The notes below the pieces were generated by a model that saw only the letters and a list, made by a program, of their open reading frames with translations, ran no database searches and was not told the DNA's origin. The translations under genes were made by a program, and so were the position numbers. Shown here in pieces: positions 1-64,000 of a DNA stretch of 64,000 nucleotides. How positions within the stretch are numbered: the first letter of the stretch is position 1; each line of letters begins with the position of its first letter. Source of the DNA: an uncultured Gammaproteobacteria bacterium (GTDB lineage Bacteria; Patescibacteriota; Microgenomatia; CAZETR01; Amesbacteraceae); contig CAZFGX010000001.1 of the NCBI GenBank assembly GCA_964518565.1, positions 798,568 through 862,567 on the forward strand. The letters run 5' to 3'.

Positions 1-1245
1 TGTTTTAGTAAGTTTAATTAATTCATTAGATCTCTTTTCCGTCGGCTTACCACTGAAATTTCCCTTGCCAGCTGTTGCCACTTCTCCAGCATCCAAACTC
101 GAGTCTTGTCTATTTTTTTGCAAATTTCCCACCACAATACCCTGAATTTTATGTTTAGAAATTTCAGTCAACAAACTCAAGAATTCTTTATCAGTTTTCT
201 CAATTGGCATTTTTACATAAATAGGCCGTGAAATTTTTAATTGATCTATACCAATTAACAGAGTTTTTAAACGAGAAATTTCATACAAGGATTTAGCTCC
301 ATCAAGATTGGGACAGCTAATATTCAATTCATAATATTTATGATCCATATCCGCATTTTCAAACTTTTTAAATGCCGAAATAATATGTTCAATTTCTCCT
401 TTTGCATCCCCAATACTCACTCCCACTCTGTTTTCAAATTTCTTACCAGACAGTTTTTTAATAATTGCGTCAGCTCCAGGATTTCTAAATCCTTTATTCA
501 CCAATAAAGATTTCGATTTAGGCAATCTTCCTAGTCTAGGCTTAGCATTTCCATCCCATGGCAAATCTGTAATCGTTCCAATCGTCTGAAAAGTAAAACC
601 CCATGCCGGCAAAACTTTTGTCAACCTTCCTTCGTAATCAAACCCCGCTGCCAGCCCTATTTCATACGGCAATACCCTGGGTCTAAACATCATTTTTGTT
701 AATCCTGAAACGCCAGAAATATTAAATGCCATTTCTCCAAATCGAACCATATTTACATGAACTTGTTCCGGATCCAATAAAAATAATATTGGCTTAACAA
801 TTTTTTTATATGCTAAACCAAACAACACAATAAACCACCATTTCCTTTCCCGATGCAAGCTATACCAAATACTAAAAAACAAAATCGTACTTGTAATAGC
901 TGAGACCATACAATATCCACAAATTACACCTAACACTCCCAATTGCAGATATACAAAATACCCAGACATTATGAGTCCCACCAGCGTCTGTCCTACCGCC
1001 AGTCTTTTAGACCAAGGTTTATTGATTCCCAACCACAACAACAAAAATCCATAGTGCACTACCCCCCATAAAGCCAGCGGCATACCAAACAAATAGGCAT
1101 ATTCACTTCTTAGTACCGTCCCACAATCGAGCCAAGCAAATCGATTAATTGAACAAGGTGGTAACGAATTACTAAAGTGCTCATAGCTCAAATAACTCGC
1201 ATCCAAAAAGCCCAAAATTGCCAATCCCAAAAGTACCCATTTCAT
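1..1245 (-). CDS. pyrD: VKOR-domain / quinone-dependent dihydroorotate dehydrogenase (class 2 PyrD) fusion, C-terminus truncated by window edge
   Basis: Hand-translated minus-strand ORF, ATG at 1245-1243 with GAGGT RBS upstream; no stop before position 1. N-terminus has 4 hydrophobic helices, a loop Cys pair (PPCSINRFAWLDC) and a CGYC motif at a helix start, the VKOR signature. This is followed by LLDPEQVH, GLAAGFDYEG, FQTIGTITDLPWDGNAKPRLGRL, NKGFRNPG, LNISCPN and KMP, which align to E. coli PyrD. Confidence 0.7.
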   Translation of the reverse strand, partial: MKWVLLGLAILGFLDASYLSYEHFSNSLPPCSINRFAWLDCGTVLRSEYAYLFGMPLALWGVVHYGFLLLWLGINKPWSKRLAVGQTLVGLIMSGYFVYLQLGVLGVICGYCMVSAITSTILFFSIWYSLHRERKWWFIVLFGLAYKKIVKPILFLLDPEQVHVNMVRFGEMAFNISGVSGLTKMMFRPRVLPYEIGLAAGFDYEGRLTKVLPAWGFTFQTIGTITDLPWDGNAKPRLGRLPKSKSLLVNKGFRNPGADAIIKKLSGKKFENRVGVSIGDAKGEIEHIISAFKKFENADMDHKYYELNISCPNLDGAKSLYEISRLKTLLIGIDQLKISRPIYVKMPIEKTDKEFLSLLTEISKHKIQGIVVGNLQKNRQDSSLDAGEVATAGKGNFSGKPTEKRSNELIKLTKT

Positions 1246-1261
1246 ACGAAGCAATAATACC

Positions 1262-2524
1262 TCAAAACAGTCGAGTTTGTACTTCTTCTTTTTCCGGCCA
1301 AATTTTGACTACTCCATATTCACCATCAAATCCTGGCTTAATAAAAATGTCCCCTCGTCTCACTTTTAATATTGCTTCAGCCAATCTTTCTCCAGCAAAA
1401 TTTTTAATTTCATCTGATGTTGTTCTCATTAAAATTTCCAGTTCATTACCAAATTTTTCAATCAACATCTCATAAATTGCTTTCACTTTTTTAGATCCCA
1501 CTCCCACCTGATGCACTTCTGCCAAAATTTCCAATAAAGACACCAGTCTTACAAATGGTGGCTTGGATTTATTTTTATCTTGATGCCACTGCATTCCCAC
1601 TTCATCTTCATACATAACCATTTCGACATGTTGCTTAGTCAAATCTTCAATTCGCTGCATGACTCCAACAGTTAACATTCGTCCACACACCGGACATTTT
1701 GTGCCCAAATTTCTTGTTTGTTCAGGCGTCTGGATTACTTTGCAAGCTCGATGTCCGTTGTAATGATATTTTCCTTCTTCAGGAAAAAACTCCACAGTAT
1801 AGGCAATAGATTTATTTTTTATTGCCTTATAAAGCTCAGAATAACTCAAGTTTTCCATTTCAAAAATTGTCGCTTCTCGTCCCATTTTTACTGCCGAATG
1901 CGCATCTGAAAAACTCACGATCGCCCGATTATCCAGTTCTGGTATTTGCCAATTCATTTGTGGATCCGATGAAATTCCGGTTTCGATTGCCAAAATTTTA
2001 TCAACATATGGTCCATATGCTTGACTCAAAGTATCAAATCCTCCAAATGCTCCAAACACCGAAAACCACGGTGTCCAAGCATGTGCTGGAATAATCAAGG
2101 CGTTCTCACAAATTCCAAATACGAGTTCAGCAATTTGTATACAAGACAAACCAACAATCGGCCTACCATCTGCAGCTAAATTACACCCTCGTTTAGCCAA
2201 TTCTTTATTTATTTTCAATGCGATATCTAAGCTAGGTACCCATATCAAAGTATGTACCCGCCTTACTCGTCCATCCTGTTTAAAAATCGAAGATATCTCA
2301 GTTGCCAACAAAAACTGCATCCCATTGCATTCATATATACCCTCAGACTTTTCTACCAATTTTTTCTGTAATTCATCAAACCACAATGGGTGAGTCCAAT
2401 CCCCAGTCGCCAACAAATCTATACCTTTTTTCTTCCCCCAGATTGCCATTGTCTCAAGATTCATATCCGGCGATACCGCCCGAGAATATTTCGAATGTAG
2501 TTGCAAATCGGCTACCACTCTCAT
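1262..2524 (-). CDS. PHP-domain metal-dependent phosphoesterase with C-terminal Zn-ribbon (endonuclease Q-like / TIGR00375-like)
   Basis: ORF track 420 aa; N-term VADLQLHSKYSRA (PHP His motif), multiple His/Asp, CPVCGRML zinc-ribbon. Confidence 0.5.
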   Translation of the reverse strand: MRVVADLQLHSKYSRAVSPDMNLETMAIWGKKKGIDLLATGDWTHPLWFDELQKKLVEKSEGIYECNGMQFLLATEISSIFKQDGRVRRVHTLIWVPSLDIALKINKELAKRGCNLAADGRPIVGLSCIQIAELVFGICENALIIPAHAWTPWFSVFGAFGGFDTLSQAYGPYVDKILAIETGISSDPQMNWQIPELDNRAIVSFSDAHSAVKMGREATIFEMENLSYSELYKAIKNKSIAYTVEFFPEEGKYHYNGHRACKVIQTPEQTRNLGTKCPVCGRMLTVGVMQRIEDLTKQHVEMVMYEDEVGMQWHQDKNKSKPPFVRLVSLLEILAEVHQVGVGSKKVKAIYEMLIEKFGNELEILMRTTSDEIKNFAGERLAEAILKVRRGDIFIKPGFDGEYGVVKIWPEKEEVQTRLF

Positions 2525-3615
2525 AATTCACTAAATGCTTTTTGATAAAACTGAATATCTTTCTTTACTGCTTCAGCCCAGTCCGGCTTCAAATTATGAT
2601 CTGCTCCTAAATATTCATAATATGTAATTTGTTTTTGATTCTTTTTTAATCCCGCCACCAATTGTCTACTCCAAGAAACAGGCACCTGATCATCAGCAGT
2701 TCCTTGATGCAATTGTATCGGAGCATTAATTAAATTATAAAAATTTACGACTGTGTAATCATCTACATCATAATCTTCTTCAAACATAGCTAAGTCTTTT
2801 CTCTGCGCCTTGCCATAATCTGCCGTCTCATTTGAAAATACTAAAATCGAATATGGAAACGGTGCTGACACTGGTGCCCACAATACCGTCGGATAATTTT
2901 TTCCACTCGCTTCCAATACTGTCAAAGTCACCTGTCCCCCATTACTATGTCCCCACAAACCAATTCTTCTAGTATCCACCATTGGCAAAGTATCAATTAC
3001 CGACAACAAATCTAGGTCGGTAGTATATTTCTGAAATCTTTCTTCAAACACATTTTCACTCGGCATACTGGATCCTCCATACCCCAAAAAATCAGGTGCT
3101 AAAGAAATCAGTCCATGCTTCGCATATTCTCGCGCGCTCGGTGCTGTCCCGGCTCCAGCTGCATAACCTTCCTGCTCAATAAACCCCCTCGATTGTAATA
3201 TTAATGGGCATTTATTTTGCCCTGTACAATTATCTGGAATATGGGCCAAACCAGTTGCAGTCTTTCCTTCTGTTTTAAAAGTAAACGGATACACTCCATA
3301 TGCCAGTTCATCAGTCTTCGCATTTGCTTCTATATGTTTTATCTGCTGACCAAGTTTTAGATCACTACCTTGTGGAACACGCTTTTGCAATTCGGGAATA
3401 GCATATTTTTCCAAGTTAGCCGCCTGCCGAGAAGACAAACACAACTTACCCAATTTTTGGCCTATATATTGGCTTAAATAGCTATTTTTACTTACCTGTT
3501 CACAAAACTCTTGTTTTGATTTTGGCTGTTGCTGTTCATAAAAATTCTTCTGCCAAAACCATCCCACTCCCACTCCAATCCCCAAACACCCCAATGCCAA
3601 TAAAATATATTTCAT
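2521..3615 (-). CDS. secreted alpha/beta-hydrolase (esterase / S9 prolyl-oligopeptidase-like)
   Basis: 364 aa, N-terminal signal peptide (MKYILLALGCLGIGVGVG), nucleophile elbow GLWGHSNGG, C-terminal D/H catalytic residues. Confidence 0.6.
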   Translation of the reverse strand: MKYILLALGCLGIGVGVGWFWQKNFYEQQQPKSKQEFCEQVSKNSYLSQYIGQKLGKLCLSSRQAANLEKYAIPELQKRVPQGSDLKLGQQIKHIEANAKTDELAYGVYPFTFKTEGKTATGLAHIPDNCTGQNKCPLILQSRGFIEQEGYAAGAGTAPSAREYAKHGLISLAPDFLGYGGSSMPSENVFEERFQKYTTDLDLLSVIDTLPMVDTRRIGLWGHSNGGQVTLTVLEASGKNYPTVLWAPVSAPFPYSILVFSNETADYGKAQRKDLAMFEEDYDVDDYTVVNFYNLINAPIQLHQGTADDQVPVSWSRQLVAGLKKNQKQITYYEYLGADHNLKPDWAEAVKKDIQFYQKAFSEL

Positions 3616-3647
3616 CCTTTGATTTTATCGCACTAAAAAAGCGCATT

Positions 3648-3769
3648 GTTCTCGGCTTTGACCCATCTTCATACCATCTTGTGACGGCACTATTGTAGGC
3701 GCTGGCGCGTTTGACGGCTCTGTTCGGAATGGGAAGAGGTAGTTCCACGCCGCTCAAAAAACCGAGAAC
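3648..3769 (-). rRNA. rrf: 5S rRNA
   Basis: Reverse complement gives helix I GTTCTCGG...CCGAGAAC and the conserved GGCGTGGAACTACCTCTTCCCATTCCGAAC box; about 122 nt, directly downstream of the 23S 3' end. Confidence 0.75.
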
Positions 3770-3974
3770 GATACGCTTTTTTTTAAAGGTAAATCTTGTT
3801 CCCTGGAAAGTGAAGAGAATAGTGTAGTAGAGCAAATGTATGGAAACTTCATCTGACATATTCGTACTGGTAAGCTAAAACGATTACTCGCCTTACACTG
3901 CCAGCCGCTTATACGGGGTAGTCTTCCCCGTGTCATGTCTATCTTGCGATAGACTAGTTCCTAATCTTGGGTAG

Positions 3975-4007
<33 letters not shown>

Positions 4008-4124
4008 CGTAGGTTCATAGCTACCCGGCGCTGCATCTGACGACACAACCGGCACACCAGCGGAACCTCCAACCCGGTCCTCTCGTACTAAGGTCGGACC
4101 CCCTCAAGAACTCACGACTCTACT

Positions 4125-4173
<49 letters not shown>

Positions 4174-4241
4174 CTTTTAACCGGCGAACAGCCGGACCCT
4201 TGGAAGGTACTGCCCCTCCAGGATAGGATGAGCCGACATCG

Positions 4242-4572
4242 CACTGTCGGATGTGACCCCGCTTACGCGGGGCGTTGACTATACCTTCACCCTCAATAGA
4301 TAAAAATCTAAAGTAGGGGCTGACGTCTTAACCTGCCTCAGCAGATTCCGTGGTCTTGAAACCACAAGTCGATACGGGGTCATACCGTCAAAGGCGGTAG
4401 CGGACTTCCCTCGGGGTTTTCCTTTAAACGTTCGCTTTCAAAGGAGTTCTCCGATATGAGTCAGTAAAAAAACTAAAAAATTAATTTGGTTCAGAACAAA
4501 AAATAAATACAAAATAACAAGGCTTGTTAATGCCATTACTGGCAACACACCCCGATAATAACCTGTTTGGTT
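4242..4572 (-). mobile_element. putative group I intron (no ORF) in 23S rRNA at E. coli site L2500
   Basis: A ~331-nt AT-rich insertion splits GGCACCT | CGATGTCGGCTC (peptidyl-transferase loop). Exon 1 ends in U and the insertion ends in G, as expected for group I splice sites. Confidence 0.5.
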
Positions 4573-5102
4573 AAGGTGCCAAACCGCCGCGTTAATGTGG
4601 ACTCTTGGCGGCGATCAGCCTGTTATCCCTAGGGTAGCTTTTATCCGTTAAGCCCGGTGCCTCCCACGAGGCATCCGAGGATCACTACGACCAACTTTCG
4701 TTTCTGCTCGAGTGGCTACTCTCACAGTCAAGCGCACTTATGCCGTTACACGACTCGCTCGATTTCCATCCGAGCCTAGTGCACCTTAGCACCCCTGCGT
4801 TACACTTTAGCAGGGTACCTCCCCAGTAAAACTGCCCCTCTGACCGTGTCTCCGATAGCGTTTCCAGCTACCTTGGGTGAGTGCTGAGATCTCAAAGCGG
4901 GAGGTGTTTCATCGTTGCCCGAAGGCTCCCTCCTACACTAAACTACCTCAAAATCCAGCACAGGGCCAGAGTACAGTAAAGCTCCATAGGGTCTTTTTGT
5001 CCTAGTAGAGTAAGGCCGCATCTTCACAGCCATTTCAATTTCGCCGGGTAATAGTTCAAGACAGTTATTCCCTCGTTATACCTTTCATGCGGGTCGGAAC
5101 TT

Positions 5103-5409
5103 CAATTATTTTTGTTTCTCTATGTCGCCATAGAGTTCGGACTATATCTTCATCCTGATGTTAGTTACATCAAGAGCTCTGCGTGTAGTCTCTGGGGATT
5201 TCCCGCCAAAGGCGGGATCTTTCCTGCTGATTGACTCCACCATCGGATTATCACTCTTTCGAGTACCTTTGGATACTGAGTTATTCCAGCATATAGCAAA
5301 GTTTTCACTAACCACCTGAAAGAAATATTTTTTATCTAATTTAACTAATGATAGGAACCTTAGTGCCCCGCATTATTAATAAAAATAATGTAGGGTCGGG
5401 CAAGTTATT
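5103..5409 (-). mobile_element. putative group I intron-like insertion in 23S rRNA near E. coli L1917-1931
   Basis: A ~305-nt insertion sits between GGTAGCGAAGTTCCTTGTCGGGT and AAGTTCCGACCCGCATGAAAGG (helix 69-71 region); the flanks align to E. coli 23S 1900-1960. Confidence 0.45.
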
Positions 5410-6890
5410 CACCCGACAAGGAACTTCGCTACCATAGAACAGTTATAGTTACTGCTGCCGTTCACTCGAGCTTCATTTCAACGCCTTGCGACGCATCCAC
5501 TTAACTTACGAGCACTGGGCAGGTCTCAGCCTGTATACCGCCACTTTCGTGTTCGCACAGACCTGTGTTTTAGTTAAACAGTCGGGAAATACTCTTTTGT
5601 TGTAACCTCGCTTACGCGAGGCAGGACATCTTGCATAGCTTACGTCCAGCTTTTTTGCCGAGTTCCTTGAACTACCTTCTCCCGATCGCCTTGGTCTTCT
5701 CGACCATCCCACCTGTGTCGGATTACGGTACGGCAAAATATATATCTCACTACGAATCTTTTCTCGAAAGCAAAAACTGCTTACATTGCCAAGTCAATTG
5801 CTCAAATTGGCTTTACATCACCGCTCAATTAAACGTCAATCCGGATTTTCCAGGATCAACTATTTTACGGCTTATACGTGCATTCACTGCACACGCGTAA
5901 GACTTCTCACTTTGTCCATCCCTAGCTGATAACGATATATATCTTGTAGTCGAATATTAACGACTCGTCCATCGGTTACGCCCACTACGGCCTCACCTTA
6001 GGTGCCGACTAACCCCCCGCCAAACAATGGTGCGGAGGAACCCTTGGGAATTCGGCGTGGATGATTCTCACATCCATCACGCTACTCATTCCGGCATACT
6101 CACTTGAGATCGCTCCAGCCCGCTTCACAGCAAACCTTCACTGCAATCTCAACGCTCCCTTACCACTCCCTTTCGCACGAATGCGAAAGAAAATCTGTAT
6201 CTTCGGCAGAATGCTTAAGCCTCGGTTCATTTTCCGCGCCAAACTCCCAATACTCGACCAGTGAGCTGTTACGCTTTCTTTAAAGGATGGCTGCTTCTGA
6301 GCCAACCTCCTGGCTGTCTGAGGAGTTCAACTGCGTTACACACTGAGCATTCATTTAGAGGCCTTAGATGACAGTCTGGGTTGTTTCCCTTTAGAGCGAC
6401 GCGCTTAGCCGCGCCGTTCTGACTCCCACACGGGTGACGAACACGAATTCGAAGTTTGACTGAGGGCCACAACTTGCGCTGCAACACCCAACCAGTGCTC
6501 TACCTCATGTTCGATACGTGTAGGGCTATACCTGTATATATTTCAGGGAGAGCCAGCTATCTCCTGGTTCGATTGGCATATTACCCCTAACCACAAGTCA
6601 TCTCATAACTTTGCAACGTTAACGAGTGCGGGCCTCCCCCCACCTTTCGGAGGGGTTCACCCTGCTCATGGTTAGCTCACCAGGTTTCGGGTCTTCCAGC
6701 ATGTGCTTTTTTTCGCCCTGTTAAGACTCGCTTTCGCTCCGCCTCCCCCCACTTGTGGGGTTAGACTCGCGCATGCCGAAAACTCGCCGGATCATTCTTC
6801 AATAGGCACGCCATCACCCCATATTGCTACGAGGCTCTGACTGTTTGACAGCAGACAATTTCAGTATCTATTTCACTGGGCGTCCCGCCC

Positions 6891-6931
<41 letters not shown>

Positions 6932-7514
6932 GGATAAGAGTATTTAGCCTTGGAGTGTGGTCACCCCGGATTCCCACAAGATCGTATTTCTCATGGTACT
7001 TGGGTATCCAATAGCATTGCGACACATTTCAGATACGAGACTATCACTCTCTTTGGTCAACATTTCCATGTTGTTCTCTTATCTGTCACAAATTACATAT
7101 TATGGACCCCGCAACCCCCAAGTCTTGCGACTGGGTTTAGGCTGTTCCGCGTTCGCTCGCCGCTTACTAACGGAATCTCGTTGATTTATTTTCCTGCCCC
7201 TACTTAGATGTTTCAGTTCGGAGCGTTCCCTTCCTCGCCAAAGGCGTAGGATCCTCATAAAGAGGAGGTTTCCCTATTCGGACACCGCCGGATCAAAGCT
7301 TCTTAGCAGCTCCCCGACGACTTTCGTGGCTATGTACGTCCTTCTTCGGCTCATTATCCCCTAGGCATTCATTGTCTGCTTTACGGAAGTAAAACATACG
7401 GCTCTACTAATTCAATTCTCTTCACTTTTAAAAGAACAAGACTCATCAAGTCAGCCGTAAAAGCTGATATCAATCCTGAAAATATTTCAAAACTGATATC
7501 AATTTTTAACGAGT

Positions 7515-7586
7515 GGACCCGAGCAGACTCGAACTGCTTACCTCCTCATTGCAAATGAGGCGTTCTACCAGGTGAACTACGGGCCC
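7515..7586 (-). tRNA. tRNA-Ala (anticodon UGC)
   Basis: Reverse complement GGGCCCGTAGTTCACCTGGTAGAACGCCTCATTTGCAATGAGGAGGTAAGCAGTTCGAGTCTGCTCGGGTCCA gives a cloverleaf with anticodon loop TTTGCAA; located upstream of 23S as in ITS regions. Confidence 0.85.
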
Positions 7587-7609
7587 ATAATTCCTGGGTT
7601 TTATATGTT

Positions 7610-7631
7610 AAAAAAGCCTCTTTCGAGGCTT
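7610..7631 (-). terminator. hairpin + U-run on minus strand upstream of tRNA-Ala/23S
   Basis: AGCCTC-TTTCG-AGGCT hairpin followed by a T-run on the minus strand. Confidence 0.3.
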
Positions 7632-7793
7632 GATTCATGGTATTTTGCTTCCTGCCGCTGGTACTAAAGCGTCCAGTTCAGGTTAAAAGAGGTAGATCGC
7701 AACATTTCCATGAGATAAACAGCCTTATGAAAGGTATCCACATATTAGCCTGTAAATCTACACCTGTCAAGGCAAACTTTGCTATACTAAATT

Positions 7794-9209
7794 ATGCCCC
7801 CTCAAGAACACGTAAAACCCGTATACCCCTTGATCACCATAGCCTCAGCGACCGTCTTTCTCATCAGCCTTCTCCTCTTCACTCCAAAGTCTTCCCCCCA
7901 ACCTCAACCCCAAACAACGCCCAAACAAACCCAATACCAGCTATTTCTCACCAGAATACCCAGTCCATTAGAAAAAATCACCATCGACAACCTGCCATCC
8001 ACAGAAGATCCCTACGATACGCTCAAATACCAAAATCGACTCATCTTTAGTGCCCAGGGTCATATCGTCGATTATGATCCAAATTTACGCCAAATCCTCC
8101 ATTATTCAGACCGTACCATCGCCAGATGTCTACGCGAGAAAGTAATTGTTAGTCATTATCTCTATGTCCCCTGCGACGAAGCTCCCACCTACCCCACAGA
8201 TTATGGTGACCAAACTCTGTGGCAGATCGACCTGACAGATTTTTCTGTCGCCAAAGTATATTCCCAAGCGAGCGGGCTTAATTCAGCCAGCAACCTCTTA
8301 CCAGTAGCCGATGGGGACACAATTTGGCTAGGTTCTTTTGACGGCTTGTCAAAATTTGATACCAAAACTGAAAAATTTACCACCCTTACCCCTCAACTGG
8401 GAATTTTTGGCACCCACATCCAGGTAAATAAAATCTTAGTCGACGATTCTCATGTCTGGTTTTACATCCCAGCTAATGCCTACTCGTCAGGTGGTATCAC
8501 GCTGTTTGACAAGAAAACTAACATCTTTACTCCGTTCAACTTTCAAACATTTGTCTCACCTCAATATGGCAGATTCGATCTAAATCAATGGAAACTTACT
8601 CCGGACGGCCTCTTGATTGCTTACTCAGACGATCGTATCTACAAAGAACAACTCTACAATTATCAAACAAACCAATGGCAATCAGTGAGATCTGAAAATT
8701 TTGATAACTACGAAAAAAATATCTCAAGATTTAAAACAGAAAACAGTCTCACAGTTCCGTACGACGACCCTCGTAGTTATTTGGCGCTTTCACCTACTAT
8801 AAATAACCAGCGTTTCGCTCTAACCAATAAAACGATAGATCTCATTACTCCCAATGATCCTTTTCCCATAATCCAACTAAAATTTCCCGAAGATCTGACA
8901 AATATTAGACCCAGTTATAACGCCAAAGACGGCATACTTTTTTACATTGACCCAGAAACCGAACTCGCGATCGTCATTGCAAATGTCGAATCTGGATATG
9001 GCGAACTACCTAGCCAAATGTACATAGTCGACTTGAAACAAAACACGATTCTCAAAAATACCTCCCTCTCCAGTGAAAAGTTTCCCTATTACACAATGAT
9101 TAATGCCCACGCAGAAAAAATAAACGACCAATATCAAATATTCAACGACACCAACACCTCACCATTTCTTGTCATAGACACCAAAACATTTGAATACAAT
9201 TTCAAATAG
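7794..9209 (+). CDS. hypothetical membrane-anchored/secreted protein
   Basis: 471-aa ORF, N-terminal hydrophobic anchor, Pro/Gln-rich spacer; no recognisable catalytic motif. Confidence 0.45.
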   Translation: MPPQEHVKPVYPLITIASATVFLISLLLFTPKSSPQPQPQTTPKQTQYQLFLTRIPSPLEKITIDNLPSTEDPYDTLKYQNRLIFSAQGHIVDYDPNLRQILHYSDRTIARCLREKVIVSHYLYVPCDEAPTYPTDYGDQTLWQIDLTDFSVAKVYSQASGLNSASNLLPVADGDTIWLGSFDGLSKFDTKTEKFTTLTPQLGIFGTHIQVNKILVDDSHVWFYIPANAYSSGGITLFDKKTNIFTPFNFQTFVSPQYGRFDLNQWKLTPDGLLIAYSDDRIYKEQLYNYQTNQWQSVRSENFDNYEKNISRFKTENSLTVPYDDPRSYLALSPTINNQRFALTNKTIDLITPNDPFPIIQLKFPEDLTNIRPSYNAKDGILFYIDPETELAIVIANVESGYGELPSQMYIVDLKQNTILKNTSLSSEKFPYYTMINAHAEKINDQYQIFNDTNTSPFLVIDTKTFEYNFK

Positions 9210-9210
9210 C

Positions 9211-10410
9211 TTACTCGTACCGCAACGCCACGATTGGATCCAATTTTGATGCCCGCAAAGCTGGTGTAAATCCAGCCGTAATGCCGACCGCACAAGAGAT
9301 ACCAAAGGCCAGCGCCACTGCCTGAGCTGTTACTGCTGTTTCAATGAATCTCGAAACCAGTGCCGCCAGTCCCCAACCCAATCCAATACCGATCAAACCT
9401 CCAAGTGCCGACAGCACAATAGCCTCAATCAAAAATTGCAACAAAATATCTCTTCGCTTCGCCCCTAATGCTTTTCGTAGTCCAATCTCACGCGTGCGTT
9501 CAGTCACCGACACCAACATGATATTGGCAATTCCGACTCCCCCCACCACCAAAGAAATAGCTGCAATACCAGCCAACGCTGCAGTAATTGTGCCCAAAAA
9601 TGTCTGGATTGTCTCCAAAATTTGCGTGGGTTTTAAGACGGTAAAGTCATCGTCTGTTAAACTCCGACGGTAAAAGTATTGTTTTATTTGCTCGACTGCG
9701 CGATCTACTTCCAGTGGTCCAGTAGCTTTGACCGTAATACTCCCGGGCGACTTCTCACCCAATAGTTGTCGCGCAGTCGTAGTTGGCATATACACCAAAG
9801 AGTCTTGGTCTCCTCCGCCAAACCCTCCACCTACTTTTTTCAGTACCCCAATAACCGTAAACTTTCTATTTGAAATTACGATTTGCTTTCCCAACACATC
9901 TGTTTCTTTTATCAATTTTTCTGGTATTGCTGACCCGACCACGACCACTGGCAATGCCCGCTCTTCTTGAGAGGCAGTAAACCAGCGACCACTAGATAAA
10001 TCAATATTTCTTAACGCCGGCAAATTTGCCCCAGCCCCATCAATAGATATATCCAAAGTCTCCCGTTTATACTCAGCCAGTCCAGATTTAAAAATCGACG
10101 CTGTTGCTCCAGCAATTGCTCCACCACGCCGATCCAAATTGGCCACATCTTCAAAAGTAAATTTCGGACTAAACGCTGTCGGCCTACCGCCACCACCTCG
10201 TAAATTCACTCGACCTGGCTGCACAAATACCACTTCCGATCCCAAGCTTTGAAATTGTTTTGTCACAAATGCCTGCAAACCTGCACCAATTGCCGTCAGG
10301 GCAATCACGCTCGCCACACCAATCACAATACCCAAAGTAGTCAAAACCGAACGCGACTTATTCGTTCGTATAGCCAATACAGCACTTCTAAATAATTCTA
10401 ATAAATCCAT
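9211..10410 (-). CDS. ABC transporter permease, FtsX/MacB family
   Basis: N-terminal TM, large periplasmic loop, C-terminal FtsX-type 3-TM bundle; the likely start is MDLLEL (10410), not the track start at 10482 that overlaps the ATPase. Confidence 0.75.
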   Translation of the reverse strand: MDLLELFRSAVLAIRTNKSRSVLTTLGIVIGVASVIALTAIGAGLQAFVTKQFQSLGSEVVFVQPGRVNLRGGGGRPTAFSPKFTFEDVANLDRRGGAIAGATASIFKSGLAEYKRETLDISIDGAGANLPALRNIDLSSGRWFTASQEERALPVVVVGSAIPEKLIKETDVLGKQIVISNRKFTVIGVLKKVGGGFGGGDQDSLVYMPTTTARQLLGEKSPGSITVKATGPLEVDRAVEQIKQYFYRRSLTDDDFTVLKPTQILETIQTFLGTITAALAGIAAISLVVGGVGIANIMLVSVTERTREIGLRKALGAKRRDILLQFLIEAIVLSALGGLIGIGLGWGLAALVSRFIETAVTAQAVALAFGISCAVGITAGFTPALRASKLDPIVALRYE

Positions 10411-10411
10411 A

Positions 10412-11101
10412 TTATTGTTTAACGATTTTTCCATCTCTGACCAGAATTTGCCGATTCGCTTCAGCGGCAATGTCTGGATCATGGGTTACCATAACTATGG
10501 TAATACCTGCCTTATGCAAGTCTTTAAATAATTGCAAAATTTGCTCTCCAGTTTTGGAATCGAGATTTCCTGTGGGTTCATCTGCCAATAAAAGCGACGG
10601 CTTAGTTACCAGCGCCCGAGCAATCGCTACTCGCTGCTGTTGCCCTCCTGATAACTGCGAGGGTTTATTTTTTAGCTTCTCACCCAACCCTACCCGTTCC
10701 AACTCTTCTTTTGCCAAACGTTCTCGTTCAGTTCTACTCATACCTCGATATATAAGTGGTAATTCGACATTTACCAGTGCCGGAGTTCGTGCCAGCAAAT
10801 TAAATTGTTGAAACACAAAACCGATTTTTTTATTCCGAAATTCCGCCAGTTTATTGTCATTAAACGTCACTACGTCTTCACCATCCACCAAAATATGTCC
10901 TTCACTCGGCCGATCCAGCAAACCAATCAAATTTAATAAAGTAGATTTTCCCGACCCAGACGGACCAATAATGGCCACAAACTCTCCTTCAAAAACAGAA
11001 AATGATGCCTCCGATAGAGCTTTAACCTGAACAGAAGGATCATCAGGACTCGTATAAATCCGTGATACGTTTTCAAATTGAATTACTGGTATTTTTTTCA
11101 T
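10412..11101 (-). CDS. ABC transporter ATP-binding protein (MacB/LolD-like)
   Basis: Walker A GPSGSGKST, signature LSGGQQQRVAIARAL, Walker B LLLADEPT, H-loop. Confidence 0.85.
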   Translation of the reverse strand: MKKIPVIQFENVSRIYTSPDDPSVQVKALSEASFSVFEGEFVAIIGPSGSGKSTLLNLIGLLDRPSEGHILVDGEDVVTFNDNKLAEFRNKKIGFVFQQFNLLARTPALVNVELPLIYRGMSRTERERLAKEELERVGLGEKLKNKPSQLSGGQQQRVAIARALVTKPSLLLADEPTGNLDSKTGEQILQLFKDLHKAGITIVMVTHDPDIAAEANRQILVRDGKIVKQ

Positions 11102-12093
11102 TGGACAACCACGACATCACCCTCTTGCAAGCCAGACGTAATCTGTACTTCAAAATCGCTTTCCAAGCCGGTAGTTACTTTCTTTTTTGTTCCATCTTTC
11201 ATTTGCACCTCACCATCTTTTACTGCTTCAATTGGCAACACCAACGCCCCCTTAGCTTCACCTAACTTCAATTCAGCATCACCATTCAACCCCACCTTCA
11301 ACTGACTACATACTTGGCCTACACTGTCACAAGAAAATGTCACCCAAATAGGCAAAACTGTAGCTCCTGTATCGCCGATTTTCGTTGCATAACCCACACG
11401 AGAAACTGTTGCTGGAATTTTTACATCTTTGAATGCATCCAAAACAATCGTTACGTCTTGATGAACATATACACGAGTAATATCGTCTTCGTTCACTGCC
11501 ACATCAAAATACAATGACGCAGGATCCACTACGGTCATTCCATCGGTCACCCCAACAGTATCCCCAGCCACACTTACTGTACTACTTGTCACAACTCCTG
11601 CAATTGGCGATTTCAATGTCGCATCTCGGACAGCTTTTTGAGCCACCAGCCAAGCATCATAAGCTTTATCTCGAGTCGTCTGTGCACTCACCCGGGTACT
11701 TTTCTCCAAAAAAGATTCAGTACTGTCTTTATTTTTTACGGTATCCTCAATATATTTTGCATTCGCATCCGCAGCCAAATAATTGTAACGTGCCGCCCGT
11801 TCAGTGGCTTGCAAATCTCCCAAATCAAGGCCAGCTAGCCATTCACCTGCAGTTACTGGTTGTCCAGCAAATGCTCTCACAAAAGCCAACTTTCCCGCTG
11901 AGCCAAAAGTGAGCGACGCTTTTCGTTCGGCATCCACTTTTCCAGATACTACCAAAGTAGATACTAAATCTTTTCGTTGTACAGTAGCCGTCTTTACTTC
12001 GACAGTCGTCTTTGTTCTACTTTTCCACCAAAATCCAATAGCCAAAAGTACAATTAAGCCCAAAATATACCGCTTTTTTAAAAATCTCCGCAT
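11098..12093 (-). CDS. periplasmic adaptor subunit (HlyD/MacA family) of the ABC efflux system
   Basis: 331 aa, N-terminal TM anchor, biotinyl/lipoyl-like and beta-barrel segments; start overlaps the ATPase gene, consistent with an operon. Confidence 0.65.
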   Translation of the reverse strand: MRRFLKKRYILGLIVLLAIGFWWKSRTKTTVEVKTATVQRKDLVSTLVVSGKVDAERKASLTFGSAGKLAFVRAFAGQPVTAGEWLAGLDLGDLQATERAARYNYLAADANAKYIEDTVKNKDSTESFLEKSTRVSAQTTRDKAYDAWLVAQKAVRDATLKSPIAGVVTSSTVSVAGDTVGVTDGMTVVDPASLYFDVAVNEDDITRVYVHQDVTIVLDAFKDVKIPATVSRVGYATKIGDTGATVLPIWVTFSCDSVGQVCSQLKVGLNGDAELKLGEAKGALVLPIEAVKDGEVQMKDGTKKKVTTGLESDFEVQITSGLQEGDVVVVQ

Positions 12094-12114
12094 AAATATA
12101 TTTTAACATGTGAA

Positions 12115-14280
12115 TTGCAAATTCGTCACAACGTATCTACACTTTATCGAGTAGGCATGAAAACATTATTCCTGTTTTCGATTATCACAGTTGTTACGCT
12201 TCTATTTCTTGCTCCTCAAAAAACCCTAGCCAGATCAAGCCCATTTCGTAAAACTATCGCCCTTGAACTAGACACGCTATGCAATCGCCCGCAACGCGCT
12301 TCTTTCCCTGCCGGGGCAGTTCCCGGCCAATATGTTTACCCACTCACCCAACGCGACATAAACTACATAAAAGATCTCGGAGCATCGTTAGTTATTATCC
12401 AAGGCGGTCCAGCTCTTTGGGCCAATGTTGCCAAAACTGATCCATATGCAAATAATCAAAATCCCGCCAATTGGAACAATACCAATTACAATTGGGAACC
12501 TCTAGATCGAGCTCTGGGCTTACTTCAGTTAAATAATATTGAACCCATCATCCAATCCTTTGGTACTCCATCATGGGCCAATGGCATTTATACCGATTCA
12601 TCTCTAGATTCAGATAATTGTTTTGATCTTCTGGACAACGGCCCCATTCTTCCCACTGCCCATAGCGGGCTTACTGAATATGCCAATTTTATGCAAGCCG
12701 TCGCCACGCGTTACGACGGGACCCATGCACCAAACCCATATCGCTTGGGAGGCTTTATCAGGGTAAACCGTTACATCCTCTGGAACGAACCCAATTATCA
12801 AGATTTCTGGACCGAAATTCGCAACGGTTTTCGTGTTCAAGATGTCGCTCAAGATTCAAGTTTAATAAACAAATTTGTCACCTTAAACAACCAAGCGTAC
12901 AACATGATCAAAGATGTAAATGCTTCCTCAATAATTTACGGCGGTGCTATCTGTGGCCATTGTGAAGGATTTACTTGGCTCAAATCGGCCTACAATGCCG
13001 GACTCAAGCTAGATGCCATTGCTGCCCATCCGTATCCCATTGATTACAATGTCAGTCCTTCAAATCAAACTCCTACCTCCACTCAGCTTTCTACAAACAA
13101 CATTCAAGCCTTAAAAAATCTTGTGGATAGTCTGCCAAATTGGGCAAACAAACCTATCTTCATGTCCGAATCAGGCTACAGAACCCACGAAGGTAAATTG
13201 TTTCCTAACGCTCAAGCAAACGAAGGACCATGGTTGTCTGAGATCTTCAGCATCTCCAAAGCCGTCCCGACCAATTATGGCTGGACCCAATTTTTACTTT
13301 ACCCAGAATCAAATTGGGGCACTGGACTAGTCTCAGATACTGGATCTGAAGCTTCCGATATTCGCTATCCTTCCTATTCAGTCTTCAAATCCACAGCTGA
13401 AATTTACCCCATGGACATGAACAACGACAAAATCATCAATTACAAAGATAATGTTCTTTTCATAAACGAAATTGGCCAATCCAACTCACTACTCAAAGAT
13501 CAAGCCGATCTAAACTCCGATGGCAAAATAAATTCTCTAGATTTCGCCCTCTCTACCAAAAACCGCAACGCCGATTTCCCCTTAACTGTTTCCCTGCCAG
13601 CCAAAGTTCCACTACCCATTAGATACGACGAAGTCACTATTTACCCCGACGGCAAACAAATACTTATTTATGGTTCAAATATGTGGGAAAGACCCAATCT
13701 ATCTACCACCTTCTGGTCAAGTGGACCGTTAGAAACCATATTTTTAGGTCAAAATGCTCCAGTCAGACTACCCAACACTCATATCGATAGCTACTCCGTC
13801 ATCCCTGATGGTGAAAATGCCGGAAGCATCACAGTCACAAGTGACAATCGTCGCTGGTATCGTAACAAACACGAACTCACCTGGACCACCTCCACCCTCA
13901 GCGAGCTTTGGACTGGACACACATCCAACTATCCTCTACCTATCAATGTCATTGAATCAAATACCATTATTCCTGCCGGACTCCCGACTGCTGGTGGTCA
14001 GTTAATTACTTCCGGAAACCGATATTGGTGGCGCAACTCCCAAACGAGCACCAGTTGGACGAGTGGCACATTAGCGGAATTATTCACTGGCCACTCTTCT
14101 TCCACTCCCTTACCCACTACCAAAATAGATGCAGTTATCACTTTTCCATCAAACTCACCTTATCCTGGTTGGCAATTTGTTTATTCAAGCGACCGCTACT
14201 GGTACCGTACCAATCTAAATTCCACCAGTTGGACCACAAATACTATTACCAACTCACTATCAGGCCACCAAGTCTACTAA
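12115..14280 (+). CDS. secreted glycoside hydrolase (clan GH-A TIM barrel, GH5/GH39-like) with dockerin module and three C-terminal ~60-aa repeats
   Basis: Signal peptide. ILWNEPNY (acid/base NEP motif) and IFMSESGY (nucleophile Glu). Dockerin Ca-loops DMNNDKIINYKD and DLNSDGKINSLD lie ~31 aa apart. Three RYW(Y/W)RN...SWT repeats follow. Confidence 0.75.
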   Translation: MQIRHNVSTLYRVGMKTLFLFSIITVVTLLFLAPQKTLARSSPFRKTIALELDTLCNRPQRASFPAGAVPGQYVYPLTQRDINYIKDLGASLVIIQGGPALWANVAKTDPYANNQNPANWNNTNYNWEPLDRALGLLQLNNIEPIIQSFGTPSWANGIYTDSSLDSDNCFDLLDNGPILPTAHSGLTEYANFMQAVATRYDGTHAPNPYRLGGFIRVNRYILWNEPNYQDFWTEIRNGFRVQDVAQDSSLINKFVTLNNQAYNMIKDVNASSIIYGGAICGHCEGFTWLKSAYNAGLKLDAIAAHPYPIDYNVSPSNQTPTSTQLSTNNIQALKNLVDSLPNWANKPIFMSESGYRTHEGKLFPNAQANEGPWLSEIFSISKAVPTNYGWTQFLLYPESNWGTGLVSDTGSEASDIRYPSYSVFKSTAEIYPMDMNNDKIINYKDNVLFINEIGQSNSLLKDQADLNSDGKINSLDFALSTKNRNADFPLTVSLPAKVPLPIRYDEVTIYPDGKQILIYGSNMWERPNLSTTFWSSGPLETIFLGQNAPVRLPNTHIDSYSVIPDGENAGSITVTSDNRRWYRNKHELTWTTSTLSELWTGHTSNYPLPINVIESNTIIPAGLPTAGGQLITSGNRYWWRNSQTSTSWTSGTLAELFTGHSSSTPLPTTKIDAVITFPSNSPYPGWQFVYSSDRYWYRTNLNSTSWTTNTITNSLSGHQVY

Positions 14281-14286
14281 ACACAT

Positions 14287-16479
14287 ATGATCAAATCACT
14301 CATCATTATCGGCGTACTAGCTACCACTCTCATCGTTGGTCTAAATTTAGCCAACAGAACTCAACGCATAAATTCAGAAGCAAGCAGTTTCAACACTCGC
14401 CTTTCATTACCAGCGACTTCTACCGCCACAGTAAACCAAACACTATCTCTGCCTGTTATGTTAAATACTGGCACAGCTCAAATCAGAGGCGCGGACGTGG
14501 TGCTTCAATACGACAAAACCAAACTCTCACTCAAATCTATCACTCCCAGTCTCTCTTCATCTTCTTTTACGTATCTACCGATAAACACTTCACATCTATT
14601 TGATATCAACAAAATTCTCCAACAAAGTAGTATTTCCGGCAACAATCAGACAATTGAATTTAACCTGGCCACTACTTCCATAGATAATCCTCAACCCACA
14701 ACCTTCTCCACGAACAACCAACCTATCCAAATTGCTATTCTCACATTCGATACTCTTAGCACTGGCAATACTCAAGTCTCTCTTATCAAAAATGGCGCTT
14801 CAACTACAGATAGTAATATCGCCCAAGCTGACAGTGGCCTAGATATTTTAGATTTTGTAGATAATAGTCTTGTTACAATTTCATCTCCCTCCACTTCCAC
14901 ACCCATTCCACCAACCGCGACAAAAACTCCATCAAACTCACCTACACTACCACCATCACCCACACCCACTCTCACACTCACCCCCACGCCTACACCCAAT
15001 CCGATCGGTTACCTAGACGATGCCACTTGTGCCACAATTTATGGCTGGTCATGTGATCCAAACTATAAAAATATTTCTGCCACAGTAACGATCAAAATCG
15101 ACGGCATTCCTCTCACACTTGTTACCGCCAACCAAACCCGGACAGACTTAAGTTCAGTATGTGGCAACACGACAAATCACGGATTCTCAATAAATACTCC
15201 AGCTTCAGTTTTTGACGGTCAATCTCACACTGTTACGGCCAGCAGCTCAATAAACGGTTATGTTAAAAATCTTACTGGTTCCAAAACCTTACGCTGTGTA
15301 ATCGCCACCGTCACCCCACGTCCATCCCCTACGCCTACAATTCGTCCCTCAATCACACCCACCCCCTCGCCCACCCCCACACCGATACCCACATCAACGC
15401 CCAAGCCTACTGCTACCAAAACCCCCACACCTATCCCTTCCACCACCACCTTCCCTCCAACACTCACTCCTGTCCCCACCACAATTCCCACAGCCACCGC
15501 TATACCCACTCCTATTCCAGATGGCTGGACTCGCTGTGCCACAGAAAACAATTTCTGCGCCTTTACCGGCACAGCTCAAGTCCGCTATGGCTTATTTGGA
15601 GCATATAACTATGGCGTCTTCACCAACGGCGTCCAATGTGCCAATTCTGTTTTCGGCGATCCTTTCGTCGGCTTTATAAAATATTGCGACTACCAATTAA
15701 TATCCACTCCCACACCTACCAAACCTCCCGTGGCCACCTCTACACCAAAGCCCACCACACCTCCTCAATCCACTAGCACCCCCAAACCCACCACACCTCC
15801 AGCCCCCACCTCTACACCTACTCCATCTTCCGATTGGATATATTGTGCCCAAGAACGCGAATTCTGTTCCTTTACAGGAACTGCAGAAATTCGCTATGGC
15901 ACACTCGGCAGTTACAATTACGGCACGTATACAAACGGTGTGGAGTGCAGCAATTCTGTTTTTGGCGACCCTTTCTGGGGTTTACGCAAACATTGTGATT
16001 ACCGCGTAATTACACCCGCTCCTGTTCCCACCCCCACTCTCCCAATCCTAAACAACGTCTTTAACATCTTTTACAACAATCTAGATTCCTCATGGCAAAA
16101 CTGGTCCTGGGATACCAATGTTCAAATTACCGATATTATTTCTACCACCTCAAACTCAAACAACGCTGGATTATATTTACGTAACCGTAACCCTCTACCT
16201 ACCAGCCAATATCAATATCTAAAATTCGATCTCAAAGCCAAACAACTACCCACCACAATTCGCATATTTGCATATGGTCAAAATTCCAACCCGCCTCTAA
16301 ATTCAGGCCTAGACATTAGTTCATACGGAACGATATCCACCCAAAATTTCATTACATTCAAAATTCCCCTATCCCAACTCAATGCAAACCAAACGGTATA
16401 TGGATTTTCATTCCAAATTTACGGCACATCTTCTTCAGGGAAAACAGTTTACCTAGACGATATTGTGTTATCAAACTAA
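14287..16479 (+). CDS. secreted multi-domain protein: cohesin-like module, PT linker, two Cys-rich ~58-aa repeats, conserved C-terminal domain
   Basis: Residues ~48-200 (LSLPVMLNTGTAQIRGADVVLQYDKTKLSL ... IAILTFDTLSTGNTQVSL ... LVTIS) follow the cohesin beta-sandwich pattern. Repeats GWTRCATENNFCAFTGTAQVRYG... and DWIYCAQEREFCSFTGTAEIRYG... are present. The C-terminus holds the shared W-x-W/LYLR/IDDI domain. Confidence 0.6.
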   Translation: MIKSLIIIGVLATTLIVGLNLANRTQRINSEASSFNTRLSLPATSTATVNQTLSLPVMLNTGTAQIRGADVVLQYDKTKLSLKSITPSLSSSSFTYLPINTSHLFDINKILQQSSISGNNQTIEFNLATTSIDNPQPTTFSTNNQPIQIAILTFDTLSTGNTQVSLIKNGASTTDSNIAQADSGLDILDFVDNSLVTISSPSTSTPIPPTATKTPSNSPTLPPSPTPTLTLTPTPTPNPIGYLDDATCATIYGWSCDPNYKNISATVTIKIDGIPLTLVTANQTRTDLSSVCGNTTNHGFSINTPASVFDGQSHTVTASSSINGYVKNLTGSKTLRCVIATVTPRPSPTPTIRPSITPTPSPTPTPIPTSTPKPTATKTPTPIPSTTTFPPTLTPVPTTIPTATAIPTPIPDGWTRCATENNFCAFTGTAQVRYGLFGAYNYGVFTNGVQCANSVFGDPFVGFIKYCDYQLISTPTPTKPPVATSTPKPTTPPQSTSTPKPTTPPAPTSTPTPSSDWIYCAQEREFCSFTGTAEIRYGTLGSYNYGTYTNGVECSNSVFGDPFWGLRKHCDYRVITPAPVPTPTLPILNNVFNIFYNNLDSSWQNWSWDTNVQITDIISTTSNSNNAGLYLRNRNPLPTSQYQYLKFDLKAKQLPTTIRIFAYGQNSNPPLNSGLDISSYGTISTQNFITFKIPLSQLNANQTVYGFSFQIYGTSSSGKTVYLDDIVLSN

Positions 16480-16511
16480 ATACTTTACTATAATAAAGTA
16501 CCAATCAAGTC

Positions 16512-18635
16512 ATGCATCCACATAAAAAAATCGCTCATCTTTCACTTCTGGTTATTCTCTCCGCTATTATTGCCACCGCTGCCATTATCCGCAATATCCA
16601 TCCACAAAAAGTCTACGCTGCTACCCCAATAGACGACTCCCCCGTCACCAAAAATGTTCTTGTCTTAAATTTTAATCCTATTATAGAAAGCCAAGGTGGT
16701 CAAAGGTTAACTCAACTCAAAAATTGGTCTGATCCACATGCCATTACCACCCAAATCGTAAACGCTTTTCCATCCATTAGCCATGGATATTTATCTATAA
16801 ATGTGACTGAATTCCAGGATTTAGACCAAATCTTTCCGCTCATTGACGGCTACCAATACACTGACGACACATTGCTTACCTGTCTATCAAACACCTCCAC
16901 CTGTCACAATCCCCAGGGTACTGACTACGCTCGAATGTTTACCGACTTCAATATTTGCTCCAAAAATGTCGACGAAATCTGGCTCTGGGGCGGACCATAT
17001 TTTGGCTATGAAGAGTTTAAACCCGTAAATTATTGTGGCAAAACCCAATTTGTCATGGGCTTTAGTTATGAACGTATGTTTGATGAAGCCATTCATGATT
17101 TTGGCCACCGGATGGAATTTGTAGGCAACAATCGTGTGGGTGATGGCAACTGGCAACAAAACGAGTCAAATGCCTGGAATCGCTATTCACTTATCGCCAA
17201 TCATTGTGGCAATGTTCACTATCCTCCAGGTTCTTCAATTCCCCAAGACGAATACATCTACAACAAGTCAGCGTCAGTCAGTTCAGATTGTGACGGGTAT
17301 CTCAACTATCCAGATGGGCCATTCACTCAAACGTCACTCACCTGTAGTGCATGGGGCTGTACCCAGGGTGGCTACGTCCAATGGTGGCTCTCACACATCC
17401 CTGCTAAAACTGGTCAAACTGTTGTCAACAACAAAACCATTTACAACAATTGGTGGAAATACTATGCCTTTTACGACGAGACATATGCTCCAACCCCCAC
17501 AAACACCGCAGGTCAATTTACCAACCTAAATGCGACATTAGAACCAAACAAATCCACTTTCAACTTTGCCTATTCTTCAGCCGCCAGCTCATATCGCATA
17601 GACATGTCTATCAGCGCAGACATGGTGTCTGGCACCTATTTATCATTTGGCCAGGGCACTAGCTCACCCATAGTGGTAAACGATCCCACCAAATGGGCTT
17701 CATACACCTGTGGCACACAATTTTGGTGGCGAGTTGTAACGCCTGAAAACTATATGAGTCCAATACAAACAGCGACAGTAGTCTGTAACAACGTCACCCC
17801 AACCACCACTCCCACTATTGGCCAATATACCAATCTCAGCTCCAGCCTTATTGCTACTCAAGCAACATTCAACTTCAACTACTCAGCCACCGCCAGTGCC
17901 TATCGAGTTGATATGTCCATCACTCCCGACATGTCATCGGGCACCTATCTCACCTTTGGTCAAGGCACATCTTCACCAATCATCGTTACCAATCCCACCA
18001 AATGGGCTTCATACACCTGTGGCACACAATTTTGGTGGCGTGTTATCGGATCTGACAGTTCTCAAAGCGCCATCCAACCCGCAGTGGTCAATTGTTCTAT
18101 CCCTACATCCACCCCGACCCCAATTCCCCCAACTCCCACAAACACTCCGCTTCCCACATCTACGCCCAAACCCACCCCTACACCCATCCCTCCTACTCCC
18201 ACACCAATTAAACCATTAGTTATTTATAGCAATAGTCTGACAGCTCCATGGCAAAATGCCAGCTACGGTGGCTCTACCACCTTCGGTTCAAACATCAAAT
18301 TCGTCTCCACTCAATCAGGTGGTCGAATGTATCTCAGATCTACCACTGCCATCTCTGCTCTGCCCTACAACTTCATCAAATTCTCTCTCAAAGGCAGTAC
18401 TCCAAATCTAAACATTCGTCTCCATGGTTACGGAATTAGTACTTCTACACCCATGGCAACCTACGGATTAACTTCAGCCAAGGGCTCACCGAGCAATTCC
18501 TCCTTTACGTCATACACAGTCGACTTAGCCAAAATAGACCCCACCGATGCCAACATCTACGGTATCGCATTTGAATTATATGGTTCCTCTGTAGGCAAAA
18601 CCCTCTATATAGACGACATCTCTCTGACGAAGTAA
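16512..18635 (+). CDS. secreted multi-domain protein of unknown function with two tandem ~100-aa repeats and conserved C-terminal domain
   Basis: Signal peptide; internal duplicated module (...KWASYTCGTQFWWRV...) encoded with a 47-bp perfect DNA repeat; PT linker; C-terminal shared domain. Confidence 0.6.
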   Translation: MHPHKKIAHLSLLVILSAIIATAAIIRNIHPQKVYAATPIDDSPVTKNVLVLNFNPIIESQGGQRLTQLKNWSDPHAITTQIVNAFPSISHGYLSINVTEFQDLDQIFPLIDGYQYTDDTLLTCLSNTSTCHNPQGTDYARMFTDFNICSKNVDEIWLWGGPYFGYEEFKPVNYCGKTQFVMGFSYERMFDEAIHDFGHRMEFVGNNRVGDGNWQQNESNAWNRYSLIANHCGNVHYPPGSSIPQDEYIYNKSASVSSDCDGYLNYPDGPFTQTSLTCSAWGCTQGGYVQWWLSHIPAKTGQTVVNNKTIYNNWWKYYAFYDETYAPTPTNTAGQFTNLNATLEPNKSTFNFAYSSAASSYRIDMSISADMVSGTYLSFGQGTSSPIVVNDPTKWASYTCGTQFWWRVVTPENYMSPIQTATVVCNNVTPTTTPTIGQYTNLSSSLIATQATFNFNYSATASAYRVDMSITPDMSSGTYLTFGQGTSSPIIVTNPTKWASYTCGTQFWWRVIGSDSSQSAIQPAVVNCSIPTSTPTPIPPTPTNTPLPTSTPKPTPTPIPPTPTPIKPLVIYSNSLTAPWQNASYGGSTTFGSNIKFVSTQSGGRMYLRSTTAISALPYNFIKFSLKGSTPNLNIRLHGYGISTSTPMATYGLTSAKGSPSNSSFTSYTVDLAKIDPTDANIYGIAFELYGSSVGKTLYIDDISLTK

Positions 18636-18663
18636 CCTAAATACGGTATAATTTGTGAGTCCC

Positions 18664-18698
18664 GGGTGCGTAGTTCAATGGTAGCCCGCTTTCTTGAT
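18664..18698 (+). pseudogene. truncated tRNA-like fragment (5' 35 nt resembling downstream tRNA-Ile)
   Basis: GGGTGCGTAGTTCAATGGTAGCCCGCTTTCTTGAT matches the first 35 nt of tRNA-Ile at 18789 with 4 mismatches, but no T-arm or acceptor 3' strand follows; hairpin-rich spacer after it. Confidence 0.35.
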
Positions 18699-18788
18699 CA
18701 CGAAGCCGCTTGCGGCGAAGGGATAGAAAAAATTCTCTCGTAAAGAATTTTTGATATAAGAAAGAGGGACACAGAACATTTTAAATTT

Positions 18789-18863
18789 GGGTGCGTAGTT
18801 CAGTGGTAGAACGCTTTCCTGATAAGAAAGAGGTCCATGGTTCGATTCCATGCGCACCCACCA
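18789..18863 (+). tRNA. tRNA-Ile (anticodon GAU), CCA encoded
   Basis: GGGTGCG/CGCACCC acceptor, GTTC/GAAC D-stem, CTTTC-CTGATAA-GAAAG anticodon arm, GGTTCGATTCC T-arm, terminal CCA. Confidence 0.85.
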
Positions 18864-18912
18864 AAAATCTCCTTGACGAATAAAAAAATTTTATGCTACG
18901 CTAGATGTAGAC

Positions 18913-19470
18913 ATGAAAAAACTGAAAAATAAATCAGACATTATAAAAACTTCAGTTGCCGTCATCGCTTCTTCATTTGCAGTAGTTCTTGCCACATCTC
19001 AACACTCAGTTTCTTACAACGCCAAAGCCGCAATTGAACCTACCCCTCTATATACGATTTTCAAAGATAGTCTAGCCAGTGGTTGGGAAAATTGGTCCTG
19101 GGGTGGCAAAGCCACTATTACCGATTACATTACATTTGTGACGACCTCCAACAACGGTGGTCTCTATTTACGCAGTAAAACTGCAGTCAACATGAGCCCA
19201 TTTGTTAGCCTACGTTTTTCTCTGAATGCGTCAAATTCAGAAAACATGATAAAAATATATTTTTACGGCGCAGACAAATCTACTCCGCTTAATCCCAAAG
19301 GGGAATACATTCTTCCTTATCGAGTATCTGGATCACAATACAACTACACTCTTCCACTATCTATGATGCACCTACCCAGCAACCCAAGTGTGTATGGTTT
19401 CTCACTCCAGTTTTATGGCTCAAATAGTAACAACAAAGAGCTTCGAATCGACGACATCTATTTGAAATAG
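18913..19470 (+). CDS. small secreted protein consisting essentially of one copy of the locus-specific conserved domain
   Basis: 185 aa, signal/anchor, then WENWSW...GLYLRS...YGFSLQFYG...IDDIYLK. Confidence 0.6.
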   Translation: MKKLKNKSDIIKTSVAVIASSFAVVLATSQHSVSYNAKAAIEPTPLYTIFKDSLASGWENWSWGGKATITDYITFVTTSNNGGLYLRSKTAVNMSPFVSLRFSLNASNSENMIKIYFYGADKSTPLNPKGEYILPYRVSGSQYNYTLPLSMMHLPSNPSVYGFSLQFYGSNSNNKELRIDDIYLK

Positions 19471-19499
19471 ATCCTAGTTTTCTGGTACAAATAATTAGC

Positions 19500-22400
19500 A
19501 TGAAATTTTTCCGTACAGTTTTTAGCACCAGCCTCTTACTGGTGATTTTCTCTCTAACCGCCCCAATTCATTCACATGCCGCATATGGCCTCCAAAGTAT
19601 CACCAATCTCGGTGGCACACCAGTCCAAATGGTTTTTGCTCCCGATGGCCGTTTATTTTTCACCGACAAGTGCGTAGGTCTCAAGGTTCGCAGTACCAGT
19701 GGCACTGTCAGCACATTTAGAAATTTTTCCAATCGTTGTGATTCAGAAAAAGGCGTCTTAGGTGTAGAACTCGATCCTGAATTTGGCAAAAGCACGGGCA
19801 ACGACTGGATTTATGTGTATTACTCTGTAGACATCAACAATAACGTAGCTGTTCGTTTTAAAACTGGCTCAGATAGTCTACAAACCTTAATTAGCATTCC
19901 TACTGGTAGTGCCGGCAATCACAACGGTGGTGCTATTCACTTCGGCACAGATGGCAAACTCTATATCTCCTCTGGCGATGGCCATCAATTTTCCCCCGCT
20001 CAAAACACCGGTAGTTTACTCGGAAAAATTATTCGTATAAATAAAGATGGCAGCATTCCTTCAGATAATCCATTTGGTAACGCTGTATGGGCATATGGAT
20101 TTAGAAATCCCTTCACGTTTGCCGTCAATAAATCCAACGGCAAGATATATGTCAACGATGTGGGTGAAGGTGCAGTCGAAGAAATAGATCAGCTCACCAA
20201 AGGTGCCAATTACGGTTGGCCTACCTGTGAAGGCAATTGTAGCAACTCCGGCATGACCAACCCCATAGCTCAGTATTATCATGCTGGCGCTGGCGGTCGT
20301 AGCAGCCCTGATGGTGAATCCATTACTGGTGGAGCTTTTTGGAACGGCAAATACTTCTTTAGCGATTACGCTGGCAATTGGGGTGGCACGTATACCAATG
20401 GCTGGATCGGCGTCCGCAATGAGTCCACTGGCTCGGTTCAAATCCAAATCCTAGGATACAACATGCCCGTAGCCATGGCAGTCAATCCAGTCGACAACCA
20501 GCTCTATGTCGTAGGGTTAGATGGCCAACTCTCCCGCATTACCGACACAGATGCCCCACCTCCAGCTGCCACCAACACACCACCAGTAATGACCAACACT
20601 CCCATTCCTGCTCCCAATCAACCCCCAGCACTCGTCATAAATTCTCCATCATCATCATTTAAGTATGCCGGTGGTGATACAGTGGTTGCTCTCGCCACAG
20701 CGACTGATCCAGAAGATGGCACCTTACCCGGCACCAGTATTCAGTGGAAAGTCGACTTTTACCACTACAATGTTTCACCTACAAATTTCCACGTCCATCC
20801 GTATCTAGACTGGTCACTCATTCCCAAAGGCAACACTGCCACCATTGAAATATCTCGAATCAACGAATACGTTTCCACTGTTTGGTATAGAATCACAGCC
20901 CGAGCCACAGATTCCAAAGGCGCCACCACCGAAAAATATGTCGATATTTATCCAGTCGTCGTTCCATTGACTGTTTCTTCAAATCCACCCGGACTTCAAG
21001 TCACCATCAACGGCCAACAACAACTCACTCCATATAGTACAGATACCGTAGCTGGGATTATTTACAACATCGCCACCCCAAATGCCCAAACCCTCAACAA
21101 CACTGCCTACTCCTTCACGTCTTGGAGCGATAATAGTACATCTCTCTCTCGCACCTACACTATACCCAGGACTCCCGTCCAGCTCGTCGCTCAATATCTA
21201 GCCGCACCTCAAACCACTATTACTCCACTTCCCACAATCACACCACTTCCAACAAACACCCCCATTCCACCAACCAATACCACATATTTAGGTCTAAATA
21301 CGATTGGCGATTTTTTTGATAGATACAACACTGGCTATCAAACCGGCTCTTCAATCATCACGGGCACCGGCAATCCAGTCATAAACAAAGTCAGCGCCTA
21401 TATAGGCGATATTGAGGCAGCACCCAACAACCAATATCAAGTCGCGATTTATTCAGATCAAGATAACAATCCTGGCACCCAAATCGCCAAAAGCACCCCC
21501 AGCACACTCAATGCCAACGCCTGGAACACCATCGATCTCTCAGCCCCTCTCCAACCTCAAACCAAATACTGGCTACTCTACAGCACCAATTCAAATGCTC
21601 CAGACAAAAACAATCTCAAATACAAACTATCCTCATCTGGAGCCGGACTATTTACGCTCCGATCTGCAGCCTTTGGCTCCTGGGGCACAAATCTGGCTAG
21701 TATCAAAACCCCCGCTCAGTACTCTCTCTATGCCTGGATTACCGGATCCACCCCACCCACAAACACCAACACACCTATCCCTACAAATACCAACGCACCC
21801 AACCCTACAACTCCACCAAATCCGACCACTCCTCCGTCTACTTCAAGCACAAATGTCTATACCGACAATCTATCATCCGGCTGGCAAGCATGGACCTGGA
21901 ACGGTACTGCTAACACCAGTTCAGTCAACCAATTTGGCAACAATTCTATTTCCCTGACACCTTACAATACCGATTCTGGTCTCTATCTACGCAAAACATC
22001 TGGTTCACCGATTTCTGGCTCCACATACAAATATCTCGAATTTAGTATGAAATCCGGACCTTCCAATCCACTAAATATCCGCGTTATGGCTTACGGCTCA
22101 AGTACAAATCCTCCATTTAGCAATGGTGTCTGGGTATCTAGCTATGGTGGCAAACCACCCACCGGCAACTATCAAAATTATCGTATCCCCTTAGCCGATC
22201 TTTCAGCTGCTGGCAAAGATATCTACGGCATTGCCTTCCAAGAACTCAACGATCCATCAGCCATCTTCTTTATAGATAATATTCGCTTCACCCAAAGTTC
22301 TACTTCTGGAGTAATTTACGACAATTCCATTGCCAACGATTGGCAGATCTGGAATTGGGGCGGCACCATCAACGGCGCCTCACTAAACCAATTTGGCAAC

Positions 22401-22760
22401 AACTCCATATCTCTCACTCCCTCAGGGGCTGATGCAGGCATCTATCTTCGCAAGGTAGGCAATGGCGGCTTTTCTACTAGTGGCTTCAAATATCTAAAAT
22501 TTATGGCCAAATCCGGCCCACCAGATCCAGTAAACATGCGCATTCTTGTTTACGGCTCAAACGCCAATCCGCCACTCAATGCGGGCAAGCTCTTGACCAA
22601 CTACGGCGGCAATCCTCCCACTGACACATACAAGACATATCTTATCCCCTTGTCTGATCTTGGAGCTGAAAATATCGATCTCTATGGCGTCGGATTCCAA
22701 ATCCAAGACAGTTCTCCATCCATCATATTTGTCGATGAAGTCAGTCTGGTAAACCAATAA
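19500..22760 (+). CDS. secreted PQQ-dependent sugar dehydrogenase-like beta-propeller (YliI/GSDH family) fused to PT linkers, a central domain and two tandem copies of the conserved C-terminal domain
   Basis: Signal peptide; NHNGGAIHFGTDGKLYISSGDGH, LGKIIRINKDGSIPSDNPF, WAYGFRNPF and ANYGWPTCEG match soluble glucose/sorbosone dehydrogenase hallmarks; two C-terminal domain copies (about 21853-22293 and 22310-22757). Confidence 0.75.
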   Translation: MKFFRTVFSTSLLLVIFSLTAPIHSHAAYGLQSITNLGGTPVQMVFAPDGRLFFTDKCVGLKVRSTSGTVSTFRNFSNRCDSEKGVLGVELDPEFGKSTGNDWIYVYYSVDINNNVAVRFKTGSDSLQTLISIPTGSAGNHNGGAIHFGTDGKLYISSGDGHQFSPAQNTGSLLGKIIRINKDGSIPSDNPFGNAVWAYGFRNPFTFAVNKSNGKIYVNDVGEGAVEEIDQLTKGANYGWPTCEGNCSNSGMTNPIAQYYHAGAGGRSSPDGESITGGAFWNGKYFFSDYAGNWGGTYTNGWIGVRNESTGSVQIQILGYNMPVAMAVNPVDNQLYVVGLDGQLSRITDTDAPPPAATNTPPVMTNTPIPAPNQPPALVINSPSSSFKYAGGDTVVALATATDPEDGTLPGTSIQWKVDFYHYNVSPTNFHVHPYLDWSLIPKGNTATIEISRINEYVSTVWYRITARATDSKGATTEKYVDIYPVVVPLTVSSNPPGLQVTINGQQQLTPYSTDTVAGIIYNIATPNAQTLNNTAYSFTSWSDNSTSLSRTYTIPRTPVQLVAQYLAAPQTTITPLPTITPLPTNTPIPPTNTTYLGLNTIGDFFDRYNTGYQTGSSIITGTGNPVINKVSAYIGDIEAAPNNQYQVAIYSDQDNNPGTQIAKSTPSTLNANAWNTIDLSAPLQPQTKYWLLYSTNSNAPDKNNLKYKLSSSGAGLFTLRSAAFGSWGTNLASIKTPAQYSLYAWITGSTPPTNTNTPIPTNTNAPNPTTPPNPTTPPSTSSTNVYTDNLSSGWQAWTWNGTANTSSVNQFGNNSISLTPYNTDSGLYLRKTSGSPISGSTYKYLEFSMKSGPSNPLNIRVMAYGSSTNPPFSNGVWVSSYGGKPPTGNYQNYRIPLADLSAAGKDIYGIAFQELNDPSAIFFIDNIRFTQSSTSGVIYDNSIANDWQIWNWGGTINGASLNQFGNNSISLTPSGADAGIYLRKVGNGGFSTSGFKYLKFMAKSGPPDPVNMRILVYGSNANPPLNAGKLLTNYGGNPPTDTYKTYLIPLSDLGAENIDLYGVGFQIQDSSPSIIFVDEVSLVNQ

Positions 22761-22764
22761 TCCA

Positions 22765-23430
22765 ATGCTCAAAAAATCGCTGCTCATCACAACCATTGTT
22801 TCAGCCATAGCTGTCATCGCCATCTTCAATTTCAACGGCAAATTGACCAGCAAACAGGTCACCACGTCCTCAAAATTGGGTCAACTCACTCCGCAAATCA
22901 GCAAACTACAAAAATCATTATCCGAAATGACCAAAAATACTCCCTGGGAAAAAATTCTGTCTATTCAGTTTGATGCCAAATGCAATATTCAAATGGAAAC
23001 CACTTCTGAAAATATTTCCATTACCTCCAGATACAACGAAAACGGCAGTCTCCGTTGCCAAGGCAGTAAAACTGCAGTCTCTCCAAATGGTAAACTCGCA
23101 GCATTTGAAGATCAAGGTGTCACCACCGACCGACGCTTAACAGTCGTAGAAGCCTCCTCAGGAAAATTTATTCTTATCAACCAGCCCAACATCGACCATC
23201 TCAATCAACTCGCATTCGTAGCAGATGATCGTATTGCTGCAGTGGAAGTAACCAAAGATGACACCCAACAAGTAACCATCTATAACCTCGCAGCTAACAA
23301 TACAACTACAGCAAGCTATTATATGTCCACCGAACCTGTTCCTAGCCAAACCACCACCATCTCCTTTTCAAAAGGCAAAATTACCTTTATAAATAATCAA
23401 AACCAAGTCATCAAAACTATTTCTCTATGA
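22765..23430 (+). CDS. hypothetical membrane-anchored protein
   Basis: 221 aa, single N-terminal TM, no motifs recognised. Confidence 0.4.
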   Translation: MLKKSLLITTIVSAIAVIAIFNFNGKLTSKQVTTSSKLGQLTPQISKLQKSLSEMTKNTPWEKILSIQFDAKCNIQMETTSENISITSRYNENGSLRCQGSKTAVSPNGKLAAFEDQGVTTDRRLTVVEASSGKFILINQPNIDHLNQLAFVADDRIAAVEVTKDDTQQVTIYNLAANNTTTASYYMSTEPVPSQTTTISFSKGKITFINNQNQVIKTISL

Positions 23431-23843
23431 CCAAAAAAATTACCCTCGCAGCCATCGGTTTAGCCACTATAGTTCTAGTTATTACAATTGTCGCATTTAC
23501 TCGTAAACAACAAGTTTCCAACTCATCAATGCAAGTCTCCCAGCAGCTAGACCAGCTCGCTACCTGGCGCATTGAAACCCCCTTAGATCCTATCTCAGAC
23601 CCATTTGGCGAATGCAAAACCGGCTCAAATGCGCCGATTAGCAAATATACGCAGCTGAACACCACTGGCTCATCCAGCGACACAAACCAACTATATACCA
23701 CTATTACAAACACTCTTACATCTTCTGGGTGGACAGAAGTTTCCTGCCAAGATACCCAGTCTCATACTTATCAAAAATCCAATCAGTACATAAAGCTGGT
23801 TAAGCCTACACCAAACACTTCTTTGACTCTCTATCTCCAATAA
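23427..23843 (+). CDS. hypothetical membrane-anchored protein
   Basis: 138 aa, N-terminal TM; start overlaps the previous stop (ATGA). Confidence 0.4.
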   Translation: MTKKITLAAIGLATIVLVITIVAFTRKQQVSNSSMQVSQQLDQLATWRIETPLDPISDPFGECKTGSNAPISKYTQLNTTGSSSDTNQLYTTITNTLTSSGWTEVSCQDTQSHTYQKSNQYIKLVKPTPNTSLTLYLQ

Positions 23844-23881
23844 ACTCTCCAAGTGTTTACCTAAATCCTAAATCACCAATA

Positions 23882-26647
23882 TCAATTTCCAATTGCAGGA
23901 GGAAGCGTAACTCGAGGAGTTCCCCCTCCTCCGACATTATCAGCCCGATTATTTGTCACAATATAAAGGTTTTCAAAAATATCTTTTATATCCAGACCCC
24001 AAGGGGTTGTAATAAGTGCCACCTGTCGCTGTTCGATCCCAAAACCATACAAACTTTGGAACTCATTAGCCACCCGACCATCAGGCCCCTGCTCTGTCAC
24101 AATTGCATACGCATCAATATACTTATCATCTACAACGTAAGCCCCATAATCAATAAACGCTCGAGCTAAAATCTTTCCCGGTATTGTTCGTAAACCATTG
24201 ACATTGAAATCTGGTTTTAATGCCAGCAAGGCACCAGGTGTAAAATTGGGATTAGAACCACGATACGCATCCGTCCCACCACCTCCACAATATCCATCAA
24301 CTCTGTTAGCCGGCCAACGCGCCTGACAACCACTCCAATAATATTGAGATGCCAATAAATTAACTTTCATAACATGGCTTATCTTTCCAGAACTAAACTC
24401 TCCTAAACGAATAGTTCCACCCAAAGCAGATAATCCAGATCCACCGTGCGAACCGTACAATCCAGCTTGATAAATGTTTTGGTCACCAAAGGCCAACAGT
24501 GTCGTTGCCACACCACCAGCCACACATCGAGTAAATGGTTGATTTTGTTTGACCGTCTGCCCATCAGGCATCAAAAATGATGCCGAATGATTTTGAGTCG
24601 TATTGCCTACCCAATAACTAGCCGGGACCGGCACAGATTGCACAGTTCCTCCTTGTGCAGGGCATCGATCGCCACCTTCAGTCCAACCTGATCCATTGTA
24701 TTTGACATCTATCATCGGCGCAGTTGGTTTCATCACGACAATATCTTCATCAATAGCAAATAATGTACCGGCACCTCGAACAATGTTGGCATCTTGATAA
24801 GAAGCGCCACTTCCAATAGATGTATTCCATGGTGAGTTTGAAGCAAATGGCCATTTAAACTTATCTCTTGTTCCATTTGACAACAAACCAAATGTACCAG
24901 ACATCACTGGTGGGTTGGTAGGTTGAACTGTGGGTATCGATGTAGTCGCAGGTGGAGTAGTAGGTGCTGGATTACCAGAAGCACAATTTCCTTGACCCAA
25001 ATTGTTCACACAAATAGGCAATTTCATTTCAGCGGCATTTTGCATACCGAAATGTCCAGTCAATCCTCCTTTATCAATCGCATGTGAATGAAATGAAATA
25101 ATATGCCAACCGTCGTTTAACTTCCGCGTATCAACTACATAGTCATAGTATCCTCGATCTCCAAAGGGCTGTGGCAAGGGGCTAGCATCTGGAGAAGAGA
25201 CGGTCTGAGCATACCAATAATCCTTGTACCCTTGCTCAATCTTAATTCCTCGATGATGCACAGACCCCGTTCCCTTACTTTTTTGTACTTTTGTTCTTAG
25301 TGTTATATTGCCGCTCACTGTTTTACCCATCAGTTCTAATGGATTTTCCAGCACATTAAATACATATTCAATATCCGTATACCACCCATGGGAATCCATA
25401 TAATCTCGAATTGGCGTAATAGTATTATGATTTGCACTATCATTTTCTCCCCAAGGACCAGTTTTAGCGCCAAACCATATTGCATGATTAATATTTGCTT
25501 GCACAATTTCCCCTGGTATCCTACCAGTAGCCACATCACGCACAGTTTCTTCAGTATGACATTCAGTTCGTTTTTCTTGCGAACCACCACCCTCACCTTG
25601 TACTTGATAAGTCACAAATGTATTTGGAGTCACTCTTCGACGATCTTGATGCGAATTAGCGGATATATTATTAGGCCACATATGCAATGTCATTTCGGGA
25701 TTTTTATTCAACGTATTTTTACTTGTCCCTAGCCCGTTCACCCCTGGCATCACACAAGCAATATCAGCCTGAACATTGGCATTAGAACCATATACTCGAC
25801 CTATTTCAATATTTCTATTAACGATCCAAATTTGGTTCTCGTGGGCATTGGCTACCAGTCCCCACCAGGCTCCACCTGCAGCAATATTTCTCCTACCAGC
25901 CTTTACCTGATCCAAAATAAATTTATTTATTACATCATCAGTATCACTTTTATCCACCTCAACTCCTAGACTTCCTGGTGTCCCTGTAGGAGCCAGTGTA
26001 TGAGTCATGCCTGGCATAGTCGGAGCCGTAGTGTTAGTCGGCCCAGCAGTCGGCAATTGGTTATTTGACGAGCCAGAAGTCGGTGAAGGTACAATCGTAT
26101 TAATAATCGGCTGCAAAACCTTTACATCATCAATCCACACCTTTCCCATGGTATTACCTAAATTCAACGCCAAATTTCCTGCAGCGATCGCTTGAGTCGG
26201 TTTAAACTTCACACTACTTCTACTCCAAGTCGGTGTACTCGTAAAACTCCACGAATTCATGGCATTCACGCCATCTAAAATCCGAGCCGAGCCTTCCAAA
26301 GGCTTTTCCGACCGAATCGCAAAATCTATCGTGTACTCGACTCCAGGCAAAAAATTTATCCCGTCACTCAAGACCACAATATCTTTTGCCAAGAGTCTAG
26401 GACTAGTAATCATCAATTCTGCTACGCCCGCACCCTGTAATGGCTGATTCGACGTAGCGTTAAAAGTCACCGACACATCTGTTGCTTTTTGCAATGTCCA
26501 ATTTGCTAGACCTAATTCGAAAGACGGATTCAAAGCAATATTGGTTTCCCCTGCCGCACCAGAACGCCAACTTCGAAAATAGCGAAAGCCAACCAATGCC
26601 AATACAAGACTCGCCAATGTTAACACCGTCAATAAAAATAATTTCAC
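23882..26647 (-). CDS. large secreted protein with N-terminal CBM4/9-like carbohydrate-binding module; remainder unknown
   Basis: 921 aa; signal anchor; NIALNPSFELGLANW...VWIDDVKV resembles the CBM_4_9 jelly-roll; PT linker; long uncharacterised C-terminal region. Confidence 0.6.
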   Translation of the reverse strand: MKLFLLTVLTLASLVLALVGFRYFRSWRSGAAGETNIALNPSFELGLANWTLQKATDVSVTFNATSNQPLQGAGVAELMITSPRLLAKDIVVLSDGINFLPGVEYTIDFAIRSEKPLEGSARILDGVNAMNSWSFTSTPTWSRSSVKFKPTQAIAAGNLALNLGNTMGKVWIDDVKVLQPIINTIVPSPTSGSSNNQLPTAGPTNTTAPTMPGMTHTLAPTGTPGSLGVEVDKSDTDDVINKFILDQVKAGRRNIAAGGAWWGLVANAHENQIWIVNRNIEIGRVYGSNANVQADIACVMPGVNGLGTSKNTLNKNPEMTLHMWPNNISANSHQDRRRVTPNTFVTYQVQGEGGGSQEKRTECHTEETVRDVATGRIPGEIVQANINHAIWFGAKTGPWGENDSANHNTITPIRDYMDSHGWYTDIEYVFNVLENPLELMGKTVSGNITLRTKVQKSKGTGSVHHRGIKIEQGYKDYWYAQTVSSPDASPLPQPFGDRGYYDYVVDTRKLNDGWHIISFHSHAIDKGGLTGHFGMQNAAEMKLPICVNNLGQGNCASGNPAPTTPPATTSIPTVQPTNPPVMSGTFGLLSNGTRDKFKWPFASNSPWNTSIGSGASYQDANIVRGAGTLFAIDEDIVVMKPTAPMIDVKYNGSGWTEGGDRCPAQGGTVQSVPVPASYWVGNTTQNHSASFLMPDGQTVKQNQPFTRCVAGGVATTLLAFGDQNIYQAGLYGSHGGSGLSALGGTIRLGEFSSGKISHVMKVNLLASQYYWSGCQARWPANRVDGYCGGGGTDAYRGSNPNFTPGALLALKPDFNVNGLRTIPGKILARAFIDYGAYVVDDKYIDAYAIVTEQGPDGRVANEFQSLYGFGIEQRQVALITTPWGLDIKDIFENLYIVTNNRADNVGGGGTPRVTLPPAIGN

Positions 26648-26670
26648 ACCTCAAGCGTACCGAATTTTAC

Positions 26671-26967
26671 TCAAACTTTCAACTCGCGAATTTTCTTTTT
26701 CAACTCAAAAATCTCTTGCTCAAGCCCTTCATAAATATTTTTGTACACCATAAACTCTGTATATCGCAGCTCCGACAACGAATCTTCATGGCGCACACCA
26801 CGAAAATTTCGCTTTCGTTCCAAATATTTTGGCTTAATTTCAGCTAATTTTTTCTCCAAAAATGCCAAACGTTGTCCTAAACGTGCAGAATCTTCCATAC
26901 AAATGTAATGAGTAATAACCAAAACTTCTAAAACTTTAAGAAGTGGTAGATAAAAAAGTAACAACAT
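26671..26967 (-). CDS. small coiled-coil hypothetical protein (start uncertain, probably internal Met)
   Basis: ORF immediately downstream of the 16S 3' end; C-terminal 75 aa charged/coiled-coil. Confidence 0.3.
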   Translation of the reverse strand: MLLLFYLPLLKVLEVLVITHYICMEDSARLGQRLAFLEKKLAEIKPKYLERKRNFRGVRHEDSLSELRYTEFMVYKNIYEGLEQEIFELKKKIRELKV

Positions 26968-27059
26968 CTCACTTTGACGTGTGTGAGTTGTCTTACCGGT
27001 GTGTTGTTTTTATTTATAACGAAATAACAACCAAAATTTCGGGGGTTTGATTATCTCCT

Positions 27060-28543
<1,484 letters not shown>

Positions 28544-28645
28544 AAATTATCTACCACTTCTTAAAATATAAGAAGGGTTCCTTACTCATAAAAATAAATG
28601 CTGCGAATTTCAAAGAACCAGATTCCAAAAGCTCACCGATTTTAC

Positions 28646-29167
28646 CTAAATTCTGACCCGTTGTAAAGCGACAGCTGCAGATACATGAACATTTAGTGAA
28701 GTATTAATTCCCCACATTGGTATCTCCACGATCAAATCAGCCACATCCAAAGCAGATTGGGACACTCCATCAGTCTCATGCCCCACGATCAGAGCTACCG
28801 GCATAGGCATGTCCGCAGTATCCAATGACACCGACCGTTCATTTTGCTCTACAGCCACAATCAATATTCCCTCCACCTCTTTACGTAAAGTTTCAATAGC
28901 TTCAAGGGCAGTGGGAAAATATCTCCACTTTACCCATTCCTCTGTTCCCACCGCTGCTTTATGGATCCGTGAGCCAGGCGGCGTCTCACTTCCACCACAT
29001 AAAACCAGCTCCATCGCCCCTACTGCATCAGCCAAACGAAACAACGAACCAATATTGTAGGTATCCAAAACATTATCCAAAATAAGCCAAATAGGTCGTC
29101 GTACCAATGCAGCGAGTTCAGCCTCAGAAGGTGGAGTCACCCGTAATTGTTTCGCATTCAATTTCAC
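28646..29167 (-). CDS. SpoU/TrmH-family RNA 2'-O-methyltransferase
   Basis: 173 aa; SPOUT knot motifs (LDNVLDTYNIGSLFR, LIVGHETDGVS, IPMWG..SLNVHVSAAV). Confidence 0.7.
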   Translation of the reverse strand: MKLNAKQLRVTPPSEAELAALVRRPIWLILDNVLDTYNIGSLFRLADAVGAMELVLCGGSETPPGSRIHKAAVGTEEWVKWRYFPTALEAIETLRKEVEGILIVAVEQNERSVSLDTADMPMPVALIVGHETDGVSQSALDVADLIVEIPMWGINTSLNVHVSAAVALQRVRI

Positions 29168-30024
29168 AATGCAGCCTCAGCAACTGATTTCATATCATTC
29201 CAGCTATATGCACCTGGAAAATTTTGTTCATTCACAAAAAATCCTGGCGTCCCAGACACACCCAAAGATCGTGCCAAAGATTGCTCAGTCGTCAACCGGG
29301 AAGCATATTTCCCACTATCCATACACTCCTTGAGTGCTTTCTGATCGACCACAGTCCCCAAAAAGGACACCATTGTTCCATTTTTAGATTTATCATTTTT
29401 TACCGTTGTGTTTATCATGTCATACCCTTCAGCACTCATTAATTTGTCATGAGCTGGCCAAAACTTTCCCTGATCATGAGCACAATACAAGGCGTTTGTA
29501 GCCACTTCACCATTACCATGACCATTACTATATATCCAGGCAAACGCTGCTTTCCCGGAATCAGCTAGTTTTTTCATTTCCTGAACCGGTGAAACATAAG
29601 TTCCCCCATCCGAAGTCAATATAAATTGTGTGCCCATCTGTTTTGACAATGTACCATTATGTCCGGCAGCTGCATGGCAATATGGACAAGAAGGATCAGC
29701 TACTTCCACCAACAACAATTTTGCATCCGGACTACCAAACTTAATCACATTTTCAGAAAAAATCTTTTTAATTTGGTCTTTAGTTACCTGCACTTGCTGT
29801 GGCTGTTGTTGTTGCTGAGCTGCTTGCGGCGGATTCGCAGCCAACTGCTCCAAATATTTTACTTTCGTCCAATAAGATCCCACCACAAACGATAAAGCCA
29901 TAGTCGACAGCCACATCAACGGTGCAAGCCTCTCCAATACAGATCGCCGAGTTTTCGGCGCTTCAACTACAACAGGCATATCCATTACTGGCTCATCGAT
30001 TATTTTTTTTCTTGCCACTGCCAT
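29164..30024 (-). CDS. membrane-anchored DsbA-like thiol:disulfide oxidoreductase (CPYC)
   Basis: N-terminal TM, Gln-rich linker, thioredoxin fold with active site DPSCPYCH. Confidence 0.65.
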   Translation of the reverse strand: MAVARKKIIDEPVMDMPVVVEAPKTRRSVLERLAPLMWLSTMALSFVVGSYWTKVKYLEQLAANPPQAAQQQQQPQQVQVTKDQIKKIFSENVIKFGSPDAKLLLVEVADPSCPYCHAAAGHNGTLSKQMGTQFILTSDGGTYVSPVQEMKKLADSGKAAFAWIYSNGHGNGEVATNALYCAHDQGKFWPAHDKLMSAEGYDMINTTVKNDKSKNGTMVSFLGTVVDQKALKECMDSGKYASRLTTEQSLARSLGVSGTPGFFVNEQNFPGAYSWNDMKSVAEAAL

Positions 30025-30045
30025 GCGCCTATTTATAACAAAAAA

Positions 30046-30924
30046 TTATGACTTCGCCAACCAGCGCTCTACATCAATAGCTGCTTCACACCCGTACCCA
30101 GCCGCAGTAATTGCCTGTCGATAATGATGGTCATGCACATCCCCAGCTACAAATACTCCCTCAACAGTGGTTTTGCTCGCTTCAGCTCGTTTTATATATC
30201 CCCGCTCATCAATCGCCAACTGACTAGCAAAAACTTTTGTCATAGGACTATGACCGATAGCCACAAATACGCCATCAATATCCATTATCTCTCCTCCCAC
30301 AAATCGTACCCCTACTACTTTCTCGTCGCCTAATATTTCTTCAATCTGTGTCTCAAATTTCACCGCAATCTTAGGATTTGCAAACAAACGATCTTGCATA
30401 ATTTTACTTGCCCGAAATTCATTCCGTCGATGAACCACAGTAACAGCGCTAGCAAATTTGGCCAAAAACAAAGCTTCCTCCATCGCACTGTCTCCACCAC
30501 CAACAACGATCACCTGCTTGTTTCGGAAAAAAGCCGCATCACACGTAGCACACCCTGACACTCCTCGACCAATCAATTTCTGCTCACTTGGCAATCCTAA
30601 CCAATTAAATTCAGCCCCAGTCGCCAAAATAATAGCCCTTGCCGAAACGCCATTTACCGTCTTTTTGGCCAGATCAATATCTACCGCATTCTCTTCGCGA
30701 ATCTCTACTCCAAATTTTTCAGCTTGTTTACGCATATTGATCATTAAATCTGGCCCCATAATTCCATCTACAAACCCTGGAAAATTTTCCACTTCGGTCG
30801 TTAACATCAATTGTCCACCCCACTTCTCCCCTGCAAACAACACGGTCTTCAAATTCGCTCGAGATGTATAAATTCCAGCCGTCAATCCTGCAGGTCCAGA
30901 TCCAATAATGATTACATCGTACAT
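30046..30924 (-). CDS. trxB: thioredoxin-disulfide reductase
   Basis: VIIIGSGPAGLTAG FAD motif, redox-active CATCD, second GGGDSAME NADPH motif. Confidence 0.85.
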   Translation of the reverse strand: MYDVIIIGSGPAGLTAGIYTSRANLKTVLFAGEKWGGQLMLTTEVENFPGFVDGIMGPDLMINMRKQAEKFGVEIREENAVDIDLAKKTVNGVSARAIILATGAEFNWLGLPSEQKLIGRGVSGCATCDAAFFRNKQVIVVGGGDSAMEEALFLAKFASAVTVVHRRNEFRASKIMQDRLFANPKIAVKFETQIEEILGDEKVVGVRFVGGEIMDIDGVFVAIGHSPMTKVFASQLAIDERGYIKRAEASKTTVEGVFVAGDVHDHHYRQAITAAGYGCEAAIDVERWLAKS

Positions 30925-30927
30925 AAA

Positions 30928-31245
30928 CTACAAACCAGCCTTAGACAGAAGTTGCACGTATCCACCTTTGCCAGCAAAACCTACTTGTCGACCCAGCTCT
31001 TTACCATCTTTAAACAAAATCACCGTAGGAATACTTTGTACACCAAATTGCCCAGCCAAAGCCCCTTCTTCATCTACGTTCACCTTACCTACAATCAATT
31101 TTCCAGCATATTCTTCTGCCAATCCATCGATTATTGGTCCAGCCATTTTGCACGGCCCGCACCACTCTGCCCAAAAATCGACCAAGGCCACACCAGTACC
31201 GGTTTTTGCAGAAAAATCAGCTGTAGTCAACGAAAGCGCTGCCAT
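30928..31245 (-). CDS. trxA: thioredoxin
   Basis: 105 aa, WCGPC active site. Confidence 0.85.
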   Translation of the reverse strand: MAALSLTTADFSAKTGTGVALVDFWAEWCGPCKMAGPIIDGLAEEYAGKLIVGKVNVDEEGALAGQFGVQSIPTVILFKDGKELGRQVGFAGKGGYVQLLSKAGL

Positions 31246-31272
31246 ATAATCAATCCTTTTATAATCGCTTTT

Positions 31273-31809
31273 CTAACTTTTTACAAGCCCCAGCCACTGT
31301 CCAAAAATTACTGCTCCCCATACAATAAGAAATATTCTATTTTCCACTCGCGAAATCTGCCGAGAAATCACCCAATACCAACCCGCATAGTCTTCAGCAA
31401 ATAGTAATTCAGAAAAAAGTCTCAATTGCATAGCAAACACCAATCCCCAAGCCAAGGCCGAACCACTACTAGAAATCACCCAAATTCCACACAACGCTAT
31501 CACTGCACACGTCAACACATTTCGCACAGATCGTTTCCATTGAAGCAAAATTTCTCCCACCTGCGGATTAGTAATACGACGCTTTTTCAAAAATTCATCC
31601 AAATCAACCAAAAAATATCCCAAAATACCTCCAATAATAAATAAAGCATACATCAGTAACAATTCCCATCGGAATCCTTGTATATGCCACAATCCCAAAC
31701 GACTAAATTCTCGTATCAATCCTATGACCACCACCACCAAAATTGGCCCAATCTGAATCATTCGCTTCCACAACTGGACACTGCTCTTCATATGCGTAGT
31801 ATGAATCAA
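31273..31809 (-). CDS. hypothetical integral membrane protein
   Basis: 178 aa with several hydrophobic helices. Confidence 0.4.
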   Translation of the reverse strand: MIHTTHMKSSVQLWKRMIQIGPILVVVVIGLIREFSRLGLWHIQGFRWELLLMYALFIIGGILGYFLVDLDEFLKKRRITNPQVGEILLQWKRSVRNVLTCAVIALCGIWVISSSGSALAWGLVFAMQLRLFSELLFAEDYAGWYWVISRQISRVENRIFLIVWGAVIFGQWLGLVKS

Positions 31810-32129
31810 TTTTGATCCTCACGCAACTTTGCCTTCTTTCGTTCTTCACGTAGTTGTTTCAATTTCCACATAAATAGCGCTCCTTTGTTATCAATCGCAC
31901 TATCAATCACATAGCGTCTTGCCTGTTCCAAAAGTGACCGATCCACCGTTTTTACCAATCGAAAATATACTCCCCGATGTGCTTCATCGTTCAAATCTTT
32001 CATCAATCGATACGCATAATCCTGAAACTCAGCCGAAATTCGCTTGTCTATTTCCTCTGGTGTTTGTCGTTGTTCGATCAGTTGCTTCAGCGATTTCATG
32101 TCCCAAGAATTGTACCAAGTCCAAATCAC
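31806..32129 (-). CDS. hypothetical protein
   Basis: 107 aa ORF in the co-directional block; start overlaps the upstream stop. Confidence 0.35.
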   Translation of the reverse strand: MIWTWYNSWDMKSLKQLIEQRQTPEEIDKRISAEFQDYAYRLMKDLNDEAHRGVYFRLVKTVDRSLLEQARRYVIDSAIDNKGALFMWKLKQLREERKKAKLREDQN

Positions 32130-32209
32130 AAAAAAAGGCGCCTTCGGATTTCTCCTCCAGCGCCAGACACGTACACTAAACGACAGCGAATCCTAAACTA
32201 ACACATTCT

Positions 32210-32542
32210 TCAGTGTTTTTTGTGCCATTCAAAAATGAGGCTGAGTTGAGTCTCCTTTAACAAAAACGTTTTTTCCATGGGCAAGGCCCCATTCAAAAAC
32301 GCGACACGAAATTTGTCACAATCAGACCCAGGCGGGCAGTCCACTGCGTGGTGCTCGCGAGCAACCTCAATCAAACCAGCCAAATCGTCCGTTCTATTCA
32401 AAACAATCACAACCGGCAGACCATCTTTTTCTGTCCCTGTCGTAAAGTCTGATTTTTTTCCTCTCGGATTGTCGTTTTCCATAACAATTAAATCCTTATC
32501 TTTTTTTTGTTTAAATCCTGAGCTCTCATTCCTTCTCTTCAT
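32210..32542 (-). CDS. hypothetical protein
   Basis: 110 aa ORF followed by a hairpin + T-run terminator (minus) at ~32135-32178. Confidence 0.3.
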   Translation of the reverse strand: MKRRNESSGFKQKKDKDLIVMENDNPRGKKSDFTTGTEKDGLPVVIVLNRTDDLAGLIEVAREHHAVDCPPGSDCDKFRVAFLNGALPMEKTFLLKETQLSLIFEWHKKH

Positions 32543-32711
32543 ATCAATTACGCGTTCACATACACATCACCTCCAAAAAACTTCAGGCATTCATAGATCG
32601 CTTACGTGTTTTAACGTGCTACGTTGAAACTACAATTGGTCAAAAACGAGCGCAACGCTCATATGCCCAGTTGTCCACCCATTTTATCTCATCCGAAGCT
32701 AAAAGTCAATA

Positions 32712-33248
32712 CTATAGGCTCTTAATAATCTCAGCCATTGTTTTATCTACCACTACCAATTCAGCCTCGGAAAACTGTTGTAAGACATACTCCAGACCTG
32801 ATATTCGCGATTCAGGATTCCGATTGTCCACTCCAATACGAATTCGCCAAAACTGTTTGCCTACCACTCGTTCAATATCATTAACCCCCCCATGCAACGC
32901 CGGTCCTTTCGCAAATTGAATTTTGAATTCACCCAAAGGTAAATCCAAATCATCATGAGCGACATACAGCTGTTCCGGCTCCCAGCCCTCCTTACCTAAT
33001 GCCTGAATCATTTTTCCACTCTCATTCATAAAATACCCCTCGCTTTTCACCAGCACTCCTTGTTTAGTTTTAGCCACCAATACTCCCCGTTTTTTTGACC
33101 AACCAGATTCAGAAATCTCCCAACTCATAGCCAATTGGTCAATCAGCATCACCCCCACATTGTGTCTCGTGTGCAAATACTTCTCCCCTGGATTACCCAG
33201 CCCTACAATTACTCGTTTAGTGTTTACCATGCAAAATTCCGTCGACAA
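32712..33248 (-). CDS. pth: peptidyl-tRNA hydrolase
   Basis: VIVGLGNPGEKYLHTRHNVG N-terminal signature. Confidence 0.85.
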   Translation of the reverse strand: MSTEFCMVNTKRVIVGLGNPGEKYLHTRHNVGVMLIDQLAMSWEISESGWSKKRGVLVAKTKQGVLVKSEGYFMNESGKMIQALGKEGWEPEQLYVAHDDLDLPLGEFKIQFAKGPALHGGVNDIERVVGKQFWRIRIGVDNRNPESRISGLEYVLQQFSEAELVVVDKTMAEIIKSL

Positions 33249-33570
33249 TATCTTTTACAAAAGGGATTTTAAATTCATGCCCGTTATACACTTGCCAACA
33301 GCCATACAGACTTCCCGCCAAAAAAATCAATCCCACCAGCCCCTGACAAGTAGCCGCCAAAGGAATAAGGACAATTGTCATCCGCATCAGAGGCACAGCA
33401 AAAAAATACACCGCCAAAACCATCAGATGTAAAACAATTGCTTGAAGGCTATACCACCGCACCATCGGATCTTTATTACTGACCAAAAATGCCACTCCCA
33501 CAATCCAGCCAAAATATGGAATCAAACATAAAGCCGCTTTTGTATGTGTTTCTTTTGTCATACTTATCAA
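33217..33570 (-). CDS. small integral membrane protein
   Basis: 117 aa, 3-4 predicted TM helices. Confidence 0.4.
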   Translation of the reverse strand: MISMTKETHTKAALCLIPYFGWIVGVAFLVSNKDPMVRWYSLQAIVLHLMVLAVYFFAVPLMRMTIVLIPLAATCQGLVGLIFLAGSLYGCWQVYNGHEFKIPFVKDIVDGILHGKH

Positions 33571-33576
33571 ATAGTA

Positions 33577-35262
33577 TCACGCTTGCTGTAAACCAAACAA
33601 TCGCAACAATTCTTTCAGACTTGTAGCGTCAGTGGCCTTTTTCTCTCGCCAAGAAATCAGTCTCGGAAATCGCAAAGCATATTCAGAAGAATGCATCGGA
33701 GACTTGGTGATTTCATCGGCATGAATCTCAACTACAATTTTCGGCTTCGCCCAGACGTCTACCAACATTTCTTTTTTGACTTGATACTCATCGGGTTTGG
33801 AATCAACAGCCAACACATCTACTTCTCGTTTCATCCGCTTCCACTCATCATCAGTCAATCCGGTTCCGATCTTTGCCACAGTAAAATATTGCTCAGTTTT
33901 GGGATCAAATACGCCGACCAAAAAATCCCCAATACCAAAAGCAGCCCGCTTACCTTGACCCAGATCATACCCCATCACCACGACATCAATTGTATCTGCC
34001 AGCGATGAAGCCGCATAACTTTCTTTGTACTTTATCCAATTAAAGTCTCGCCCACCTGGTTGATAAGGACCAGTCATTTTTTTTGCAATAATGCCCTCAG
34101 TCCCATCAAAGATTGCTTTTCGATAAAATGTTTCTATCTCCTCCACGGAATCAGCATCAATTCGAGTAATCAATTTAACTACTCCGTCACCCTTCACCAA
34201 TTTTTCTAGTTTTTTTCTGCGTTCGGCATTTTCTTCATTCATGACCTCTTTTCCTTCAATTACTAATACATCAAACAAATAAATAGTCAGTGGTATCTTC
34301 CCTGCCATTTCTACAATATCGTATTTACGTTTCCTCTGCATAGTTTCCTGAAATGGTAAAAATCTACCATCCTTACCCACTGCAATCATTTCGCCTTCCA
34401 CGATACAGCTTTTTTGCATTTGCTTTGCCAAACCTTCTACCACATCAGGATACATACTCGTTACATCCTCTAGTCCTCGAGAAAATAATGTCACTTTTTT
34501 ATGTTTCGCATCCACATGCGCCTGGATCCGCAGTCCATCCAGCTTGTACTCCAAAGCACATGCGCCATTTCGTTCCCAAATATCTTCAGAACTTGTCGCC
34601 CGTTCTGCCTTTGCCATCAAAATTGGTGTCCCCACTTCTGGATGAATGGTCTTAGGCGCCCGGTGTTTGACGATTTCTTCAGCTATTTCTCCCAAATCTG
34701 CTCGCACGTTATACATTGCCTCAATTGCAGACCGTTGTTTTTTATCTCCAGATATCATCCAAGATAGGCCGTCCAGAACGGTCATATCCGAAAAACCAGT
34801 TCGCAATTTCCCCAAAATAATCCGTACTGCATATTTTGCCGACAAAGCATCCAAATGAGTCAGCAAACTCCGAATCAATTCCAATTTTTGTTCCTGACTC
34901 CCCTCGCCACCAACTGTTGCTATCGCATACATTTTTTTGTATACCTGATCACAATTCAGTTCTGCAGCACTGCGCTTGGTATGTAGCTCTTCAGCTACGA
35001 GTCCCATATCACCGAATTTTTTAAATACACCCACAGCGTCATCTCCCAATGCTCGCAGCAGCATTTTATCTGCTACACCAAAATTTGGTGTTCTATATGC
35101 AGGTCCCAATGTACCAGACAACAAATACGTTATTTCCTTCGCTTCAGCCACCCCCACCTGTCCATACAACTCAGCCAAAATAACCGTCATTTCATTCCGA
35201 CTCGCTGTCTGTTCCAATCGATTCAAAAATTGAGCAAACTCCCCAAACTTCATAACTTCCAC
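33577..35262 (-). CDS. ATP-dependent DNA ligase (Lig1/archaeal-eukaryotic type)
   Basis: 561 aa; adenylation motif EYKLDGLRIQAH (KxDG), N-terminal DNA-binding domain, OB-fold C-terminus. Confidence 0.8.
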   Translation of the reverse strand: MEVMKFGEFAQFLNRLEQTASRNEMTVILAELYGQVGVAEAKEITYLLSGTLGPAYRTPNFGVADKMLLRALGDDAVGVFKKFGDMGLVAEELHTKRSAAELNCDQVYKKMYAIATVGGEGSQEQKLELIRSLLTHLDALSAKYAVRIILGKLRTGFSDMTVLDGLSWMISGDKKQRSAIEAMYNVRADLGEIAEEIVKHRAPKTIHPEVGTPILMAKAERATSSEDIWERNGACALEYKLDGLRIQAHVDAKHKKVTLFSRGLEDVTSMYPDVVEGLAKQMQKSCIVEGEMIAVGKDGRFLPFQETMQRKRKYDIVEMAGKIPLTIYLFDVLVIEGKEVMNEENAERRKKLEKLVKGDGVVKLITRIDADSVEEIETFYRKAIFDGTEGIIAKKMTGPYQPGGRDFNWIKYKESYAASSLADTIDVVVMGYDLGQGKRAAFGIGDFLVGVFDPKTEQYFTVAKIGTGLTDDEWKRMKREVDVLAVDSKPDEYQVKKEMLVDVWAKPKIVVEIHADEITKSPMHSSEYALRFPRLISWREKKATDATSLKELLRLFGLQQA

Positions 35263-35567
35263 TTCTCAATAATCGTTCTGTCTTTTGGATGCTTATCAAC
35301 ATATGTTTTAACTATCACTAATTCGCCGATTAAAACAATAATAGGAAAAAACAAGTCAAATCTATCAAACTTTTGCAATAAACTTAAATACGCAAGAATA
35401 ATTATTGTATAAACAGTACCTGTTAATAAATATAATTTTGCCGATTTACCAACTAAAAATATCACCCCCTCCTTGCCTATTCGCCAGTACATTTTTTTAC
35501 GCCAAATAAAAAGTACAAGATGAAAAATATACAGTCCAAAAATCAAGATTTTTAAAAAACTCAACAT
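35250..35567 (-). CDS. small membrane protein
   Basis: 105 aa, three hydrophobic helices. Confidence 0.35.
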   Translation of the reverse strand: MLSFLKILIFGLYIFHLVLFIWRKKMYWRIGKEGVIFLVGKSAKLYLLTGTVYTIIILAYLSLLQKFDRFDLFFPIIVLIGELVIVKTYVDKHPKDRTIIEKWKL

Positions 35568-35584
35568 TAGCTATTAATTTTATA

Positions 35585-36694
35585 CTATTTATTCAAAATA
35601 TATTTTGCTGCTTTCGTCGAGCCAGTTTTTTTGATCACCTCTTTTTCCATCAAATATTTTAGATCTCGCAAAATAGTATCTTCAGACACCATCGACAGCA
35701 ACTCTCGCGCTTCTCCCATAGTAATCTGGCCATTAGCATTCAAATATTCCACCACTTTCATCTGCCGATCAGACAAGGTCACTTGTTTGCCCATTTTTTG
35801 CTTCATTTTTATATCCACAGATAGTTCTCGAATTCGCTCTTTAATTCGCGTCAACTCCAACGCCAGTGCTTGGGTAAATGTTTTTAGCCATGGAGTCAGA
35901 TCTCGATCCTCTAGTACATGGGACTGATTTGAGACCTCCATCAAACTGCCAAAATATTCATCCGAATGTTTATCAAAATATTCTTCTAGAGCAAAAAACC
36001 GCTTGATATCATACCCTTCCATAAACAAAATTAGCGTTGCAAAGGCTCGTGCCGTCCGTCCATTTCCTTCCACAAATGGATGCACTGCAGCCAATACATA
36101 ATGTGCCACACCAGCTCGCAACACTGGATGTTCACGCCGGCCAAAATCGCTATTCAACCATCGAAAAAACTCTTCCACTAAAAATGGTACTTCCAAAGAG
36201 GCTGGTGGCCGAAATCCTACTTCTCCAGTAATCGAATTTTTCAACACCACCTGCACATCACGAAACTTCCCCGCGTACTCCTTTTCCACCACTCGATCAA
36301 CCACCAATCTCTGAATCTCGCACAAAATTTCCGATCCATATTCAAATGGTCCTTGTTCAGACTTCGCCTTGGGAATCGTTGCCTCGATAAAATCCAACAC
36401 CTTCCGATAATTGATCACTTCTTGCACATCTCGTTCCTGAGCTACCACTCCTTCCTCAGCCGCCTGCTTCACTGAATTTATCCCCCGATCCAATAAAATC
36501 TTTGCCTCATTCATCGTCAAATCATTTCCTTCCAAGGCTGTACCATAATGCGCTGCGCGCAATTTTGCTTCTTCTCGGAACTTCATTTCCCACGACGGCA
36601 CCAACGGTGCATTTTCAATTACTTCTCGGGCCGCTTCTACGAGTCCAATATGTCTCAAAATATCAGTCGTAATAATATATTTTGGTACGTACAT
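35585..36694 (-). CDS. Fic-family protein (AMPylator/Doc-like) with C-terminal winged helix
   Basis: Fic motif HPFVEGNGRTARA. Confidence 0.8.
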   Translation of the reverse strand: MYVPKYIITTDILRHIGLVEAAREVIENAPLVPSWEMKFREEAKLRAAHYGTALEGNDLTMNEAKILLDRGINSVKQAAEEGVVAQERDVQEVINYRKVLDFIEATIPKAKSEQGPFEYGSEILCEIQRLVVDRVVEKEYAGKFRDVQVVLKNSITGEVGFRPPASLEVPFLVEEFFRWLNSDFGRREHPVLRAGVAHYVLAAVHPFVEGNGRTARAFATLILFMEGYDIKRFFALEEYFDKHSDEYFGSLMEVSNQSHVLEDRDLTPWLKTFTQALALELTRIKERIRELSVDIKMKQKMGKQVTLSDRQMKVVEYLNANGQITMGEARELLSMVSEDTILRDLKYLMEKEVIKKTGSTKAAKYILNK

Positions 36695-36731
36695 AATTCT
36701 CTGCGGTTATGATACGGTAAATATGCGGAGA

Positions 36732-37571
36732 TTAAAAGTGGCTCAATTGTTTTTTCGTCTCAAACACCGCTCCAGCCAAATCATCCGCATTATAATCAAA
36801 GCCCACTCGCTCAAATAATGTATCTGCAGCTGACTTGACCAAAAACGATCCTGCAGCTGCAGCCAAGAGTGGCGGATTGTGTGCCGCCAAGCCAACCACT
36901 ACTCCTGCCAAAGTATCCCCCACACCACCCTTTTCCATCCCCAAATTTCCCCCATGCACCTCATAGACTTCTTCACCATCACTGACATACGTAATCTCAG
37001 GATTTTTACCAATAATCACACAATGATATTTGCCTGCCATAGCCGTAACTGCTCCAGCTGAGAATTCTTCTCCAAACAACATGGAAAATTCTTGTTTATT
37101 GGGTGTCAGTATTGCTCCTTGAGGTATCCACTCCGGATCCATTACCTGTAAACTTCCAGCATCAATCACCCATTGCTTCGTCGAAAATGCCTCCAATAGA
37201 CGCTTGGTCACAGTCCGTGAATACACCCCTGCATGATCTGTTTCATGTCCTGGATCATTTTCATTTCGATAACGCATAAATCCCGGTCCAATCAAAATCG
37301 CGTCTGCTTTTTCAGCATACGCATCCACCTGATCCCAAGGTATCCAAATAAACGCCGACAATCGCGATTTTAGCTCCACTGCCAATTGTTTCATTCCTGG
37401 CTCAGGACTGGCAAAAAACACCATACTCACCTGTCGAGTGGCCGCAGTCAAAGACAATACAGGCGCTCCATGAAATAAACTCGATCCACCTATTATCAAG
37501 ACACTACCAAAATTTGCTTCCTGTTCAGACGGCTTCCACAAATTATTCAACTCTACGGATTCAAACTTCAT
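36732..37571 (-). CDS. ADP-dependent NAD(P)H-hydrate dehydratase (YjeF C-terminal domain)
   Basis: 279 aa, ribokinase-like fold with GGVGDTLAG motif. Confidence 0.7.
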   Translation of the reverse strand: MKFESVELNNLWKPSEQEANFGSVLIIGGSSLFHGAPVLSLTAATRQVSMVFFASPEPGMKQLAVELKSRLSAFIWIPWDQVDAYAEKADAILIGPGFMRYRNENDPGHETDHAGVYSRTVTKRLLEAFSTKQWVIDAGSLQVMDPEWIPQGAILTPNKQEFSMLFGEEFSAGAVTAMAGKYHCVIIGKNPEITYVSDGEEVYEVHGGNLGMEKGGVGDTLAGVVVGLAAHNPPLLAAAAGSFLVKSAADTLFERVGFDYNADDLAGAVFETKKQLSHF

Positions 37572-38589
37572 CTTCCAATCGTATCATGCCGACTCGTCCA
37601 AAATCTGGTAACAAATGTTCATCCGCCGTAGTAAAAATTGCCTGCCCAGGATAATCCATCACTATCCTTACTACTTCATCTCGATGCGCATGATCCAATT
37701 CGGAAAAAATATCATCCAATAATAAAACCGGATATTGTTCATCTAGCGTCAGATACTGCAGCTCAGCTTGTTTTAGCCACAACACTCCCATTCTTTGTTC
37801 ACCGCGAGAGCCATACGCTTCCACTCGCCGACCTTTGTACTCCACCCAAAAATCATCCCGATGAGGACCAACCAAGGTTGTCGCTGCTGCCACTTCTTCA
37901 CTGGCATACTGCGCCAACCGTTCATTGGAAATAGTACTCGTATCATAAACCACTCGATACGTAGCCAAAAGTGTATCCATTGATCTGATCATTTCAAAAT
38001 ATGCTCGTCGCTGATCAGTCAAATAATTGCCGTGTTTGACCAGTGTCATGTCCCAAAACACCAGTTGAGACCTACCCGCCTTACCTTCACGAATCAAATC
38101 CAACAATTTATTTCGTTGTCGCAGCCCTTTTTCATACACCAACAAACTCCTCCGATAGTTTCTATCTTTTTGCACCAAGACAAAATCCAAATATTTTCTT
38201 CTTTTTGCCGGACTACCGGTCAATAGCTCCATATCAGCCGGGGAAAACAACACCGCACGCACAATGCCCGTCGCATCCACCATCCGACGCGCCACACCAT
38301 TCACGGCAAACTTTTTTCGTCCATATCCAGCAGAACCGTCAGTAAGGGTAACTCGGATATGGGCAAATTCGGACTGCAACTCCACATGAGCAATATGCTG
38401 ATCATAAAAAATCATTTCACTATCTTGATCAGCTCGAAAACTTTTTCCACTTGCCACCAGATAAATTGCCTCTAAGACATTTGATTTCCCTGCTCCATTT
38501 CGCCCAACTATTACTGTTCGTTTCTCAAAATCAAACCTCCGCTTTTCATAGCTACGAAAATATTTCAGATCAATAGACTGTACGATCAT
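37561..38589 (-). CDS. recF: DNA replication and repair protein RecF
   Basis: Walker A GRNGAGKSNVLEAI, C-terminal signature/Walker B LLLDDIFSELD. Confidence 0.85.
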   Translation of the reverse strand: MIVQSIDLKYFRSYEKRRFDFEKRTVIVGRNGAGKSNVLEAIYLVASGKSFRADQDSEMIFYDQHIAHVELQSEFAHIRVTLTDGSAGYGRKKFAVNGVARRMVDATGIVRAVLFSPADMELLTGSPAKRRKYLDFVLVQKDRNYRRSLLVYEKGLRQRNKLLDLIREGKAGRSQLVFWDMTLVKHGNYLTDQRRAYFEMIRSMDTLLATYRVVYDTSTISNERLAQYASEEVAAATTLVGPHRDDFWVEYKGRRVEAYGSRGEQRMGVLWLKQAELQYLTLDEQYPVLLLDDIFSELDHAHRDEVVRIVMDYPGQAIFTTADEHLLPDFGRVGMIRLEDEV

Positions 38590-39443
38590 GACCCCAATTT
38601 CTGACAGCCAAGACAGACATAAGTCCCACGTCCACCTAACACATATTTCTCAATCACCGATCCACAGCGTTTGCATGGCTTTCCTGTTTGGTCATACGTT
38701 CGAAAATGTTCCTGATACGTCCCACCCAGTCCATGCAAGTCAATATATTTTGCATCCGCTGCAGTCGCCCCACCATATTGGATTCCTTCTCGCAATACCA
38801 ATAGTATTTTCTCAAACAAAAGCTCCAGTTGCTCTTTAGGTAGTCGATTGGCTGGAGAATTTGGATGTATCTGTGCCTCCCACAATGCATCATTTGCATA
38901 AATATTTCCTACTCCAGTAATTACCGCCTGATCCATAATCACCAGTTTTATAGCTTTCCTACTTTTACTTACCCGTTTGACAAATTCATCAGCTGTAATA
39001 TCAAACGGCTCAGGCCCCAGTCCTACAAAAAATTTCTCTTTTTCCACATCCGCAGTTTTACCTACCTTGACCCAGCCAAACATGCGCTGATCGTTAAAAT
39101 ACAACACACCCTCGTCTAACTCAAAAATTACTCGGGTATGTGAACTTGGCAATGTATTTACAAAATCTGCCGTCGGATGTCCACCCACAATGCGTTGTGC
39201 ACCCCCCACAAATACCAATTGCCCCGACATTTTAAAATGAAACGCCACTGTGATATCCTCCTCCAAATCAACCAACAACACCTTTGCAATTCTTCTCACT
39301 GCCACCACCTTTTTTCCTTCCAAAAGTCGCTCATCCCCTTGAACAGTTTTTTTATTTTTTAACTCGACTCGTACTACAGTCTTGCCTGGCAAAACCCTCC
39401 CAAGTTGCAATTTAACTGTCTCAATTTCCGGTAGCTCTGGCAT
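38586..39443 (-). CDS. mutM: formamidopyrimidine-DNA glycosylase
   Basis: N-terminal MPELPEIE (catalytic Pro2/Glu3), H2TH, C-terminal CxxC-x16-CxxC zinc finger. Confidence 0.85.
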   Translation of the reverse strand: MPELPEIETVKLQLGRVLPGKTVVRVELKNKKTVQGDERLLEGKKVVAVRRIAKVLLVDLEEDITVAFHFKMSGQLVFVGGAQRIVGGHPTADFVNTLPSSHTRVIFELDEGVLYFNDQRMFGWVKVGKTADVEKEKFFVGLGPEPFDITADEFVKRVSKSRKAIKLVIMDQAVITGVGNIYANDALWEAQIHPNSPANRLPKEQLELLFEKILLVLREGIQYGGATAADAKYIDLHGLGGTYQEHFRTYDQTGKPCKRCGSVIEKYVLGGRGTYVCLGCQKLGS

Positions 39444-40539
39444 ACGTGTTGACCAATTCTAGCATCTGCTTTTCAAACCTCTCAGGCAAAAACTGCTGCG
39501 CATGTCGGATAATCGCCGCAGAATTCCATTTCAATCGTTCAAATCGCCCCAATGCCCGATGCAGCCCTTCTGCTGAATAATCTTCAAACAATACTCCAGT
39601 CTTCCCATCAATCACTGATTCCCGATATCCACCGTCATTAAATGCAATAACTGGTGTCCCACATAGCTGCGCTTCTACCAAACTAATACCAAAATCTTCA
39701 TCTCGAGACAGTCCCAAAAACGCTTTCGCCCCTGCCATCAATTCCCACTTCTTTTTTTCATCTACTCGACCCAAGTATTGCACATGCGACAAACCAGTCA
39801 ACGAAATAGATGCATAGCCTTTTCGCTCTCCCGCTACAACCAGTTTCAATCCATATCGCTGTGCCATTTCCACCGCCAGCTCAATTCCCTTACCTCCCAC
39901 AATTCGCGTAATCATCAACAAATAATCTCCCCGCTTAACTGGAGTCGAAAATTGTGGCGGTAAAACTGGCGGATAAATAACTTGTGCTTCGCGTCGATAA
40001 AATTTTTGGATTCGTCGGGCTACATTTTTTGAATTTGCCACAAATTGCGTTACCTGTCGGGCTCTAGAAAAATCGTACATCCTTAAAAAATGTCCCACCA
40101 CCAAGCCATAGACTCGTACGATCCAATACCGTTGCCAATTGACGGAAGTCTGGTACCCATACAACCACCGCGGCGGCGTATGACAATAACAAATTTCTAT
40201 TGGACCAGTCGGTGTACCAAATCCCTTTGTCACATACCAACTCGCCGAAGAAATTACCAAATCAAATTTTGACAAATCAAAACTCTTCCAAACCCAAGGA
40301 ATTAAAAACCGTAGTGGACTATACAACCGAGAATAAAATGGTACCCACTGCATCCATGAAGTTACTATTTTTTTGCCTATAAATGCTTGCTTAGCCGAGG
40401 ATCCTGGTACAGCAAATGCTGTATAAATCGGTGCATCGGGAAACATCTTGGACAATCTCAACAACACTTGTTCCGCTCCACCAAACTCATTTAAATAATC
40501 ATGTACCAAAGCAATTTTCATATCAATCAAATAGTCCAA
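39421..40539 (-). CDS. glycosyltransferase family 4 (GT-B)
   Basis: E-x7-E region EDFGISLVEAQLCGTPVIA. Confidence 0.75.
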   Translation of the reverse strand: MDYLIDMKIALVHDYLNEFGGAEQVLLRLSKMFPDAPIYTAFAVPGSSAKQAFIGKKIVTSWMQWVPFYSRLYSPLRFLIPWVWKSFDLSKFDLVISSASWYVTKGFGTPTGPIEICYCHTPPRWLYGYQTSVNWQRYWIVRVYGLVVGHFLRMYDFSRARQVTQFVANSKNVARRIQKFYRREAQVIYPPVLPPQFSTPVKRGDYLLMITRIVGGKGIELAVEMAQRYGLKLVVAGERKGYASISLTGLSHVQYLGRVDEKKKWELMAGAKAFLGLSRDEDFGISLVEAQLCGTPVIAFNDGGYRESVIDGKTGVLFEDYSAEGLHRALGRFERLKWNSAAIIRHAQQFLPERFEKQMLELVNTYARATGN

Positions 40540-41407
40540 TCTGGTTTGTATCTACTTGTCGTTCATCTCCACCTGCTCGACGCACCAGACTTTTATGTCC
40601 CAACTCCACAAATACCTCAGTCATTTTCTCTTGACTGGGCAATGCTGCAGTCTCCAAATCAAAATCTATTCCAGGTACATCTGTACGAATTGTAGCCAAA
40701 ATTTTAGACAAAGTTCCACTCTCCACTCCAGCCGCTACTTTTTTATTTCCAGCTTTCTCCACCACCTGTTCAAAGGTTTTGTATTCCTCAAGCAATGCCA
40801 CAGCTGTTTTTGGTCCAATACCAGGTACGCCTGGATAACTGTCACTACTATCTCCTGCCAATGCCTTATAGTCCACTACTTGGTCTGGCCACACACCCAG
40901 TCGCTGTTTCACCGCCATTTTATCTACCATTTGACCATCAGACAAACCTTTCAGTGGCATAAACAAACTCACTCGGTCATTCACCAACTGCATCAAATCC
41001 CGATCTCCAGTAATAATGACTACTGGCTCAGATGTCTGTTGCGCAATTGTTCCAATCACATCATCCGCCTCAAAGTGATCTGCAGTAAACACAGGTACTC
41101 CCATTTTTTCAAATACTATTTTTAGTTTCTCCACTTGTCCCCAGATATCTTTGGAGATCTTCTCATCCTGATCTCGGTTGGCATGATACCCAACATATAA
41201 ATCTCGCCGAAAACTCCCACTTTGTGTATCAAAAACAATTGCTAAATGTGTTGGTTTCAGCTCCTCTATAGCCTTGAGCATCATCGACAAAAATCCATAT
41301 ACCCCTGCGGTTGCCTCACCTGAACGGTTTCGCCACTCTGGCAGCGCGTAATACGCTCGATACAACATCGAATTCCCATCAATCAATAAGACTCGTGTAC
41401 TCACCAT
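40523..41407 (-). CDS. 5'-3' exonuclease (FEN-like, PolA N-terminal domain homologue)
   Basis: LLIDGNSMLYRAYYAL start, conserved acidic clusters, H3TH GVPGIGPKTA. Confidence 0.8.
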   Translation of the reverse strand: MVSTRVLLIDGNSMLYRAYYALPEWRNRSGEATAGVYGFLSMMLKAIEELKPTHLAIVFDTQSGSFRRDLYVGYHANRDQDEKISKDIWGQVEKLKIVFEKMGVPVFTADHFEADDVIGTIAQQTSEPVVIITGDRDLMQLVNDRVSLFMPLKGLSDGQMVDKMAVKQRLGVWPDQVVDYKALAGDSSDSYPGVPGIGPKTAVALLEEYKTFEQVVEKAGNKKVAAGVESGTLSKILATIRTDVPGIDFDLETAALPSQEKMTEVFVELGHKSLVRRAGGDERQVDTNQIGLFD

Positions 41408-41431
41408 GTGATTGTACCGAAAAAAGTTTAA

Positions 41432-43336
41432 TTATGCCTTCATCAGCCGATCAAACTCTTCTCCGTCCATATTTTCTTCTTCTAAAAGTTTTGCCGACAC
41501 CACATCTAATTTCTTACGGTGCTTCTTCAACAATTTTACAGCTGTCTCATATCCCGTCTCGACAATCTTTTTGACCTCAATATCGATTTGCGACCGCATC
41601 TCTTGAGAAATCTGGTTTTGTTCATACATTCCCTGACCCCATTCAATAGCATCTTGGTCTGGACCATAATTAATCGGCCCCAAATCAGACATACCAAATT
41701 CCATCACCATGTTTCGAGCGACCCGCGACGCCTTATCAATATCATTGCTTGCCCCAGTAGTCATTTCATCAAACACCAATTCTTCCGCAGCCCGACCTCC
41801 TAGCATCATGGCGATTTGAGCCAACAATCGCTTTTTTGTTTCATGTACCCGATCAGCAGCAGGTGGCACCAACGTATGTCCCAAACTCATTCCTCGAGAC
41901 ACGATCGAAATCCGATGGACTGGATCCAATCCATCTTGCGCCCAATTCACAATTGCATGACCAACCTCATGATAAGCGGTCATTTTGCGATCTTCTTCAG
42001 ACTGTATCCGTTTCTTTTGTGGCCCCAGCTTCACTTTCGTGGCTGCTTCTTCGATATCTTTCATCGAAATTTCTTTCTTTTCCTGTCTGGCAGTATCAAT
42101 AGCTGCCTCATTGAGCATATTTTCCAAATCAGCCCCAGAAAAGCCCACTGTTCGCCGAGCTACCGCATCCCAATTCACATCTTTTGAAATCGGCTTATTT
42201 TTTGCATAAATTGCCAAAATTGCTTTTCGGCCATCGACATCTGGCAAATCCACCATCACTCGCCGATCAAATCGGCCAGGACGCAACAACGCTGGATCGA
42301 GTAGGTCTCCACGATTTGTCGCAGCCAAGACAACCACATTGTCATTTGGATTAAATCCGTCCATTTCCACCAAGATTTGGTTCAATGTCTGCTCGCGCTC
42401 ATCGTGTCCACCCATAAATCCATTTCCGCGCTGTCGTCCAATTGCATCAATTTCATCAATAAAAATAATTGCCGGTGCTGCCTTTTTTGCCGTACCAAAC
42501 AAATCTCGTACCCGAGCTGAACCTACCCCGACCAACATTTCCATAAATTCCGACCCAGCCATTGAGAAAAATGGCACACCAGCTTCACCTGCTACTGCTC
42601 GTGCCAATAAAGTTTTGCCTACTCCAGATTGCCCCACCAAAAGAACTCCCTTAGGCGTTCTGGCCCCAATTGCCTTATATTTTCCTGGATTTTTCAAAAA
42701 ATCCACCACTTCTTCCAATTCTCTTTTTGCCTCATCTACTCCAGCCACATCAGCAAATTTTACACTTTGCTTCCCTTTATCAAACAACTTTGCTCGTGAT
42801 TGACCAAAAGAAAACAAACTGTCTTGTTGTCCTCGAGCTTGACGAAACATCCACAAAAATAAGAGCACCGTCGCCCCAATGCCAATAATAGTCGGCAAAG
42901 ATGCAGCCAACAATTGGCCCAGTGTTTGATCTTTAATATCGTAGCGCACGCTAGTTGGGTCGATTTTTGATCGATCCAAAATTTCCGTCATACTCTCATT
43001 TGGCTCCTTACGCGAAATTGCCACCGTTCCATCCTTGTAGCTCAATACCAATTTTTCTGAAAACACCTCTATTTTGTCTACTTTATTCGCCTTGATATCA
43101 GCCAGTGCTTGGGACAACTGCACTTCTTGTCCAGCGCTTTTACCAGCAGACCACAAGCCGAACAAAGAAAAAATCATCAACCCCACGACAATCAGCCAAA
43201 TAAATTTTTGCAAATCAAATTGCATCTGAATCATCACCCCACGCGGCATCTTCTTTTTCTTTGAATCAAGATCTTTTGGTGCTGAAGGTAATTTCGCCAT
43301 ATCAAACTGCCCAATTTTAGCGCACTCGTGCTCCAA
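41432..43336 (-). CDS. ftsH: ATP-dependent zinc metalloprotease FtsH
   Basis: Two N-terminal TMs, AAA Walker [12 protein letters not shown], zinc-binding HEVGHAI. Confidence 0.9.
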
Positions 43337-43646
43337 TAGCCATCTCCTCTATCGCCTGAACAAAAATTGGTTTCCCCCCTTCTCCATCGACGGCCAAAAT
43401 CATGCCTTGAGATTCCATCCCCATCATTTTTTTGGATTCCAAATTTGTCACAAACAAAAATTTCTTCCCACCAAAATATTCTGCCTCGAATCCATAGGGT
43501 CTCACCCCAGTAAAAATCGTCCGTGGCTGCTCTTCACCCAAATTGACCGTCAGTCGAATCAACTTCTCACTACCTTCTTGATCTACTGCCTCCAGAACCA
43601 AGCCCACTTGAATCTGCACCTCTTTAAATTGCTCAATGGTGATCAT
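43317..43646 (-). CDS. tRNA-binding domain protein (Myf/CsaA/Trbp111-like OB fold)
   Basis: 109 aa; pattern VGLVLEAV...GVRPYG...MESQGMIL typical of the EMAP/MetRS C-terminal tRNA-binding domain. Confidence 0.6.
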   Translation of the reverse strand: MITIEQFKEVQIQVGLVLEAVDQEGSEKLIRLTVNLGEEQPRTIFTGVRPYGFEAEYFGGKKFLFVTNLESKKMMGMESQGMILAVDGEGGKPIFVQAIEEMAIGARVR

Positions 43647-44623
43647 ACAAACCCCACTTTACCATACACATCTACCACTCTCGGATGAGAGAGTTCATAT
43701 GCTCGCTGTCCATTCTGTTTCAAAATCGTTTCGACCTCTCCCGATTTTCTTAACTCGGAAAATCGTCTTTGAAATGGCTCCAAAAATCCTATTACCACCT
43801 CAGTCAGTCCCAGTTTAAATTCTTTATACCCCTTTCCTTCATATTCAGTTTCGACCTCAGCTGGAGTTTTACCCGACAATTGACTATAAATTTCTACCAG
43901 ATTAAACACCCCTGGTCGGTTTTTATCATATGCAATCGTCCGCTCACTGTCTGTCACTGCTCTAGCAATTTTTTCTCGCACCATATCTACACTATCCAGT
44001 AGTCCTATAGCTCCATATTGATTCGTATCACTCTTACTCATTTTTTTTGTTGGTTCCTGCAAACTCATAATTCTAGACCCGACACTCGGAATTTTTGGCT
44101 CAGGCAAAACAAATGTCTGGCCAAATTTGGCATTAAATCGCTCGGCAATATCCCGCGCCAGTTCTACATGCTGCTTTTGATCATCGCCCACCGGCACCTC
44201 AGTCGTCCCATACAACAAAATATCCGCCGCCATCAGTACCGGATAGTCAAACAATCCCACACTTACCATATCTTTTCCTTCAGACTTTTCTTTAAATTGA
44301 GTCATTCGATTCAACTGTCCCATACCAGTAAAACAATTCAGTATCCAAGCCAAATTCGCATGATCTGGATTATGAGATTGGGCAAACAACAATGATTTTT
44401 TCGTATCAATACCTGCAGCGACCAAAATTGCTGCCATATCCAAGATTTTCTCTCGCAAAACTGCCGGCTCTTGGGCTACCGTAATCGAATGTAAATCCAC
44501 AATACAATAAATATTCAACCTATCTTCCGTTTGCATATTCACCCATTGCTTGACTGCGCCAATGTAATTACCTATATGCAAATTTCCCGTCGGTTGAATA
44601 CCAGAAAACACAATTTGTTTCAT
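43643..44623 (-). CDS. trpS: tryptophan--tRNA ligase
   Basis: HIGH-like TGNLHIGNYIG and KMSKS. Confidence 0.9.
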   Translation of the reverse strand: MKQIVFSGIQPTGNLHIGNYIGAVKQWVNMQTEDRLNIYCIVDLHSITVAQEPAVLREKILDMAAILVAAGIDTKKSLLFAQSHNPDHANLAWILNCFTGMGQLNRMTQFKEKSEGKDMVSVGLFDYPVLMAADILLYGTTEVPVGDDQKQHVELARDIAERFNAKFGQTFVLPEPKIPSVGSRIMSLQEPTKKMSKSDTNQYGAIGLLDSVDMVREKIARAVTDSERTIAYDKNRPGVFNLVEIYSQLSGKTPAEVETEYEGKGYKEFKLGLTEVVIGFLEPFQRRFSELRKSGEVETILKQNGQRAYELSHPRVVDVYGKVGFV

Positions 44624-44724
44624 ACTCCTTATTCTACATCACAAAAAAAATGACGGTGGTAAAACACAACTGTGTATACCACCGTCACAACTAACTAGTG
44701 AGAATAGTGATTAACCAAAAATGA

Positions 44725-45399
44725 CTACTTCGGCCCACCCAACTGCTTACGATTCTTTGCCAACCAGGCTTCCATATCTTGCAACTGCGGCATCTGAGGT
44801 ATAGAAGGTAAAGATGGCAACGAAGGCGGCGGCGGTAGCTGAACATTGTTGGCAGGAACATTGATATGCACCCGCTTGGGTTCCGGTACAACTTCTCCTT
44901 GAATAACGGGCAACTGCTGCCGTGATCGTGACGGTCGCGGCATATGCGCCGGCTCAGGCAAACTCCGATACCGCGGCGGCTGATAGTACTGCACCTGTGG
45001 CGCTTGTTGTATTTGCGAAAGTTGATTCAGCAATTGTCGCTGAGCCAAGAGCTGTTGTTGCAAAAGTTCATTTGCCTGTATTGCTTGCTGATCCAATGCA
45101 TGAATCTTTCGGGCATAAAACATACCCTTAATCCCCAACAAGCCCTGCCTATGTCCTTCTGTCTCAGTTTGAGCATGAAGCAACTTTCTTTTGACCTTTT
45201 CTGTTTTGATTTTTTCCCGAGCCAATTCTCTCTCGCTACTGATATAACGAATATATTCCCTCCATGTCCCGACCTGGTGAATCGCCATCCAAGCGAAAAT
45301 TCCGACCATAGCCAGAATGGCAAGAATGCCAAAAATCATCACTGTCGGATCAGGACCAATCGAAATCACATGTACCGACTCACTAAAATGTGTATCCAT
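44725..45399 (-). CDS. membrane-anchored coiled-coil / Pro-Gln-rich hypothetical protein
   Basis: 224 aa, one TM, Gln-rich coiled coil, C-terminal PPPPSLPSLPS. Confidence 0.45.
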   Translation of the reverse strand: MDTHFSESVHVISIGPDPTVMIFGILAILAMVGIFAWMAIHQVGTWREYIRYISSERELAREKIKTEKVKRKLLHAQTETEGHRQGLLGIKGMFYARKIHALDQQAIQANELLQQQLLAQRQLLNQLSQIQQAPQVQYYQPPRYRSLPEPAHMPRPSRSRQQLPVIQGEVVPEPKRVHINVPANNVQLPPPPSLPSLPSIPQMPQLQDMEAWLAKNRKQLGGPK

Positions 45400-45522
45400 A
45401 CACCCTCCTCAAAAGATCAATAGACTATTCTCAAAAGTCAACGTACTCACCCGGCCGTATGTCAAAAAACGCGTTTCGTCTTATATACGGCCAAAGCTGG
45501 CCGTATTGTACCAAAGTTACCC

Positions 45523-45552
45523 TCAAATAGCTATCAAATAGACCTATAGTAT
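45523..45552. promoter_or_regulatory. conserved intergenic element CCTCAAATAG-N11-ACCTATAGTAT (copy 1) in a divergent promoter region
   Basis: Near-identical element at 54183-54217; CTATAG palindromic cores; partial copy CCTATAGTAT fused to a TTGACA -35 at 51687; flanked by three GGCCGTAT repeats (45452-45505). Confidence 0.35.
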
Positions 45553-45603
45553 GATATAATAGATACAGAGTTTTTGGCACGTTCACAATTTAGGAGGTAA
45601 TGT

Positions 45604-46479
45604 ATGAGAGACAATGACGATGGCTGGTGGATCAAACCCACAGTCAAAGCAGTAATTGGTTTGGCAATTTTGTTTGTTATTTGGTTCGTCGAGTTTGTCA
45701 TAAATCCCTATGGCAATACTAGCGTAGTTCTCCCCGGTGGTCACACCGGATTGATCAAAGGTGTGTATTGCGATAATGCTTGGCAACCATGGCGTTTCCA
45801 AGCCACAAATCAAACCGGCCGCGCAAACAAAAGAAATTGGATTGTGGTCAATGTCTGGATAGACAACGACGGCGTCAAAACCCGTCCTAGCCAAGGCACA
45901 CTGACCGAAAAGTATGAATTTTCAGTTCCTAAATGCGAAAATGAACTCGTAGATGTGGCCAAAATCTGGTCAATAAGCACCAGCAGTCAAGAAATTCACT
46001 TCCGGGTTCATCCGCAGTTTACGATCCAAGATACAGACGCCCAAACCAAAATCAGCGGGTATCTAACTGGCTCACAATTGCTGTTCAGTTTTCTGACCAG
46101 TCTACTTGTCGGTATCACATTAGCTGGACCATTTTTTCTTGGTCTATGCCTATACGACCTGTTCGACAAAGTGGTAGATCGGTACGTCTTAACCCATACG
46201 GACATTCCACATCTGGGTCATGTCCGTATCGCCCTACTCTTTGGCGCCCTTCTGTTTTTCGCCTGGCCACCAATTAGTCACTGGCTTATCAGCCTCGACC
46301 CGTTCTGGGCCGAAGATTGGTACAGCCAATATGTGCCCGCCTTGGAACAAACCGGTGTCGTAAACATCAGTTGGTCCATTTGGGCATGTATCAGTCTAAT
46401 CGTTGGCTATCTAGTCGAAATTGGTGTGGATCAAATCTACAAAAGGATAAAAAATCGTGGAAAAAACCAACAAAGCTAG
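45604..46479 (+). CDS. polytopic membrane protein, paralogue A (unknown function)
   Basis: 291 aa; N-terminal TM, extracytoplasmic segment LPGGHTGLIKGVYC...NVWIDNDG...HFRVHPQFTIQD, four C-terminal TMs; GGAGG RBS. Confidence 0.55.
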   Translation: MRDNDDGWWIKPTVKAVIGLAILFVIWFVEFVINPYGNTSVVLPGGHTGLIKGVYCDNAWQPWRFQATNQTGRANKRNWIVVNVWIDNDGVKTRPSQGTLTEKYEFSVPKCENELVDVAKIWSISTSSQEIHFRVHPQFTIQDTDAQTKISGYLTGSQLLFSFLTSLLVGITLAGPFFLGLCLYDLFDKVVDRYVLTHTDIPHLGHVRIALLFGALLFFAWPPISHWLISLDPFWAEDWYSQYVPALEQTGVVNISWSIWACISLIVGYLVEIGVDQIYKRIKNRGKNQQS

Positions 46480-47233
46480 CACTCCTGAAGAAATCATTCA
46501 AGCAGTCCAAATACTGCTCATAATACTGATTCTAATCTGTGCATGGACAATTTATGTAAATAGCATCATAGCTCATCCGTCTGGAAATCCACGGTTCGAG
46601 CTTCCTGAAGGCCATGTCGGCCAAATCTATGGCTTGTATTGCAATGACGAAATGGTCTATTGGAGACTACATGTCACGAGCGATATAACCAGCAAAGACG
46701 ACAAAAGTTTTGTCTATGCCAATGCCTGGATAGACCAAAACGGTACTCCAAAAAATCCCACAAATATCTTTCTAGTAGAGGGAGAAGAATTGTCATTTAC
46801 TGGATGCGATGGTGAAAAAATCGAGGTGGCTCGAATCAGTAAATTGATTCCCGGTACTCGAAATATTCAGTTTCGCGTTCACAACAATTATCAAATAATC
46901 GACATTTCAACGCTTATCAACAGAGTGTATAGCCCTCTCACCGTTCTAAGCAAAGTCGAACGAGAGTATCTAAATGTCATGCTGACAATCTGTTTACAAT
47001 TTTTTATCACATTCAGCCTGGCTCAATATATTGAGCCTCCAAAATCAAGAAATGATCTTTCCGCCTGCATGTGGATGTCAATATTTGTAGGTATGCTGAC
47101 GTTTCAGATGTTTCTGATTTTAACTATCTACTTCACAGTACCTGAAAAGATCATGTTTGCTGTCACCGCGGCAGCTGCATTTTTCTGCTCTCAGATACTG
47201 CTGATGCAAAAGAACAACTACCAAAAACTCTAA
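46457..47233 (+). CDS. polytopic membrane protein, paralogue B (unknown function)
   Basis: 258 aa; same architecture and conserved positions (LPEGHVGQIYGLYC...NAWIDQNG...QFRVHNNYQIID); overlaps A by 23 nt. Confidence 0.55.
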   Translation: MEKTNKASTPEEIIQAVQILLIILILICAWTIYVNSIIAHPSGNPRFELPEGHVGQIYGLYCNDEMVYWRLHVTSDITSKDDKSFVYANAWIDQNGTPKNPTNIFLVEGEELSFTGCDGEKIEVARISKLIPGTRNIQFRVHNNYQIIDISTLINRVYSPLTVLSKVEREYLNVMLTICLQFFITFSLAQYIEPPKSRNDLSACMWMSIFVGMLTFQMFLILTIYFTVPEKIMFAVTAAAAFFCSQILLMQKNNYQKL

Positions 47234-47240
47234 CCCCATA

Positions 47241-47277
47241 GCGAGGTCAGGCTTTTAGCCTACCTCGCTTTTTTTTG
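47241..47277 (+). terminator. rho-independent terminator
   Basis: GCGAGGT...ACCTCGC hairpin followed by TTTTTTTT. Confidence 0.55.
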
Positions 47278-47334
47278 CAAAAAAAATGGGTGGTCTGCTC
47301 TCGCATTCCACCCATGACACCTCCTTCAAGATAT

Positions 47335-47880
47335 TTAGACTTCTTTCACTCCTCCAAACAATCCTACTCCCGATACATACACTGTCCAAAAATTATTCGC
47401 CCAATCAACGGAAACCACGACTGGCACAGTATCGCGAGTAGAAAAGTATTTGGACTCCCCAGACGCACGCCTCACGTTCATCATATCAGCCAACACCAGC
47501 TGCATCTTAAAATCTCGCCACCTGCCTTGCACTTGCTCTGGCAACCAATACCACACCGGCATGTCCGTGACCAAAAATCGCTTGCGTGGCCCGGGACTAA
47601 ACTTTGACGGACCATCATAAAACCGATCTAGATCAACTTGCTGATGCTCAGTAACTCGAACAGAAATCTGCCCCCCATCATCGAGTCGCATACGTAGCAA
47701 CATGGGCTGATTCAAAAATTCAATCGCGCAGATCACTGTACCCTGGCCGGAGAGTAAATACTCTCCAAACACCACTGGTTGTGGCGAAGTCCGAGGAGCC
47801 GTAGCTGGTTCAACTGACCGAAAACGCAATTCCCGCCGAGCATGAAAAATTCGGAAAAACTGCAAAAACTCAAGCAACAT
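47335..47880 (-). CDS. hypothetical protein (locally GC-richer ORFan)
   Basis: 181-aa ORF, no recognised motifs. Confidence 0.4.
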   Translation of the reverse strand: MLLEFLQFFRIFHARRELRFRSVEPATAPRTSPQPVVFGEYLLSGQGTVICAIEFLNQPMLLRMRLDDGGQISVRVTEHQQVDLDRFYDGPSKFSPGPRKRFLVTDMPVWYWLPEQVQGRWRDFKMQLVLADMMNVRRASGESKYFSTRDTVPVVVSVDWANNFWTVYVSGVGLFGGVKEV

Positions 47881-48044
47881 ACATCATTCCTCCAAAGTCT
47901 AAAAGATATTAAAGTACAAAAAAAAACTAGGCTAGGCATTTAGCAGCATATTGCCAAATTTATAGCCAAAAATACTAATCCAATTATACGTTTCAAAACA
48001 AGATTAATCAAACACTACAGGATATACACGCTTTTATTTTTCGA

Positions 48045-48080
48045 AAAAAAAGGGCGGATAGCTTTACAGCCACCCGCCCA
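48045..48080 (-). terminator. rho-independent terminator (minus strand)
   Basis: GGGCGG...CCGCCC hairpin with A8 on the plus strand (U-run on minus), just downstream of the 48114 stop. Confidence 0.5.
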
Positions 48081-48113
48081 CACAAAACATTACTTCAAGA
48101 AAGTCATTACCAA

Positions 48114-48923
48114 CTACTTACCAGGGGTAGGTGCCAAGGGATCAAGATCATCAACACCTGTGTCAAACGTCTTTTGAACCTCAGCCGCAGTAATCGGCCG
48201 GAAGATATATTCATATGCCGCCTTGGCATTCAAAATACATTGCTTCAGAGCCGGATTCCAAGAGATGTGATAATAGTCACAAATCGCTTGATCCTTCGAA
48301 AGAGATTCCAAATTGAAAGTCGGATACGCATAGCTCGGAACGGCAATCCCATTCTTTTGCGCCTGCTCTTGAGCATACTGCAAAATCTGAACTGCCATAG
48401 CCCGATACAAGTCGCCGGTATATTGAGTGTCAAGCTTGAGTTTCAACTCCCACAATTGGGCAAACTCGTCAGCACGGCCACGGCGCCAAACGGTAATATC
48501 ATTTGCAATTTGCTCGCCCATTGCCTGACATTTAGTGATGTCAGGATACTGCTCGTTCACCACGAGCGCATTGACCAACGGTTGAGTTGCAACTTGCAAA
48601 CCTTCGCTTGGCTTCGTCTTGCCTGCATTCACGTCATATCGACCTGAAACTGCATCACGCAAGGTCGTGGCCGAATTTTTGTAGCACTGATCAATGAGCG
48701 GGTATTTGTTTTTGATAGTCAAATACCCCTCGTTGGTGTCTTGTTGAATCTTCAGATACTGAGCTTCTGCTTGATTCTCCAATGCCACCGTCGTGTTCCA
48801 ATGCGTATGAACCTGATCAAGGGTTCTACTTGCTTGAGACACACTCGGCAACAAACCACACGAGCTCAACAACACAGCGCACATGAGAAAAAACGAAGCG
48901 ACAGACTTATGCAAACTTTTCAT
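48114..48923 (-). CDS. putative lipoprotein of unknown function
   Basis: 269 aa; signal peptide ending in lipobox LLSSC. Confidence 0.5.
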   Translation of the reverse strand: MKSLHKSVASFFLMCAVLLSSCGLLPSVSQASRTLDQVHTHWNTTVALENQAEAQYLKIQQDTNEGYLTIKNKYPLIDQCYKNSATTLRDAVSGRYDVNAGKTKPSEGLQVATQPLVNALVVNEQYPDITKCQAMGEQIANDITVWRRGRADEFAQLWELKLKLDTQYTGDLYRAMAVQILQYAQEQAQKNGIAVPSYAYPTFNLESLSKDQAICDYYHISWNPALKQCILNAKAAYEYIFRPITAAEVQKTFDTGVDDLDPLAPTPGK

Positions 48924-48954
48924 ATGTAGGTACCTCTTTTTGAAAATTTTTGAC

Positions 48955-50499
48955 TTACGAACGACGCTGACTCACAAACCACGCAGACACTCCTAAAAAG
49001 AGCGCCCATATTACAACATTAATAACGATCGACCCAAATAAACGTGAGCTTTTAATTGCTTCAATTTGTTCGGGCTTTGGCGTAATCAACGCTTTGCGAT
49101 ATTCTTCAGTCTTCATAGAAACACGGTGAAAACCATGCCCTTCTCGACCATCTCGCAATATGGCATCAATCACACCACCACTAAAATTGATCTGTGCGTT
49201 TCCACCAACCAGACTCGCTTGCATATCACCAAAAAAGCTTTTGGGTGAAAATGAAAACGGGGCAATTTGTTCCACGTCAAGTTGTACCTGACGATTGCCA
49301 ACAAACATACCAGTTTCCATTACACAAGCTACAACTGATTGCCGATCGGCAGAAACAGTACACAAAACAATAATGGTGTTTTTGGGCAAAATAAATCGCC
49401 CAAATACGTTTTCTTGCATCAGATACGCCTTGGCAGTTCGTATCCACTCAAAGCGATCAGAAACAAGATCTTGTGGAGCAAAGGCAAAAATCACACTGGC
49501 TTGCAATTGATTGCCTGCCATTGCTGCCCACATTGCTGCGGTTTTTTGCCACTCCATCCATTCGTTTTGTGACATGGTCACATTCAAAAATTGAACAAAG
49601 TCATAATCGTACCCTCTTCCGACTGGCACATTTTGAGCATTCACGCCCATTTGTTTTTTGCCACTATCGTAAATAGGATTGATTTTGGGCAAGAGCCCAC
49701 GACCTTGGTATTTAGGAATATGACCACCATATTCACGAAACAGTGTTACGTCATCCGCAAACACCCAGTTAGAATATTTGTGATACACCGAACCTGGCAA
49801 TGGCAAACCAGAATCAACAGCCGCTTTAATTCGCGACCATTCATCTGGAGTCTTCCATTCGAAAGAGCCACTTGGATAAGAAAATCGATAAGTGTTACTC
49901 TGCCAGTTTTCCGGAGCTAAGTGTTCAGCAAATACTCGGTGACCATTTTCAAACACATTCAACTCAGCCGTCAATGTTCTTTCGTAGTTAAACCACGGAG
50001 TGTACATATACAAACGCTCTACACACTCCTTCTTGGTTTTTTTTGGTTTACGCGAAGTTGGCTTTCCTGAACTATTAGTTGAACTAGAAGAATCGTCTAC
50101 CTCTACATCTTCATATCGAGTACACTTGCTTGTTTCAGTCACATAACGACATCCTGTGCCATTAGATTCTGAATGAGATTCATAGTACCGACAATCAAAA
50201 CGCTCTTCTTGGTATGACACCCATGCGCCGTGCAGTTTTTCAATATACGCTGCCCGATCCATTTTGGCCTGTTCCCAAGAAGTAGAGATCGACTCATTGG
50301 CCTGTCCATTTGCAATCAAAGGGCCACCGATCAGCGACACCAACACTGCAGGGATAACGATTGCACAACCTAAGGGCTGTTTTTGGGACAATGCAAAAAT
50401 TGACACTCCCAACGCAACCAAACCACTGATGATTAATGTCGCCCAAAAGGCGGACCACCAAACCGAATTAAACAATACGTCCAACGGGGTTAATTCCAT
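48955..50499 (-). CDS. hypothetical membrane protein (N- and C-terminal TM, large middle domain)
   Basis: 514 aa; Ser-rich/basic stretch SSSSTNSSGKPTSRKPKKTKK; no recognised motifs. Confidence 0.45.
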   Translation of the reverse strand: MELTPLDVLFNSVWWSAFWATLIISGLVALGVSIFALSQKQPLGCAIVIPAVLVSLIGGPLIANGQANESISTSWEQAKMDRAAYIEKLHGAWVSYQEERFDCRYYESHSESNGTGCRYVTETSKCTRYEDVEVDDSSSSTNSSGKPTSRKPKKTKKECVERLYMYTPWFNYERTLTAELNVFENGHRVFAEHLAPENWQSNTYRFSYPSGSFEWKTPDEWSRIKAAVDSGLPLPGSVYHKYSNWVFADDVTLFREYGGHIPKYQGRGLLPKINPIYDSGKKQMGVNAQNVPVGRGYDYDFVQFLNVTMSQNEWMEWQKTAAMWAAMAGNQLQASVIFAFAPQDLVSDRFEWIRTAKAYLMQENVFGRFILPKNTIIVLCTVSADRQSVVACVMETGMFVGNRQVQLDVEQIAPFSFSPKSFFGDMQASLVGGNAQINFSGGVIDAILRDGREGHGFHRVSMKTEEYRKALITPKPEQIEAIKSSRLFGSIVINVVIWALFLGVSAWFVSQRRS

Positions 50500-50654
50500 C
50501 TCATAAGCCTCCTACTTTTCTTGAAGAATGTTAAAGAACCAGAACTGGTAACTTCACAAAAAAGGCGCAGCAAACGCGCCAGTTTTATGAATATTACATT
50601 GCGGTCATGTTATCAAATTACACCTAAAATGTCAATACTACAGGACATAAAGCA

Positions 50655-50700
50655 CAAAAAAAAGGCGCTCAGGGTATTTTTACCCCAAGCGCCACAAAAC
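50655..50700 (-). terminator. rho-independent terminator (minus strand)
   Basis: GGCGCT...AGCGCC hairpin with A-run on the plus strand, downstream of the 50738 stop. Confidence 0.45.
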
Positions 50701-50737
50701 TATCCAAACCGAAACTGTCACAAACGCTCTGTTTGTA

Positions 50738-50989
50738 CTACGTATTTGGACTACAAATCGCCTTCACAAAGGCTACCCGAAATCGCTCTGCTAGATTCTC
50801 ATCAAACCCATGTGGAATCACCACCCTCCACAGCAAAGCATCGCCATTTTCACCTTGCGAAACCTGCTTAGCCAGACTACGAACCTGCTCCATCATAGTG
50901 TTGGGCACGTTGTCCATCTCACCCGTCTCCAAATGAGACACCAAAATTTGTACTGCGTGCTCTGGAGTCAACTCAATTCCTGCCACCAC
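50738..50989 (-). CDS. small hypothetical protein
   Basis: 83 aa, last gene of a tightly packed three-gene minus-strand operon. Confidence 0.35.
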   Translation of the reverse strand: MVAGIELTPEHAVQILVSHLETGEMDNVPNTMMEQVRSLAKQVSQGENGDALLWRVVIPHGFDENLAERFRVAFVKAICSPNT

Positions 50990-50996
50990 TCACCTC

Positions 50997-51284
50997 CTAA
51001 TCTGTCAAAAACGGATACGGCAAGGGGTATTTCCCTTCCATCTGTCGCATCAACTCTTGCCAGCCTATTCCTCCAAGTGTATTTTCTGGATGTGGCAATT
51101 GCCAATGCAAAAATCCACCCGGACTCGCCTTTTGCAAAGCCATTACCGACTGTACGAGCAGCCAAACTGCTCGAGACTGTGTAGTCACGGTTGCATCATC
51201 AAAAATCCTCGCCATCACCTCTTTTACTGCACTCAGCTCTACCTGATCCACGGATACATTTGACATATGCCTCCTATTTAGCAA
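50997..51284 (-). CDS. small hypothetical protein
   Basis: 95 aa; start overlaps the upstream gene stop. Confidence 0.35.
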   Translation of the reverse strand: MLNRRHMSNVSVDQVELSAVKEVMARIFDDATVTTQSRAVWLLVQSVMALQKASPGGFLHWQLPHPENTLGGIGWQELMRQMEGKYPLPYPFLTD

Positions 51285-51643
51285 TCTATTATCTGCTTAA
51301 ACCACACCGAAGTCCCAATCCACTTTCGCCAAAACCAACCCACAATTCCCGGCTGCGACATGTGCACAAAATCTCGAATATATAGCCGTGCCTGATCTGG
51401 CCAATCTACAAAAGCCTGTGGCAAGACCCCTTGCCACTGGATATCTTTTGCCACCACTCCGGACAAAAGCAGCTCATAAGCTTCCCGAACTTTTCGATCA
51501 TGAACCGCCCCGTCACTCAAATCCAAACCATTTCGAGCTATTTGCATATCGTGCCATACCAGACGCTCGACATCTAGGTCACTCCCAGTATTCACCACGA
51601 TTCCTCCTAACGAAACATAGATTTTTAAATGTACAAACCCCAA
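51278..51643 (-). CDS. small hypothetical protein
   Basis: 121 aa, first gene of the three-gene operon. Confidence 0.35.
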   Translation of the reverse strand: MGFVHLKIYVSLGGIVVNTGSDLDVERLVWHDMQIARNGLDLSDGAVHDRKVREAYELLLSGVVAKDIQWQGVLPQAFVDWPDQARLYIRDFVHMSQPGIVGWFWRKWIGTSVWFKQIIDC

Positions 51644-51686
51644 ATGGGGGAATAAATTATACCTTAATTGGTAAAAAAATTAATAT

Positions 51687-51724
51687 CCTATAGTATTGAC
51701 AAATTGTTCACAAAATGATAAAAT
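51687..51724 (+). promoter_or_regulatory. sigma70-like promoter (TTGACA-17-TAAAAT) with upstream CCTATAGTAT element
   Basis: TTGACA at 51696-51701, 17-nt spacer, TAAAAT at 51719-51724; ~100 nt upstream of the 51828 ATG. Confidence 0.45.
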
Positions 51725-51827
51725 TTATAAATCAGTACATTAAAAACTTAATTCATAGAGAGTAATACCAACATAACTTAAAAACGGTTAATCAAAGCCA
51801 CAAAGCGTGGTTAGATCTTAAAAAGTT

Positions 51828-52376
51828 GTGTTGGAGTTGTCTCTCTATGAGAGCAAAAATTTGTTTTTTCCAAAGATAAGGAGCAATATGTCAAACGATT
51901 TTAATTCAGAGTTTGTAGCATTAGTTTGTCCAAATTGTGGAGCACCAATCAAATTGACGAAGGCCGTGGTCGATGAACAGTTTATGCAATCCGACGACGG
52001 ACGATCTTTTGTGTACATTGGCACATCAAGTGCCAACGACGTACATGCCAAATGCGAACACTGTGACACTGAATTTGTCCGCCGACAAAAAGTCGAAATC
52101 GACTTTTCCGCTGGAACTGGCACATTGAACGTTAATACGGGCGGCGGCGCTTTTATTGCTGGAAAGGTTACGACCAAAGGTGACTTTGTTGGTCGAGACA
52201 AGACAACTGTTATCTACAACCACGGCTCTGGTGCTGTGGCCCAAGGTAACAACGCAGTTGCAGCAGGTGCCGGTGCGCTTATCACAGGAACGAGTCAAAA
52301 AAAGAAATGTGGTAAATGCGGCACAAAAAATCCAAACACGAATAAATTCTGCAGTAGTTGTGGAGCAAAGCTCTAA
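51828..52376 (+). CDS. zinc-ribbon protein with Gly/Ala-rich central segment
   Basis: CPNCG...CEHCD at the N-terminus and CGKCG...CSSCG at the C-terminus. Confidence 0.45.
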   Translation: MLELSLYESKNLFFPKIRSNMSNDFNSEFVALVCPNCGAPIKLTKAVVDEQFMQSDDGRSFVYIGTSSANDVHAKCEHCDTEFVRRQKVEIDFSAGTGTLNVNTGGGAFIAGKVTTKGDFVGRDKTTVIYNHGSGAVAQGNNAVAAGAGALITGTSQKKKCGKCGTKNPNTNKFCSSCGAKL

Positions 52377-52397
52377 TCTAAGAGACAACTTTACCAA

Positions 52398-52433
52398 AGC
52401 GGTGTACCTCATGAAGGTATACCGCTTTTTTTT
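52398..52433 (+). terminator. rho-independent terminator
   Basis: AGCGGTGTACCT...AGGTATACCGCT hairpin + T8. Confidence 0.55.
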
Positions 52434-52436
52434 GGC

Positions 52437-52473
52437 AAAAAAAAGCCCTGTAGGAATTTACTCCTCCAGGGCC
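52437..52473 (-). terminator. rho-independent terminator (minus strand)
   Basis: GCCCTG...CAGGGC hairpin with A8 on the plus strand; convergent with the previous one. Confidence 0.5.
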
Positions 52474-52500
52474 AAGACAAACATCGCATCACAAACAGAG

Positions 52501-53082
52501 TTACTGCGGTAATCCCGGCAGGATTTTTAGCCCCACCAAAAATAGATACCATAGATACAAAACTGGAATAGCGTCCAATGCTCGAAAACTCCAGTATCGA
52601 AGATCTTTTTTCAAATTCACAGTATAGTTATCATCAATCTTAAGCAAGTCTTGTTTATAGGTTGCTCGATTTCGATACGCCTTAACATAAGTCGAAATAA
52701 TTCGGCACCAACTGTAAACCAAGATAGCCAATACCACATAGCCAAAAACCCGATTTCCCACATCGTTTGACAATGCAAAAATCACTGTGATTGGCAAAAT
52801 AATTAATTGATAAAGTGTCGACAATAGCCAATTCCGAATAATCGGTCCCATGTTTTTCGACAACTGCGCATTCGTTTCTGCCGTATTACCGCCACCCTCA
52901 TCAAGCAAGTCGCTTTTCTTCTTCCCATTCATCCAAGACATCGGCGCCATAGGATCAATAAGTAGATAGCCAATACCCAACACAGAAAGAAGCAACAAAC
53001 AAAACAATCCCAAAGTACTCATATGTGCCTCCAAAAAAATACTACTACTCTTCATTAATCGGATTCTTCCAATTCTCCACAA
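52501..53082 (-). CDS. hypothetical integral membrane protein
   Basis: 193 aa, 4-5 TM helices. Confidence 0.4.
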   Translation of the reverse strand: MWRIGRIRLMKSSSIFLEAHMSTLGLFCLLLLSVLGIGYLLIDPMAPMSWMNGKKKSDLLDEGGGNTAETNAQLSKNMGPIIRNWLLSTLYQLIILPITVIFALSNDVGNRVFGYVVLAILVYSWCRIISTYVKAYRNRATYKQDLLKIDDNYTVNLKKDLRYWSFRALDAIPVLYLWYLFLVGLKILPGLPQ

Positions 53083-53328
53083 TCACGAACGTATAAAGAA
53101 ATTTGATTCCGAACGGTTTCCAACTAGGGTCGGTAAACCACAATCCAGCAATGTTACATAACACTCTCAATATTTCGAATTCACCCCGCGCTGCAATAAC
53201 CTCAGCACCCACCATCGGTCTTCCATCTTTAACTGTAGTAGTTTGATTCACTGAAAAAGGAATTGCCTGAAGTCCTCGTTCATGGGAAATCCGTTTAAAA
53301 ATCTCCCACAACACTGTCGGCGTCACTA

Positions 53329-53643
53329 CTACTGCGGCCGAAACTTCCAAACTGGCTTCCAGCCAAAAATAGCACGCACAGCAACAAAACAAAAGATAGT
53401 AAACACGGGCGCAAAGCGCAACAGTTTCCAAAACAGACCAAACGCCAAAGCGACCACGAAAATCACCAGTTCGACTACGTTAAGCGCAACCCACAAAAGA
53501 AAGCGGAGTGGCCTCCAGAGTGCAACGACAACCATAACCCCCTCAAAAATACCTGTAATGATATCTAGAGGAATGACCTCAACATACAACAACAAGCCAA
53601 ATACCGCGGCGAACGCGAGAACGATCCATTGAAATAGTTTCAT
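53329..53643 (-). CDS. small integral membrane protein
   Basis: 104 aa, three TM helices; overlaps the alternative ORF 53045-53431, whose real start is probably internal. Confidence 0.35.
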   Translation of the reverse strand: MKLFQWIVLAFAAVFGLLLYVEVIPLDIITGIFEGVMVVVALWRPLRFLLWVALNVVELVIFVVALAFGLFWKLLRFAPVFTIFCFVAVRAIFGWKPVWKFRPQ

Positions 53644-53671
53644 ATTCTAACTAACCTCCTAAACGAAAAAA

Positions 53672-54124
53672 TTACCTACTACCAACAGTGATAAAAACAG
53701 CCTCTGGCATCGTTACCCAAGTGAGCAACCAAGTCAGCATGACTGCTGCATTATGCGGTGTAGCCGCCCAATAGCCCCCGACAGTGATCAGTCGATCCTG
53801 ATCGGGGCATGGTAGTGCAAGAACTAAACTCAACTTTTGAATTAGTAACTGCACGACTTCAGCGCCAATCTCTACTTTTCCACCATGGTCTTTATCGATC
53901 CAGTCCCAAGGACTCCAACCGATTTCTAACCAAATGGCATGATAGTTATACGTCCAGGTAGCCTCAGAAATAGTCTCCGTGTCAGGTCGCATTTCTCCAT
54001 TCTCCACGACCAATGAAACAAAACTTCCTGCCTGAGGAATACTGTTGCTAGATATTGTTTTTCCTTCTCGTGACAAAATGCGCAACTCTGCACCCATAGT
54101 ACCTCCTAAAATTTCACTCTTCAA
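53672..54124 (-). CDS. hypothetical protein
   Basis: 150 aa, Trp-rich C-terminus, no motifs. Confidence 0.4.
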   Translation of the reverse strand: MKSEILGGTMGAELRILSREGKTISSNSIPQAGSFVSLVVENGEMRPDTETISEATWTYNYHAIWLEIGWSPWDWIDKDHGGKVEIGAEVVQLLIQKLSLVLALPCPDQDRLITVGGYWAATPHNAAVMLTWLLTWVTMPEAVFITVGSR

Positions 54125-54182
54125 AGATGTTAATGTACACCTACGTCATCCTATAATCAGCGTAAAATCGTGTTGAAATTAG

Positions 54183-54217
54183 CCTCAAATAGAATAAACT
54201 ATAGACCTATAGTATAG
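54183..54217. promoter_or_regulatory. conserved intergenic element CCTCAAATAG-N12-ACCTATAGTAT (copy 2)
   Basis: Same ends as copy 1 at 45523-45552; contains three CTATAG/TATAG cores. Confidence 0.35.
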
Positions 54218-54311
54218 CACATCTGAGCAATATATTCAACAAAAAACCGCCTATAACAGCGGTTTTTAAAGAATTGCGTTTATGTAATAAAATTCTGCTA
54301 GTATTATTACA

Positions 54312-54749
54312 GTGGCCAAAATAAAAACTACCGGTTCTTCTCACCCGCTTCAACAACGAGCCAGTGTTCGCGTATTAATACACAACAAAAATCTCCAAAT
54401 AATAATTGTATTAGCCAGCATTTTTTCAATTTTTACAATGGCATACCTGGCCACAACAAATGCATACACAAGCGGTTGGATAGCCTCGATATTACTCACT
54501 CCTCTAGTCCTACTGGCATTTACCGGTCTTATTAGAAGGGTTGCGTGGAATATTGCTCCAGTACTAATATTCCTCACTTTCTGGCCACTAGGCATCGTCT
54601 ATATCATCCAAAAAATCTCTAATCCAAAATCTGAACTCAGAAACAATCTTCTATATTGGATTATTCCATTTAGCTGGGCATTTCTTACCGAATGGTTTCT
54701 CGTTGTTTTTGGAATATTAATAATACTACTCGCTCCAATAAACGGGTGA
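54312..54749 (+). CDS. hypothetical integral membrane protein
   Basis: 145 aa, four hydrophobic helices. Confidence 0.45.
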   Translation: MAKIKTTGSSHPLQQRASVRVLIHNKNLQIIIVLASIFSIFTMAYLATTNAYTSGWIASILLTPLVLLAFTGLIRRVAWNIAPVLIFLTFWPLGIVYIIQKISNPKSELRNNLLYWIIPFSWAFLTEWFLVVFGILIILLAPING

Positions 54750-54766
54750 AGAATAAAAAAATTTTG

Positions 54767-55029
54767 TTGCGGGGCCGGGAGTCGCGCCCGGTCTGAAAGA
54801 TTATGCGATCTTGTTTTCTCACATTACTGTGAGTGTCGGACTATATCATCTTCCCTAGGGGAAGTTTGGCGTTTAGTCTCTACGGACTCGCCCCACTACT
54901 GATGGGGATTGCCTCGGTATTGACCCGCAAATGCGGGTTGTCCACCGATACAGCCAAATTTGCATACTGACATTGCTGTCAGCAGGGCCCATACTACTAG
55001 CCTTCCGTGCAGCTCTACACTACCCCGCA
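54767..55029 (-). ncRNA. GC-rich structured RNA candidate with tRNA-like end (possible tmRNA/ssrA-like)
   Basis: ORF-free GC-rich ~330-nt block. Minus strand reads 5' UGCGGGG ... GACCGGGCGCGACUCCCGG-CCCCGCA-A 3': a 7-bp acceptor-like terminal pairing with a directly adjacent 5-bp/7-nt T-arm-like hairpin. Several internal hairpins (CUUCCCUAGGGGAAG, CCCGCAAAUGCGGG, CUGACAUUGCUGUCAG). No canonical tag ORF found by eye. Confidence 0.3.
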
Positions 55030-55080
55030 CGTGGTTCATGATGTGAATGAACAAACTGATAGTACCATGCATAAATATGT

Positions 55081-55115
55081 TTGACAAGGAAAAATAGAAC
55101 CCAGATAATATAGTC
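55081..55115 (+). promoter_or_regulatory. sigma70-like promoter (TTGACA-19-TAATAT)
   Basis: TTGACAaggaaaaatagaacccagaTAATAT, 12 nt upstream of the 55127 ATG region. Confidence 0.35.
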
Positions 55116-55126
55116 AATAAGCACGT

Positions 55127-55795
55127 ATGGCAAAAAGCAAACAAAAAATACAAGCTCGTGAATGCAGGAAAAATGGCGAAAGTATTAAAACAATCGCCAA
55201 AAAGTTAAATGTTTCTTCTAGTACAGTTAGTCTCTGGTGTCGAGACATAGAGTTAACAACAGAACAAATAGCTAAACTCGAAAAGCAATCCAAAGATCCC
55301 TATTATGGCCGAAGAAGCCAATATCTGTCTGAACTAAAAAAAAAGACGGCCAATACTGTTAAAGAGATCCAAGAGACAGCCAAAATTGAGATAGGTACAC
55401 TCACTCCAAAAGAATACTTAGTTTCAGGAATCGCATTATATTGGGCAGAAGGATTTAAAAAAGACAACATGGTGGGATTTGCAAATTCTGACCCCAATAT
55501 GGTCATATTTATTCTAAACTGGTTTGAAAAATGCCTCTTAGTGAAAAAGACTGATATTCGATTACGTGTGGGAATTAATGAATACCAAAAAAGACGAACA
55601 AGTGAAATTGAGGAATTCTGGTCAAAAAAAACTTCAATACCTCTCTCACAGTTTAATAAACCTTTTTTCCAAAAAGTCCAATGGAAAAAAATTTATGAAA
55701 ATGAAAATGAATACGTGGGAACATTAAGAATTAGAGTACTTAAAAGTACAAATTTATTACGAAAAATTCACGGTTATATAAATGCTCTAAAATGA
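55127..55795 (+). CDS. HTH-domain protein with LAGLIDADG-like motif (possible homing-endonuclease-derived protein)
   Basis: N-terminal HTH (SIKTIAKKLNVSSSTVSLW); GIALYWAEGFKKDN resembles a single LAGLIDADG motif (hydrophobic-A-E-G); 222 aa is in the size range of single-motif enzymes. Confidence 0.4.
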   Translation: MAKSKQKIQARECRKNGESIKTIAKKLNVSSSTVSLWCRDIELTTEQIAKLEKQSKDPYYGRRSQYLSELKKKTANTVKEIQETAKIEIGTLTPKEYLVSGIALYWAEGFKKDNMVGFANSDPNMVIFILNWFEKCLLVKKTDIRLRVGINEYQKRRTSEIEEFWSKKTSIPLSQFNKPFFQKVQWKKIYENENEYVGTLRIRVLKSTNLLRKIHGYINALK

Positions 55796-55796
55796 A

Positions 55797-56339
55797 ATGA
55801 CTACTCGGCGCCACCCACACAAATTTCGCTTCCAAGTCGTCCACCAATGGCTCACCAACCTCTATCCTGTTTGCGCTGCTCTTGATATCGGCGGCGGCAA
55901 AGGCTTACTCGCCTATCTCCTCAACCAGTCCGGCTGGCAAACTACAGTAATCGACCCAAACCTACAAATACTGGATTGGAAATACAAGGATTTTGGTACC
56001 AATAAACAAATAAAATTAACTCTCGATCAAAGAAATAGTGTCCCACACCTCACTACCCAATTCACTCCAGAGATAGCCCGCCGAACTCAATTACTCATTG
56101 GTCTACATGCCCACGGCAGCAACATGGCAATTATCGATACTGCTGCGAAATATAGCCTTGATATTGCCCTAATCCCTTGCTGTGTCATCGACGAGCCTAT
56201 AGTCAAACATCCTGGCATTAATTGGTTAGCCTCACTTATCGAATACGCCAAAGAAAAAAATCTCAAGCCTAAAACCACAACACTTCCATTTGTCGGCCAA
56301 TCCACGGTTATCTACACACAAAACCATCTGATAAAATAA
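55797..56339 (+). CDS. class I SAM-dependent methyltransferase-like protein
   Basis: Motif I LDIGGGKGLLAYLL, acidic motif II VIDPN. Confidence 0.5.
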   Translation: MTTRRHPHKFRFQVVHQWLTNLYPVCAALDIGGGKGLLAYLLNQSGWQTTVIDPNLQILDWKYKDFGTNKQIKLTLDQRNSVPHLTTQFTPEIARRTQLLIGLHAHGSNMAIIDTAAKYSLDIALIPCCVIDEPIVKHPGINWLASLIEYAKEKNLKPKTTTLPFVGQSTVIYTQNHLIK

Positions 56340-56350
56340 ACCCATCCCGA

Positions 56351-56427
56351 GGCTACGTAGCTCAGTTGGTTAGAGCATGGTCTTCATAAGGCCGGGGTCA
56401 CTGGTTCGAATCCAGTCGTAGCCACCC
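56351..56427 (+). tRNA. tRNA-Met (anticodon CAU)
   Basis: GGCTACG/CGTAGCC acceptor, GCTC/GAGC D-stem, anticodon loop TTCATAA, T-arm ACTGGTTCGAATCCAGT. Confidence 0.85.
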
Positions 56428-56783
56428 TACAAACGAATATACAATTGCCACCATTTCTTCCAATTCGGGACTTCCGGTTCTAAAACTATCTGTTGTGCAG
56501 AAGGTCCAGCTTCATCTTCCGACATGACCAAAATGACCTCATTTCCCTTTCCATAACCCAATTTATTTCTCGCTTCTTTCTCCACAAATTGCGGCGATTC
56601 CACCTCTGCTAGACGCTTACGCAAAACCTGGTTCTCCTGCTCAGCGTCTACCAGCTCCTGTCTTGCCTCTACCAATGGCCCACCAGCCCGTAAAAGGCGC
56701 AAAATCCCCCGCCCAGAACGAATAGCACCTAGCACACCAACTACGATCAAAACCAGGCCAAAAACCCTTCGCTTTTTAGACAT
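56427..56783 (-). CDS. FtsB/DivIC-like septum formation initiator (TM + coiled coil)
   Basis: 118 aa, N-terminal TM, Leu-zipper-like coiled coil (LVDAEQENQVLRKRLAEVE). Confidence 0.5.
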   Translation of the reverse strand: MSKKRRVFGLVLIVVGVLGAIRSGRGILRLLRAGGPLVEARQELVDAEQENQVLRKRLAEVESPQFVEKEARNKLGYGKGNEVILVMSEDEAGPSAQQIVLEPEVPNWKKWWQLYIRL

Positions 56784-56837
56784 ATTGCTTTCCCCTATTG
56801 TACAAGATACAATCTTTAGGGTAAAATAACCTGTAGT

Positions 56838-57713
56838 ATGGATACTCTACCTAATCCAGTGAGCTTTGAAACAGCCTTGGAAAAGTTCATCTCTTACTTG
56901 CGTAGTCAACGTCGCTCTTCAGCGACTACGATCGCCTACAAGAGTGATTTAGACCAAGTCAAAAAGCATTTAAACGAACGCCGAATCACTCAGGCGACTA
57001 CTGTCTCCACCGAACATCTACAAGGCTATATCGACTGGCTCGGCGGTCTCGGATATACCCCCAAAAGTATTAGCCGAAAAATCAATTCTCTCAAGACTTT
57101 TTTCCGCTATCTTCAAGAAGAAAACGTCATTCCTACCAATCCAGCCCATCCATTGGCTCATCCCAAAATCGAATCCAAAGCTCCTCGTATGCTCTCTATT
57201 GCCGAAATCAAAAATCTGCGCGATGCTTCCCGCCTGGATATTCGTATCTCGGCCATTATCGAACTCCTCCTGCAAACCGGCATGCGTATTTCTGAATTAG
57301 CCAGTCTAGAAATGGAAGATGTCAAAAAAAATGAAGTGTTTATTCGCGCCCAAGAATCCAATCCCGCACGCACCATTTCACTCAACCACTCCTCTTCTGT
57401 TGCTCTAGCCAATTATCTTGCCATCCGACCCAAAGTCACCGATCCTCACGTCTTTGTGACCAAAACTGGCCGACCACTCTTGGTGCGCAATATTCGTACT
57501 GCAATTGATCGATATTTCCGCAAATCTGGCCTCAAAGATGTCAAGGTTAATGACCTTCGCCATACGTTCGTCGCCCACCAGCTCAAAAACGGAGTAGATC
57601 CTGAAGTGGTCAATCGCCACATCGGTCACCGCCGCTTGTCTTCTACTCAAAAATATCTGGATTTCATCAAAGTCGAAATCGAAAACCTCTCCTCCAAGCT
57701 CATCGAGCTCTAA
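56838..57713 (+). CDS. tyrosine site-specific recombinase (XerC/XerD/integrase family)
   Basis: 291 aa; core-binding N-domain, catalytic R...HxxR...Y (LRHTFVAHQL, GHRRLSSTQKY). Confidence 0.8.
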   Translation: MDTLPNPVSFETALEKFISYLRSQRRSSATTIAYKSDLDQVKKHLNERRITQATTVSTEHLQGYIDWLGGLGYTPKSISRKINSLKTFFRYLQEENVIPTNPAHPLAHPKIESKAPRMLSIAEIKNLRDASRLDIRISAIIELLLQTGMRISELASLEMEDVKKNEVFIRAQESNPARTISLNHSSSVALANYLAIRPKVTDPHVFVTKTGRPLLVRNIRTAIDRYFRKSGLKDVKVNDLRHTFVAHQLKNGVDPEVVNRHIGHRRLSSTQKYLDFIKVEIENLSSKLIEL

Positions 57714-57718
57714 CTCTC

Positions 57719-58354
57719 ATGAAAGAAGTTGGTCGCTGGTCTGAAACGAAAGAATATGAACGCTTAAAAAAAGAGTTTATAAGAAAAATTCTTATCGATA
57801 TACAGTCGCATGGCCATATAAAAATAAGAGACCGTTCAAACCCTCGATACCAAAATGAAATACTAAACGCCACAATTTTTTACCAAACTAAAAAAAATTC
57901 ATTCGAAGTCTACCTCACTTGCACAAAACAAGGAGAAAGTGCCCCAAATGGCATTTATTCCCAAAGATCGTCCATACATATCAACGACAACCCCGATCTA
58001 ATAAATCAAACTGAAGGCACACAAAGAACTGCCAACTTTTCTAGCCAATTATTCATAGACAAAAGTAATCCTAATCACAAAGGCGACGAGTCAGAGTATG
58101 GGGAATTTCAAATTGTCACAAAATTTGACACAACCAAGTCAACCGAAAGATACCCAACAGCTATTAGCGACCGAACAGCTACTAACAAAGAGGCCATAGA
58201 ATTTATGAATCAACTCATGCAAGCAAGCATAGATCACGCCGCCACAAAAAATAGCCACCTTCAAGAAATAACAAACCCAGACGAAGATTTAGTGTCATCA
58301 CACTATCCAGGTAGTCAAAACCCCAACCTATACAAACAATTTTTCAAAAACTAG
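57719..58354 (+). CDS. hypothetical protein
   Basis: 211-aa ORF starting 6 nt after the recombinase stop. Confidence 0.4.
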   Translation: MKEVGRWSETKEYERLKKEFIRKILIDIQSHGHIKIRDRSNPRYQNEILNATIFYQTKKNSFEVYLTCTKQGESAPNGIYSQRSSIHINDNPDLINQTEGTQRTANFSSQLFIDKSNPNHKGDESEYGEFQIVTKFDTTKSTERYPTAISDRTATNKEAIEFMNQLMQASIDHAATKNSHLQEITNPDEDLVSSHYPGSQNPNLYKQFFKN

Positions 58355-58356
58355 TG

Positions 58357-58429
58357 TGGGCCTGGGAGGATTCGAACCTCCAACCTTGAATGTATAAGAT
58401 TCCTGCGCTAACCATTGCGCCACAGGCCC
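58357..58429 (-). tRNA. tRNA with anticodon UAU (tRNA-Ile2-like; identity uncertain)
   Basis: Reverse complement GGGCCTG-TG-GCGC-AATGGTTA-GCGC-A-GGAAT-CTTATAC-ATTCA-AGGTT-GGAGG-TTCGAAT-CCTCC-CAGGCCC-A gives a good cloverleaf with one G27-A43 mismatch and anticodon TAT. Confidence 0.65.
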
Positions 58430-58455
58430 TTAGCTGTATTTTACCTCAAACTTAG

Positions 58456-60816
58456 CTACAGTTTACTCCGTGTCGCAATTTCACTCTCGACTAGCCGTAC
58501 ATCTTTACCAAATTTTAGCCGGGACAATTGTCGAATCGCATCCGCTAGCTGTGGGTTGTACAGTTTTTTCTCTGCAGCTATATCTTTGGTTACATCCATC
58601 GTAAACGTCGGCACTGGCTCGTTGCGCACAATTGTCTTCACAAACACATTAAATCGCTCCACATTCAATAAATCGGTCTCTGAAAAGTTTGGTGCATATT
58701 CATGTGCCAAAAACGACGCATCTGCCGTACCTACTCGGAAAGAAATTGCCGTACCCACATTTCCGAATACTGCATTTTTTACATCATCCTCCATTTGAGA
58801 GGTAAACTGGTTTGCGACCGTCAAATTCAATTTATATTTGCGAGCTTCAGACAAAATGGTCACAAAATCTGGTGTGGCAAAATTTTGAAATTCGTCTACA
58901 TACATATAAAACGGCACCCGTTCTTCGATCGGAATATCCGCTCTGGACATCGCCGCTGCCAGCAGCTTTGGCACCAACACGAGTCCCAAAAAGTTACTAT
59001 TGTCCTCACCTAATTTTCCCTTAGACAAATTAATAATCAAAATCTTCTTTTTATCCATCGCCTCTCGAAAATCAAATGCCGATTGAGATTGGCCAATAAT
59101 ATTTCGAATAGTCTTATTGGTAATAAACCGACCAAATTTAGACACGATATAGTCCAACACTTCAGACTTATGAAATTCACTCGTCTGGGCAATTTGATCT
59201 GTCCAATATCGTCGCACCAATGGATCGCGCACTTTGGGCAACATCTCCTGAACAAACTCTGGCCGCTGTAATGACTGCACCACTTCAATAAAAGTTCCTC
59301 CAGGCACTGCATCCATCACCGTCAACATCGCATTGCGAATAGCATGCTCAAATCGTGGTCCAATAATACCCGTCTTGTGAGGATCATATAATTTGTACAT
59401 CATGCCAATGACGGCATTCGTCGCTCGATGACGATCTTGATCAGTGTGCGCATCCAACAAATTAAAGCCCATCGGCCGCTCTTCATCAGATGGTTCAAAA
59501 AAGATTACATCTTCAGCCCGTTCGGGTGGAATATATCCCAATAGTTCTTCAGCCAAATCATGCGGATCTATCACACACACTCCGCGACCAGCCCGAATAT
59601 CCTGCAAGATCATGGTTTTGAGAAATTCAGTTTTCCCTGTACCTGTTTTTCCCACGATATACATATGTCGTTCCCGATCCGCCTCACTAATATAGATCGG
59701 CCGAGTGACTCCCCGAAAAATCGACTTACCCAAATATAAGCCTGACTCAGGAATTTGCTGTGGCGCTGGAGCACGCTTGGCATTCAACCAATGAATATGC
59801 GGCGTCTCTACACTCTTATTCGGAAAATGAAAAATAGTCGCCAACTCTTCTGAGTTTAAAATCGTCCAATCTCCCCACAACAACATAGGTTGATACCGAT
59901 AAATAAAATCTGTCATAAACATTGGCTTCAACCGTACCTTTTTCCCCTTCAACCCGTTCAAATCACCGTTGTACTGTTCAAATGCGGCCTTAATATTTGC
60001 CAAATGTGCCTTCGCTGAATCTGCAGAACTCGAAGTCACCACAATCCGAATTGAAGTCCGAAATCCATTTTTAGACACCTTGGCATCTACTGCCTCCAAC
60101 TGCTTGGCATCGACTTTATAACTGGCTTTCTCTGGATTTGCTTCTTTCTTTTTTGTCCTACCAATCCACGCTCGACCCTTGCTCTTCCAGGAAGAGTCAG
60201 CTGGCGAAATCAGCAGTTGTATATGCGCTCCTTCTCCCTCCCCCATTTTGGCCAACGCCGAGGTCAACGCCGCCAACGGATCAGTAGCCAAATTTTTATA
60301 TATTTGGATCGGGTAATATGGGGCATTACGCAAAACTAATTGCGAAAATTCTACCGATCCCTCCTCATTAAATATTGTAGGCTCATCTACCACTCGTATT
60401 TCAGCTCCAGGATACCCACCATGAATTTGCTTCTCTAGTAAATCACGCATTTTTTCTGGCACCACAATATAAAACCGAATATCTTCCCGTCTGGCCACCA
60501 ACTCAAAACTAATATGCGGCTGTACCACCAAAAAATTCAGCAAGCCAAACCAACCTCGAGAGCCTTTTTTAATCGATACCAAACTGGAAAAAATTTGTTC
60601 CATTGCATCAATTTTTATTTCATTATCCCGCGGCACAGCTACTTGCACACAAGTCATTTTCAAACTCTTTTCTTCTCGATCCCGATGTTTATACCAGATA
60701 ACCAACAAATACCCTGCCAGACAGGCCACCAAAGCAAACATTCCCAAAAGTACCATCCAAAAAACTACACTCCAAAATACACTTACCAAACTAATTCCAG
60801 CAACATCACCAGACAT
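58456..60816 (-). CDS. type IV secretion/DNA-translocation coupling-protein-like ATPase (VirD4/TraD/TraG family)
   Basis: 786 aa; two N-terminal TMs; Walker A GKTGTGKT; Walker B YMYVDEF; ARKYKLNLTVANQFTSQM resembles the T4CP C-terminal motif. Confidence 0.6.
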   Translation of the reverse strand: MSGDVAGISLVSVFWSVVFWMVLLGMFALVACLAGYLLVIWYKHRDREEKSLKMTCVQVAVPRDNEIKIDAMEQIFSSLVSIKKGSRGWFGLLNFLVVQPHISFELVARREDIRFYIVVPEKMRDLLEKQIHGGYPGAEIRVVDEPTIFNEEGSVEFSQLVLRNAPYYPIQIYKNLATDPLAALTSALAKMGEGEGAHIQLLISPADSSWKSKGRAWIGRTKKKEANPEKASYKVDAKQLEAVDAKVSKNGFRTSIRIVVTSSSADSAKAHLANIKAAFEQYNGDLNGLKGKKVRLKPMFMTDFIYRYQPMLLWGDWTILNSEELATIFHFPNKSVETPHIHWLNAKRAPAPQQIPESGLYLGKSIFRGVTRPIYISEADRERHMYIVGKTGTGKTEFLKTMILQDIRAGRGVCVIDPHDLAEELLGYIPPERAEDVIFFEPSDEERPMGFNLLDAHTDQDRHRATNAVIGMMYKLYDPHKTGIIGPRFEHAIRNAMLTVMDAVPGGTFIEVVQSLQRPEFVQEMLPKVRDPLVRRYWTDQIAQTSEFHKSEVLDYIVSKFGRFITNKTIRNIIGQSQSAFDFREAMDKKKILIINLSKGKLGEDNSNFLGLVLVPKLLAAAMSRADIPIEERVPFYMYVDEFQNFATPDFVTILSEARKYKLNLTVANQFTSQMEDDVKNAVFGNVGTAISFRVGTADASFLAHEYAPNFSETDLLNVERFNVFVKTIVRNEPVPTFTMDVTKDIAAEKKLYNPQLADAIRQLSRLKFGKDVRLVESEIATRSKL

Positions 60817-60843
60817 ACAAATATGATACCATCCACACTCGTC

Positions 60844-61269
60844 TCAATCAGCTTTATAACGCGCCCGACCATTGAGTAATTTTATTTGCCTGACACACCA
60901 TTCCGACAACCACCGCACGCTTTCCCATACTTTATGATGCAATCCTTCCTCTACTTGCGTTTGAGTTAATGGCAATGTCACAGTAGCATTTTGTGGATCC
61001 ACAGTCCGCAACAGTACTTGACCTGTATAGTCATCTACAAGTGTTGGTGGCAACTGTGCCTTTTTATCCACGTTCTCCACATATCCCTCAAGTTCTGGAG
61101 CCGTTTCAGGACTGGTCAATACTTCTTTAGCCAAAGCATCAGTAGCAGGCTTTGTTTCCGAAACTGGCGCAGTCTCCTTACCCCGCATCCCGACACTTAC
61201 TACAGGCGGATTCAAATCCATTTGCGGATTAACCCTTGGATCATTTTTTACATCATCTGCCATATCCAT
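60844..61269 (-). CDS. hypothetical protein
   Basis: 141-aa acidic ORF. Confidence 0.4.
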   Translation of the reverse strand: MDMADDVKNDPRVNPQMDLNPPVVSVGMRGKETAPVSETKPATDALAKEVLTSPETAPELEGYVENVDKKAQLPPTLVDDYTGQVLLRTVDPQNATVTLPLTQTQVEEGLHHKVWESVRWLSEWCVRQIKLLNGRARYKAD

Positions 61270-61281
61270 ATATTACAGTAT

Positions 61282-61803
61282 CTACATCCACACTTCTTCC
61301 ACTATCCCAAGTTTCATATTCATCCATCGAGCCATGGTAAACAACCCATCAGACAATCGGTTCAAGTACTGCAATGTTTCCACTGAACCAATCTCAGTTT
61401 TGACCACCTCTCGTTCGCAGCGTCGCGCCACGGTTCTAGCCACCTGCAAAAAACCCACCGGAAAAACAAAATGCGTCAACTCTGTCAACTCCGCTGTCAT
61501 AGTATCAATCACTTCTTCTAAATGCATCGTCTCACCAGCATTGATCTTTTTTTCACTCCCAGCCAAACCCGAACCAATATTTAACAAGTTATGTTGTATC
61601 CGATGCAATTCAGTGTCTAACAAAGGATGTTGCTCCCGACACACACCAACCCAACTATTCAATTCGTCAATAGTCCCCAGCGCAATCGCCAATTGATCTC
61701 CCTTAGAAATCGCACCTCGTAATGTTTTTGTGTTTCCCTGGTCTCCTTTTTTTGTATAAATTTTCCCCGCCATATTATTCACAACACGGATCTTTAAATC
61801 CAC
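61282..61803 (-). CDS. ATP:cob(I)alamin adenosyltransferase, PduO/MMAB type
   Basis: MAGKIYTKKGDQGNT N-terminal signature; likely true start at the internal Met (~61770). Confidence 0.8.
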   Translation of the reverse strand: MDLKIRVVNNMAGKIYTKKGDQGNTKTLRGAISKGDQLAIALGTIDELNSWVGVCREQHPLLDTELHRIQHNLLNIGSGLAGSEKKINAGETMHLEEVIDTMTAELTELTHFVFPVGFLQVARTVARRCEREVVKTEIGSVETLQYLNRLSDGLFTMARWMNMKLGIVEEVWM

Positions 61804-61886
61804 AATTAGTACAAATTGCTTCCTTGCTTCCAGCTATCACACCAATTTCTTTTCCGCACACTGGACACGGTTGCAAAACTGGTTTT

Positions 61887-64000
61887 TTAACACTCGCTAT
61901 ATCCACAGGCATAACATTTCTTACAACCTTCTTCAAAAGCAAACGCAGCCTCTCCGCACGACGGACACAAGTCCGCCTTTTTCTTATGCAACAATCCTAA
62001 TTGTCCGTTGGCATGGCCATTTGTTAGATGTCCATTTCCTGTTGCAACAGGTTCAAAAGCTGGTAATTGCACAGGAGCAACTGCTGCAGTCTGTTCATGT
62101 GAGCCGCTGCCTACAAATCCAAAATGTAAACCAATTGCTTTAGCCACTGCATCTGGCAAACTCCGTACTCGATTTGGGCCAAAACCCACCGACCGGCCTC
62201 CACCAATACCCTGCAACTGCTCCATCAGTTCTCGAGCGCGTTCTTTTGCTGGCAAATGATTGCCAAAACGCAAATTCATCGAAATCAATCTTCCCAATGC
62301 TTCAGCCATCGCTGCTACTTCCGATCCAGCTTTGCCGATTGTTACAAACACTTCAAAGGGGTTACCTGTACCATCATGATTCACAGTAATAAATGCATGC
62401 CCCATCGGCGACTCGATCTTGTATGTCGCCCCTTCTACCTTCACAGGACGAGGCTTTATCACTTGTTCTTCCGCCAATTTTGTTTCCACCACTACTTCTT
62501 TTTTGTCATTCTTTGTCCCCAGATTTAATACCTGCTCATTTTTACAGCCATCTCGAAAAACAGTAATTCCTCGACATCCAGTTTCCCACGCTTCCATATA
62601 TGCCCGCTTCACATCGTCGACAGTCGATTCATTCCGCAAATTAATCGTCTTTGACACAGCATTATCTGTAAATTTTTGAAATGCCGCTTGAGTTCGAATG
62701 TGCCAAGTAGGTTCTATTTCATGCGCCGTTCCAAAAACGAACCGGACATCAGCGGGAATAGAATCAATATCTCGAATTACACCATGTTCAGCTACTTTTT
62801 TCATCAAATCTTCACTATAAATTCCCTTTTGTCTGGCCATTGATTCAAATGCCGGATTCACAAATGTCAGAGTTCTGTTTTCAGATTTCACAATATGCTG
62901 ATATGCAATCGCAAACAAAGGTTCACATCCACCTGAAGCATTAGCCAAAATACCAATCGTCCCAGTGGGAGCAATCGTTGTCACAGTACTATTACGAATT
63001 GGTAAATCATTTTTATAAATACTCTGTTTCCAAAGAGGAAAAGCTCCTCGCTCTTTTGCCAACTGCACCGAAGCCGCGTGTCCTTCAGTATTAATCACTC
63101 GCATCACTTCTTCTGCCAATTCAATTGCCTTTTCACTATCATAGGCAATCCCCAACTCCACCAACATATCTGCCCAACCCCCTACTCCCAACCCAATACG
63201 TCGAATATTGTGCACTGTCTCAGCAATTTGCGGCAAAGGAAACGGATTCATTTCAATCACCGAATCGAGCATTCGCACTGCCGTATGTGTAACTTCTTTC
63301 AATTTTTGCCAATCTACTTTTTTGTCTGGGGTCACAAAGTATCCCAAGAAAATACTTCCCAAATTACAAGCGTCAAAAGGATACAAAGGTTGCTCTCCAC
63401 ACGGATTAGTACTCTCCACTTCCCAACCTTCCATTCGGATTGGATTTGCCGCACTCTGATTTATCCTATCAATAAAGATTAGTCCCGGATCTCCTGTTTT
63501 CCATGCCGACTCAGCAATTTCATTCCACACATGCCGGGCATTTAGCTTCCCTACTACTTTTTTTGATTCAGGAGCTATTAATTCATACTCACCGTCATGT
63601 GCCAAAGCGTCCATAAATGCGTCAGTTATGGTCACCGAAATATTAAAATTAGTAATCCCTACTCCATCATCTTTACAGTGAATAAATTCCAAAATATCCG
63701 GATGATCCACCCGCAAAATACCCATGTTTGCTCCTCTTCGCATTCCACCTTGTTTTACTTGTTGCGTAGCTTCGTTATAAATCTTCATAAACGAAATTGG
63801 GCCCGAAGCCACACCCATCGTAGATCGCACTCGTGAACCCTTTGCCCGCAAACGCGAAAATGAAAAGCCAGTCCCTCCACCGCTTTGATGAATGAGTCCC
63901 TGATATTTCACCCCATCAAAAATTCCTTCCAGGCTGTCAGGCACTGGTAATACGTAGCAAGCGCTATATTGCAAACCATTATCTTTACCTGCATTCATTA
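61887..64000 (-). CDS. nrdJ: adenosylcobalamin-dependent (class II) ribonucleotide reductase, N-terminus beyond window
   Basis: ORF runs to the window edge; conserved RNR blocks (NPCGEQPL, TIAPTGTI, PxxxxRN) and a C-terminal Cys zinc-ribbon tail (CPSCG...CKKCYACG). Confidence 0.85.
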   Translation of the reverse strand, partial: MNAGKDNGLQYSACYVLPVPDSLEGIFDGVKYQGLIHQSGGGTGFSFSRLRAKGSRVRSTMGVASGPISFMKIYNEATQQVKQGGMRRGANMGILRVDHPDILEFIHCKDDGVGITNFNISVTITDAFMDALAHDGEYELIAPESKKVVGKLNARHVWNEIAESAWKTGDPGLIFIDRINQSAANPIRMEGWEVESTNPCGEQPLYPFDACNLGSIFLGYFVTPDKKVDWQKLKEVTHTAVRMLDSVIEMNPFPLPQIAETVHNIRRIGLGVGGWADMLVELGIAYDSEKAIELAEEVMRVINTEGHAASVQLAKERGAFPLWKQSIYKNDLPIRNSTVTTIAPTGTIGILANASGGCEPLFAIAYQHIVKSENRTLTFVNPAFESMARQKGIYSEDLMKKVAEHGVIRDIDSIPADVRFVFGTAHEIEPTWHIRTQAAFQKFTDNAVSKTINLRNESTVDDVKRAYMEAWETGCRGITVFRDGCKNEQVLNLGTKNDKKEVVVETKLAEEQVIKPRPVKVEGATYKIESPMGHAFITVNHDGTGNPFEVFVTIGKAGSEVAAMAEALGRLISMNLRFGNHLPAKERARELMEQLQGIGGGRSVGFGPNRVRSLPDAVAKAIGLHFGFVGSGSHEQTAAVAPVQLPAFEPVATGNGHLTNGHANGQLGLLHKKKADLCPSCGEAAFAFEEGCKKCYACGYSEC

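What the first reader, a model, noticed from the sequence alone, without database searches (positions are those of the whole stretch)
1..1245. Fusion of a VKOR (vitamin K epoxide reductase-like) membrane domain to quinone-dependent dihydroorotate dehydrogenase
One uninterrupted ORF encodes a 4-TM VKOR-type module, then a complete class-2 PyrD catalytic domain. The VKOR module has a loop Cys pair plus CGYC. PyrD has the conserved N-terminal helical quinone-site region (YKKIVKPILFLLDPE) intact. Both modules reduce membrane quinones. The fusion could couple extracytoplasmic disulfide-bond formation to the pyrimidine pathway through one quinone site, in an organism unlikely to have a respiratory chain. 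A DsbA-like CPYC protein plus TrxB/TrxA are encoded at 29164-31245.
Basis: seen in the sequence. Interest (0 to 1): 0.7.

Follow-up and report, generated by a model that had tools for sequence, protein, structure and literature searches.

The report
VKOR fused to dihydroorotate dehydrogenase
An ultra-small (CPR/Patescibacteria-type) bacterium encodes one membrane protein that joins the enzyme that drives disulfide-bond formation outside the cell (VKOR) to a pyrimidine-synthesis enzyme (dihydroorotate dehydrogenase). The fusion is real, conserved across a whole lineage and apparently undescribed, but how the two halves cooperate is still inference.

Summary
Window 1245..1 (- strand) is one open frame with a VKOR domain (Pfam 88.6 bits) followed by a DHO_dh domain. 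It runs off the window. An identical independent contig (L001) gives the full 469-aa protein. At least 120 database proteins share the architecture, and C31, C41, S47, C109 and C112 are invariant in all 121 aligned. An AlphaFold model of a 66%-identical relative (pLDDT 93.6, pTM 0.90) shows four VKOR helices running straight into the two N-terminal helices of a class-2-type PyrD.

- The catalytic base is Cys (NISCPN), not the class-2 Ser. E. coli K66 is Tyr, with a covarying Lys/Arg at the N116 position.
- Predicted topology puts the VKOR redox site outside and PyrD inside, so "one shared quinone site" is not supported.
- Both modules donate electrons to quinone, so the fusion is not a redox couple as proposed.

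Best reading: a bifunctional protein in which a working DsbA-reoxidising VKOR also anchors a CPR/DPANN-type, Cys-base PyrD beside a shared, probably scavenged, quinone pool. The electron sink is unknown. No paper in the searched library mentions this fusion. It is a new variant of known kinds, of moderate to high interest.

The parts
1..1245 (-). VKOR-PyrD fusion ORF. It holds 415 of 469 codons; the C-terminal 54 aa lie beyond the left edge of the window.
   Evidence: Translation. Pfam. Identical contig L001 gives the full length.
868..1239 (-). VKOR module, aa 3-126, with four transmembrane helices.
1123..1155 (-). Extracytoplasmic loop cysteine pair, C31 (1153-1155) and C41 (1123-1125). The conserved Ser47 follows at 1105-1107.
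   Evidence: Invariant in 121/121 fusion proteins. C41 aligns with the loop Cys of Synechococcus VKOR.
910..921 (-). CGYC redox motif (C109-x-x-C112) at the outer end of TM4.
   Evidence: Both Cys are invariant in 121/121. They align with the CMYC motif of Synechococcus VKOR.
676..855 (-). Basic linker plus the PyrD N-terminal helical (membrane/quinone-tunnel) domain, aa 131-190. It includes Y146, F155 and H163 (= E. coli H19 / human H56).
   Evidence: HMMER alignment to E. coli PyrD residues 4-40. The model has helix 132-155 continuous with TM4, then helix 160-176. Linker K+R averages 3.6 per 17 aa with mean hydropathy -0.18. Invariance.
1..660 (-). PyrD FMN TIM-barrel, aa 196-415 (truncated by the window edge).
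313..315 (-). Cys311 at the catalytic-base position (E. coli Ser175), in the NISCPN motif.
   Evidence: HMMER alignment to 1f76. Invariant in 121/121 and in all standalone CPR/DPANN relatives examined.
634..636 (-). Tyr204, replacing the FMN/orotate-contacting Lys (E. coli K66). Its covarying partner Arg254 lies at 484-486.
   Evidence: Y204 is invariant. Position 254 is K or R in every sequence that has Tyr, and is not K/R in the two relatives (L020, L023) that keep Lys.
29164..30024 (-). Membrane-anchored DsbA/MdbA-like thiol-disulfide oxidoreductase (CPYC). It is the presumed extracytoplasmic substrate of the VKOR module.
   Evidence: Thioredoxin_4 (60.9 bits) and DSBA (38.4 bits). Sequence.
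30046..31245 (-). TrxB-like reductase (30046-30924) and thioredoxin (30928-31245). They lie directly upstream of the DsbA-like gene on the same strand.
   Evidence: Pyr_redox_2 at 167 bits and Thioredoxin at 84 bits.

Best explanation
This is a bifunctional integral membrane protein of a CPR (Microgenomates-type) bacterium.

The N-terminal four-helix VKOR module is a working DsbB-like enzyme. Its outward-facing cysteine relay (C31/C41 to C109/C112) reoxidises the membrane-anchored DsbA/MdbA-like protein and passes the electrons to a membrane quinone.

Its last helix runs directly into the two amphipathic N-terminal helices of a cytoplasmic FMN dihydroorotate dehydrogenase. That enzyme oxidises dihydroorotate to orotate for pyrimidine synthesis and also hands its electrons to a hydrophobic acceptor through the conserved tunnel (H163, R240).

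The fusion therefore does three things:
- It turns a peripheral PyrD into an integrally anchored one.
- It fixes the two quinone-using enzymes at 1:1 stoichiometry.
- It places PyrD's tunnel entrance beside a protein that binds the same lipid cofactor, so both draw on one small, probably scavenged, quinone pool.

The two redox sites sit in opposite leaflets and are not a single site. The PyrD half belongs to a CPR/DPANN subtype with a Cys catalytic base, as in fungal class-II enzymes that work without respiration.

Shown here: the architecture, its conservation, the predicted topology and fold, linkage to pyrG, and the presence of a DsbA-like partner. Inferred: both activities, quinone as acceptor, and the benefit of the fusion. 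The terminal electron sink is unknown.
For: - One frame, identical in an independent contig.
- 120/120 best hits share both domains.
- All five VKOR redox residues are invariant in 121 sequences.
- The residues aligned with E. coli N111, N172, N177, N246 and K217, and tunnel residues H19 and R102, are invariant.
- AF2 gives pLDDT 93.6 and pTM 0.90, with TM4 (111-130) followed after one residue by helix 132-155.
- The positive-inside pattern indicates N-in/C-in.
- The closest standalone VKORs (40-50% identity) exist in relatives, and one overlaps a DsbA-like gene. Meheust et al. report frequent MdbA-like/VKOR adjacency in CPR (PMC6744442).
- The order fusion gene then pyrG is conserved in the window's subclade: L001, L090, L091.
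- Relatives P0014 and P0088 pass the TIGR01036 and NF003652 equivalog cutoffs.
- The Cys base has a precedent in respiration-independent class-II DHODs (PMC8520639).
Against: - Both canonical half-reactions reduce quinone, so the fusion brings no obvious redox gain.
- No quinol oxidase, quinone-biosynthesis gene or respiratory gene turned up among the window ORFs scanned. That covers only 64 kb.
- The same PyrD subtype works as a standalone protein in other CPR/DPANN genomes, and VKOR is standalone in others. Neither half therefore needs the other.
- Gene neighbourhoods of the fusion are otherwise not conserved.
- The active site is remodelled (K66Y, T247L, Y318I, S175C), and the window protein scores below the class-2 equivalog cutoffs (181.6 < 200 for TIGR01036).
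Confidence: 0.55

Rival explanations
1. Transmembrane redox relay. PyrD reduces a quinone held at the protein-lipid interface, and the quinol is reoxidised by the VKOR module running in reverse. Electrons from dihydroorotate then leave the cell through the C109/C112 to C31/C41 relay to an extracytoplasmic disulfide acceptor, either the DsbA-like protein or low-molecular-weight disulfides. This would give respiration-independent pyrimidine synthesis.
For: - The group is described as lacking electron transport chains (title of PMC7507113). No sink was found in the window.
- The Cys base matches class-II DHODs that work without respiration (PMC8520639).
- The junction is rigid and confidently modelled.
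- All VKOR cysteines are under strict selection.
- The net reaction, DHO (about -258 mV) to a DsbA-type disulfide (about -120 mV), is downhill. These are textbook potentials from my own knowledge.
- The DsbA-like gene sits in an apparent operon with trxA and trxB, a reducing system.
- C. botulinum DsbA can exchange with low-molecular-weight redox compounds such as glutathione disulfide (PMC12453122).
Against: - No VKOR or DsbB is known to run physiologically from quinol to disulfide. With menaquinone (about -74 mV) that step is uphill.
- Standalone PyrD of the same subtype exists without VKOR, and standalone VKOR sits in a classical DsbA context in relatives.
- The two sites lie in opposite leaflets.
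- The model would leave the DsbA-like protein without an oxidant for its usual role.
Confidence: 0.15
2. VKOR serves only as a membrane anchor. The N-terminal module has lost its enzymatic role and merely tethers PyrD, much as the single TM helix does for mitochondrial DHODH.
For: Class-2 DHODHs need membrane association, and eukaryotic enzymes acquired a TM anchor (PMC8520639 background). TM4 ends at the cytoplasmic face and leads directly into the PyrD helices.
Against: C31, C41, S47, C109, C112, Y65 and S115 are invariant across 121 sequences that are only about 50% identical overall. A pure anchor would not keep them. No second VKOR lies in the 64-kb window or in the 7.5 kb of L001 beyond it, while a DsbA-like partner is present.
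Confidence: 0.08
3. The C-terminal domain is not a dihydroorotate dehydrogenase. It is a DHODH-like flavoenzyme with a different substrate or acceptor, whose product or electrons relate to VKOR function.
For: Four active-site positions differ from every canonical class-2 enzyme: S175C, K66Y, T247L and Y318I. The window protein scores below all NCBIfam class-2 equivalog cutoffs.
Against: - All four substrate-binding Asn and K217 are invariant.
- Loss of K66 covaries with gain of K/R at the N116 position, which suggests a relocated lysine rather than a lost function.
- The gene is followed by pyrG in three related loci.
- Relatives pass the TIGR01036 cutoff.
Confidence: 0.08
4. Assembly or sequencing artefact: a frameshift or missed stop has merged two adjacent genes.
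For: None found. The idea arises only because the window is a metagenome-type assembly.
Against: There are zero mismatches to an independent contig over 3301 bases. The same architecture appears in 120 proteins from NCBI, JGI, ENA and Logan assemblies. The junction sequence is conserved, including invariant Y146. No related locus with adjacent split genes was seen.
Confidence: 0.01

Closest known systems
Bacterial VKOR homologues that reoxidise DsbA/MdbA (M. tuberculosis, Actinomyces oris) and the Synechococcus VKOR-thioredoxin fusion (PDB 4nv2/4nv5)
   Different: The fused partner is a cytoplasmic flavoenzyme attached directly after TM4. In Synechococcus the partner is an extracytoplasmic thioredoxin-like domain attached through a fifth TM helix. 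Here there is no fifth TM helix. Pairwise sequence similarity to the solved VKOR is weak (E 0.11).
Class 2 (quinone-dependent) dihydroorotate dehydrogenase, e.g. E. coli PyrD (1f76) and human DHODH
   Same: These are the best sequence and structure matches. The N-terminal two-helix domain is retained. The FMN barrel, the four Asn, K217, and tunnel residues His (H19/H56) and Arg (R102/R136) are conserved.
   Different: Cys replaces the defining Ser base. K66 is Tyr with a K/R at the N116 position, T247 is Leu and Y318 is Ile. The protein is integrally anchored through VKOR rather than peripheral (bacteria) or anchored by one TM helix (mitochondria).
Fungal class-II DHODs that support anaerobic pyrimidine synthesis (SjUra9, DbUra9, ArUra9; PMC8520639)
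   Same: They have a class-II scaffold with Cys at the catalytic-base position and come from organisms or conditions without respiration. The Cys is required for anaerobic function of SjUra9.
   Different: They are eukaryotic and have no VKOR fusion. ArUra9 lacks the N-terminal quinone domain and uses free flavins. The CPR enzymes keep the N-terminal domain, and their acceptor is untested.
Standalone Cys-base PyrD of other CPR and DPANN genomes (L013, L016, L018, L021 and others)
   Same: They carry the same signature (AAGFDYE, KGFKN, NISCPN, GNLQK, LITG) and are 37-48% identical to the window protein's PyrD half.
   Different: They have no VKOR module and no VKOR gene within 10 kb. In the NJ tree most branch below the fusion clade, and a few are nested within it.
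VKOR-centred fused or adjacent redox modules in giant viruses (PMC13486548)
   Same: They show VKOR recruited into multi-enzyme modules that share vitamin K-type quinone chemistry.
   Different: [quoted passage not shown] Here the partner is another quinone reducer.

Membership tests
VKOR family (PF07884) | Profile match above the curated threshold | tested here: met
   88.6 bits against a cutoff of 27.5, aa 3-126 covering profile positions 1-133 of 134.
VKOR family (PF07884) | Four-helix transmembrane bundle | tested here: met
VKOR family (PF07884) | Loop cysteine pair, conserved Ser/Thr, and CxxC at the start of TM4 | tested here: met
   C31, C41, S47, C109 and C112 are invariant in 121/121. 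They align with the Synechococcus motifs.
VKOR family (PF07884) | Thiol:quinone oxidoreductase activity with a Trx/DsbA-like partner | not testable with these tools
   A DsbA-like CPYC protein is encoded at 29164-30024. A related standalone VKOR overlaps a DsbA-like gene. Activity itself needs an experiment.
Class 2 quinone-dependent DHODH (TIGR01036 / PRK05286) | Equivalog profile score above the curated cutoff | tested here: not met
   The full-length window protein scores 181.6 against 200 for TIGR01036 and 225.5 against 267 for NF003652. Relatives P0014 and P0088 do pass both.
Class 2 quinone-dependent DHODH (TIGR01036 / PRK05286) | N-terminal two-helix membrane/quinone-tunnel domain preceding the barrel | tested here: met
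   Aligned to E. coli residues 4-40. The model has helices 132-155 and 160-176. H163 and R240 (human H56 and R136) are invariant. Foldseek TMt 0.88 to full-length M. tuberculosis DHODH.
Class 2 quinone-dependent DHODH (TIGR01036 / PRK05286) | Serine as catalytic base (E. coli S175) | tested here: not met
   Cys311 occupies that position and is invariant in 121 fusions and 15 GTDB relatives.
Class 2 quinone-dependent DHODH (TIGR01036 / PRK05286) | FMN/orotate-binding residues (K66, N111, N172, N177, K217, N246) | tested here: inconclusive
   Five of the six are invariant. K66 is replaced by Tyr, with a covarying K/R at the N116 position. Whether this preserves catalysis is untested.
Class 2 quinone-dependent DHODH (TIGR01036 / PRK05286) | Quinone as physiological electron acceptor | not testable with these tools
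   Inferred only from the retained tunnel domain.
Class 1 DHODH (1A fumarate-, 1B NAD-dependent) | Cysteine catalytic base | tested here: met
   NISCPN motif.
Class 1 DHODH (1A fumarate-, 1B NAD-dependent) | Soluble enzyme without an N-terminal extension, with closest similarity to class-1 sequences or profiles | tested here: not met
VKOR-thioredoxin fusion (Synechococcus / plant LTO1 type) | Fifth TM helix carrying an extracytoplasmic Trx/DsbA-like domain | tested here: not met
   No fifth TM helix. The linker is basic with mean hydropathy -0.18, and the fused domain is DHO_dh.

The most novel reading that the evidence does not exclude
The fusion is a self-contained transmembrane electron relay. 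A privately held quinone carries electrons from cytoplasmic dihydroorotate oxidation to the VKOR cysteine relay working in reverse, and so to extracytoplasmic disulfides. A bacterium with no respiratory chain would then make pyrimidines by 'respiring' disulfides. This would be the first physiological quinol-to-disulfide VKOR and a new class of DHODH acceptor.
Probability: 0.12. Interest if true: 0.85.

Novelty: new variant of a known kind. Interest (0 to 1): 0.55.

Why it matters
CPR/Patescibacteria are described as lacking electron transport chains. Yet this lineage keeps two enzymes whose textbook acceptor is a membrane quinone and has welded them into one polypeptide.

That makes three open questions concrete and testable with a single clonable gene:
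- How do ultra-small, host-dependent bacteria make extracellular disulfide bonds, which are needed for pili and adhesion?
- How do they oxidise dihydroorotate without respiration?
- Do they scavenge and economise quinones?

The work also defines a CPR/DPANN-wide PyrD subtype: a class-2 scaffold with a Cys base and a relocated active-site lysine. It parallels the unexplained respiration-independent class-II DHODs of anaerobic fungi.

Tried and rejected
I modelled the 66%-identical P0001 instead. Model coordinates are not exposed, so I could not measure the distance between the CxxC site and the FMN/tunnel.
2. The afdb50 fold library was unavailable, so there is no census of the architecture in UniProt/AFDB.
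3. Conserved neighbourhood. Three diverse fusion loci share no neighbours. Only pyrG linkage within the window's subclade held up.
4. Cytochrome b5 as the missing electron sink. The b5 gene directly after the fusion gene is absent from every other fusion locus fetched. Its Patescibacteria homologues sit in unrelated contexts. It was kept only as a passing note.
5. Split adjacent VKOR and PyrD genes as a Rosetta-stone test. None was found. Of the three standalone VKORs examined, one overlaps a DsbA-like gene and none neighbours PyrD. Standalone PyrDs have no VKOR within 10 kb.
6. Looking up the DsbA-like protein to obtain annotated window context failed because the protein is not on record.
7. 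Literature. No paper in the library combines VKOR with DHODH outside ferroptosis reviews, and none combines DHODH with CPR. PMC7507113 contains no text on quinones.
8. Orotate as the sink for disulfide formation (VKOR to quinone to FMN to orotate) was rejected on thermodynamic grounds. It is about 140 mV uphill by textbook potentials.
9. A fifth TM helix that would put PyrD outside was rejected. The family-wide linker is basic and not hydrophobic.

Full report
**Observation.** On the minus strand, window 1245..1 is one open frame of 415 codons with no stop. It starts at an ATG 16 nt after the stop of the upstream gene. Pfam finds VKOR (PF07884, aa 3-126, 88.6 bits) and DHO_dh (PF01180, aa 196-410, 105 bits). 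NCBIfam's quinone-dependent DHODH models align from aa 145 onward. The frame runs off the left edge of the window. A Logan contig (L001, SRR29476910) found through the neighbouring gene is identical to window 1..3301 with 0 mismatches. It continues the frame to a stop, giving 469 aa with the DHO_dh profile covered 15-287 of 291 at 156.8 bits.

**Not an artefact, and recurrent.** All 120 best hits in a 5.8-billion-protein collection carry both Pfam domains. They are 478-548 aa long and 45-66% identical. Those with names come from Candidatus Roizmanbacteria or the Patescibacteria group. A full scan of 1.84 billion representatives with the junction-spanning query (aa 1-215) found roughly 20 clusters at 50% identity that span the junction. 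The remaining top hits are standalone VKORs, mostly of about 140-160 aa. The family is real but confined to one lineage. The window itself has CPR hallmarks: 16S and 23S genes about 20 kb apart and a group I intron in the 23S.

It is not a textbook class-2 enzyme, however:
- The catalytic-base position (E. coli S175) is Cys in all 121 fusions.
- K66 is Tyr, T247 is Leu and Y318 is Ile.
- The window protein scores below the class-2 equivalog cutoffs, although relatives P0014 and P0088 pass.

A scan of GTDB species genomes shows that the same signature occurs in standalone PyrDs of other CPR and of DPANN archaea, with no VKOR within 10 kb. Two deep-branching relatives keep K66 and lack the K/R at the N116 position. 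Every sequence with Tyr at the K66 position has K/R there. This suggests a relocated lysine rather than a lost function. In a rough NJ tree most standalone forms branch below the fusion clade and a few are nested within it. That fits one fusion event followed by occasional loss. In the window's own subclade the fusion gene is followed directly by CTP synthase (pyrG) in three loci, which supports a pyrimidine role. A published precedent exists for Cys-base class-II DHODs: in fungi that grow anaerobically, such enzymes support pyrimidine synthesis without respiration. For one of them the Cys is required (PMC8520639).

**Topology and geometry.** Across the family, three segments are basic: the N-terminus, the TM2-TM3 loop (2.8 K+R in 9 residues) and the post-TM4 linker (3.6 K+R in 17 residues, mean hydropathy -0.18). 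The Cys loop has no net charge. This gives the canonical N-in/C-in VKOR topology, with the cysteines and quinone pocket at the outer face and PyrD in the cytoplasm. There is no fifth TM helix. In the model, TM4 (111-130) is followed after one residue by helix 132-155, the first PyrD membrane helix. PyrD's tunnel entrance is therefore held at the cytoplasmic foot of the VKOR bundle. The two redox sites are still in opposite leaflets. I could not measure distances because model coordinates are not exposed.

**Mechanism.** Both canonical reactions donate electrons to quinone: DsbA thiols through VKOR, and dihydroorotate through FMN. The fusion is therefore not a donor-acceptor couple.

The most economical reading (confidence 0.55) is a bifunctional protein. 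A working VKOR also serves as the integral anchor of PyrD. The two enzymes are fixed at 1:1 around the same small quinone pool, which in such organisms is plausibly scavenged, as suggested for VKOR-bearing, quinone-less Clostridia (PMC12453122). The electron sink is unknown.

The more novel rival (confidence 0.15) is a relay in which VKOR runs in reverse and exports the electrons of dihydroorotate to extracytoplasmic disulfides. Overall it is thermodynamically downhill by textbook potentials. It lacks any precedent, and both halves occur alone in related organisms, so it is not required.

Three further readings are disfavoured for the reasons given under the rival explanations: anchor only, a different substrate for the barrel, and an assembly artefact.

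**Leads that went nowhere.** A TM-anchored or secreted cytochrome b5 (HPGG motif; Pfam 70 bits) sits between the fusion gene and pyrG in this organism only. It is absent from all other fusion loci, and its Patescibacteria homologues lie in unrelated contexts. It cannot be a general sink. No respiratory or quinone-biosynthesis genes appeared among about 40 window ORFs scanned, but 64 kb is not a genome.

**Novelty.** Seven full-text searches found no paper that mentions a VKOR-DHODH fusion or discusses DHODH in CPR. Database entries carry only automatic names such as 'quinone-dependent dihydroorotate dehydrogenase' or 'VKOR family protein'. I rate it a new variant of known kinds: a new domain architecture built from two known families, plus a distinct PyrD subtype. 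Interest is about 0.55. It is a clean, clonable handle on how respiration-less ultra-small bacteria handle quinone-dependent chemistry, but its functional significance is still inferred.

Noticed in passing
L001:3484-3858 (+), just beyond the left edge of the window (left of window position 1, - strand): A 124-aa cytochrome b5 (PF00173, 70 bits; HPGG and a second His) with an N-terminal TM/signal segment lies between the fusion gene and pyrG, with spacers of 17 and 18 nt. It is predicted to be extracytoplasmic. It is absent from all other fusion loci, and its Patescibacteria homologues sit in unrelated contexts.
   Followed up: yes
window 3844-7390 (-), 5118-5388 (-), 27062-28545 (-): The 23S rRNA gene is 3547 nt long and carries a group I intron. 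The 5S gene lies next to it (3650-3766). The 16S gene is unlinked, about 20 kb away. This is typical of CPR/Patescibacteria.
   Followed up: partly
window about 54800-55020 (-): A second group I intron (Rfam 62.8 bits) lies outside the rRNA genes. ARAGORN finds no tRNA there. In-silico removal of a roughly 190-nt segment shifted 10-16 nt from the Rfam boundaries yields a 71-nt tRNA, so the intron interrupts a tRNA gene. The anticodon is ambiguous and depends on the exact splice site. Compare PMC13011429.
   Followed up: partly
window 29164-31245 (-): trxA, a trxB-like gene and the membrane-anchored DsbA-like CPYC gene are tightly packed on one strand, with gaps of 3 and 21 nt. This pairs a cytoplasmic reducing system with an extracytoplasmic oxidoreductase. 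Whether they are co-transcribed or functionally linked is unknown.
   Followed up: no
L015:9836-11242: A Paceibacterota PyrD of the same Cys-base subtype is preceded in frame by a different hydrophobic N-terminal region, interrupted by a stop codon. This may be an alternative membrane anchor, or a pseudogene or frameshift.
   Followed up: no
L008, L010, L011, L019 (GTDB records): MAGs titled 'uncultured Gammaproteobacteria' or 'Pseudomonadales' carry CPR-type VKOR-PyrD or Cys-base PyrD genes. One sits on a 950-kb contig. The record titles are probably wrong taxonomic labels.
   Followed up: no
window 12115-18635 (+) and 19500-22760 (+): Three consecutive ORFs of about 710-730 aa have almost no Pfam matches (one dockerin repeat). 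After a tRNA gene and a 185-aa ORF comes a 1086-aa protein with a PQQ-type glucose/sorbosone dehydrogenase (GSDH) domain. This looks like a block of large, probably surface, proteins.
   Followed up: no
window 33577-35262 (-) and 61887-63998 (-): An ATP-dependent (archaeal/eukaryotic-type) DNA ligase with all three domains. Also a ribonucleotide reductase whose barrel domain matches in two stretches and which carries a TSCPD domain, so it may contain an insertion.
   Followed up: no

Follow-up and report, generated by a model that had tools for sequence, protein, structure and literature searches.

A putative minimal cohesin–dockerin pair in a native gene island of a CPR-like genome

An island of eight consecutive protein genes, here called P1–P8, interrupts the rRNA locus of a CPR-like genome. 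It combines a dockerin-bearing, glycosidase-like protein, an adjacent cohesin protein and a CBM8-like module that recurs in four of the proteins. The explanation that we consider probable is that the island is native, that its exported proteins are directed at a single polysaccharide, and that P1 and P2 form a minimal 1:1 cohesin–dockerin pair.

A gene island inside the rRNA locus

Gene calls over the window, by which we mean the whole 64-kb stretch of DNA analysed, place P1–P8 back to back from position 12115 or 12157 (see below) to 26647. An earlier reading made from the sequence alone had proposed an insertion inside the rRNA locus of a CPR-like genome; the position holds, and the genome does look CPR-like. 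The 16S gene bounds the island on one side and the tRNA-Ala, 23S and 5S genes on the other, at a 16S-to-23S distance of 19.5 kb, and a tRNA-Ile gene lies inside the gene cluster, in the reverse orientation relative to the rRNA genes. The RNA features of the locus are as follows.

3650..7586 (−), tRNA-Ala(UGC), 23S rRNA and 5S rRNA genes, one boundary of the interrupted rRNA locus
5118-5388, group I intron in the 23S rRNA gene
18789..18863 (+), tRNA-Ile(GAU) gene, between P3 and P4
27062..28545 (−), 16S rRNA gene, the other boundary

The N-termini of all eight proteins have a basic start followed by a hydrophobic stretch, and the same heuristic scan detected no further membrane-spanning segment beyond the N-terminus in any of them. 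The sequence-only reading had described eight large signal-peptide proteins joined by Pro/Thr linkers; the eight consecutive genes and the N-terminal segments stand, but three of the proteins are small (P4, P6 and P7, at 185, 221 and 138 aa) and the linkers are confined to four (P2, P3, P5 and P8). Promoter and terminator scans returned signal no better than that of shuffled sequences.

The host contig is 1,001,365 bp long and the genome roughly 1 Mb. This size, the separation of 16S from 23S, the intron-bearing 23S gene and a bias of C over G between strands make the host look like a CPR genome resembling Microgenomates. Across the whole window the + strand holds 27.4% C against 16.1% G; a comparable strand bias has been described only for Microgenomates of the order UBA1400 (PMC7143001). 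Island and remaining window are alike in GC content (44.4% and 43.3%, respectively) and in GC skew (−0.281 and −0.251), on genes of both orientations, and since the extreme C-over-G bias of the window is common to the island, we regard the island as native rather than as a Firmicutes contaminant. The 16S gene is ~70–75% identical to the sampled 16S genes, non-CPR and CPR; the closest match was a Berkelbacteria MAG at 74.7%, found with a query pattern that held a degenerate base matching Bacteroidota. An independent Logan assembly reproduces 7.4–17.7 kb of the window, including the junction of P1 and P2. Single-protein scans found no relatives of P2 in species-representative genomes and none of P5 or P1 in JGI metagenomes.

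A dockerin-bearing glycosidase beside a cohesin protein

The first two genes of the island and their modules are laid out as follows.

12157..14280 (+), P1, 707 aa (open reading frame from TTG 12115)
13411..13551 (+), dockerin of P1, aa 419-465 (Pfam PF00404)
13414-13449 and 13507-13542 (+), calcium-binding loops of the P1 dockerin
13588..14277 (+), four ~57-aa Trp-rich repeats at the P1 C-terminus, delimited by alignment
14287..16479 (+), P2, 730 aa
14374..14886 (+), cohesin module of P2, aa 30-200

The likely start of P1 is ATG 12157 rather than TTG 12115, as indicated by a 707-aa gene call on the independent assembly. From the N-terminus, P1 comprises a signal peptide, a GH39-like catalytic domain of clan GH-A, the dockerin and the four Trp-rich repeats. 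The clan GH-A hallmarks WNEPN (E211), HPY, SESG (E338) and W387 are invariant between P1 and three homologues (P0002–P0004); from knowledge of the family, we take the Asn-Glu acid/base to lie on strand 4 and the Glu nucleophile on strand 7. The Pfam GH39 match of P1 is weak (15.7 bits, cut-off 26), and the three homologues also match GH5 and Glyco_hydro_cc. A profile of P1 with these homologues had as its top PDB matches the GH39 xylosidase 4EKJ (E 3.5e-11), PslG (4.4e-8) and iduronidase, so that GH39 xylosidases and PslG, rather than classical cellulases, are the nearest solved relatives. No CBM was matched in P1 by Pfam.

The P1 dockerin exceeds the Pfam Dockerin_1 (PF00404) cut-off comfortably (30.3 bits against 22.9, E 4.7e-7). 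A dockerin is expected to consist of two tandem ~22-residue repeats with EF-hand-like loops of the form D-x-N/D-x-D-x-x-I/V-N/D-x-x-D. Both loops of P1, DMNNDKIINYKD and DLNSDGKINSLD, are canonical and lie 19 residues apart, and they are the only matches to the loop motif in the whole 64-kb window. The suggestion that the first gene encodes a clan GH-A glycosidase with a two-repeat dockerin is thus borne out by the catalytic motifs, the Pfam score and the two calcium loops. The closest PDB entries are cellulosomal type I dockerins. The module is placed internally, not at the C-terminus. Because positions 10-11 differ between the repeats (Y-K in one, S-L in the other), the known types give no reading of its specificity. 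The four C-terminal repeats matched nothing in Pfam or the PDB, and a hemopexin-like identity considered for them found no support in the PDB profile search.

P2 begins with a signal or anchor segment and the cohesin, followed by a P/T linker, a ~100-aa domain and a second P/T linker; two Cys-rich lectin-like repeats, a further P/T linker and a CBM8-like module complete the protein. Against Pfam Cohesin (PF00963) the module scores 22.3 bits, below the cut-off of 24.1 (E 1.6e-4, profile positions 4-123 of 139). With the cohesin fragment as query, a word-indexed search returned no matches, and an exhaustive search returned 182 relatives (at least 182 sequence clusters). Among the best 96 of these homologues, 49 match Pfam Cohesin at E values up to 0.001, the best at 7.5e-62. 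When a family profile built from 40 members was compared with the PDB, 21 of 23 matches were cohesins (best E 1.8e-4), and an AF2 model computed with a 40-sequence alignment reached a pLDDT of 93.3 (only 31 from the single sequence) and has the nine-stranded flattened beta-sandwich of cohesins. Homologues, PDB profile and model thus agree with the earlier call of a cohesin in the protein next to P1, and at the level of sequence and predicted fold we identify the module as a real cohesin. Its identity to the solved cohesins that it matches, most of them clostridial, is at most 20%.

Three of the relatives bear a taxon name, Gottesmanbacteria twice and Dojkabacteria once; aa 30-200 of P2 are 37-39% identical to the clusters containing the Gottesmanbacteria proteins OGG13910.1 and OGG19413.1. 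These non-cellulosomal proteins belong to the same cohesin family and come from small-genome hosts, and in P2, as in its CPR relatives, the cohesin comes after a signal or anchor at the N-terminus; unlike them, P2 adds the lectin-like repeats and the CBM8-like module. Expressed cohesin and dockerin proteins have been reported from a Microgenomates MAG, Ca. Shapirobacterales BG1-G2 (10.1101/2021.08.21.457207). With 182 relatives, the named ones from CPR, and the modules already reported in Microgenomates, a cohesin–dockerin system is not unexpected in CPR bacteria, contrary to the view that it would be surprising in an ultrasmall episymbiont lineage.

A single dockerin and a single cohesin occur in the window; their genes are neighbours in the same orientation, P2 starting 6 bp past the P1 stop codon. 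Such adjacency recurs in relatives: a dockerin-bearing gene lies directly beside the cohesin gene in four of six related-cohesin loci (L123, L124, L127 and L129), that of L123 encoding an M4 peptidase–dockerin, and no dockerin is found next to the cohesin gene in the other two. In 753 kb of unrelated loci the same loop motif occurs once, which we use as background. At the related loci a peptidase or an Ig-like protein takes the place that the glycosidase has here as cargo, and most cohesin relatives are short proteins carrying either one cohesin alone or one together with a dockerin.

A characterised counterpart is found in Cellulosilyticum lentocellum, where adjacent, co-oriented genes encode ClcD (GH5-dockerin, no CBM) and ClcC (CBM3-X2-cohesin), whose heterodimer increases cellulase activity (PMC13487519). 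The correspondence with P1–P2 is close: P1 and ClcD are both clan GH-A glycosidases that bear a dockerin but lack a CBM, and like ClcC, P2 joins a single cohesin to carbohydrate-binding modules. Both systems lack SLH modules, both have asymmetric dockerin repeats, and in each the cohesin and the dockerin are the only ones within the sequence examined. They differ in host (a Firmicute, compared with a roughly 1-Mb CPR genome), in the module order of the cohesin protein (reversed in P2, with the cohesin N-terminal and the CBM C-terminal), in families (CBM8-like for CBM3, GH39-like for GH5_1) and in the position of the dockerin, which in P1 is internal and followed by four repeats. Binding of ClcC to ClcD was demonstrated by experiment; that of P1 to P2 is predicted. 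Judged by gene layout, P1–P2 is a minimal adjacent cohesin–dockerin gene pair of the ClcC/ClcD type, and by adjacency and analogy the P1 dockerin probably binds the P2 cohesin.

Neither a multi-cohesin scaffoldin nor an SLH module (Pfam) nor a sortase anchor (C-terminal LPXTG) was found in the window. As in classical cellulosomes, such as that of Acetivibrio thermocellus CipA, the secreted glycosidase of the island bears a type I-like calcium dockerin with two repeats, the protein with the cohesin also has a CBM, and Pro/Thr linkers occur; the island differs in its single cohesin and single dockerin, where cellulosomes have many, in the absence of SLH or sortase anchoring and of a GH48, GH9 or GH5 cellulase set, and in a cohesin at most about 20% identical to their solved cohesins. 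With a single cohesin, a single dockerin and no SLH or sortase anchoring in 64 kb, the locus falls outside the strict definition of a cellulosome, and the term cellulosome-like, used in the sequence-only reading, is apt in the minimal 1:1 sense only.

A recurring CBM8-like module and the remaining proteins

The other proteins of the island, and the five copies of the CBM8-like module, are located as follows.

16054..16476 (+), CBM8-like module of P2
16512..18635 (+), P3, 707 aa
18210-18632 (+), CBM8-like module of P3, with a predicted degenerate binding site
18913..19470 (+), P4, 185 aa, a signal or anchor segment and one CBM8-like module
19045-19467 (+), CBM8-like module of P4
19500..22760 (+), P5, 1086 aa
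~19617-20534 (+), PQQ-type glucose/sorbosone dehydrogenase propeller of P5
21843-22295 and 22302-22754 (+), two CBM8-like modules of P5
22765..23430 (+), P6, 221 aa, with an N-terminal hydrophobic anchor
23427..23843 (+), P7, 138 aa, with an N-terminal hydrophobic anchor
23882..26647 (−), P8, 921 aa
26153-26542 (−), CBM4_9 module of P8, aa 36-165

The island is unified by the CBM8-like module, a new result of this analysis, which occurs at the C-termini of P2, P3, P4 and P5 (two copies in P5); the earlier reading had missed these five copies. A five-copy profile aligns over the full module with DdCBM8 from the GH9 endoglucanase of Dictyostelium discoideum (PDB 7T7Y_A; E 1.4e-7, positions 3-140 to 6-151), and P5 alone matches 7T7Y at E 1.1e-3. 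The ligand residues of DdCBM8 are W572, W574, Y600 and Q686 (PMC9079177). Four of the five copies (P2, P4 and both of P5) keep equivalents of W572, W574 and Q686, that is, the planar-face W-x-W pair and the Gln; P3 has A, Y and E in their place, and Y600 aligns to a non-aromatic column of the five-copy alignment. The likeness was drawn by profile alignment, and in contrast to DdCBM8 the island modules are bacterial and sit on non-GH9 proteins.

In P3 the module follows a signal or anchor segment, a ~300-aa domain, two ~90-aa Ig-like repeats and a P/T linker. P5 is composed of a signal peptide, a PQQ-type propeller, an Ig-like/InlB-B-repeat-like region, a further domain and the two CBM8-like modules. 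The propeller, recognised earlier as that of a PQQ-type sugar dehydrogenase, is confirmed by Pfam GSDH (PF07995; 154.7 bits against a cut-off of 25) and by PDB matches to 3A9G (E 1e-30), 2G8S, 2ISM and 1C9U, and scores below the NCBIfam subfamily cut-off. It shares the GSDH beta-propeller with the PQQ-dependent soluble aldose sugar dehydrogenases E. coli YliI (2G8S) and Pyrobaculum 3A9G, from which P5 differs in its length of 1086 aa and in the added Ig-like domains and two CBM8-like modules. Fungal AA12 dehydrogenases are likewise fused to carbohydrate-binding modules. The host of the island is probably unable to make PQQ.

P8 consists of a signal or anchor segment, a CBM4_9 module and two ~335-aa domains separated by P/T linkers; the prior description of a CBM4/9-like protein of 921 aa agrees with its Pfam CBM_4_9 (PF02018) score of 27.4 bits (cut-off 25.9). 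P6 and P7 had no match in family searches, Pfam among them. Pfam searches by sub-segment of the unassigned regions of P1, P3, P5 and P8 yielded noise except for a weak InlB-B-repeat hint in P5, and the searches assigned no function to much of P3, P5 and P8, to the P1 repeats, or to P6 and P7 as a whole.

Possible roles of the island

In the explanation that we favour, P1 would be a GH39-like retaining glycosidase that has no CBM of its own and carries a two-repeat calcium-binding dockerin. The dockerin would dock onto the one cohesin at the P2 N-terminus, and P2 would lend P1 its own means of sugar binding, namely a pair of Cys-rich lectin-like repeats and the C-terminal CBM8-like module; the N-terminal hydrophobic segment of P2 may keep the complex at the cell surface. 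Because the CBM8-like module is common to P2–P5 and P8 carries a CBM4_9, the whole set could be concentrated on one polymer, which we expect to be of the beta-glucan or glucomannan type and to be bound, cleaved and oxidised by the island proteins.

It is possible, though we hold it doubtful, that the same modules serve chiefly as adhesins fixing the CPR cell to the envelope or capsule glycans of a host, with the glycosidase and dehydrogenase acting on host surface sugars and not on a free environmental polysaccharide. Cultivated CPR bacteria are epibionts. The genome that carries the island is ~1 Mb and CPR-like (PMC7143001), and in Southlakia epibionticum, a cultivated epibiotic Saccharibacterium, the dockerin protein SEML1_0315 is essential and was proposed by the authors to target host glycans (PMC10633639). 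The hydrophobic N-termini of all eight proteins could keep them on the cell, and PslG, among the profile matches of P1 and its three homologues, is a hydrolase of a bacterial exopolysaccharide. The island, however, has no module directed at peptidoglycan or teichoic acid, and the substrates with which CBM8, CBM4_9 and GH39 are chiefly associated are plant and algal ones and beta-glucans (PMC9079177; CAZy knowledge). Host attachment departs from the favoured explanation in the target only; the mechanism would be the same.

It is unlikely that the cohesin and dockerin, though real, are not mutual partners and stand side by side by coincidence, each having other partners elsewhere in the genome or in another organism, or the dockerin being only a calcium-binding stabiliser. 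According to Peer et al. (2009), as cited in PMC10066038, non-cellulosomal cohesins and dockerins are often single, with unknown partners. Of the best 96 homologues of the P2 cohesin, 27 carry a dockerin of their own, from which it follows that chains of other partners exist in the family; two of the six related loci lack a neighbouring dockerin; and the window covers only 6% of the ~1-Mb genome, the rest of which may hold further cohesins or dockerins. Against this, a single cohesin and a single dockerin in 64 kb lie in genes 6 bp apart, the adjacency recurs in four of six independent related loci, compared with a single motif in the 753 kb of background loci, and the adjacent pair ClcC/ClcD does bind (PMC13487519).

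A contaminant (a possibility raised in the sequence-only reading), a mis-assembly or a recent transfer from a cellulolytic Firmicute is very improbable: cohesin–dockerin systems are classically clostridial and assembly errors are common at rRNA genes, but composition and the taxa of the cohesin relatives led us to reject contamination and recent transfer, since strand bias and GC match the rest of the window in both gene orientations and the nearest named relatives are Gottesmanbacteria and Dojkabacteria, and the low identity to the mostly clostridial solved cohesins, the second assembly and a 16S gene closest to a Berkelbacteria MAG also speak against them.

Returning to the native, paired island, we tentatively suggest a wider reading, in which CPR cohesin–dockerin pairs would be a general modular mount for exported hydrolases or adhesins on the cell surface, and the island its glycan-directed version. 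A short cohesin protein, anchored N-terminally or bound to peptidoglycan, would be encoded beside its cognate dockerin cargo, which would be a glycosidase in this island and an M4 peptidase or Ig-like protein elsewhere. Adaptors with both a cohesin and a dockerin would make chains possible, the CBM8-like module, specific to the lineage, would direct several enzymes to a shared address, and the PQQ dehydrogenase P5 would rely on cofactor scavenged from neighbours.

To our knowledge, how ultrasmall CPR bacteria attach to and feed on their partners or substrates is largely unknown, and the majority of their exported proteins are without annotation. Cohesin–dockerin biology as known is unchanged by the island, the modules having been noted in CPR before. 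What it offers is a concrete case, in which the products of two adjacent genes are expected to bind and a repeated module should name the target sugar. If the P1–P2 pair binds, the minimal cohesin–dockerin principle would be extended from a Firmicute to a CPR lineage, and the pattern of a cohesin gene beside its dockerin cargo at four other loci would gain support.

The split rRNA locus and its inserted genes

The rRNA locus is split and lies on the minus strand of the window, with 19.5 kb and twelve protein genes separating the 16S gene from tRNA-Ala(UGC). Eight of these genes (P1-P8) are consecutive, as a sequence-only reading had stated.

Features of the split rRNA locus
3650-3766, minus: 5S rRNA
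3844-7390, minus: 23S rRNA, containing a group I intron at 5118-5388
7513-7586, minus: tRNA-Ala(UGC)
7794-9209: 471-aa exported protein with a Pro/Gln-rich linker, without assigned family
9211-12093, minus: MacB/FtsX permease, ABC ATPase and HlyD-like trio
12157-14280, plus: P1, GH39-like glycosidase with dockerin
14287-16479, plus: P2, cohesin protein
16512-18635, plus: P3
18789-18863, plus: tRNA-Ile(GAU)
18913-19470, plus: P4
19500-22760, plus: P5, PQQ-type sugar dehydrogenase
22765-23430, plus: P6
23427-23843, plus: P7
23882-26647, minus: P8, CBM4_9 protein
27062-28545, minus: 16S rRNA

Apart from the slot occupied by tRNA-Ile(GAU), neighbouring genes within P1-P7 are at most 32 bases apart, and the tightest junction is a 4-base overlap. 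The usual home of this tRNA is the 16S-23S spacer; here it sits between P3 and P4, sharing the orientation of P1-P7 and opposed to that of the rRNA genes, which suggests that the inserted block was inverted long ago. The strand bias of the window shows no sign of a recent inversion. The eight island proteins and the 471-aa protein all have a basic N-terminus that leads into a hydrophobic stretch and lack any later membrane segment, both judged heuristically, and none carries a C-terminal LPXTG signal. The island products had been described as signal-peptide proteins joined by Pro/Thr linkers; the N-terminal segments agree with this on the heuristic, but linkers are confined to four of the eight (P2, P3, P5 and P8).

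The 16S decoding site (about 27180-27200, minus) reads CACCGCCCATCAAGCC in place of the CACCGCCCGTCACACC of most bacteria. Compared by eye, it differs at positions 1401, 1407 and 1408 (E. coli numbering), and the variant carrying A at 1401 occurred in 0 of the 120 loci returned by a genome scan. A second group I intron match (54817-55008) falls inside a tRNA gene at about 54775-55035 (minus) that is missing from the ARAGORN output. Its flanks, inspected by eye, provide an acceptor stem (GCGGGG/CCCCGC), a T-arm (CCGGG/CCCGG) and an anticodon loop (CU|CAUAA), and from this sequence the product would be a tRNA(CAU) for Met or Ile2 whose gene the intron interrupts after U33. At 58356-58429 (minus) lies a gene for tRNA-Ile with a UAU anticodon; this tRNA is rare in bacteria, where AUA is normally read by a lysidine-modified CAU tRNA.

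Host and native origin of the island

The plus strand of the window contains 27.4% C versus 16.1% G regardless of gene orientation, and the G-rich strand is the one from which the rRNA genes are read. Around 44-50 kb the bias is smaller (skew -0.05 to -0.15). Such a one-strand excess of C over G has been described only for the Microgenomates order UBA1400, in Ca. Chazhemtobacterium Ch65, Collierbacteria and Beckwithbacteria, where it is equally large, and in the Ch65 rRNA cluster trnI and trnA are separated by inserted protein genes (PMC7143001). The three relatives of the P2 cohesin that carry a taxon name come from Gottesmanbacteria (OGG13910.1, OGG19413.1) and Dojkabacteria. P1 and P2 are encoded with identical protein sequence on a 1,001,365-bp NCBI contig and on an independent 10.3-kb Logan contig; the latter matches the window from the 471-aa gene as far as P3. 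Given the strand bias, the second assembly, the named relatives and the intron-bearing split rRNA locus, the host is likely a Microgenomates-like CPR bacterium, in keeping with the initial suggestion of a CPR-like genome. A Firmicutes contaminant or recent transfer is very unlikely: the composition of the island (GC 44.4%, skew -0.281) is no different from that of the remaining window (43.3%, -0.251), and the independent contig holds the island up to P3.

Modules of the island proteins

The P1 dockerin scored 30.3 bits against Pfam Dockerin_1 (cut-off 22.9). Its two canonical calcium loops are the sole such motifs across six frames of the window, and its top PDB matches are cellulosomal type I dockerins, confirming the predicted two-repeat dockerin. 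The Pfam GH39 match of P1 is weak, and the catalytic domain has only three homologues, all remote, in the word-indexed collection. WNEPN, HPY, SESG and a late Trp are invariant across all four, which at the level of sequence motifs is a clan GH-A signature. In a profile search of the PDB, GH39 beta-xylosidases came first (4EKJ, E 3.5e-11), ahead of PslG and iduronidase, so the earlier GH-A assignment holds. Downstream of the dockerin lie four ~57-aa Trp-rich repeats (aa ~478-707; 13588-14277, plus) with the pattern PLP..ID....P....RYWYR....W...L.EL..G. By eye they resemble hemopexin-like repeats, a likeness that neither the PDB profile search nor Pfam supported.

P2 fell just under the Pfam Cohesin cut-off (22.3 versus 24.1 bits), and we therefore examined its identity further. 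An exhaustive HMMER search with residues 30-200 returned 182 cluster representatives (E ≤1e-3), in which the domain nearly always directly follows the N-terminal segment; among the 96 best of these, 49 match Pfam Cohesin and 27 also contain a dockerin. A 40-sequence alignment of the domain yielded 23 PDB matches, 21 of them cohesins, and an AlphaFold2 model (pLDDT 93.3, pTM 0.88) from this alignment retrieved only cohesins in its top 50 Foldseek hits (best E 9.3e-10). As these tests agree, the cohesin assignment, first made from a beta-sandwich likeness, is sound. P2 also carries two Cys-rich ~55-aa repeats (aa 412-575; 15520-16011, plus) with the motif N-x-VFGDP-x-x-G-x-x-K-x-C. The motif resembles SUEL-type rhamnose-binding lectins, with weak PDB matches (5H4S, 2ZX0) and no significant family match.

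All-against-all comparison and alignment revealed a ~140-aa module, C-terminal in P2, P3 and P4 and present twice in P5, that is confined to these proteins within the window. Its profile aligned end to end with 7T7Y (E 1.4e-7), the CBM8 module of a Dictyostelium GH9 endoglucanase, which uses W572, W574, Y600 and Q686 to bind cellulose and soluble glucans, glucomannan among them (PMC9079177). The W-x-W pair and the Gln are retained in four of the five copies, the P3 copy having A, Y and E at the W572, W574 and Q686 positions; Y600 has no match in the alignment. By sequence the module is CBM8-like, and it probably, though by no means certainly, binds a glycan of the beta-glucan or glucomannan type. 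The remaining two predictions were upheld: P5 matches Pfam GSDH (154.7 bits), its propeller resembling soluble aldose dehydrogenases of archaea and bacteria (3A9G, E 1e-30), and the 921-aa P8 exceeds the CBM_4_9 cut-off (27.4 versus 25.9 bits). We are highly confident that the island modules are what they are called. Pfam and PDB scans gave no family for half of the island residues, and no close relatives of the island were found in the word-indexed collection, species-representative genomes (P2) or JGI metagenomes (P1, P5).

A candidate P1-P2 pair

The 64-kb window encodes a single dockerin and a single cohesin; their genes are neighbours on the same strand, with 6 bp between them. Around related cohesins, a dockerin gene lies directly beside cohesin gene(s) in four of six loci; these dockerins were found by the calcium-loop motif, which was seen once in 753 kb of unrelated loci.

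Related loci with adjacent cohesin and dockerin genes
L123: M4 peptidase-dockerin gene flanked by two cohesin genes
L124: TIG-dockerin gene preceding two cohesin genes
L127: SdrD_B/Ig-dockerin gene preceding two cohesin genes
L129 (JGI 3300015360 contig), 427-3570: consecutive genes for a cohesin-dockerin adaptor, a cohesin, and a cohesin with two PG_binding_1 repeats

The order of the L129 genes suggests that another small-genome organism builds cohesins and dockerins into a tiered assembly anchored to the wall. From gene adjacency and by analogy, we favour, with moderate confidence, a pairing of P1 with P2. Cellulosilyticum lentocellum offers a very close functional precedent: its sole dockerin and cohesin are encoded by adjacent genes, clcD (GH5-dockerin, without a CBM) and clcC (CBM3-X2-cohesin), and heterodimer formation by the two proteins raises activity on cellulose (PMC13487519). 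The anatomy of P1-P2 matches this minimal adjacent pair, and P1-P2 is predicted to work like it. The label cellulosome-like is apt only in a minimal sense; the island is not a strict cellulosome, as the 64-kb window lacks a multi-cohesin scaffoldin, a set of dockerin enzymes and an SLH or sortase anchor.

Cohesin and dockerin modules outside cellulosomes have long been known (Peer et al. 2009, as cited in PMC10066038). Nor is their occurrence in an ultrasmall episymbiont lineage unexpected, as had been proposed: Ca. Shapirobacterales reportedly express cohesin and dockerin proteins (10.1101/2021.08.21.457207), a dockerin protein is reported to be essential in Southlakia (PMC10633639), and the named cohesin relatives are themselves CPR. 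Full-text searches found brief mentions but no systematic study of these modules in CPR.

In the mechanism we propose, exported P1 would dock via its dockerin onto the P2 cohesin, with P2 supplying its CBM8-like module and the two repeats with a weakly lectin-like motif. Because P3, P4 and P5 share the CBM8-like module of P2, and P8 has a CBM4_9, the P1-P8 set may be aimed at a common polysaccharide, probably of the beta-glucan or glucomannan type. This polymer would be the substrate for cleavage by P1, and P5 would oxidise the released sugars, if PQQ is available, while the N-terminal segments might retain the proteins on the cell. Free detritus, biofilm matrix and the host envelope are candidate sources of the polymer. 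To the known CPR cases, the present analysis adds the five copies of the CBM8-like module, the presence in a reduced genome of a PQQ dehydrogenase tagged with CBMs and, in related loci, a recurrent adjacency of cohesin and dockerin genes with varied cargo.

Follow-up and report, generated by a model that had tools for sequence, protein, structure and literature searches.

In the strict sense, a cellulosome comprises a scaffoldin with at least two cohesins, onto which several dockerin-bearing glycoside hydrolases are assembled (PMC13487519). A far smaller arrangement has been described in Cellulosilyticum lentocellum, in which the adjacent ClcC (cohesin and CBM3) and ClcD (GH5-dockerin) form a functional 1:1 complex (PMC13487519). 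Beyond the Firmicutes, Shapirobacterales (Microgenomates) express proteins with cohesin and dockerin domains (PMC9123182), a 'cellulosome' is ascribed to Roizmanbacterium (Geesink et al. 2020, as cited in PMC9123182), T. rhizospherense has been credited with a 'two-subunit cellulosome' (bioRxiv 10.1101/211649), and a Saccharibacterium dockerin protein, SEML1_0315, is essential (PMC10633639).

The locus considered here lies in a 64-kb stretch of DNA (the window), whose FtsH is 75-78% identical to that of Candidatus Amesbacteria MAGs, in agreement with the Patescibacteria host guessed in a preliminary description of the same DNA. As in ClcC/ClcD, one of two adjacent genes encodes a protein with a single cohesin and a CBM, the other a clan GH-A hydrolase that bears one dockerin, and a 1:1 stoichiometry with the CBM acting in trans is proposed, here from sequence and models. 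Unlike the Firmicute pair, however, the genes belong to an ultra-small Patescibacterium, the dockerin occupies an internal position ahead of four repeats, the modules are CBM8-like rather than CBM3 and GH39-related rather than GH5, and the scaffold begins with a hydrophobic helix and has additional Cys-containing modules. Profile searches recovered one dockerin and one cohesin in the whole 64-kb window, which falls short of the strict definition of a cellulosome within that span.

The locus shares its superphylum and its domain pair with the CPR/Microgenomates and Saccharibacteria reports, which are domain annotations, whereas here an enzyme gene and a scaffold gene lie side by side in an Amesbacteria-like genome, both modules have been checked at the level of structure, and the neighbourhood recurs. 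It also resembles non-cellulosomal modules (Peer et al. 2009), such as the Archaeoglobus fulgidus cohesin 2xdh, in lying outside the cellulolytic Clostridia and in the small number of modules per genome. Nothing is overturned: cohesin and dockerin domains in the superphylum, and a 1:1 minimal cellulosome elsewhere, had both already been reported.

The dockerin and the hydrolase that carries it

The enzyme is encoded by a single gene, of which an exact 707-aa public copy (P0001) lies on a 1,001,365-bp contig. Its features are as follows.

12157..14280, + strand: GH-dockerin gene, 707 aa (ORF list; start ATG at 12157, mechanical ORF from TTG at 12115)
12157..12231, + strand: predicted Sec signal peptide, MKTLFLFSIITVVTLLFLAPQKTLA followed by RS (sequence reading; cleavage site inferred)
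12244..13401, + strand: clan GH-A (beta/alpha)8 glycoside hydrolase domain, GH39-related (motifs, Foldseek, homologue at locus L090)
12787-12789, + strand: E211 of the acid/base motif WNEPN (aligned with homologues)
13168-13170, + strand: E338 of the nucleophile motif SESG (aligned with homologues)
13411..13575, + strand: dockerin module, aa 419-473 (Pfam, phmmer, motif scan, AF2, independent HMM)
13414-13449, + strand: Ca loop 1, DMNNDKIINYKD, 12 residues with D1, N3, D5, N9, D12
13507-13542, + strand: Ca loop 2, DLNSDGKINSLD, 12 residues with D1, N3, D5, N9, D12
13609..14274, + strand: four tandem Trp/Arg-rich repeats of ~57 aa, at 13609-13764, 13765-13932, 13933-14106 and 14107-14274 (repeat alignment)

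The segment 13414-13560 is a genuine dockerin module. It translates on the + strand to DMNNDKIINYKDNVLFINEIGQSNSLLKDQADLNSDGKINSLDFALSTK, within the single intact ORF 12115/12157-14280, and contains the two 12-residue D1-N3-D5-N9-D12 loops that the preliminary description had claimed, with starts 31 aa apart; Asp or Asn occupies positions 1, 3, 5, 9 and 12 in both of these tandem loops. All Ca-ligand positions are thus intact, and Ca2+ binding is predicted. In a six-frame scan of the whole 64-kb window, the expression D.N.D...[ND]..D found exactly two sites, both of them dockerin loops, and a looser expression again found just these two, against expectations per window of 0.01 (strict) and 0.18 (loose) in 100 mononucleotide shuffles.

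Profile and structural comparisons agree with this assignment. In the Pfam PF00404 check, Dockerin_1 gave the whole protein 30.3 bits and a 70-aa segment 35.7 bits (E 1e-8), both above the curated gathering cut-off of 22.9 bits, and a dockerin HMM built without the window sequence had the GH-dockerin ORF as its only match in the window, at 30.5 bits (E 8e-9). In single-sequence phmmer, the best PDB matches were type I dockerins, aligned in register over both loops, namely CelS (2mte/1daq, E 3.5e-4), 3ul4_B and 2y3n_B. The predicted fold is likewise the expected helical one: in an AF2 model, biased towards a dockerin fold because its input alignment consisted of dockerin segments, helices at 429-438, 447-450 and 460-473 (pLDDT 80-89) make up two F-hand motifs, each a Ca loop and its helix, joined by a short linker helix. 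The AF2 model of the whole protein is poor (mean pLDDT 60.9). The reading of the two-loop pair as a dockerin signature is therefore sustained by Pfam, phmmer, motif rarity, the independent HMM and AF2.

As regards class, the module resembles clostridial type I dockerins (C. thermocellum CelS, 1daq/2mte) in its two 12-residue loops, each followed by a helix, in their ~31-residue spacing, and in residing on a secreted glycoside hydrolase without an X-module. The epithet 'type-I-like' is accordingly reasonable, given the lack of an X-module and the type I best PDB matches, without extending to strict type I status. Assignment to type II was rejected, as no Ig-like X-module or beta-sandwich lies between the catalytic domain and the dockerin. 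The term 'canonical' suits the Ca loops but not the internal symmetry of clostridial type I modules, since the two halves are identical at 7/22 positions. Unlike those modules, the window dockerin also lacks the Ser-Thr and Lys-Arg recognition pairs, has Lys in place of the usual Gly at position 6 of loop 1, ends in a second helix (FALSTKNRN) that falls short of the classical length and hydrophobicity, and is internal. The Lys variant at loop position 6 is also present in another dockerin, P0160 (DLNNDKVINSID). Internal dockerins are known but less common, XynZ being an example.

In clostridial dockerins, a dual or single binding mode goes with the contact positions, the classical dual-mode pattern being near-duplicate halves with conserved pairs at 10/11 and 17/18. 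This dockerin departs from that pattern: YK/IN occupies positions 10/11/17/18 of one half, and SL/TK those of its counterpart. Because the halves differ at these contact positions, a single rather than a dual binding mode would be expected.

The preliminary description had set the dockerin between a TIM barrel and three C-terminal repeats, of which the barrel stands at clan level (GH-A) and the repeats number four. AF2 places an N-terminal helix at residues 2-18, ahead of the catalytic domain. Clan GH-A is marked by a (beta/alpha)8 barrel with an Asn-Glu acid/base after strand 4 and a Glu nucleophile after strand 7. Here the motifs WNEPN and SESG line up with their counterparts WNEPN and TE[YF]G in P0002-4, homologues annotated as GH5/GH39, and the Foldseek PDB matches of the model, which is of moderate confidence, are all GH-A barrels (GH53 6gp5 1e-5, GH39 8i0j/4ekj, GH42, GH113, GH10, PslG). 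The hydrolase reaches 15.7-17.3 bits with Pfam GH39 (PF01229), short of the cut-off of 26, whereas the L090 protein, 34% identical over 412 aa (E 2e-69), passes with 38.2 bits; family placement is for this reason left at GH39-related, and the enzyme is most likely a retaining glycosidase.

An HMM of the C-terminal repeats found four domains in the window, all in the GH-dockerin ORF, and searches with Pfam, PDB phmmer and PDB profiles matched none of the repeats. They are rich in beta-strands in AF2 at low confidence and are possibly propeller-like; no likeness to the blades of hemopexins or propellers is claimed. A word-indexed homologue search with the whole protein returned only three weak GH5/GH39-annotated relatives, and with the 72-aa dockerin segment it returned none, as three 5-mers were shared by no candidate. 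JGI metagenome contigs contained no close relative, and neither they nor the word-indexed collection contained an ortholog with the GH-dockerin-repeat architecture.

The neighbouring cohesin protein

The most informative fact about the locus, absent from the preliminary description, is that a cohesin is encoded next door. The start of its gene (P0005) lies 6 nt beyond the GH-dockerin stop codon on the same strand, and the two genes are probably co-transcribed. P0005 is absent from the GTDB representative genomes. A scan for promoters and terminators gave counts equal to those in shuffles, and NCBIfam had a model for none of the four cluster proteins. The features of P0005 and of the genes that follow are listed below.

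14287..16479, + strand: P0005 gene, single-cohesin scaffold-like protein, 730 aa (ORF list, Pfam)
14290..14385, + strand: N-terminal hydrophobic helix, aa 2-33 (AF2 helix at 2-33)
14392..14886, + strand: cohesin module, aa ~36-200 (Pfam, family profile, AF2, Foldseek)
16018..16476, + strand: C-terminal CBM8-like module (alignment; profile match to 7t7y)
16512-18635 (P0006), 18913-19470 and 19500-22760 (two copies): next three ORFs, whose proteins end in the CBM8-like module (alignment)

The cohesin assignment combines a profile match with a nine-strand beta-sandwich fold. Pfam Cohesin (PF00963) scores 27.0 bits on the P0005 domain alone and 22.3 bits on the full-length protein, at a cut-off of 24.1, and the profile of the cohesin family matches PDB cohesins (1qzn, E 6e-4). 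The AF2 model of the module reaches a mean pLDDT of 93.1, and cohesins account for each of its best ~45 Foldseek PDB matches (6kgc_A 1.9e-11, 1g1k, 4dh2 and 2xdh among them). The N-terminal helix may anchor the protein in the membrane or may instead be a long signal peptide that is cleaved off, with a possible cleavage site between SEA and SS; members of the cohesin family share a hydrophobic stretch at the N-terminus with an A-x-A-like motif behind it. P0005 also has Pro/Thr linkers and Cys-containing modules and has no dockerin of its own.

The profile of the CBM8-like module matches PDB 7t7y (Dictyostelium CBM8) over nearly its full length (E 2.3e-7). The ligand residues of the characterised CBM8 are W572, W574, Y600 and Q686 (PMC9079177); the W-x-W and Q residues are retained in 4/5 of the copies here, and the alignment shows no clear counterpart of the Tyr. 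By HMM, the module is limited to four ORFs of the window, and the hydrolase has none.

Proposed docking partner and competing explanations

The P0005 cohesin family comprises 231 representatives at E<=1e-3, and Dockerin_1 is also carried by 22/64 of the closest homologues scanned. In a locus scan that used a 6-sequence subset, the 22-sequence alignment being too divergent, dockerin genes lay within one or two genes of a family member at 7/7 independent loci (L082, L083-85, L086, L087, L088, L089 and L090). The L090 cluster contains several cohesins and dockerins, and the hydrolase homologue encoded there combines a GH39-like domain with F5/8C and a dockerin. L087 has an internal dockerin whose second repeat, DGKINSLDFAVSS, closely resembles DGKINSLDFALST of the window dockerin; the gene immediately downstream of it encodes the cohesin with the greatest similarity (37%) to that of P0005.

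From what is observed here, namely the identity of the dockerin, the identity of the cohesin, the adjacency of their genes and the recurring cohesin-dockerin neighbourhoods, we consider it probable that the dockerin of the secreted GH-A hydrolase docks on the adjacent single-cohesin, CBM-bearing P0005 in a 1:1 minimal cellulosome-like complex. We infer mutual binding, its Ca2+ dependence, the location of the complex and its substrate: the dockerin would plug, Ca2+-dependently, into the single cohesin of P0005, and this scaffold would give the hydrolase attachment to the cell surface and/or to a glycan in trans. The products of the neighbouring genes may attach through their own CBM8-like module, while the hydrolase would borrow such attachment through its dockerin.

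A real dockerin might instead pair with a different cohesin, whether encoded at some other place in the 1-Mb genome or carried by a second cell, for instance a host bacterium; many family members have both modules and might form chains. The census of pairs covers 64 kb of a genome of ~1.0 Mb, outside which further cohesins and dockerins may lie; the share of close cohesin homologues with their own dockerin (22/64) suggests networks rather than strict pairs; clusters such as L090 have several modules of each kind; and cross-species cohesin-dockerin recognition has been discussed (PMC13487519). We nevertheless regard this alternative as unlikely, given that exactly one cohesin and one dockerin occur in the window, 6 nt apart on the same strand, that P0005 lacks a dockerin and is for that reason an end-point acceptor, and that cohesin-dockerin adjacency was found again at every locus examined. 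Less probable still is a dockerin-derived Ca2+ module that has ceased to bind cohesin and would either connect the catalytic domain to the repeats as a linker stabilised by Ca2+ or bind some other ligand. The internal position, the degenerate second helix and the low identity of the halves (7/22) would suit such a role, and many non-cellulosomal dockerin-like modules are without a known partner (Peer et al. 2009, as relayed in PMC10066038 and PMC13487519). The intact Ca-ligand positions in both loops and the immediately adjoining cohesin gene nevertheless speak against it, and the near-identical second repeat of the L087 internal dockerin, which once more immediately precedes a cohesin gene, points to a binding surface under selection.

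The most improbable reading by far is a chance or generic EF-hand pair. EF-hand_5 and EF-hand_1 do match the module, at 13.7 and 12.7 bits, but these scores lie far under cut-offs of ~25, while Dockerin_1 is well over its own. The best PDB matches are dockerins, the strict motif is expected 0.01 times per window, and the context is that of a secreted enzyme with a neighbouring cohesin. The generic EF-hand reading is effectively refuted by the Pfam scores, phmmer, motif rarity and the independent dockerin HMM. Docking of the hydrolase on P0005 remains the preferred explanation.

Implications for Patescibacteria cell surfaces

Patescibacteria combine tiny genomes with reliance on other cells or external polymers, and how their surfaces are armed is a live question. 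The locus provides a concrete, cloneable two-gene pair as a candidate for cohesin-dockerin placement of a glycosidase on a Microgenomates surface or on a glycan, and a sizeable family of anchor-helix cohesins with conserved dockerin neighbours is indicated.

In a broader and more doubtful reading, which we hold to be possible but on balance improbable, the anchored-cohesin family would constitute a distinct and widespread CPR cell-surface system, in which hydrolases and adhesins are displayed for attachment to host-cell or environmental glycans and for feeding on them, rather than for plant-wall degradation. This reading is suggested by the 231 clusters, by the roughly one-third of 64 homologues that carry their own dockerin, and by the dockerin-bearing neighbours, enzymes or binding proteins, at every locus examined. 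If it holds true, the GH-dockerin and cohesin-CBM8 pair described here would represent the simplest form of that system.

The dockerin and the enzyme that carries it

Translation of 13414-13560 (+) yields DMNNDKIINYKDNVLFINEIGQSNSLLKDQADLNSDGKINSLDFALSTK, located within a single unbroken reading frame (mechanically 12115-14280) for which the public gene call gives a 707-aa protein from the ATG at 12157 (P0001, hereafter the hydrolase). As the preliminary description had it, D1, N3, D5, N9 and D12 are present in both 12-residue loops, with loop starts 31 residues apart. A six-frame regex search of the 64-kb window for such loops returned two sites, both within 13414-13560, against 0.01 (strict) or 0.18 (loose) expected per window in shuffled sequence. 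Given the intact frame, the ligand positions and these two unique sites, the loop pair is real, correctly placed and far above chance.

Dockerin_1 (PF00404) scores significantly on the full protein (30.3 bits) and on a 70-aa excerpt (35.7 bits, E 1e-8) relative to its curated cut-off of 22.9, while generic EF-hand models reach 13-14 bits, under cut-offs near 25. Single-sequence phmmer against the PDB retrieved type I dockerins as best matches, both loops in register (C. thermocellum CelS 2mte/1daq, E 3.5e-4; 3ul4_B; 2y3n_B), and, of the 755 ORFs in the window, an independent dockerin HMM, trained on dockerins of unrelated proteins with the window sequence left out, matched this frame alone, at 30.5 bits (E 8e-9). 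AlphaFold2 modelled the whole protein with low overall confidence (mean pLDDT 60.9). The stretch 421-470, for which the supplied alignment consisted of dockerin segments, does better (pLDDT 80-89); here a loop-helix, linker, loop-helix topology is predicted, the helices being placed at 429-438, 447-450 and 460-473. The earlier dockerin interpretation is thereby upheld, in profile score and predicted fold alike. Compared with the clostridial archetype, loop 1 has Lys at position 6, the second helix is short and weakly hydrophobic, and the two halves are 7/22 identical, with classical contact positions differing between them.

The N-terminus of the hydrolase is signal-peptide-like and precedes a ~390-aa domain whose WNEPN and SESG motifs align with WNEPN and TE[YF]G of GH5/GH39-annotated homologues. 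Foldseek matched this domain exclusively to clan GH-A barrels (GH53, GH39, GH42, GH113, GH10, PslG), and Pfam GH39 remained sub-threshold at 15.7-17.3 bits (cut-off 26). A homologue on another contig (locus L090), 34% identical over 412 aa (E 2e-69), exceeds the GH39 threshold at 38.2 bits. The dockerin does follow the catalytic barrel and precede C-terminal repeats, as first described, but these number four rather than three; they are ~57 aa long, Trp/Arg-rich, without a match in Pfam or the PDB, and predicted at low confidence to be beta-rich.

The adjacent cohesin and its relatives

The next gene, 14287-16479 (+), starts 6 nt past the hydrolase stop codon and encodes a 730-aa scaffold-like protein (P0005). 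Pfam Cohesin scores 27.0 bits on its residues 1-202, above the cut-off of 24.1, and 22.3 bits on the full length. Exhaustive phmmer recovered 231 representatives of cohesin-family relatives at E<=1e-3, and a profile from 22 relatives matches solved cohesins (1qzn, E 6e-4). With the 22-relative alignment, AlphaFold2 predicts a helix (2-33) followed by a beta-sandwich at mean pLDDT 93.1, and the top ~45 Foldseek matches in the PDB are all cohesins, including C. acetobutylicum CohA2 (1.9e-11), C. cellulolyticum 1g1k, OlpC 4dh2 and A. fulgidus 2xdh. Across the whole window there is a single dockerin and a single cohesin. Between Pro/Thr linkers at aa ~375-555 (15400-15950), P0005 also carries two ~57-aa Cys-containing modules, GWTRCATENNFCAFTGTAQVRYG...KYCDY and DWIYCAQEREFCSFTGTAEIRYG...KHCDY, for which Pfam returned no match.

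Pfam scans of the 64 nearest homologues in the cohesin family detected Cohesin in 31 (E<=0.001) and, in addition, a Dockerin_1 in 22. In each of the seven independent contigs retrieved with a family member, dockerin genes occur no more than one or two genes away from the cohesin gene and share its strand, as in the following loci.

L083: a two-cohesin plus dockerin protein immediately upstream of the cohesin gene
L090 (Ga0265594_1000186), 1-11400: three consecutive dockerin proteins, then several cohesin or cohesin+dockerin genes
L087 (Ga0209542_10000436), 2424-7086: a protein combining an internal dockerin with Big_7 and SBBP propeller repeats; its gene immediately precedes one for cohesin + Big_7

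Both metagenome contigs, L090 and L087, hold larger clusters of this kind than the window. One L090 dockerin protein is a GH39-like + F5/8C + dockerin enzyme, 34% identical to the hydrolase; in L087, the second repeat of the internal dockerin, DGKINSLDFAVSS, almost matches DGKINSLDFALST of the hydrolase, and the cohesin directly downstream is the closest to that of P0005 (37%).

Putative glycan-binding modules and genomic setting

P0005 ends in a module of ~150 aa that also closes each of the three proteins encoded after it, giving five CBM8-like copies in four consecutive secreted proteins.

CBM8-like modules and their carriers
16018-16476: P0005, one copy
18165-18632: P0006 (16512-18635), one copy, diverged
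19030-19467: ORF 18913-19470, one copy
21849-22289 and 22299-22757: ORF 19500-22760 (+), two copies

The module profile aligns with almost the whole of the Dictyostelium CBM8 structure 7t7y (E 2.3e-7). CBM8 has four described ligand residues, a W-x-W pair, Gln and Tyr among them (PMC9079177); W-x-W and Gln are retained in four of the five copies, and Tyr is not evident. The hydrolase is the sole secreted protein of the row lacking the module and the sole one with a dockerin. The 1086-aa secreted product of ORF 19500-22760 combines an N-terminal GSDH (glucose/sorbosone dehydrogenase) beta-propeller (154.7 bits) with its two C-terminal modules, a composition that suggests a sugar-oxidising enzyme directed to the same glycan.

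FtsH (41432-43336) shares 75-78% identity with Candidatus Amesbacteria MAGs and ~60-66% with other Microgenomates. The hydrolase gene is carried on a public contig of 1,001,365 bp. The rRNA genes are unlinked, with ~19.5 kb of protein genes, the dockerin/cohesin cluster included, between the 23S and 16S regions.

Other features of the window
3650-7586 (-): 5S, 23S (3547 nt including a group I intron at 5118-5388) and tRNA-Ala
18789-18863: tRNA-Ile(GAU)
27062-28545 (-): 16S
33577-35262 (-): ATP-dependent DNA ligase with N, adenylation and C domains all present
54817-55008 (-): a further hit to the group I intron (62.8 bits, full model), outside any detected rRNA/tRNA gene
55127-55795 (+): adjoining 222-aa ORF, by eye a putative homing endonuclease
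58356-58429 (-): tRNA-Ile with anticodon UAU
58456-60816 (-): 786-aa protein that weakly matches TraG/TrwB-like coupling proteins of type IV secretion

A tRNA-Ile with a UAU anticodon is an uncommon bacterial route for reading AUA. Strand asymmetry is very strong (GC skew -0.26 over 1-64000 (+)); since third codon positions, expressed for the + strand, are negatively skewed in both gene orientations (-0.61 for + genes, -0.51 for - genes), the asymmetry tracks the DNA strand rather than transcription direction.

A proposed one-enzyme, one-scaffold assembly and its alternatives

With dockerin and cohesin identified, their genes adjacent and the neighbourhood recurring, the best-supported reading is a cellulosome logic at its smallest, a single enzyme on a single scaffold. 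The secreted hydrolase would use its dockerin to attach, with Ca2+, to the one cohesin that P0005 carries. P0005 may either stay in the membrane through the N-terminal helix or be set free, and its CBM8-like module would bind a beta-glucan-type polymer. Among three alternatives, the most likely is that the true partner cohesin is encoded at another place in the genome or belongs to a different cell, an explanation to be set beside the adjacency of the two genes and its recurrence in all seven contigs. Next comes a dockerin acting as a Ca2+ linker without a partner, to be weighed against the same neighbourhood. A chance EF-hand pair ranks last and is effectively excluded by the regex statistics and dockerin-specific profile matches.

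Among characterised systems, the nearest parallel is the pair of neighbouring genes ClcC (cohesin + CBM3) and ClcD (GH5-dockerin) in Cellulosilyticum lentocellum, whose products were demonstrated to assemble 1:1 into a functional complex (PMC13487519). A cellulosome in the strict sense requires at least two cohesins per scaffoldin, which places the present pair, with the single cohesin of the 64-kb window, outside that definition. Within the CPR, cohesin- and dockerin-domain proteins are expressed in Shapirobacterales (PMC9123182, which also cites a Roizmanbacterium 'cellulosome'), a two-subunit 'cellulosome' has been described in T. rhizospherense (bioRxiv 10.1101/211649), and a Saccharibacterium possesses an essential dockerin protein (PMC10633639). 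The core content of the finding is a dockerin-cohesin gene pair in an Amesbacteria-like genome, such domains having already been noted in CPR bacteria; on a less conservative and rather unlikely reading, the anchored cohesin family would serve ultra-small bacteria generally as a system of surface assembly.

Follow-up and report, generated by a model that had tools for sequence, protein, structure and literature searches.

A putative minimal, non-cellulosomal cohesin–dockerin gene pair in an ultra-small Microgenomates (CPR) bacterium

Introduction

Docking between cohesins and dockerins organises cellulosomes and is a widely used tool in protein engineering. OlpA and OlpC of Clostridium (Acetivibrio) thermocellum each carry one cohesin, which tethers a single dockerin enzyme to the cell surface, and both are anchored via SLH modules on the Firmicute wall. 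Non-cellulosomal cohesin and dockerin modules are reportedly the subject of Peer et al. 2009 (FEMS Microbiol Lett 291:1). Examples are the Archaeoglobus fulgidus cohesin 2xdh and the Clostridium perfringens glycosidase cohesins 2jh2, 2vo8 and 2w1n, which are among the Foldseek matches listed for the cohesin described below.

Here we analysed a 64-kb stretch of DNA (64,000 nucleotides, hereafter the window) that covers ~6% of the ~1 Mb genome of a Microgenomates (CPR) bacterium, and in which the gene for a single-cohesin protein lies next to that of a dockerin-bearing enzyme. Judged from their sequences, the two would form a minimal, non-cellulosomal version of the known docking system in an ultra-small Microgenomates/CPR bacterium. 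The genome is Amesbacteria-like, as its FtsH shares 73–78% identity with that of Ca. Amesbacteria MAGs; the source contig measures 1,001,365 bp and also occurs in SRR29476910. As in OlpA and OlpC there is one cohesin per protein, 12–14% identical to theirs, whereas the anchor here is a predicted N-terminal hydrophobic helix rather than SLH, lectin-like and CBM8-like modules are added, and the setting is a ~1 Mb CPR genome. Like non-cellulosomal systems, this one consists of low-copy modules outside the cellulolytic clostridia, sometimes joined on one polypeptide, with diverse enzymes. It differs from those examples in belonging to a distinct, large Microgenomates family in which the cohesin has a fixed position right behind the N-terminal hydrophobic segment and a two-gene cassette of dockerin enzyme and cohesin protein recurs. 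With cellulosomes (CipA-type scaffoldins, 6kgf; minimal systems, PMC7157769, PMC13487519) it shares the cohesin fold, a type-I-like two-loop dockerin and, as we propose, a non-catalytic protein that would give the docked glycoside hydrolase a carbohydrate-binding module in trans. Unlike in cellulosomes, the window contains one cohesin instead of several, one dockerin enzyme with no enzyme gene cluster, and a CBM8-like module rather than CBM3, for which there was no match; cellulolytic activity is not known for the organism. Neither a several-cohesin scaffoldin with many dockerin enzymes nor CBM3 with cellulases was found in the window. A literature search returned no paper specifically on cohesin–dockerin in CPR, with limited coverage that is no proof of novelty.

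Results and discussion

The cohesin protein

A first-pass annotation, made from the DNA sequence, had proposed a cohesin-like segment within an open reading frame at 14287–16479 (+). This reading frame exists and encodes 730 aa, and the identical gene was called on an independent Logan contig. The protein comprises, in order, an N-terminal hydrophobic segment, one cohesin, Pro/Thr linkers, an uncharacterised domain, two lectin-like Cys repeats and a CBM8-like module:

14287..16479, + strand: single-cohesin protein gene, 730 aa; starts 6 nt after the dockerin gene stop, in the same frame
14296..14352, + strand: N-terminal hydrophobic segment SLIIIGVLATTLIVGLNLA, signal anchor or signal peptide (15/18 residues hydrophobic)
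14392..14886, + strand: cohesin module, residues ~36–200 (Pfam, family profile, AF2, Foldseek)
14887..14994, + strand: Pro/Thr-rich linker (translation; Pro/Thr-codon direct repeats)
14995..15306, + strand: ~105-aa Cys-containing domain NPIGYLDDATCATIYGWSCD... (translation)
~15307–15480, ~15697–15795 and ~16006–16041, + strand: further Pro/Thr linkers (translation; Pro/Thr-codon direct repeats)
15481–15696 and 15796–16005, + strand: two ~70-aa Cys-rich repeats (internal repeat E 2.4e-30)
16042..16476, + strand: C-terminal CBM8-like module (profile match to 7t7y)

The proposal of a cohesin was borne out by sequence profiles and by the predicted fold, which confirm residues ~36–200 as a genuine cohesin module. 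On the isolated domain, Pfam Cohesin (PF00963) scored 27.7 bits (E 3.5e-6, profile positions 4–126 of 139) against a gathering cut-off of 24.1 bits, and 31 of the 37 family members match this profile. A family profile built from the 37 sequences retrieved 23 PDB sequences at E<1, of which 22 were cohesins (best E 5.5e-5), the type II ScaB cohesins of A. cellulolyticus being nearest. In the PDB, cohesins were reached by the family profile only, phmmer with the single domain giving no match. A word-indexed homologue search with the single sequence was likewise empty, and no relative turned up when genome contigs were scanned with this region. The word-indexed search with the family profile yielded 12 proteins only, while an exhaustive HMMER search gave a family of 187 clusters at 50% identity (E<=1e-3).

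The AF2 model of the module (~165 aa; pLDDT 93.4, pTM 0.88) is almost entirely beta, with a single short helix. Comparison of its fold had been set in advance as the check on the proposal, and all 50 PDB matches listed by Foldseek are cohesins (best E 1.4e-9), with target-normalised TM scores of 0.62–0.75 for the best of them and sequence identities of 11–18% among those listed. Cohesin types I, II and III are told apart by inserted elements (a helix and beta-flaps) and by sequence grouping. Among the matches listed, type I cohesins from C. acetobutylicum and C. cellulolyticum lie nearest in structure, with C. acetobutylicum CohA2 (6kgf) the best; the single-cohesin anchors OlpA/OlpC (3ul4, 4dh2) are listed too. 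An Ig-like or CBM fold was also considered for the module and rejected on these 50 matches.

The low identity to solved cohesins could be taken to mean that the domain has only a common jelly-roll resemblance, and that this cohesin-like beta-sandwich, having no dockerin to bind, serves as a structural spacer or is a carbohydrate-binding fold. The score of PF00963 on the whole 730-aa protein with its low-complexity linkers (22.3 bits, slightly below the cut-off) points the same way. We nonetheless regard such a spacer as highly improbable, since the sequence profiles independently retrieve almost solely cohesins, the structural matches listed include no CBM or Ig domain, and the co-location of cohesin and dockerin genes is conserved.

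The span first proposed, 14428–14890, corresponds to residues 48–201, and its start clips the first beta-strand because the module begins at ~residue 36 (nt 14392); its extent (residues ~36–200, nt 14392–14886) was set by the model strands and the family HMM. Three of the four motifs quoted for it are literally present, namely Y-D-K-T-K-L (residues 74–79), IAILTF (149–154) and G-N-T-Q-V-S-L (160–166). The fourth, G-x-T-x-x-I/V-P-V, reads N-Q-T-L-S-L-P-V here, whereas homologues do have G at its first position.

Scanning all six frames of the window with the family HMM gave one cohesin match only (E 6e-48). A multi-cohesin scaffoldin is rejected on this count, and the label "scaffold" in the first-pass annotation was too strong, as a protein with a single cohesin is an anchor or an adaptor and not a scaffoldin for several enzymes.

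An N-terminal hydrophobic segment is found in 136 of 150 family representatives, often behind a long N-terminal tail. The Cys-rich repeats carry the rhamnose-binding-lectin-like motif FGDPxxGxxKxC, and phmmer aligned them, over a short stretch only, to the L-rhamnose-binding lectins 5h4s (E 1.5e-7) and 2zx0 (E 3.4e-5). The domain at residues 237–340 had no Pfam match and no PDB sequence match. The 730-aa product is a probable cell-surface, sugar-binding protein.

The dockerin-bearing enzyme

The cohesin had been described as encoded next to a dockerin enzyme, and this neighbour is real:

12157..14280, + strand: dockerin-bearing secreted enzyme gene, 707 aa from ATG 12157 (ORF; Pfam Dockerin_1)
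12289..13401, + strand: clan GH-A (TIM-barrel) glycoside-hydrolase-like catalytic domain (weak Pfam GH39; Pfam domains of homologues; motifs)
13408..13563, + strand: dockerin module, residues ~417–470, whose two Ca-binding loops read DMNNDKIINYKD and DLNSDGKINSLD (Pfam Dockerin_1)
13566..14277, + strand: C-terminal region of about four ~58-aa W/T/S-rich repeats (translation)

The longest open reading frame of this gene runs from TTG 12115, and the public gene call has the 707-aa start. Read from the sequence, the N-terminus MKTLFLFSIITVVTLLFLAPQKTLA resembles a signal peptide.

Pfam Dockerin_1 (PF00404) scored 30.3 bits on the full protein and 36.2 bits on the isolated module against a cut-off of 22.9. 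Type I dockerins consist of a duplicated ~22-residue segment in which an EF-hand-like Ca loop precedes a helix. Here both loops have D/N at positions 1, 3, 5, 9 and 12 and are spaced 31 residues apart, and phmmer matched solved type-I dockerins, with both repeats aligned to CelS (1daq, E 3.7e-4). A fused AF2 model shows three helices (pLDDT 74–81). By sequence and model, this is a canonical two-loop, type-I-like dockerin. It sits internally in the enzyme, not at a terminus, and is the single dockerin-loop match in a six-frame translation of the window.

Clan GH-A enzymes are TIM-barrel proteins with an acid/base Glu in N-E-P and a nucleophile Glu about 100–130 residues later. Both motifs are present in the enzyme as WNEPN (Glu211) and MSESG (Glu338; 707-aa numbering), and WNEPN and E..G are invariant in the homologue alignment A4; as in other members of the clan, Glu211 would be the acid/base and Glu338 the nucleophile. 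Pfam GH39 gave 15.7 bits, which is sub-threshold, and the homologues P0163–P0165 carry PF00150, PF01229 and PF11790 (GH5/GH39 Pfam domains among them). We therefore predict a divergent glycoside hydrolase of clan GH-A. For the C-terminal repeat region Pfam returned only a sub-threshold match to DUF7925, and an NCBIfam search of three proteins gave no matches.

Pairing of the two genes

That the neighbouring dockerin is the cognate partner of the cohesin had been suggested from adjacency, and independent sequence evidence favours it. In six frames, the window contains one cohesin and one dockerin. A gap of 6 nt separates their genes and holds no terminator-like site; in a promoter/terminator scan, sites were no more numerous than in shuffled sequence. 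Eleven diverged related loci, with index cohesin proteins <=46% identical, were compared: in 9 of them a dockerin-bearing gene is the direct neighbour of the cohesin gene(s), and the two in which no dockerin was seen are both short contigs. Where a locus has long flanks, its dockerin loops are confined to the cohesin gene and the gene beside it. As partners the related loci have GH5, GH43-like and pectate-lyase-like enzymes, with an amylase nearby, and in relatives the cohesin occurs together with PA14, CBM60, CBM96 or Big_7. With this neighbour in 9 of the 11, the pair is a conserved cassette. A fused cohesin–linker–dockerin AF2 model reached a pTM of 0.64, given without contact or PAE output, and Foldseek with this model again found cohesins.

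The cohesin may instead be real and have its ligand elsewhere, in other dockerins of the genome or in a self-assembling network, with adjacency reflecting only a shared secretome island. Cohesin and dockerin lie on one polypeptide in 55 of the 150 family representatives, the dockerin being C-terminal, which suggests protein–protein chains; therefore, these cohesins may also bind the dockerins of sister proteins. The region between 12 and 23 kb is indeed rich in secreted proteins with Pro/Thr linkers, and at 6% of the genome the window leaves room for other cohesins or dockerins in the ~1 Mb genome that may be the real partners. Against this, 9 of the 11 diverged loci have the dockerin in the adjacent gene despite differing enzyme types, so that functional coupling is hard to avoid, and the loci with long flanks offer no dockerin loops outside the adjacent gene and the cohesin gene. 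We consider a ligand elsewhere clearly unlikely.

Proposed mechanism and role

Our preferred reading, to which we give a probability of roughly 60%, is that a membrane-held single-cohesin surface protein receives the dockerin of the enzyme encoded upstream, which would tether the hydrolase and lend it glycan-binding modules. The N-terminal hydrophobic helix would probably hold the cohesin protein in the membrane and place the cohesin beside it, with the Pro/Thr linkers extending the uncharacterised domain, the two lectin-like repeats and the CBM8-like module outward. The secreted clan GH-A hydrolase, presumably co-transcribed with the cohesin gene, has no CBM8-like module, whereas its neighbours have one in cis; it carries a canonical Ca-binding dockerin instead. 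Most likely this dockerin plugs into the cohesin. Docking would then keep the hydrolase at the cell surface, where the cohesin protein would supply it with glycan-binding modules in trans. The target glycan may be an environmental polysaccharide or a host envelope.

The second of these targets raises the possibility that the pair works as proposed but in epibiont–host attachment or attack, with the modules gripping the host envelope and the hydrolase opening the host wall. Such a role would suit a ~1 Mb CPR genome, and the members of the group in culture all live as obligate episymbionts of other microbes (PMC12206443). Relatives that join the cohesin with adhesin-type PA14/GLEYA modules, a sortase beside the cohesin genes in one related locus, and the proposal that non-cellulosomal dockerins act as adhesins in Omnitrophota (PMC10066038) are consistent with it as well. 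However, the enzymes of the relatives (GH5, GH43-like and pectate-lyase-like, with the amylase nearby) are of plant- or algal-polysaccharide type, and CBM8, known as part of a cellulase, has beta-glucans and glucomannan as ligands (PMC9079177). We therefore find host attack as the specific role somewhat unlikely.

Tentatively, and at less than even odds, the tethering proposed above may extend to a widespread, conserved two-gene "plug-and-display" cassette in the Microgenomates (CPR), with a membrane-anchored single-cohesin protein and an exchangeable dockerin-tagged hydrolase that would arm the surface of host-dependent cells. Under such a reading the glycan-binding modules vary (CBM8-like, lectin-like, PA14, CBM60/96) and the hydrolases interchange (clan GH-A, GH5, GH43-like, pectate-lyase-like). 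If correct, this would be the simplest natural cohesin–dockerin system, a means by which ultra-small cells harvest or breach host or environmental glycans, and relatives with a cohesin as well as a dockerin could link up into chains on the surface. Modular hydrolase display, conserved as a minimal cassette at a genome size of ~1 Mb, would then be something in which even the most reduced bacteria, such as the CPR, invest.

The pair would also offer a testable handle on sugar acquisition or host interaction in uncultivated CPR cells, with one cohesin, one dockerin and one enzyme all expressible in E. coli. Being divergent, it may be orthogonal to known cohesin–dockerin specificities. For annotation, a fitting description is cohesin/CBM surface protein for the 730-aa product and dockerin-bearing glycoside hydrolase for the 707-aa product; in the collection searched, neither has a name from the source.

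CBM8-like modules and downstream genes

The CBM8-like module is common to the cohesin protein and the next three genes, with five copies in the window:

16512..18635, + strand: secreted protein, 707 aa, with a C-terminal CBM8-like module at nt ~18207–18632 (ORF; module copy)
18913..19470, + strand: 185-aa protein consisting of a signal sequence and a CBM8-like module (ORF; module copy)
19500..22760, + strand: 1086-aa secreted protein with a glucose/sorbosone-dehydrogenase-type beta-propeller and two CBM8-like modules (Pfam GSDH E 4.9e-45)

The two copies in the 1086-aa protein span residues 783–919 and 939–1084. A profile of the five window copies (A3) matched 7t7y, the structure of a Dictyostelium CBM8 (PMC9079177), with an E of 1.3e-7 (positions 4–141 against 6–151). 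The match is thus near full length to the CBM8 of Dictyostelium discoideum CelA (7t7y/7t7z), in which the module likewise comes after a Thr/Pro-rich linker (PMC9079177). Compared with DdCBM8, the putative CBM8 modules described here are divergent. The binding residues of DdCBM8 are W572, W574, Y600 and Q686 (PMC9079177), and W18 and Y45 are invariant in alignment A3. As a whole, the 12–23 kb stretch forms a cluster of secreted Pro/Thr-linker proteins.

Cohesin identity of the 14287 product

Profile searches and structure prediction together indicate, with a probability that we put at about 95% or higher, that the module near the N-terminus of the 14287 product is a cohesin. It had been proposed in the first-pass annotation as a cohesin-like module at 14428-14890, equivalent to residues 48-201 of the 730-aa protein; the AlphaFold2 model and the HMM place it at residues ~36-200 (nt 14392-14886). 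The two genes considered here are:

12157 (ATG start), + strand: dockerin-enzyme gene, 707 aa as in the public gene call
14287-16479, + strand: cohesin-protein gene, ORF of 730 aa

Against Pfam Cohesin (PF00963; cut-off 24.1 bits), the whole protein scored 22.3 bits, under the cut-off, and the isolated domain without its Pro/Thr linkers 27.7 bits (E 3.5e-6). Searches with the single domain sequence, in the PDB and in a word-indexed protein search, gave no match. HMMER, run exhaustively against 1.84 billion cluster representatives (threshold E<=1e-3), found 187 relatives with 25-40% identity. In nearly all of them the domain occupies residues ~40-220, right behind an N-terminal hydrophobic segment, and several already carry the Cohesin label in pre-computed Pfam tables. 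Pfam Cohesin was matched by 31 of the 37 members of a family alignment (A1), whose profile had 23 PDB matches with E<1. Cohesins or scaffoldins account for 22 of these, with A. cellulolyticus ScaB at the top (E 5.5e-5). The AlphaFold2 model supported by A1 is almost wholly beta-strand (pLDDT 93.4, pTM 0.88). Its best Foldseek match among those listed is C. acetobutylicum CohA2 (E 1.4e-9, target-normalised TM ~0.70-0.75), and OlpA, OlpC, the A. fulgidus cohesin and C. perfringens cohesins are also on the list. With ScaB best by profile and CohA2 best by structure, no cohesin type was assigned.

An unrelated Ig-like or CBM fold, named in the first-pass annotation as what would speak against a cohesin, is ruled out because all 50 PDB matches listed by Foldseek are cohesins. 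The cohesin proposal is therefore confirmed, by Pfam on the isolated domain, by the A1 profile and by the structural model. Three of the four motifs quoted for it are present (YDKTKL, IAILTF and GNTQVSL); in place of the fourth, G-x-T-x-x-I/V-P-V, the sequence has NQTLSLPV. The module has the sequence and fold features of the cohesin family, and that of the upstream gene those of the dockerin family.

The adjoining dockerin enzyme

The dockerin enzyme said to adjoin the cohesin gene was borne out: Dockerin_1 scores above threshold in the upstream ORF (30.3 bits, 36.2 isolated, versus a cut-off of 22.9). The dockerin comprises two canonical Ca loops, DMNNDKIINYKD and DLNSDGKINSLD, and both repeats align with solved type-I dockerins. 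In an AlphaFold2 model of a fused cohesin-linker-dockerin, which shows the fold and not the interface, it forms three helices (pLDDT 74-81, pTM 0.64). The ~400 N-terminal residues are predicted to be a divergent clan GH-A hydrolase; GH5/GH39 Pfam domains are present in the few detectable homologues, and WNEPN and the nucleophile motif (S/T)E.G are invariant across these and the enzyme. About four repeats without assigned function lie C-terminal to the dockerin. The mechanical ORF start is TTG 12115; the true start is most likely ATG 12157, which yields a clean signal peptide, and on inspection the N-terminus resembles a typical one.

Pairing of cohesin and dockerin

A six-frame scan of the 64-kb window found one cohesin (family HMM), one dockerin (loop pattern) and no more. 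The two genes lie in the same frame with a 6-nt gap, and no terminator-like site was found between them in a scan that was uninformative overall. We then scanned the genomic contexts of ten other family members, picked blind to their neighbours. A dockerin-bearing gene directly adjoins the cohesin gene(s) in 9 of 11 distinct loci, the window included, with partners that include several unannotated dockerin proteins as well as GH43-like+Doc, Doc+GH5 and pectate-lyase-like beta-helix+Doc; the other two loci are short contigs with tandem cohesin genes. Pairwise identity of the index cohesins is at most 46%, and the 11 loci are therefore not one locus sampled repeatedly. Where the flanks are long, the adjoining gene and the cohesin protein itself are the only places with dockerin loops. 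These comparisons are good evidence that the two genes would act as a functional cassette, and the adjoining dockerin seems, by a modest preference, the probable ligand of this cohesin.

The cohesin could instead bind something other than the neighbouring enzyme's dockerin. We keep this alternative beside the evidence from adjacency because 55 of 150 relatives have dockerin loops of their own, nearly always C-terminal to the cohesin (e.g. representatives P0005, P0007, P0013 and P0014), and some family members could thus self-assemble. Their order is anchor-cohesin-linker-dockerin in one polypeptide, which could let them join head to tail into chains at the cell surface. Other modules that relatives combine with the same cohesin are PA14/GLEYA, CBM60/CBM96 or Big_7. 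At one related locus (L007), a sortase gene (8791-9477) directly follows the dockerin-cohesin-cohesin genes.

As for the self-contained scaffold-enzyme pair first proposed, adjacency in 9 of 11 loci supports the pairing with the neighbouring enzyme, and "scaffold" is better replaced by anchor or adaptor. A cellulosomal scaffoldin is ruled out because the 14287 product has a single cohesin. The cellulosome's defining features, a multi-cohesin scaffoldin and CBM3, are missing within the window. Functionally, the closest analogues are OlpA and OlpC, the single-cohesin anchoring proteins of C. thermocellum, and non-cellulosomal cohesin-dockerin modules, of which Peer et al. reportedly made a survey in 2009. 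In the literature collection searched, no paper deals specifically with cohesin-dockerin in CPR. That Microgenomates conserve a cassette of these two genes is new as a comparative finding, if a modest one.

The CBM8-like island

The N-terminal hydrophobic stretch of the cohesin protein (18-19 residues, no AxA site nearby) is probably a membrane anchor; long tails before it are frequent in relatives. The cohesin is followed by Pro/Thr linkers, a ~105-aa domain without matches in Pfam or the PDB, two Cys-rich repeats and a C-terminal ~145-aa module.

15481-15696 and 15796-16005, + strand: Cys-rich ~70-aa repeats with FGDPxxGxxKxC motif
16042-16476, 18207-18632, 19033-19467, 21831-22274 and 22299-22757, + strand: CBM8-like module copies (repeats, profile)
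19500-22760, + strand: secreted 1086-aa protein, glucose/sorbosone-dehydrogenase-type beta-propeller with two CBM8-like modules (Pfam)
23882-26647, - strand: secreted 921-aa protein with CBM_4_9 domain (Pfam)

The Cys-rich repeats share their motif with SUEL-type L-rhamnose-binding lectins (PDB 5h4s, E 1.5e-7, only ~23 residues matched) and have no lectin match in Pfam. The C-terminal module, whose profile matches CBM8 structure 7t7y (E 1.3e-7), is found again at the end of each of the three genes that follow: 16512, 18913 and, in two copies, 19500. Four + strand genes in a row end in it, and it marks out a stretch of ~11 kb that codes for secreted proteins with Pro/Thr linkers. Of the five genes from 12157 to 19500, only that of the dockerin enzyme is without it, which fits a mechanism whereby the enzyme would borrow carbohydrate targeting in trans via the cohesin protein.

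Genomic setting

The contig bearing both proteins is 1,001,365 bp long (NCBI). FtsH is 73-78% identical to that of Candidatus Amesbacteria MAGs. CPR hallmarks in the window are a 23S rRNA interrupted by a group I intron and a 16S gene not linked to the 23S; it lies ~20 kb from the 23S-5S unit, with the cohesin/dockerin island in between.

3844-7390, - strand: 23S rRNA
5118-5388, - strand: its group I intron
27062-28545, - strand: 16S rRNA

A second group I intron (54817-55008, - strand, 62.8 bits) lies within an ORF-poor low-GC stretch, with no tRNA detected there. All 2-kb windows of 1-64000 have a negative GC skew (-0.10 to -0.42), regardless of gene orientation; extreme strand G/C disparity was likewise described for UBA1400 Microgenomates (PMC7143001). 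The C-rich + strand also bears the Pro/Thr (CCN/ACN) linker genes. Finally, the 5' half of the tRNA-Ile(GAT) gene (18789-18863) has a second, 83% identical copy 125 nt upstream, at 18664-18705. This copy is not called as a tRNA by ARAGORN or Rfam and may be left over from rearrangement or integration.
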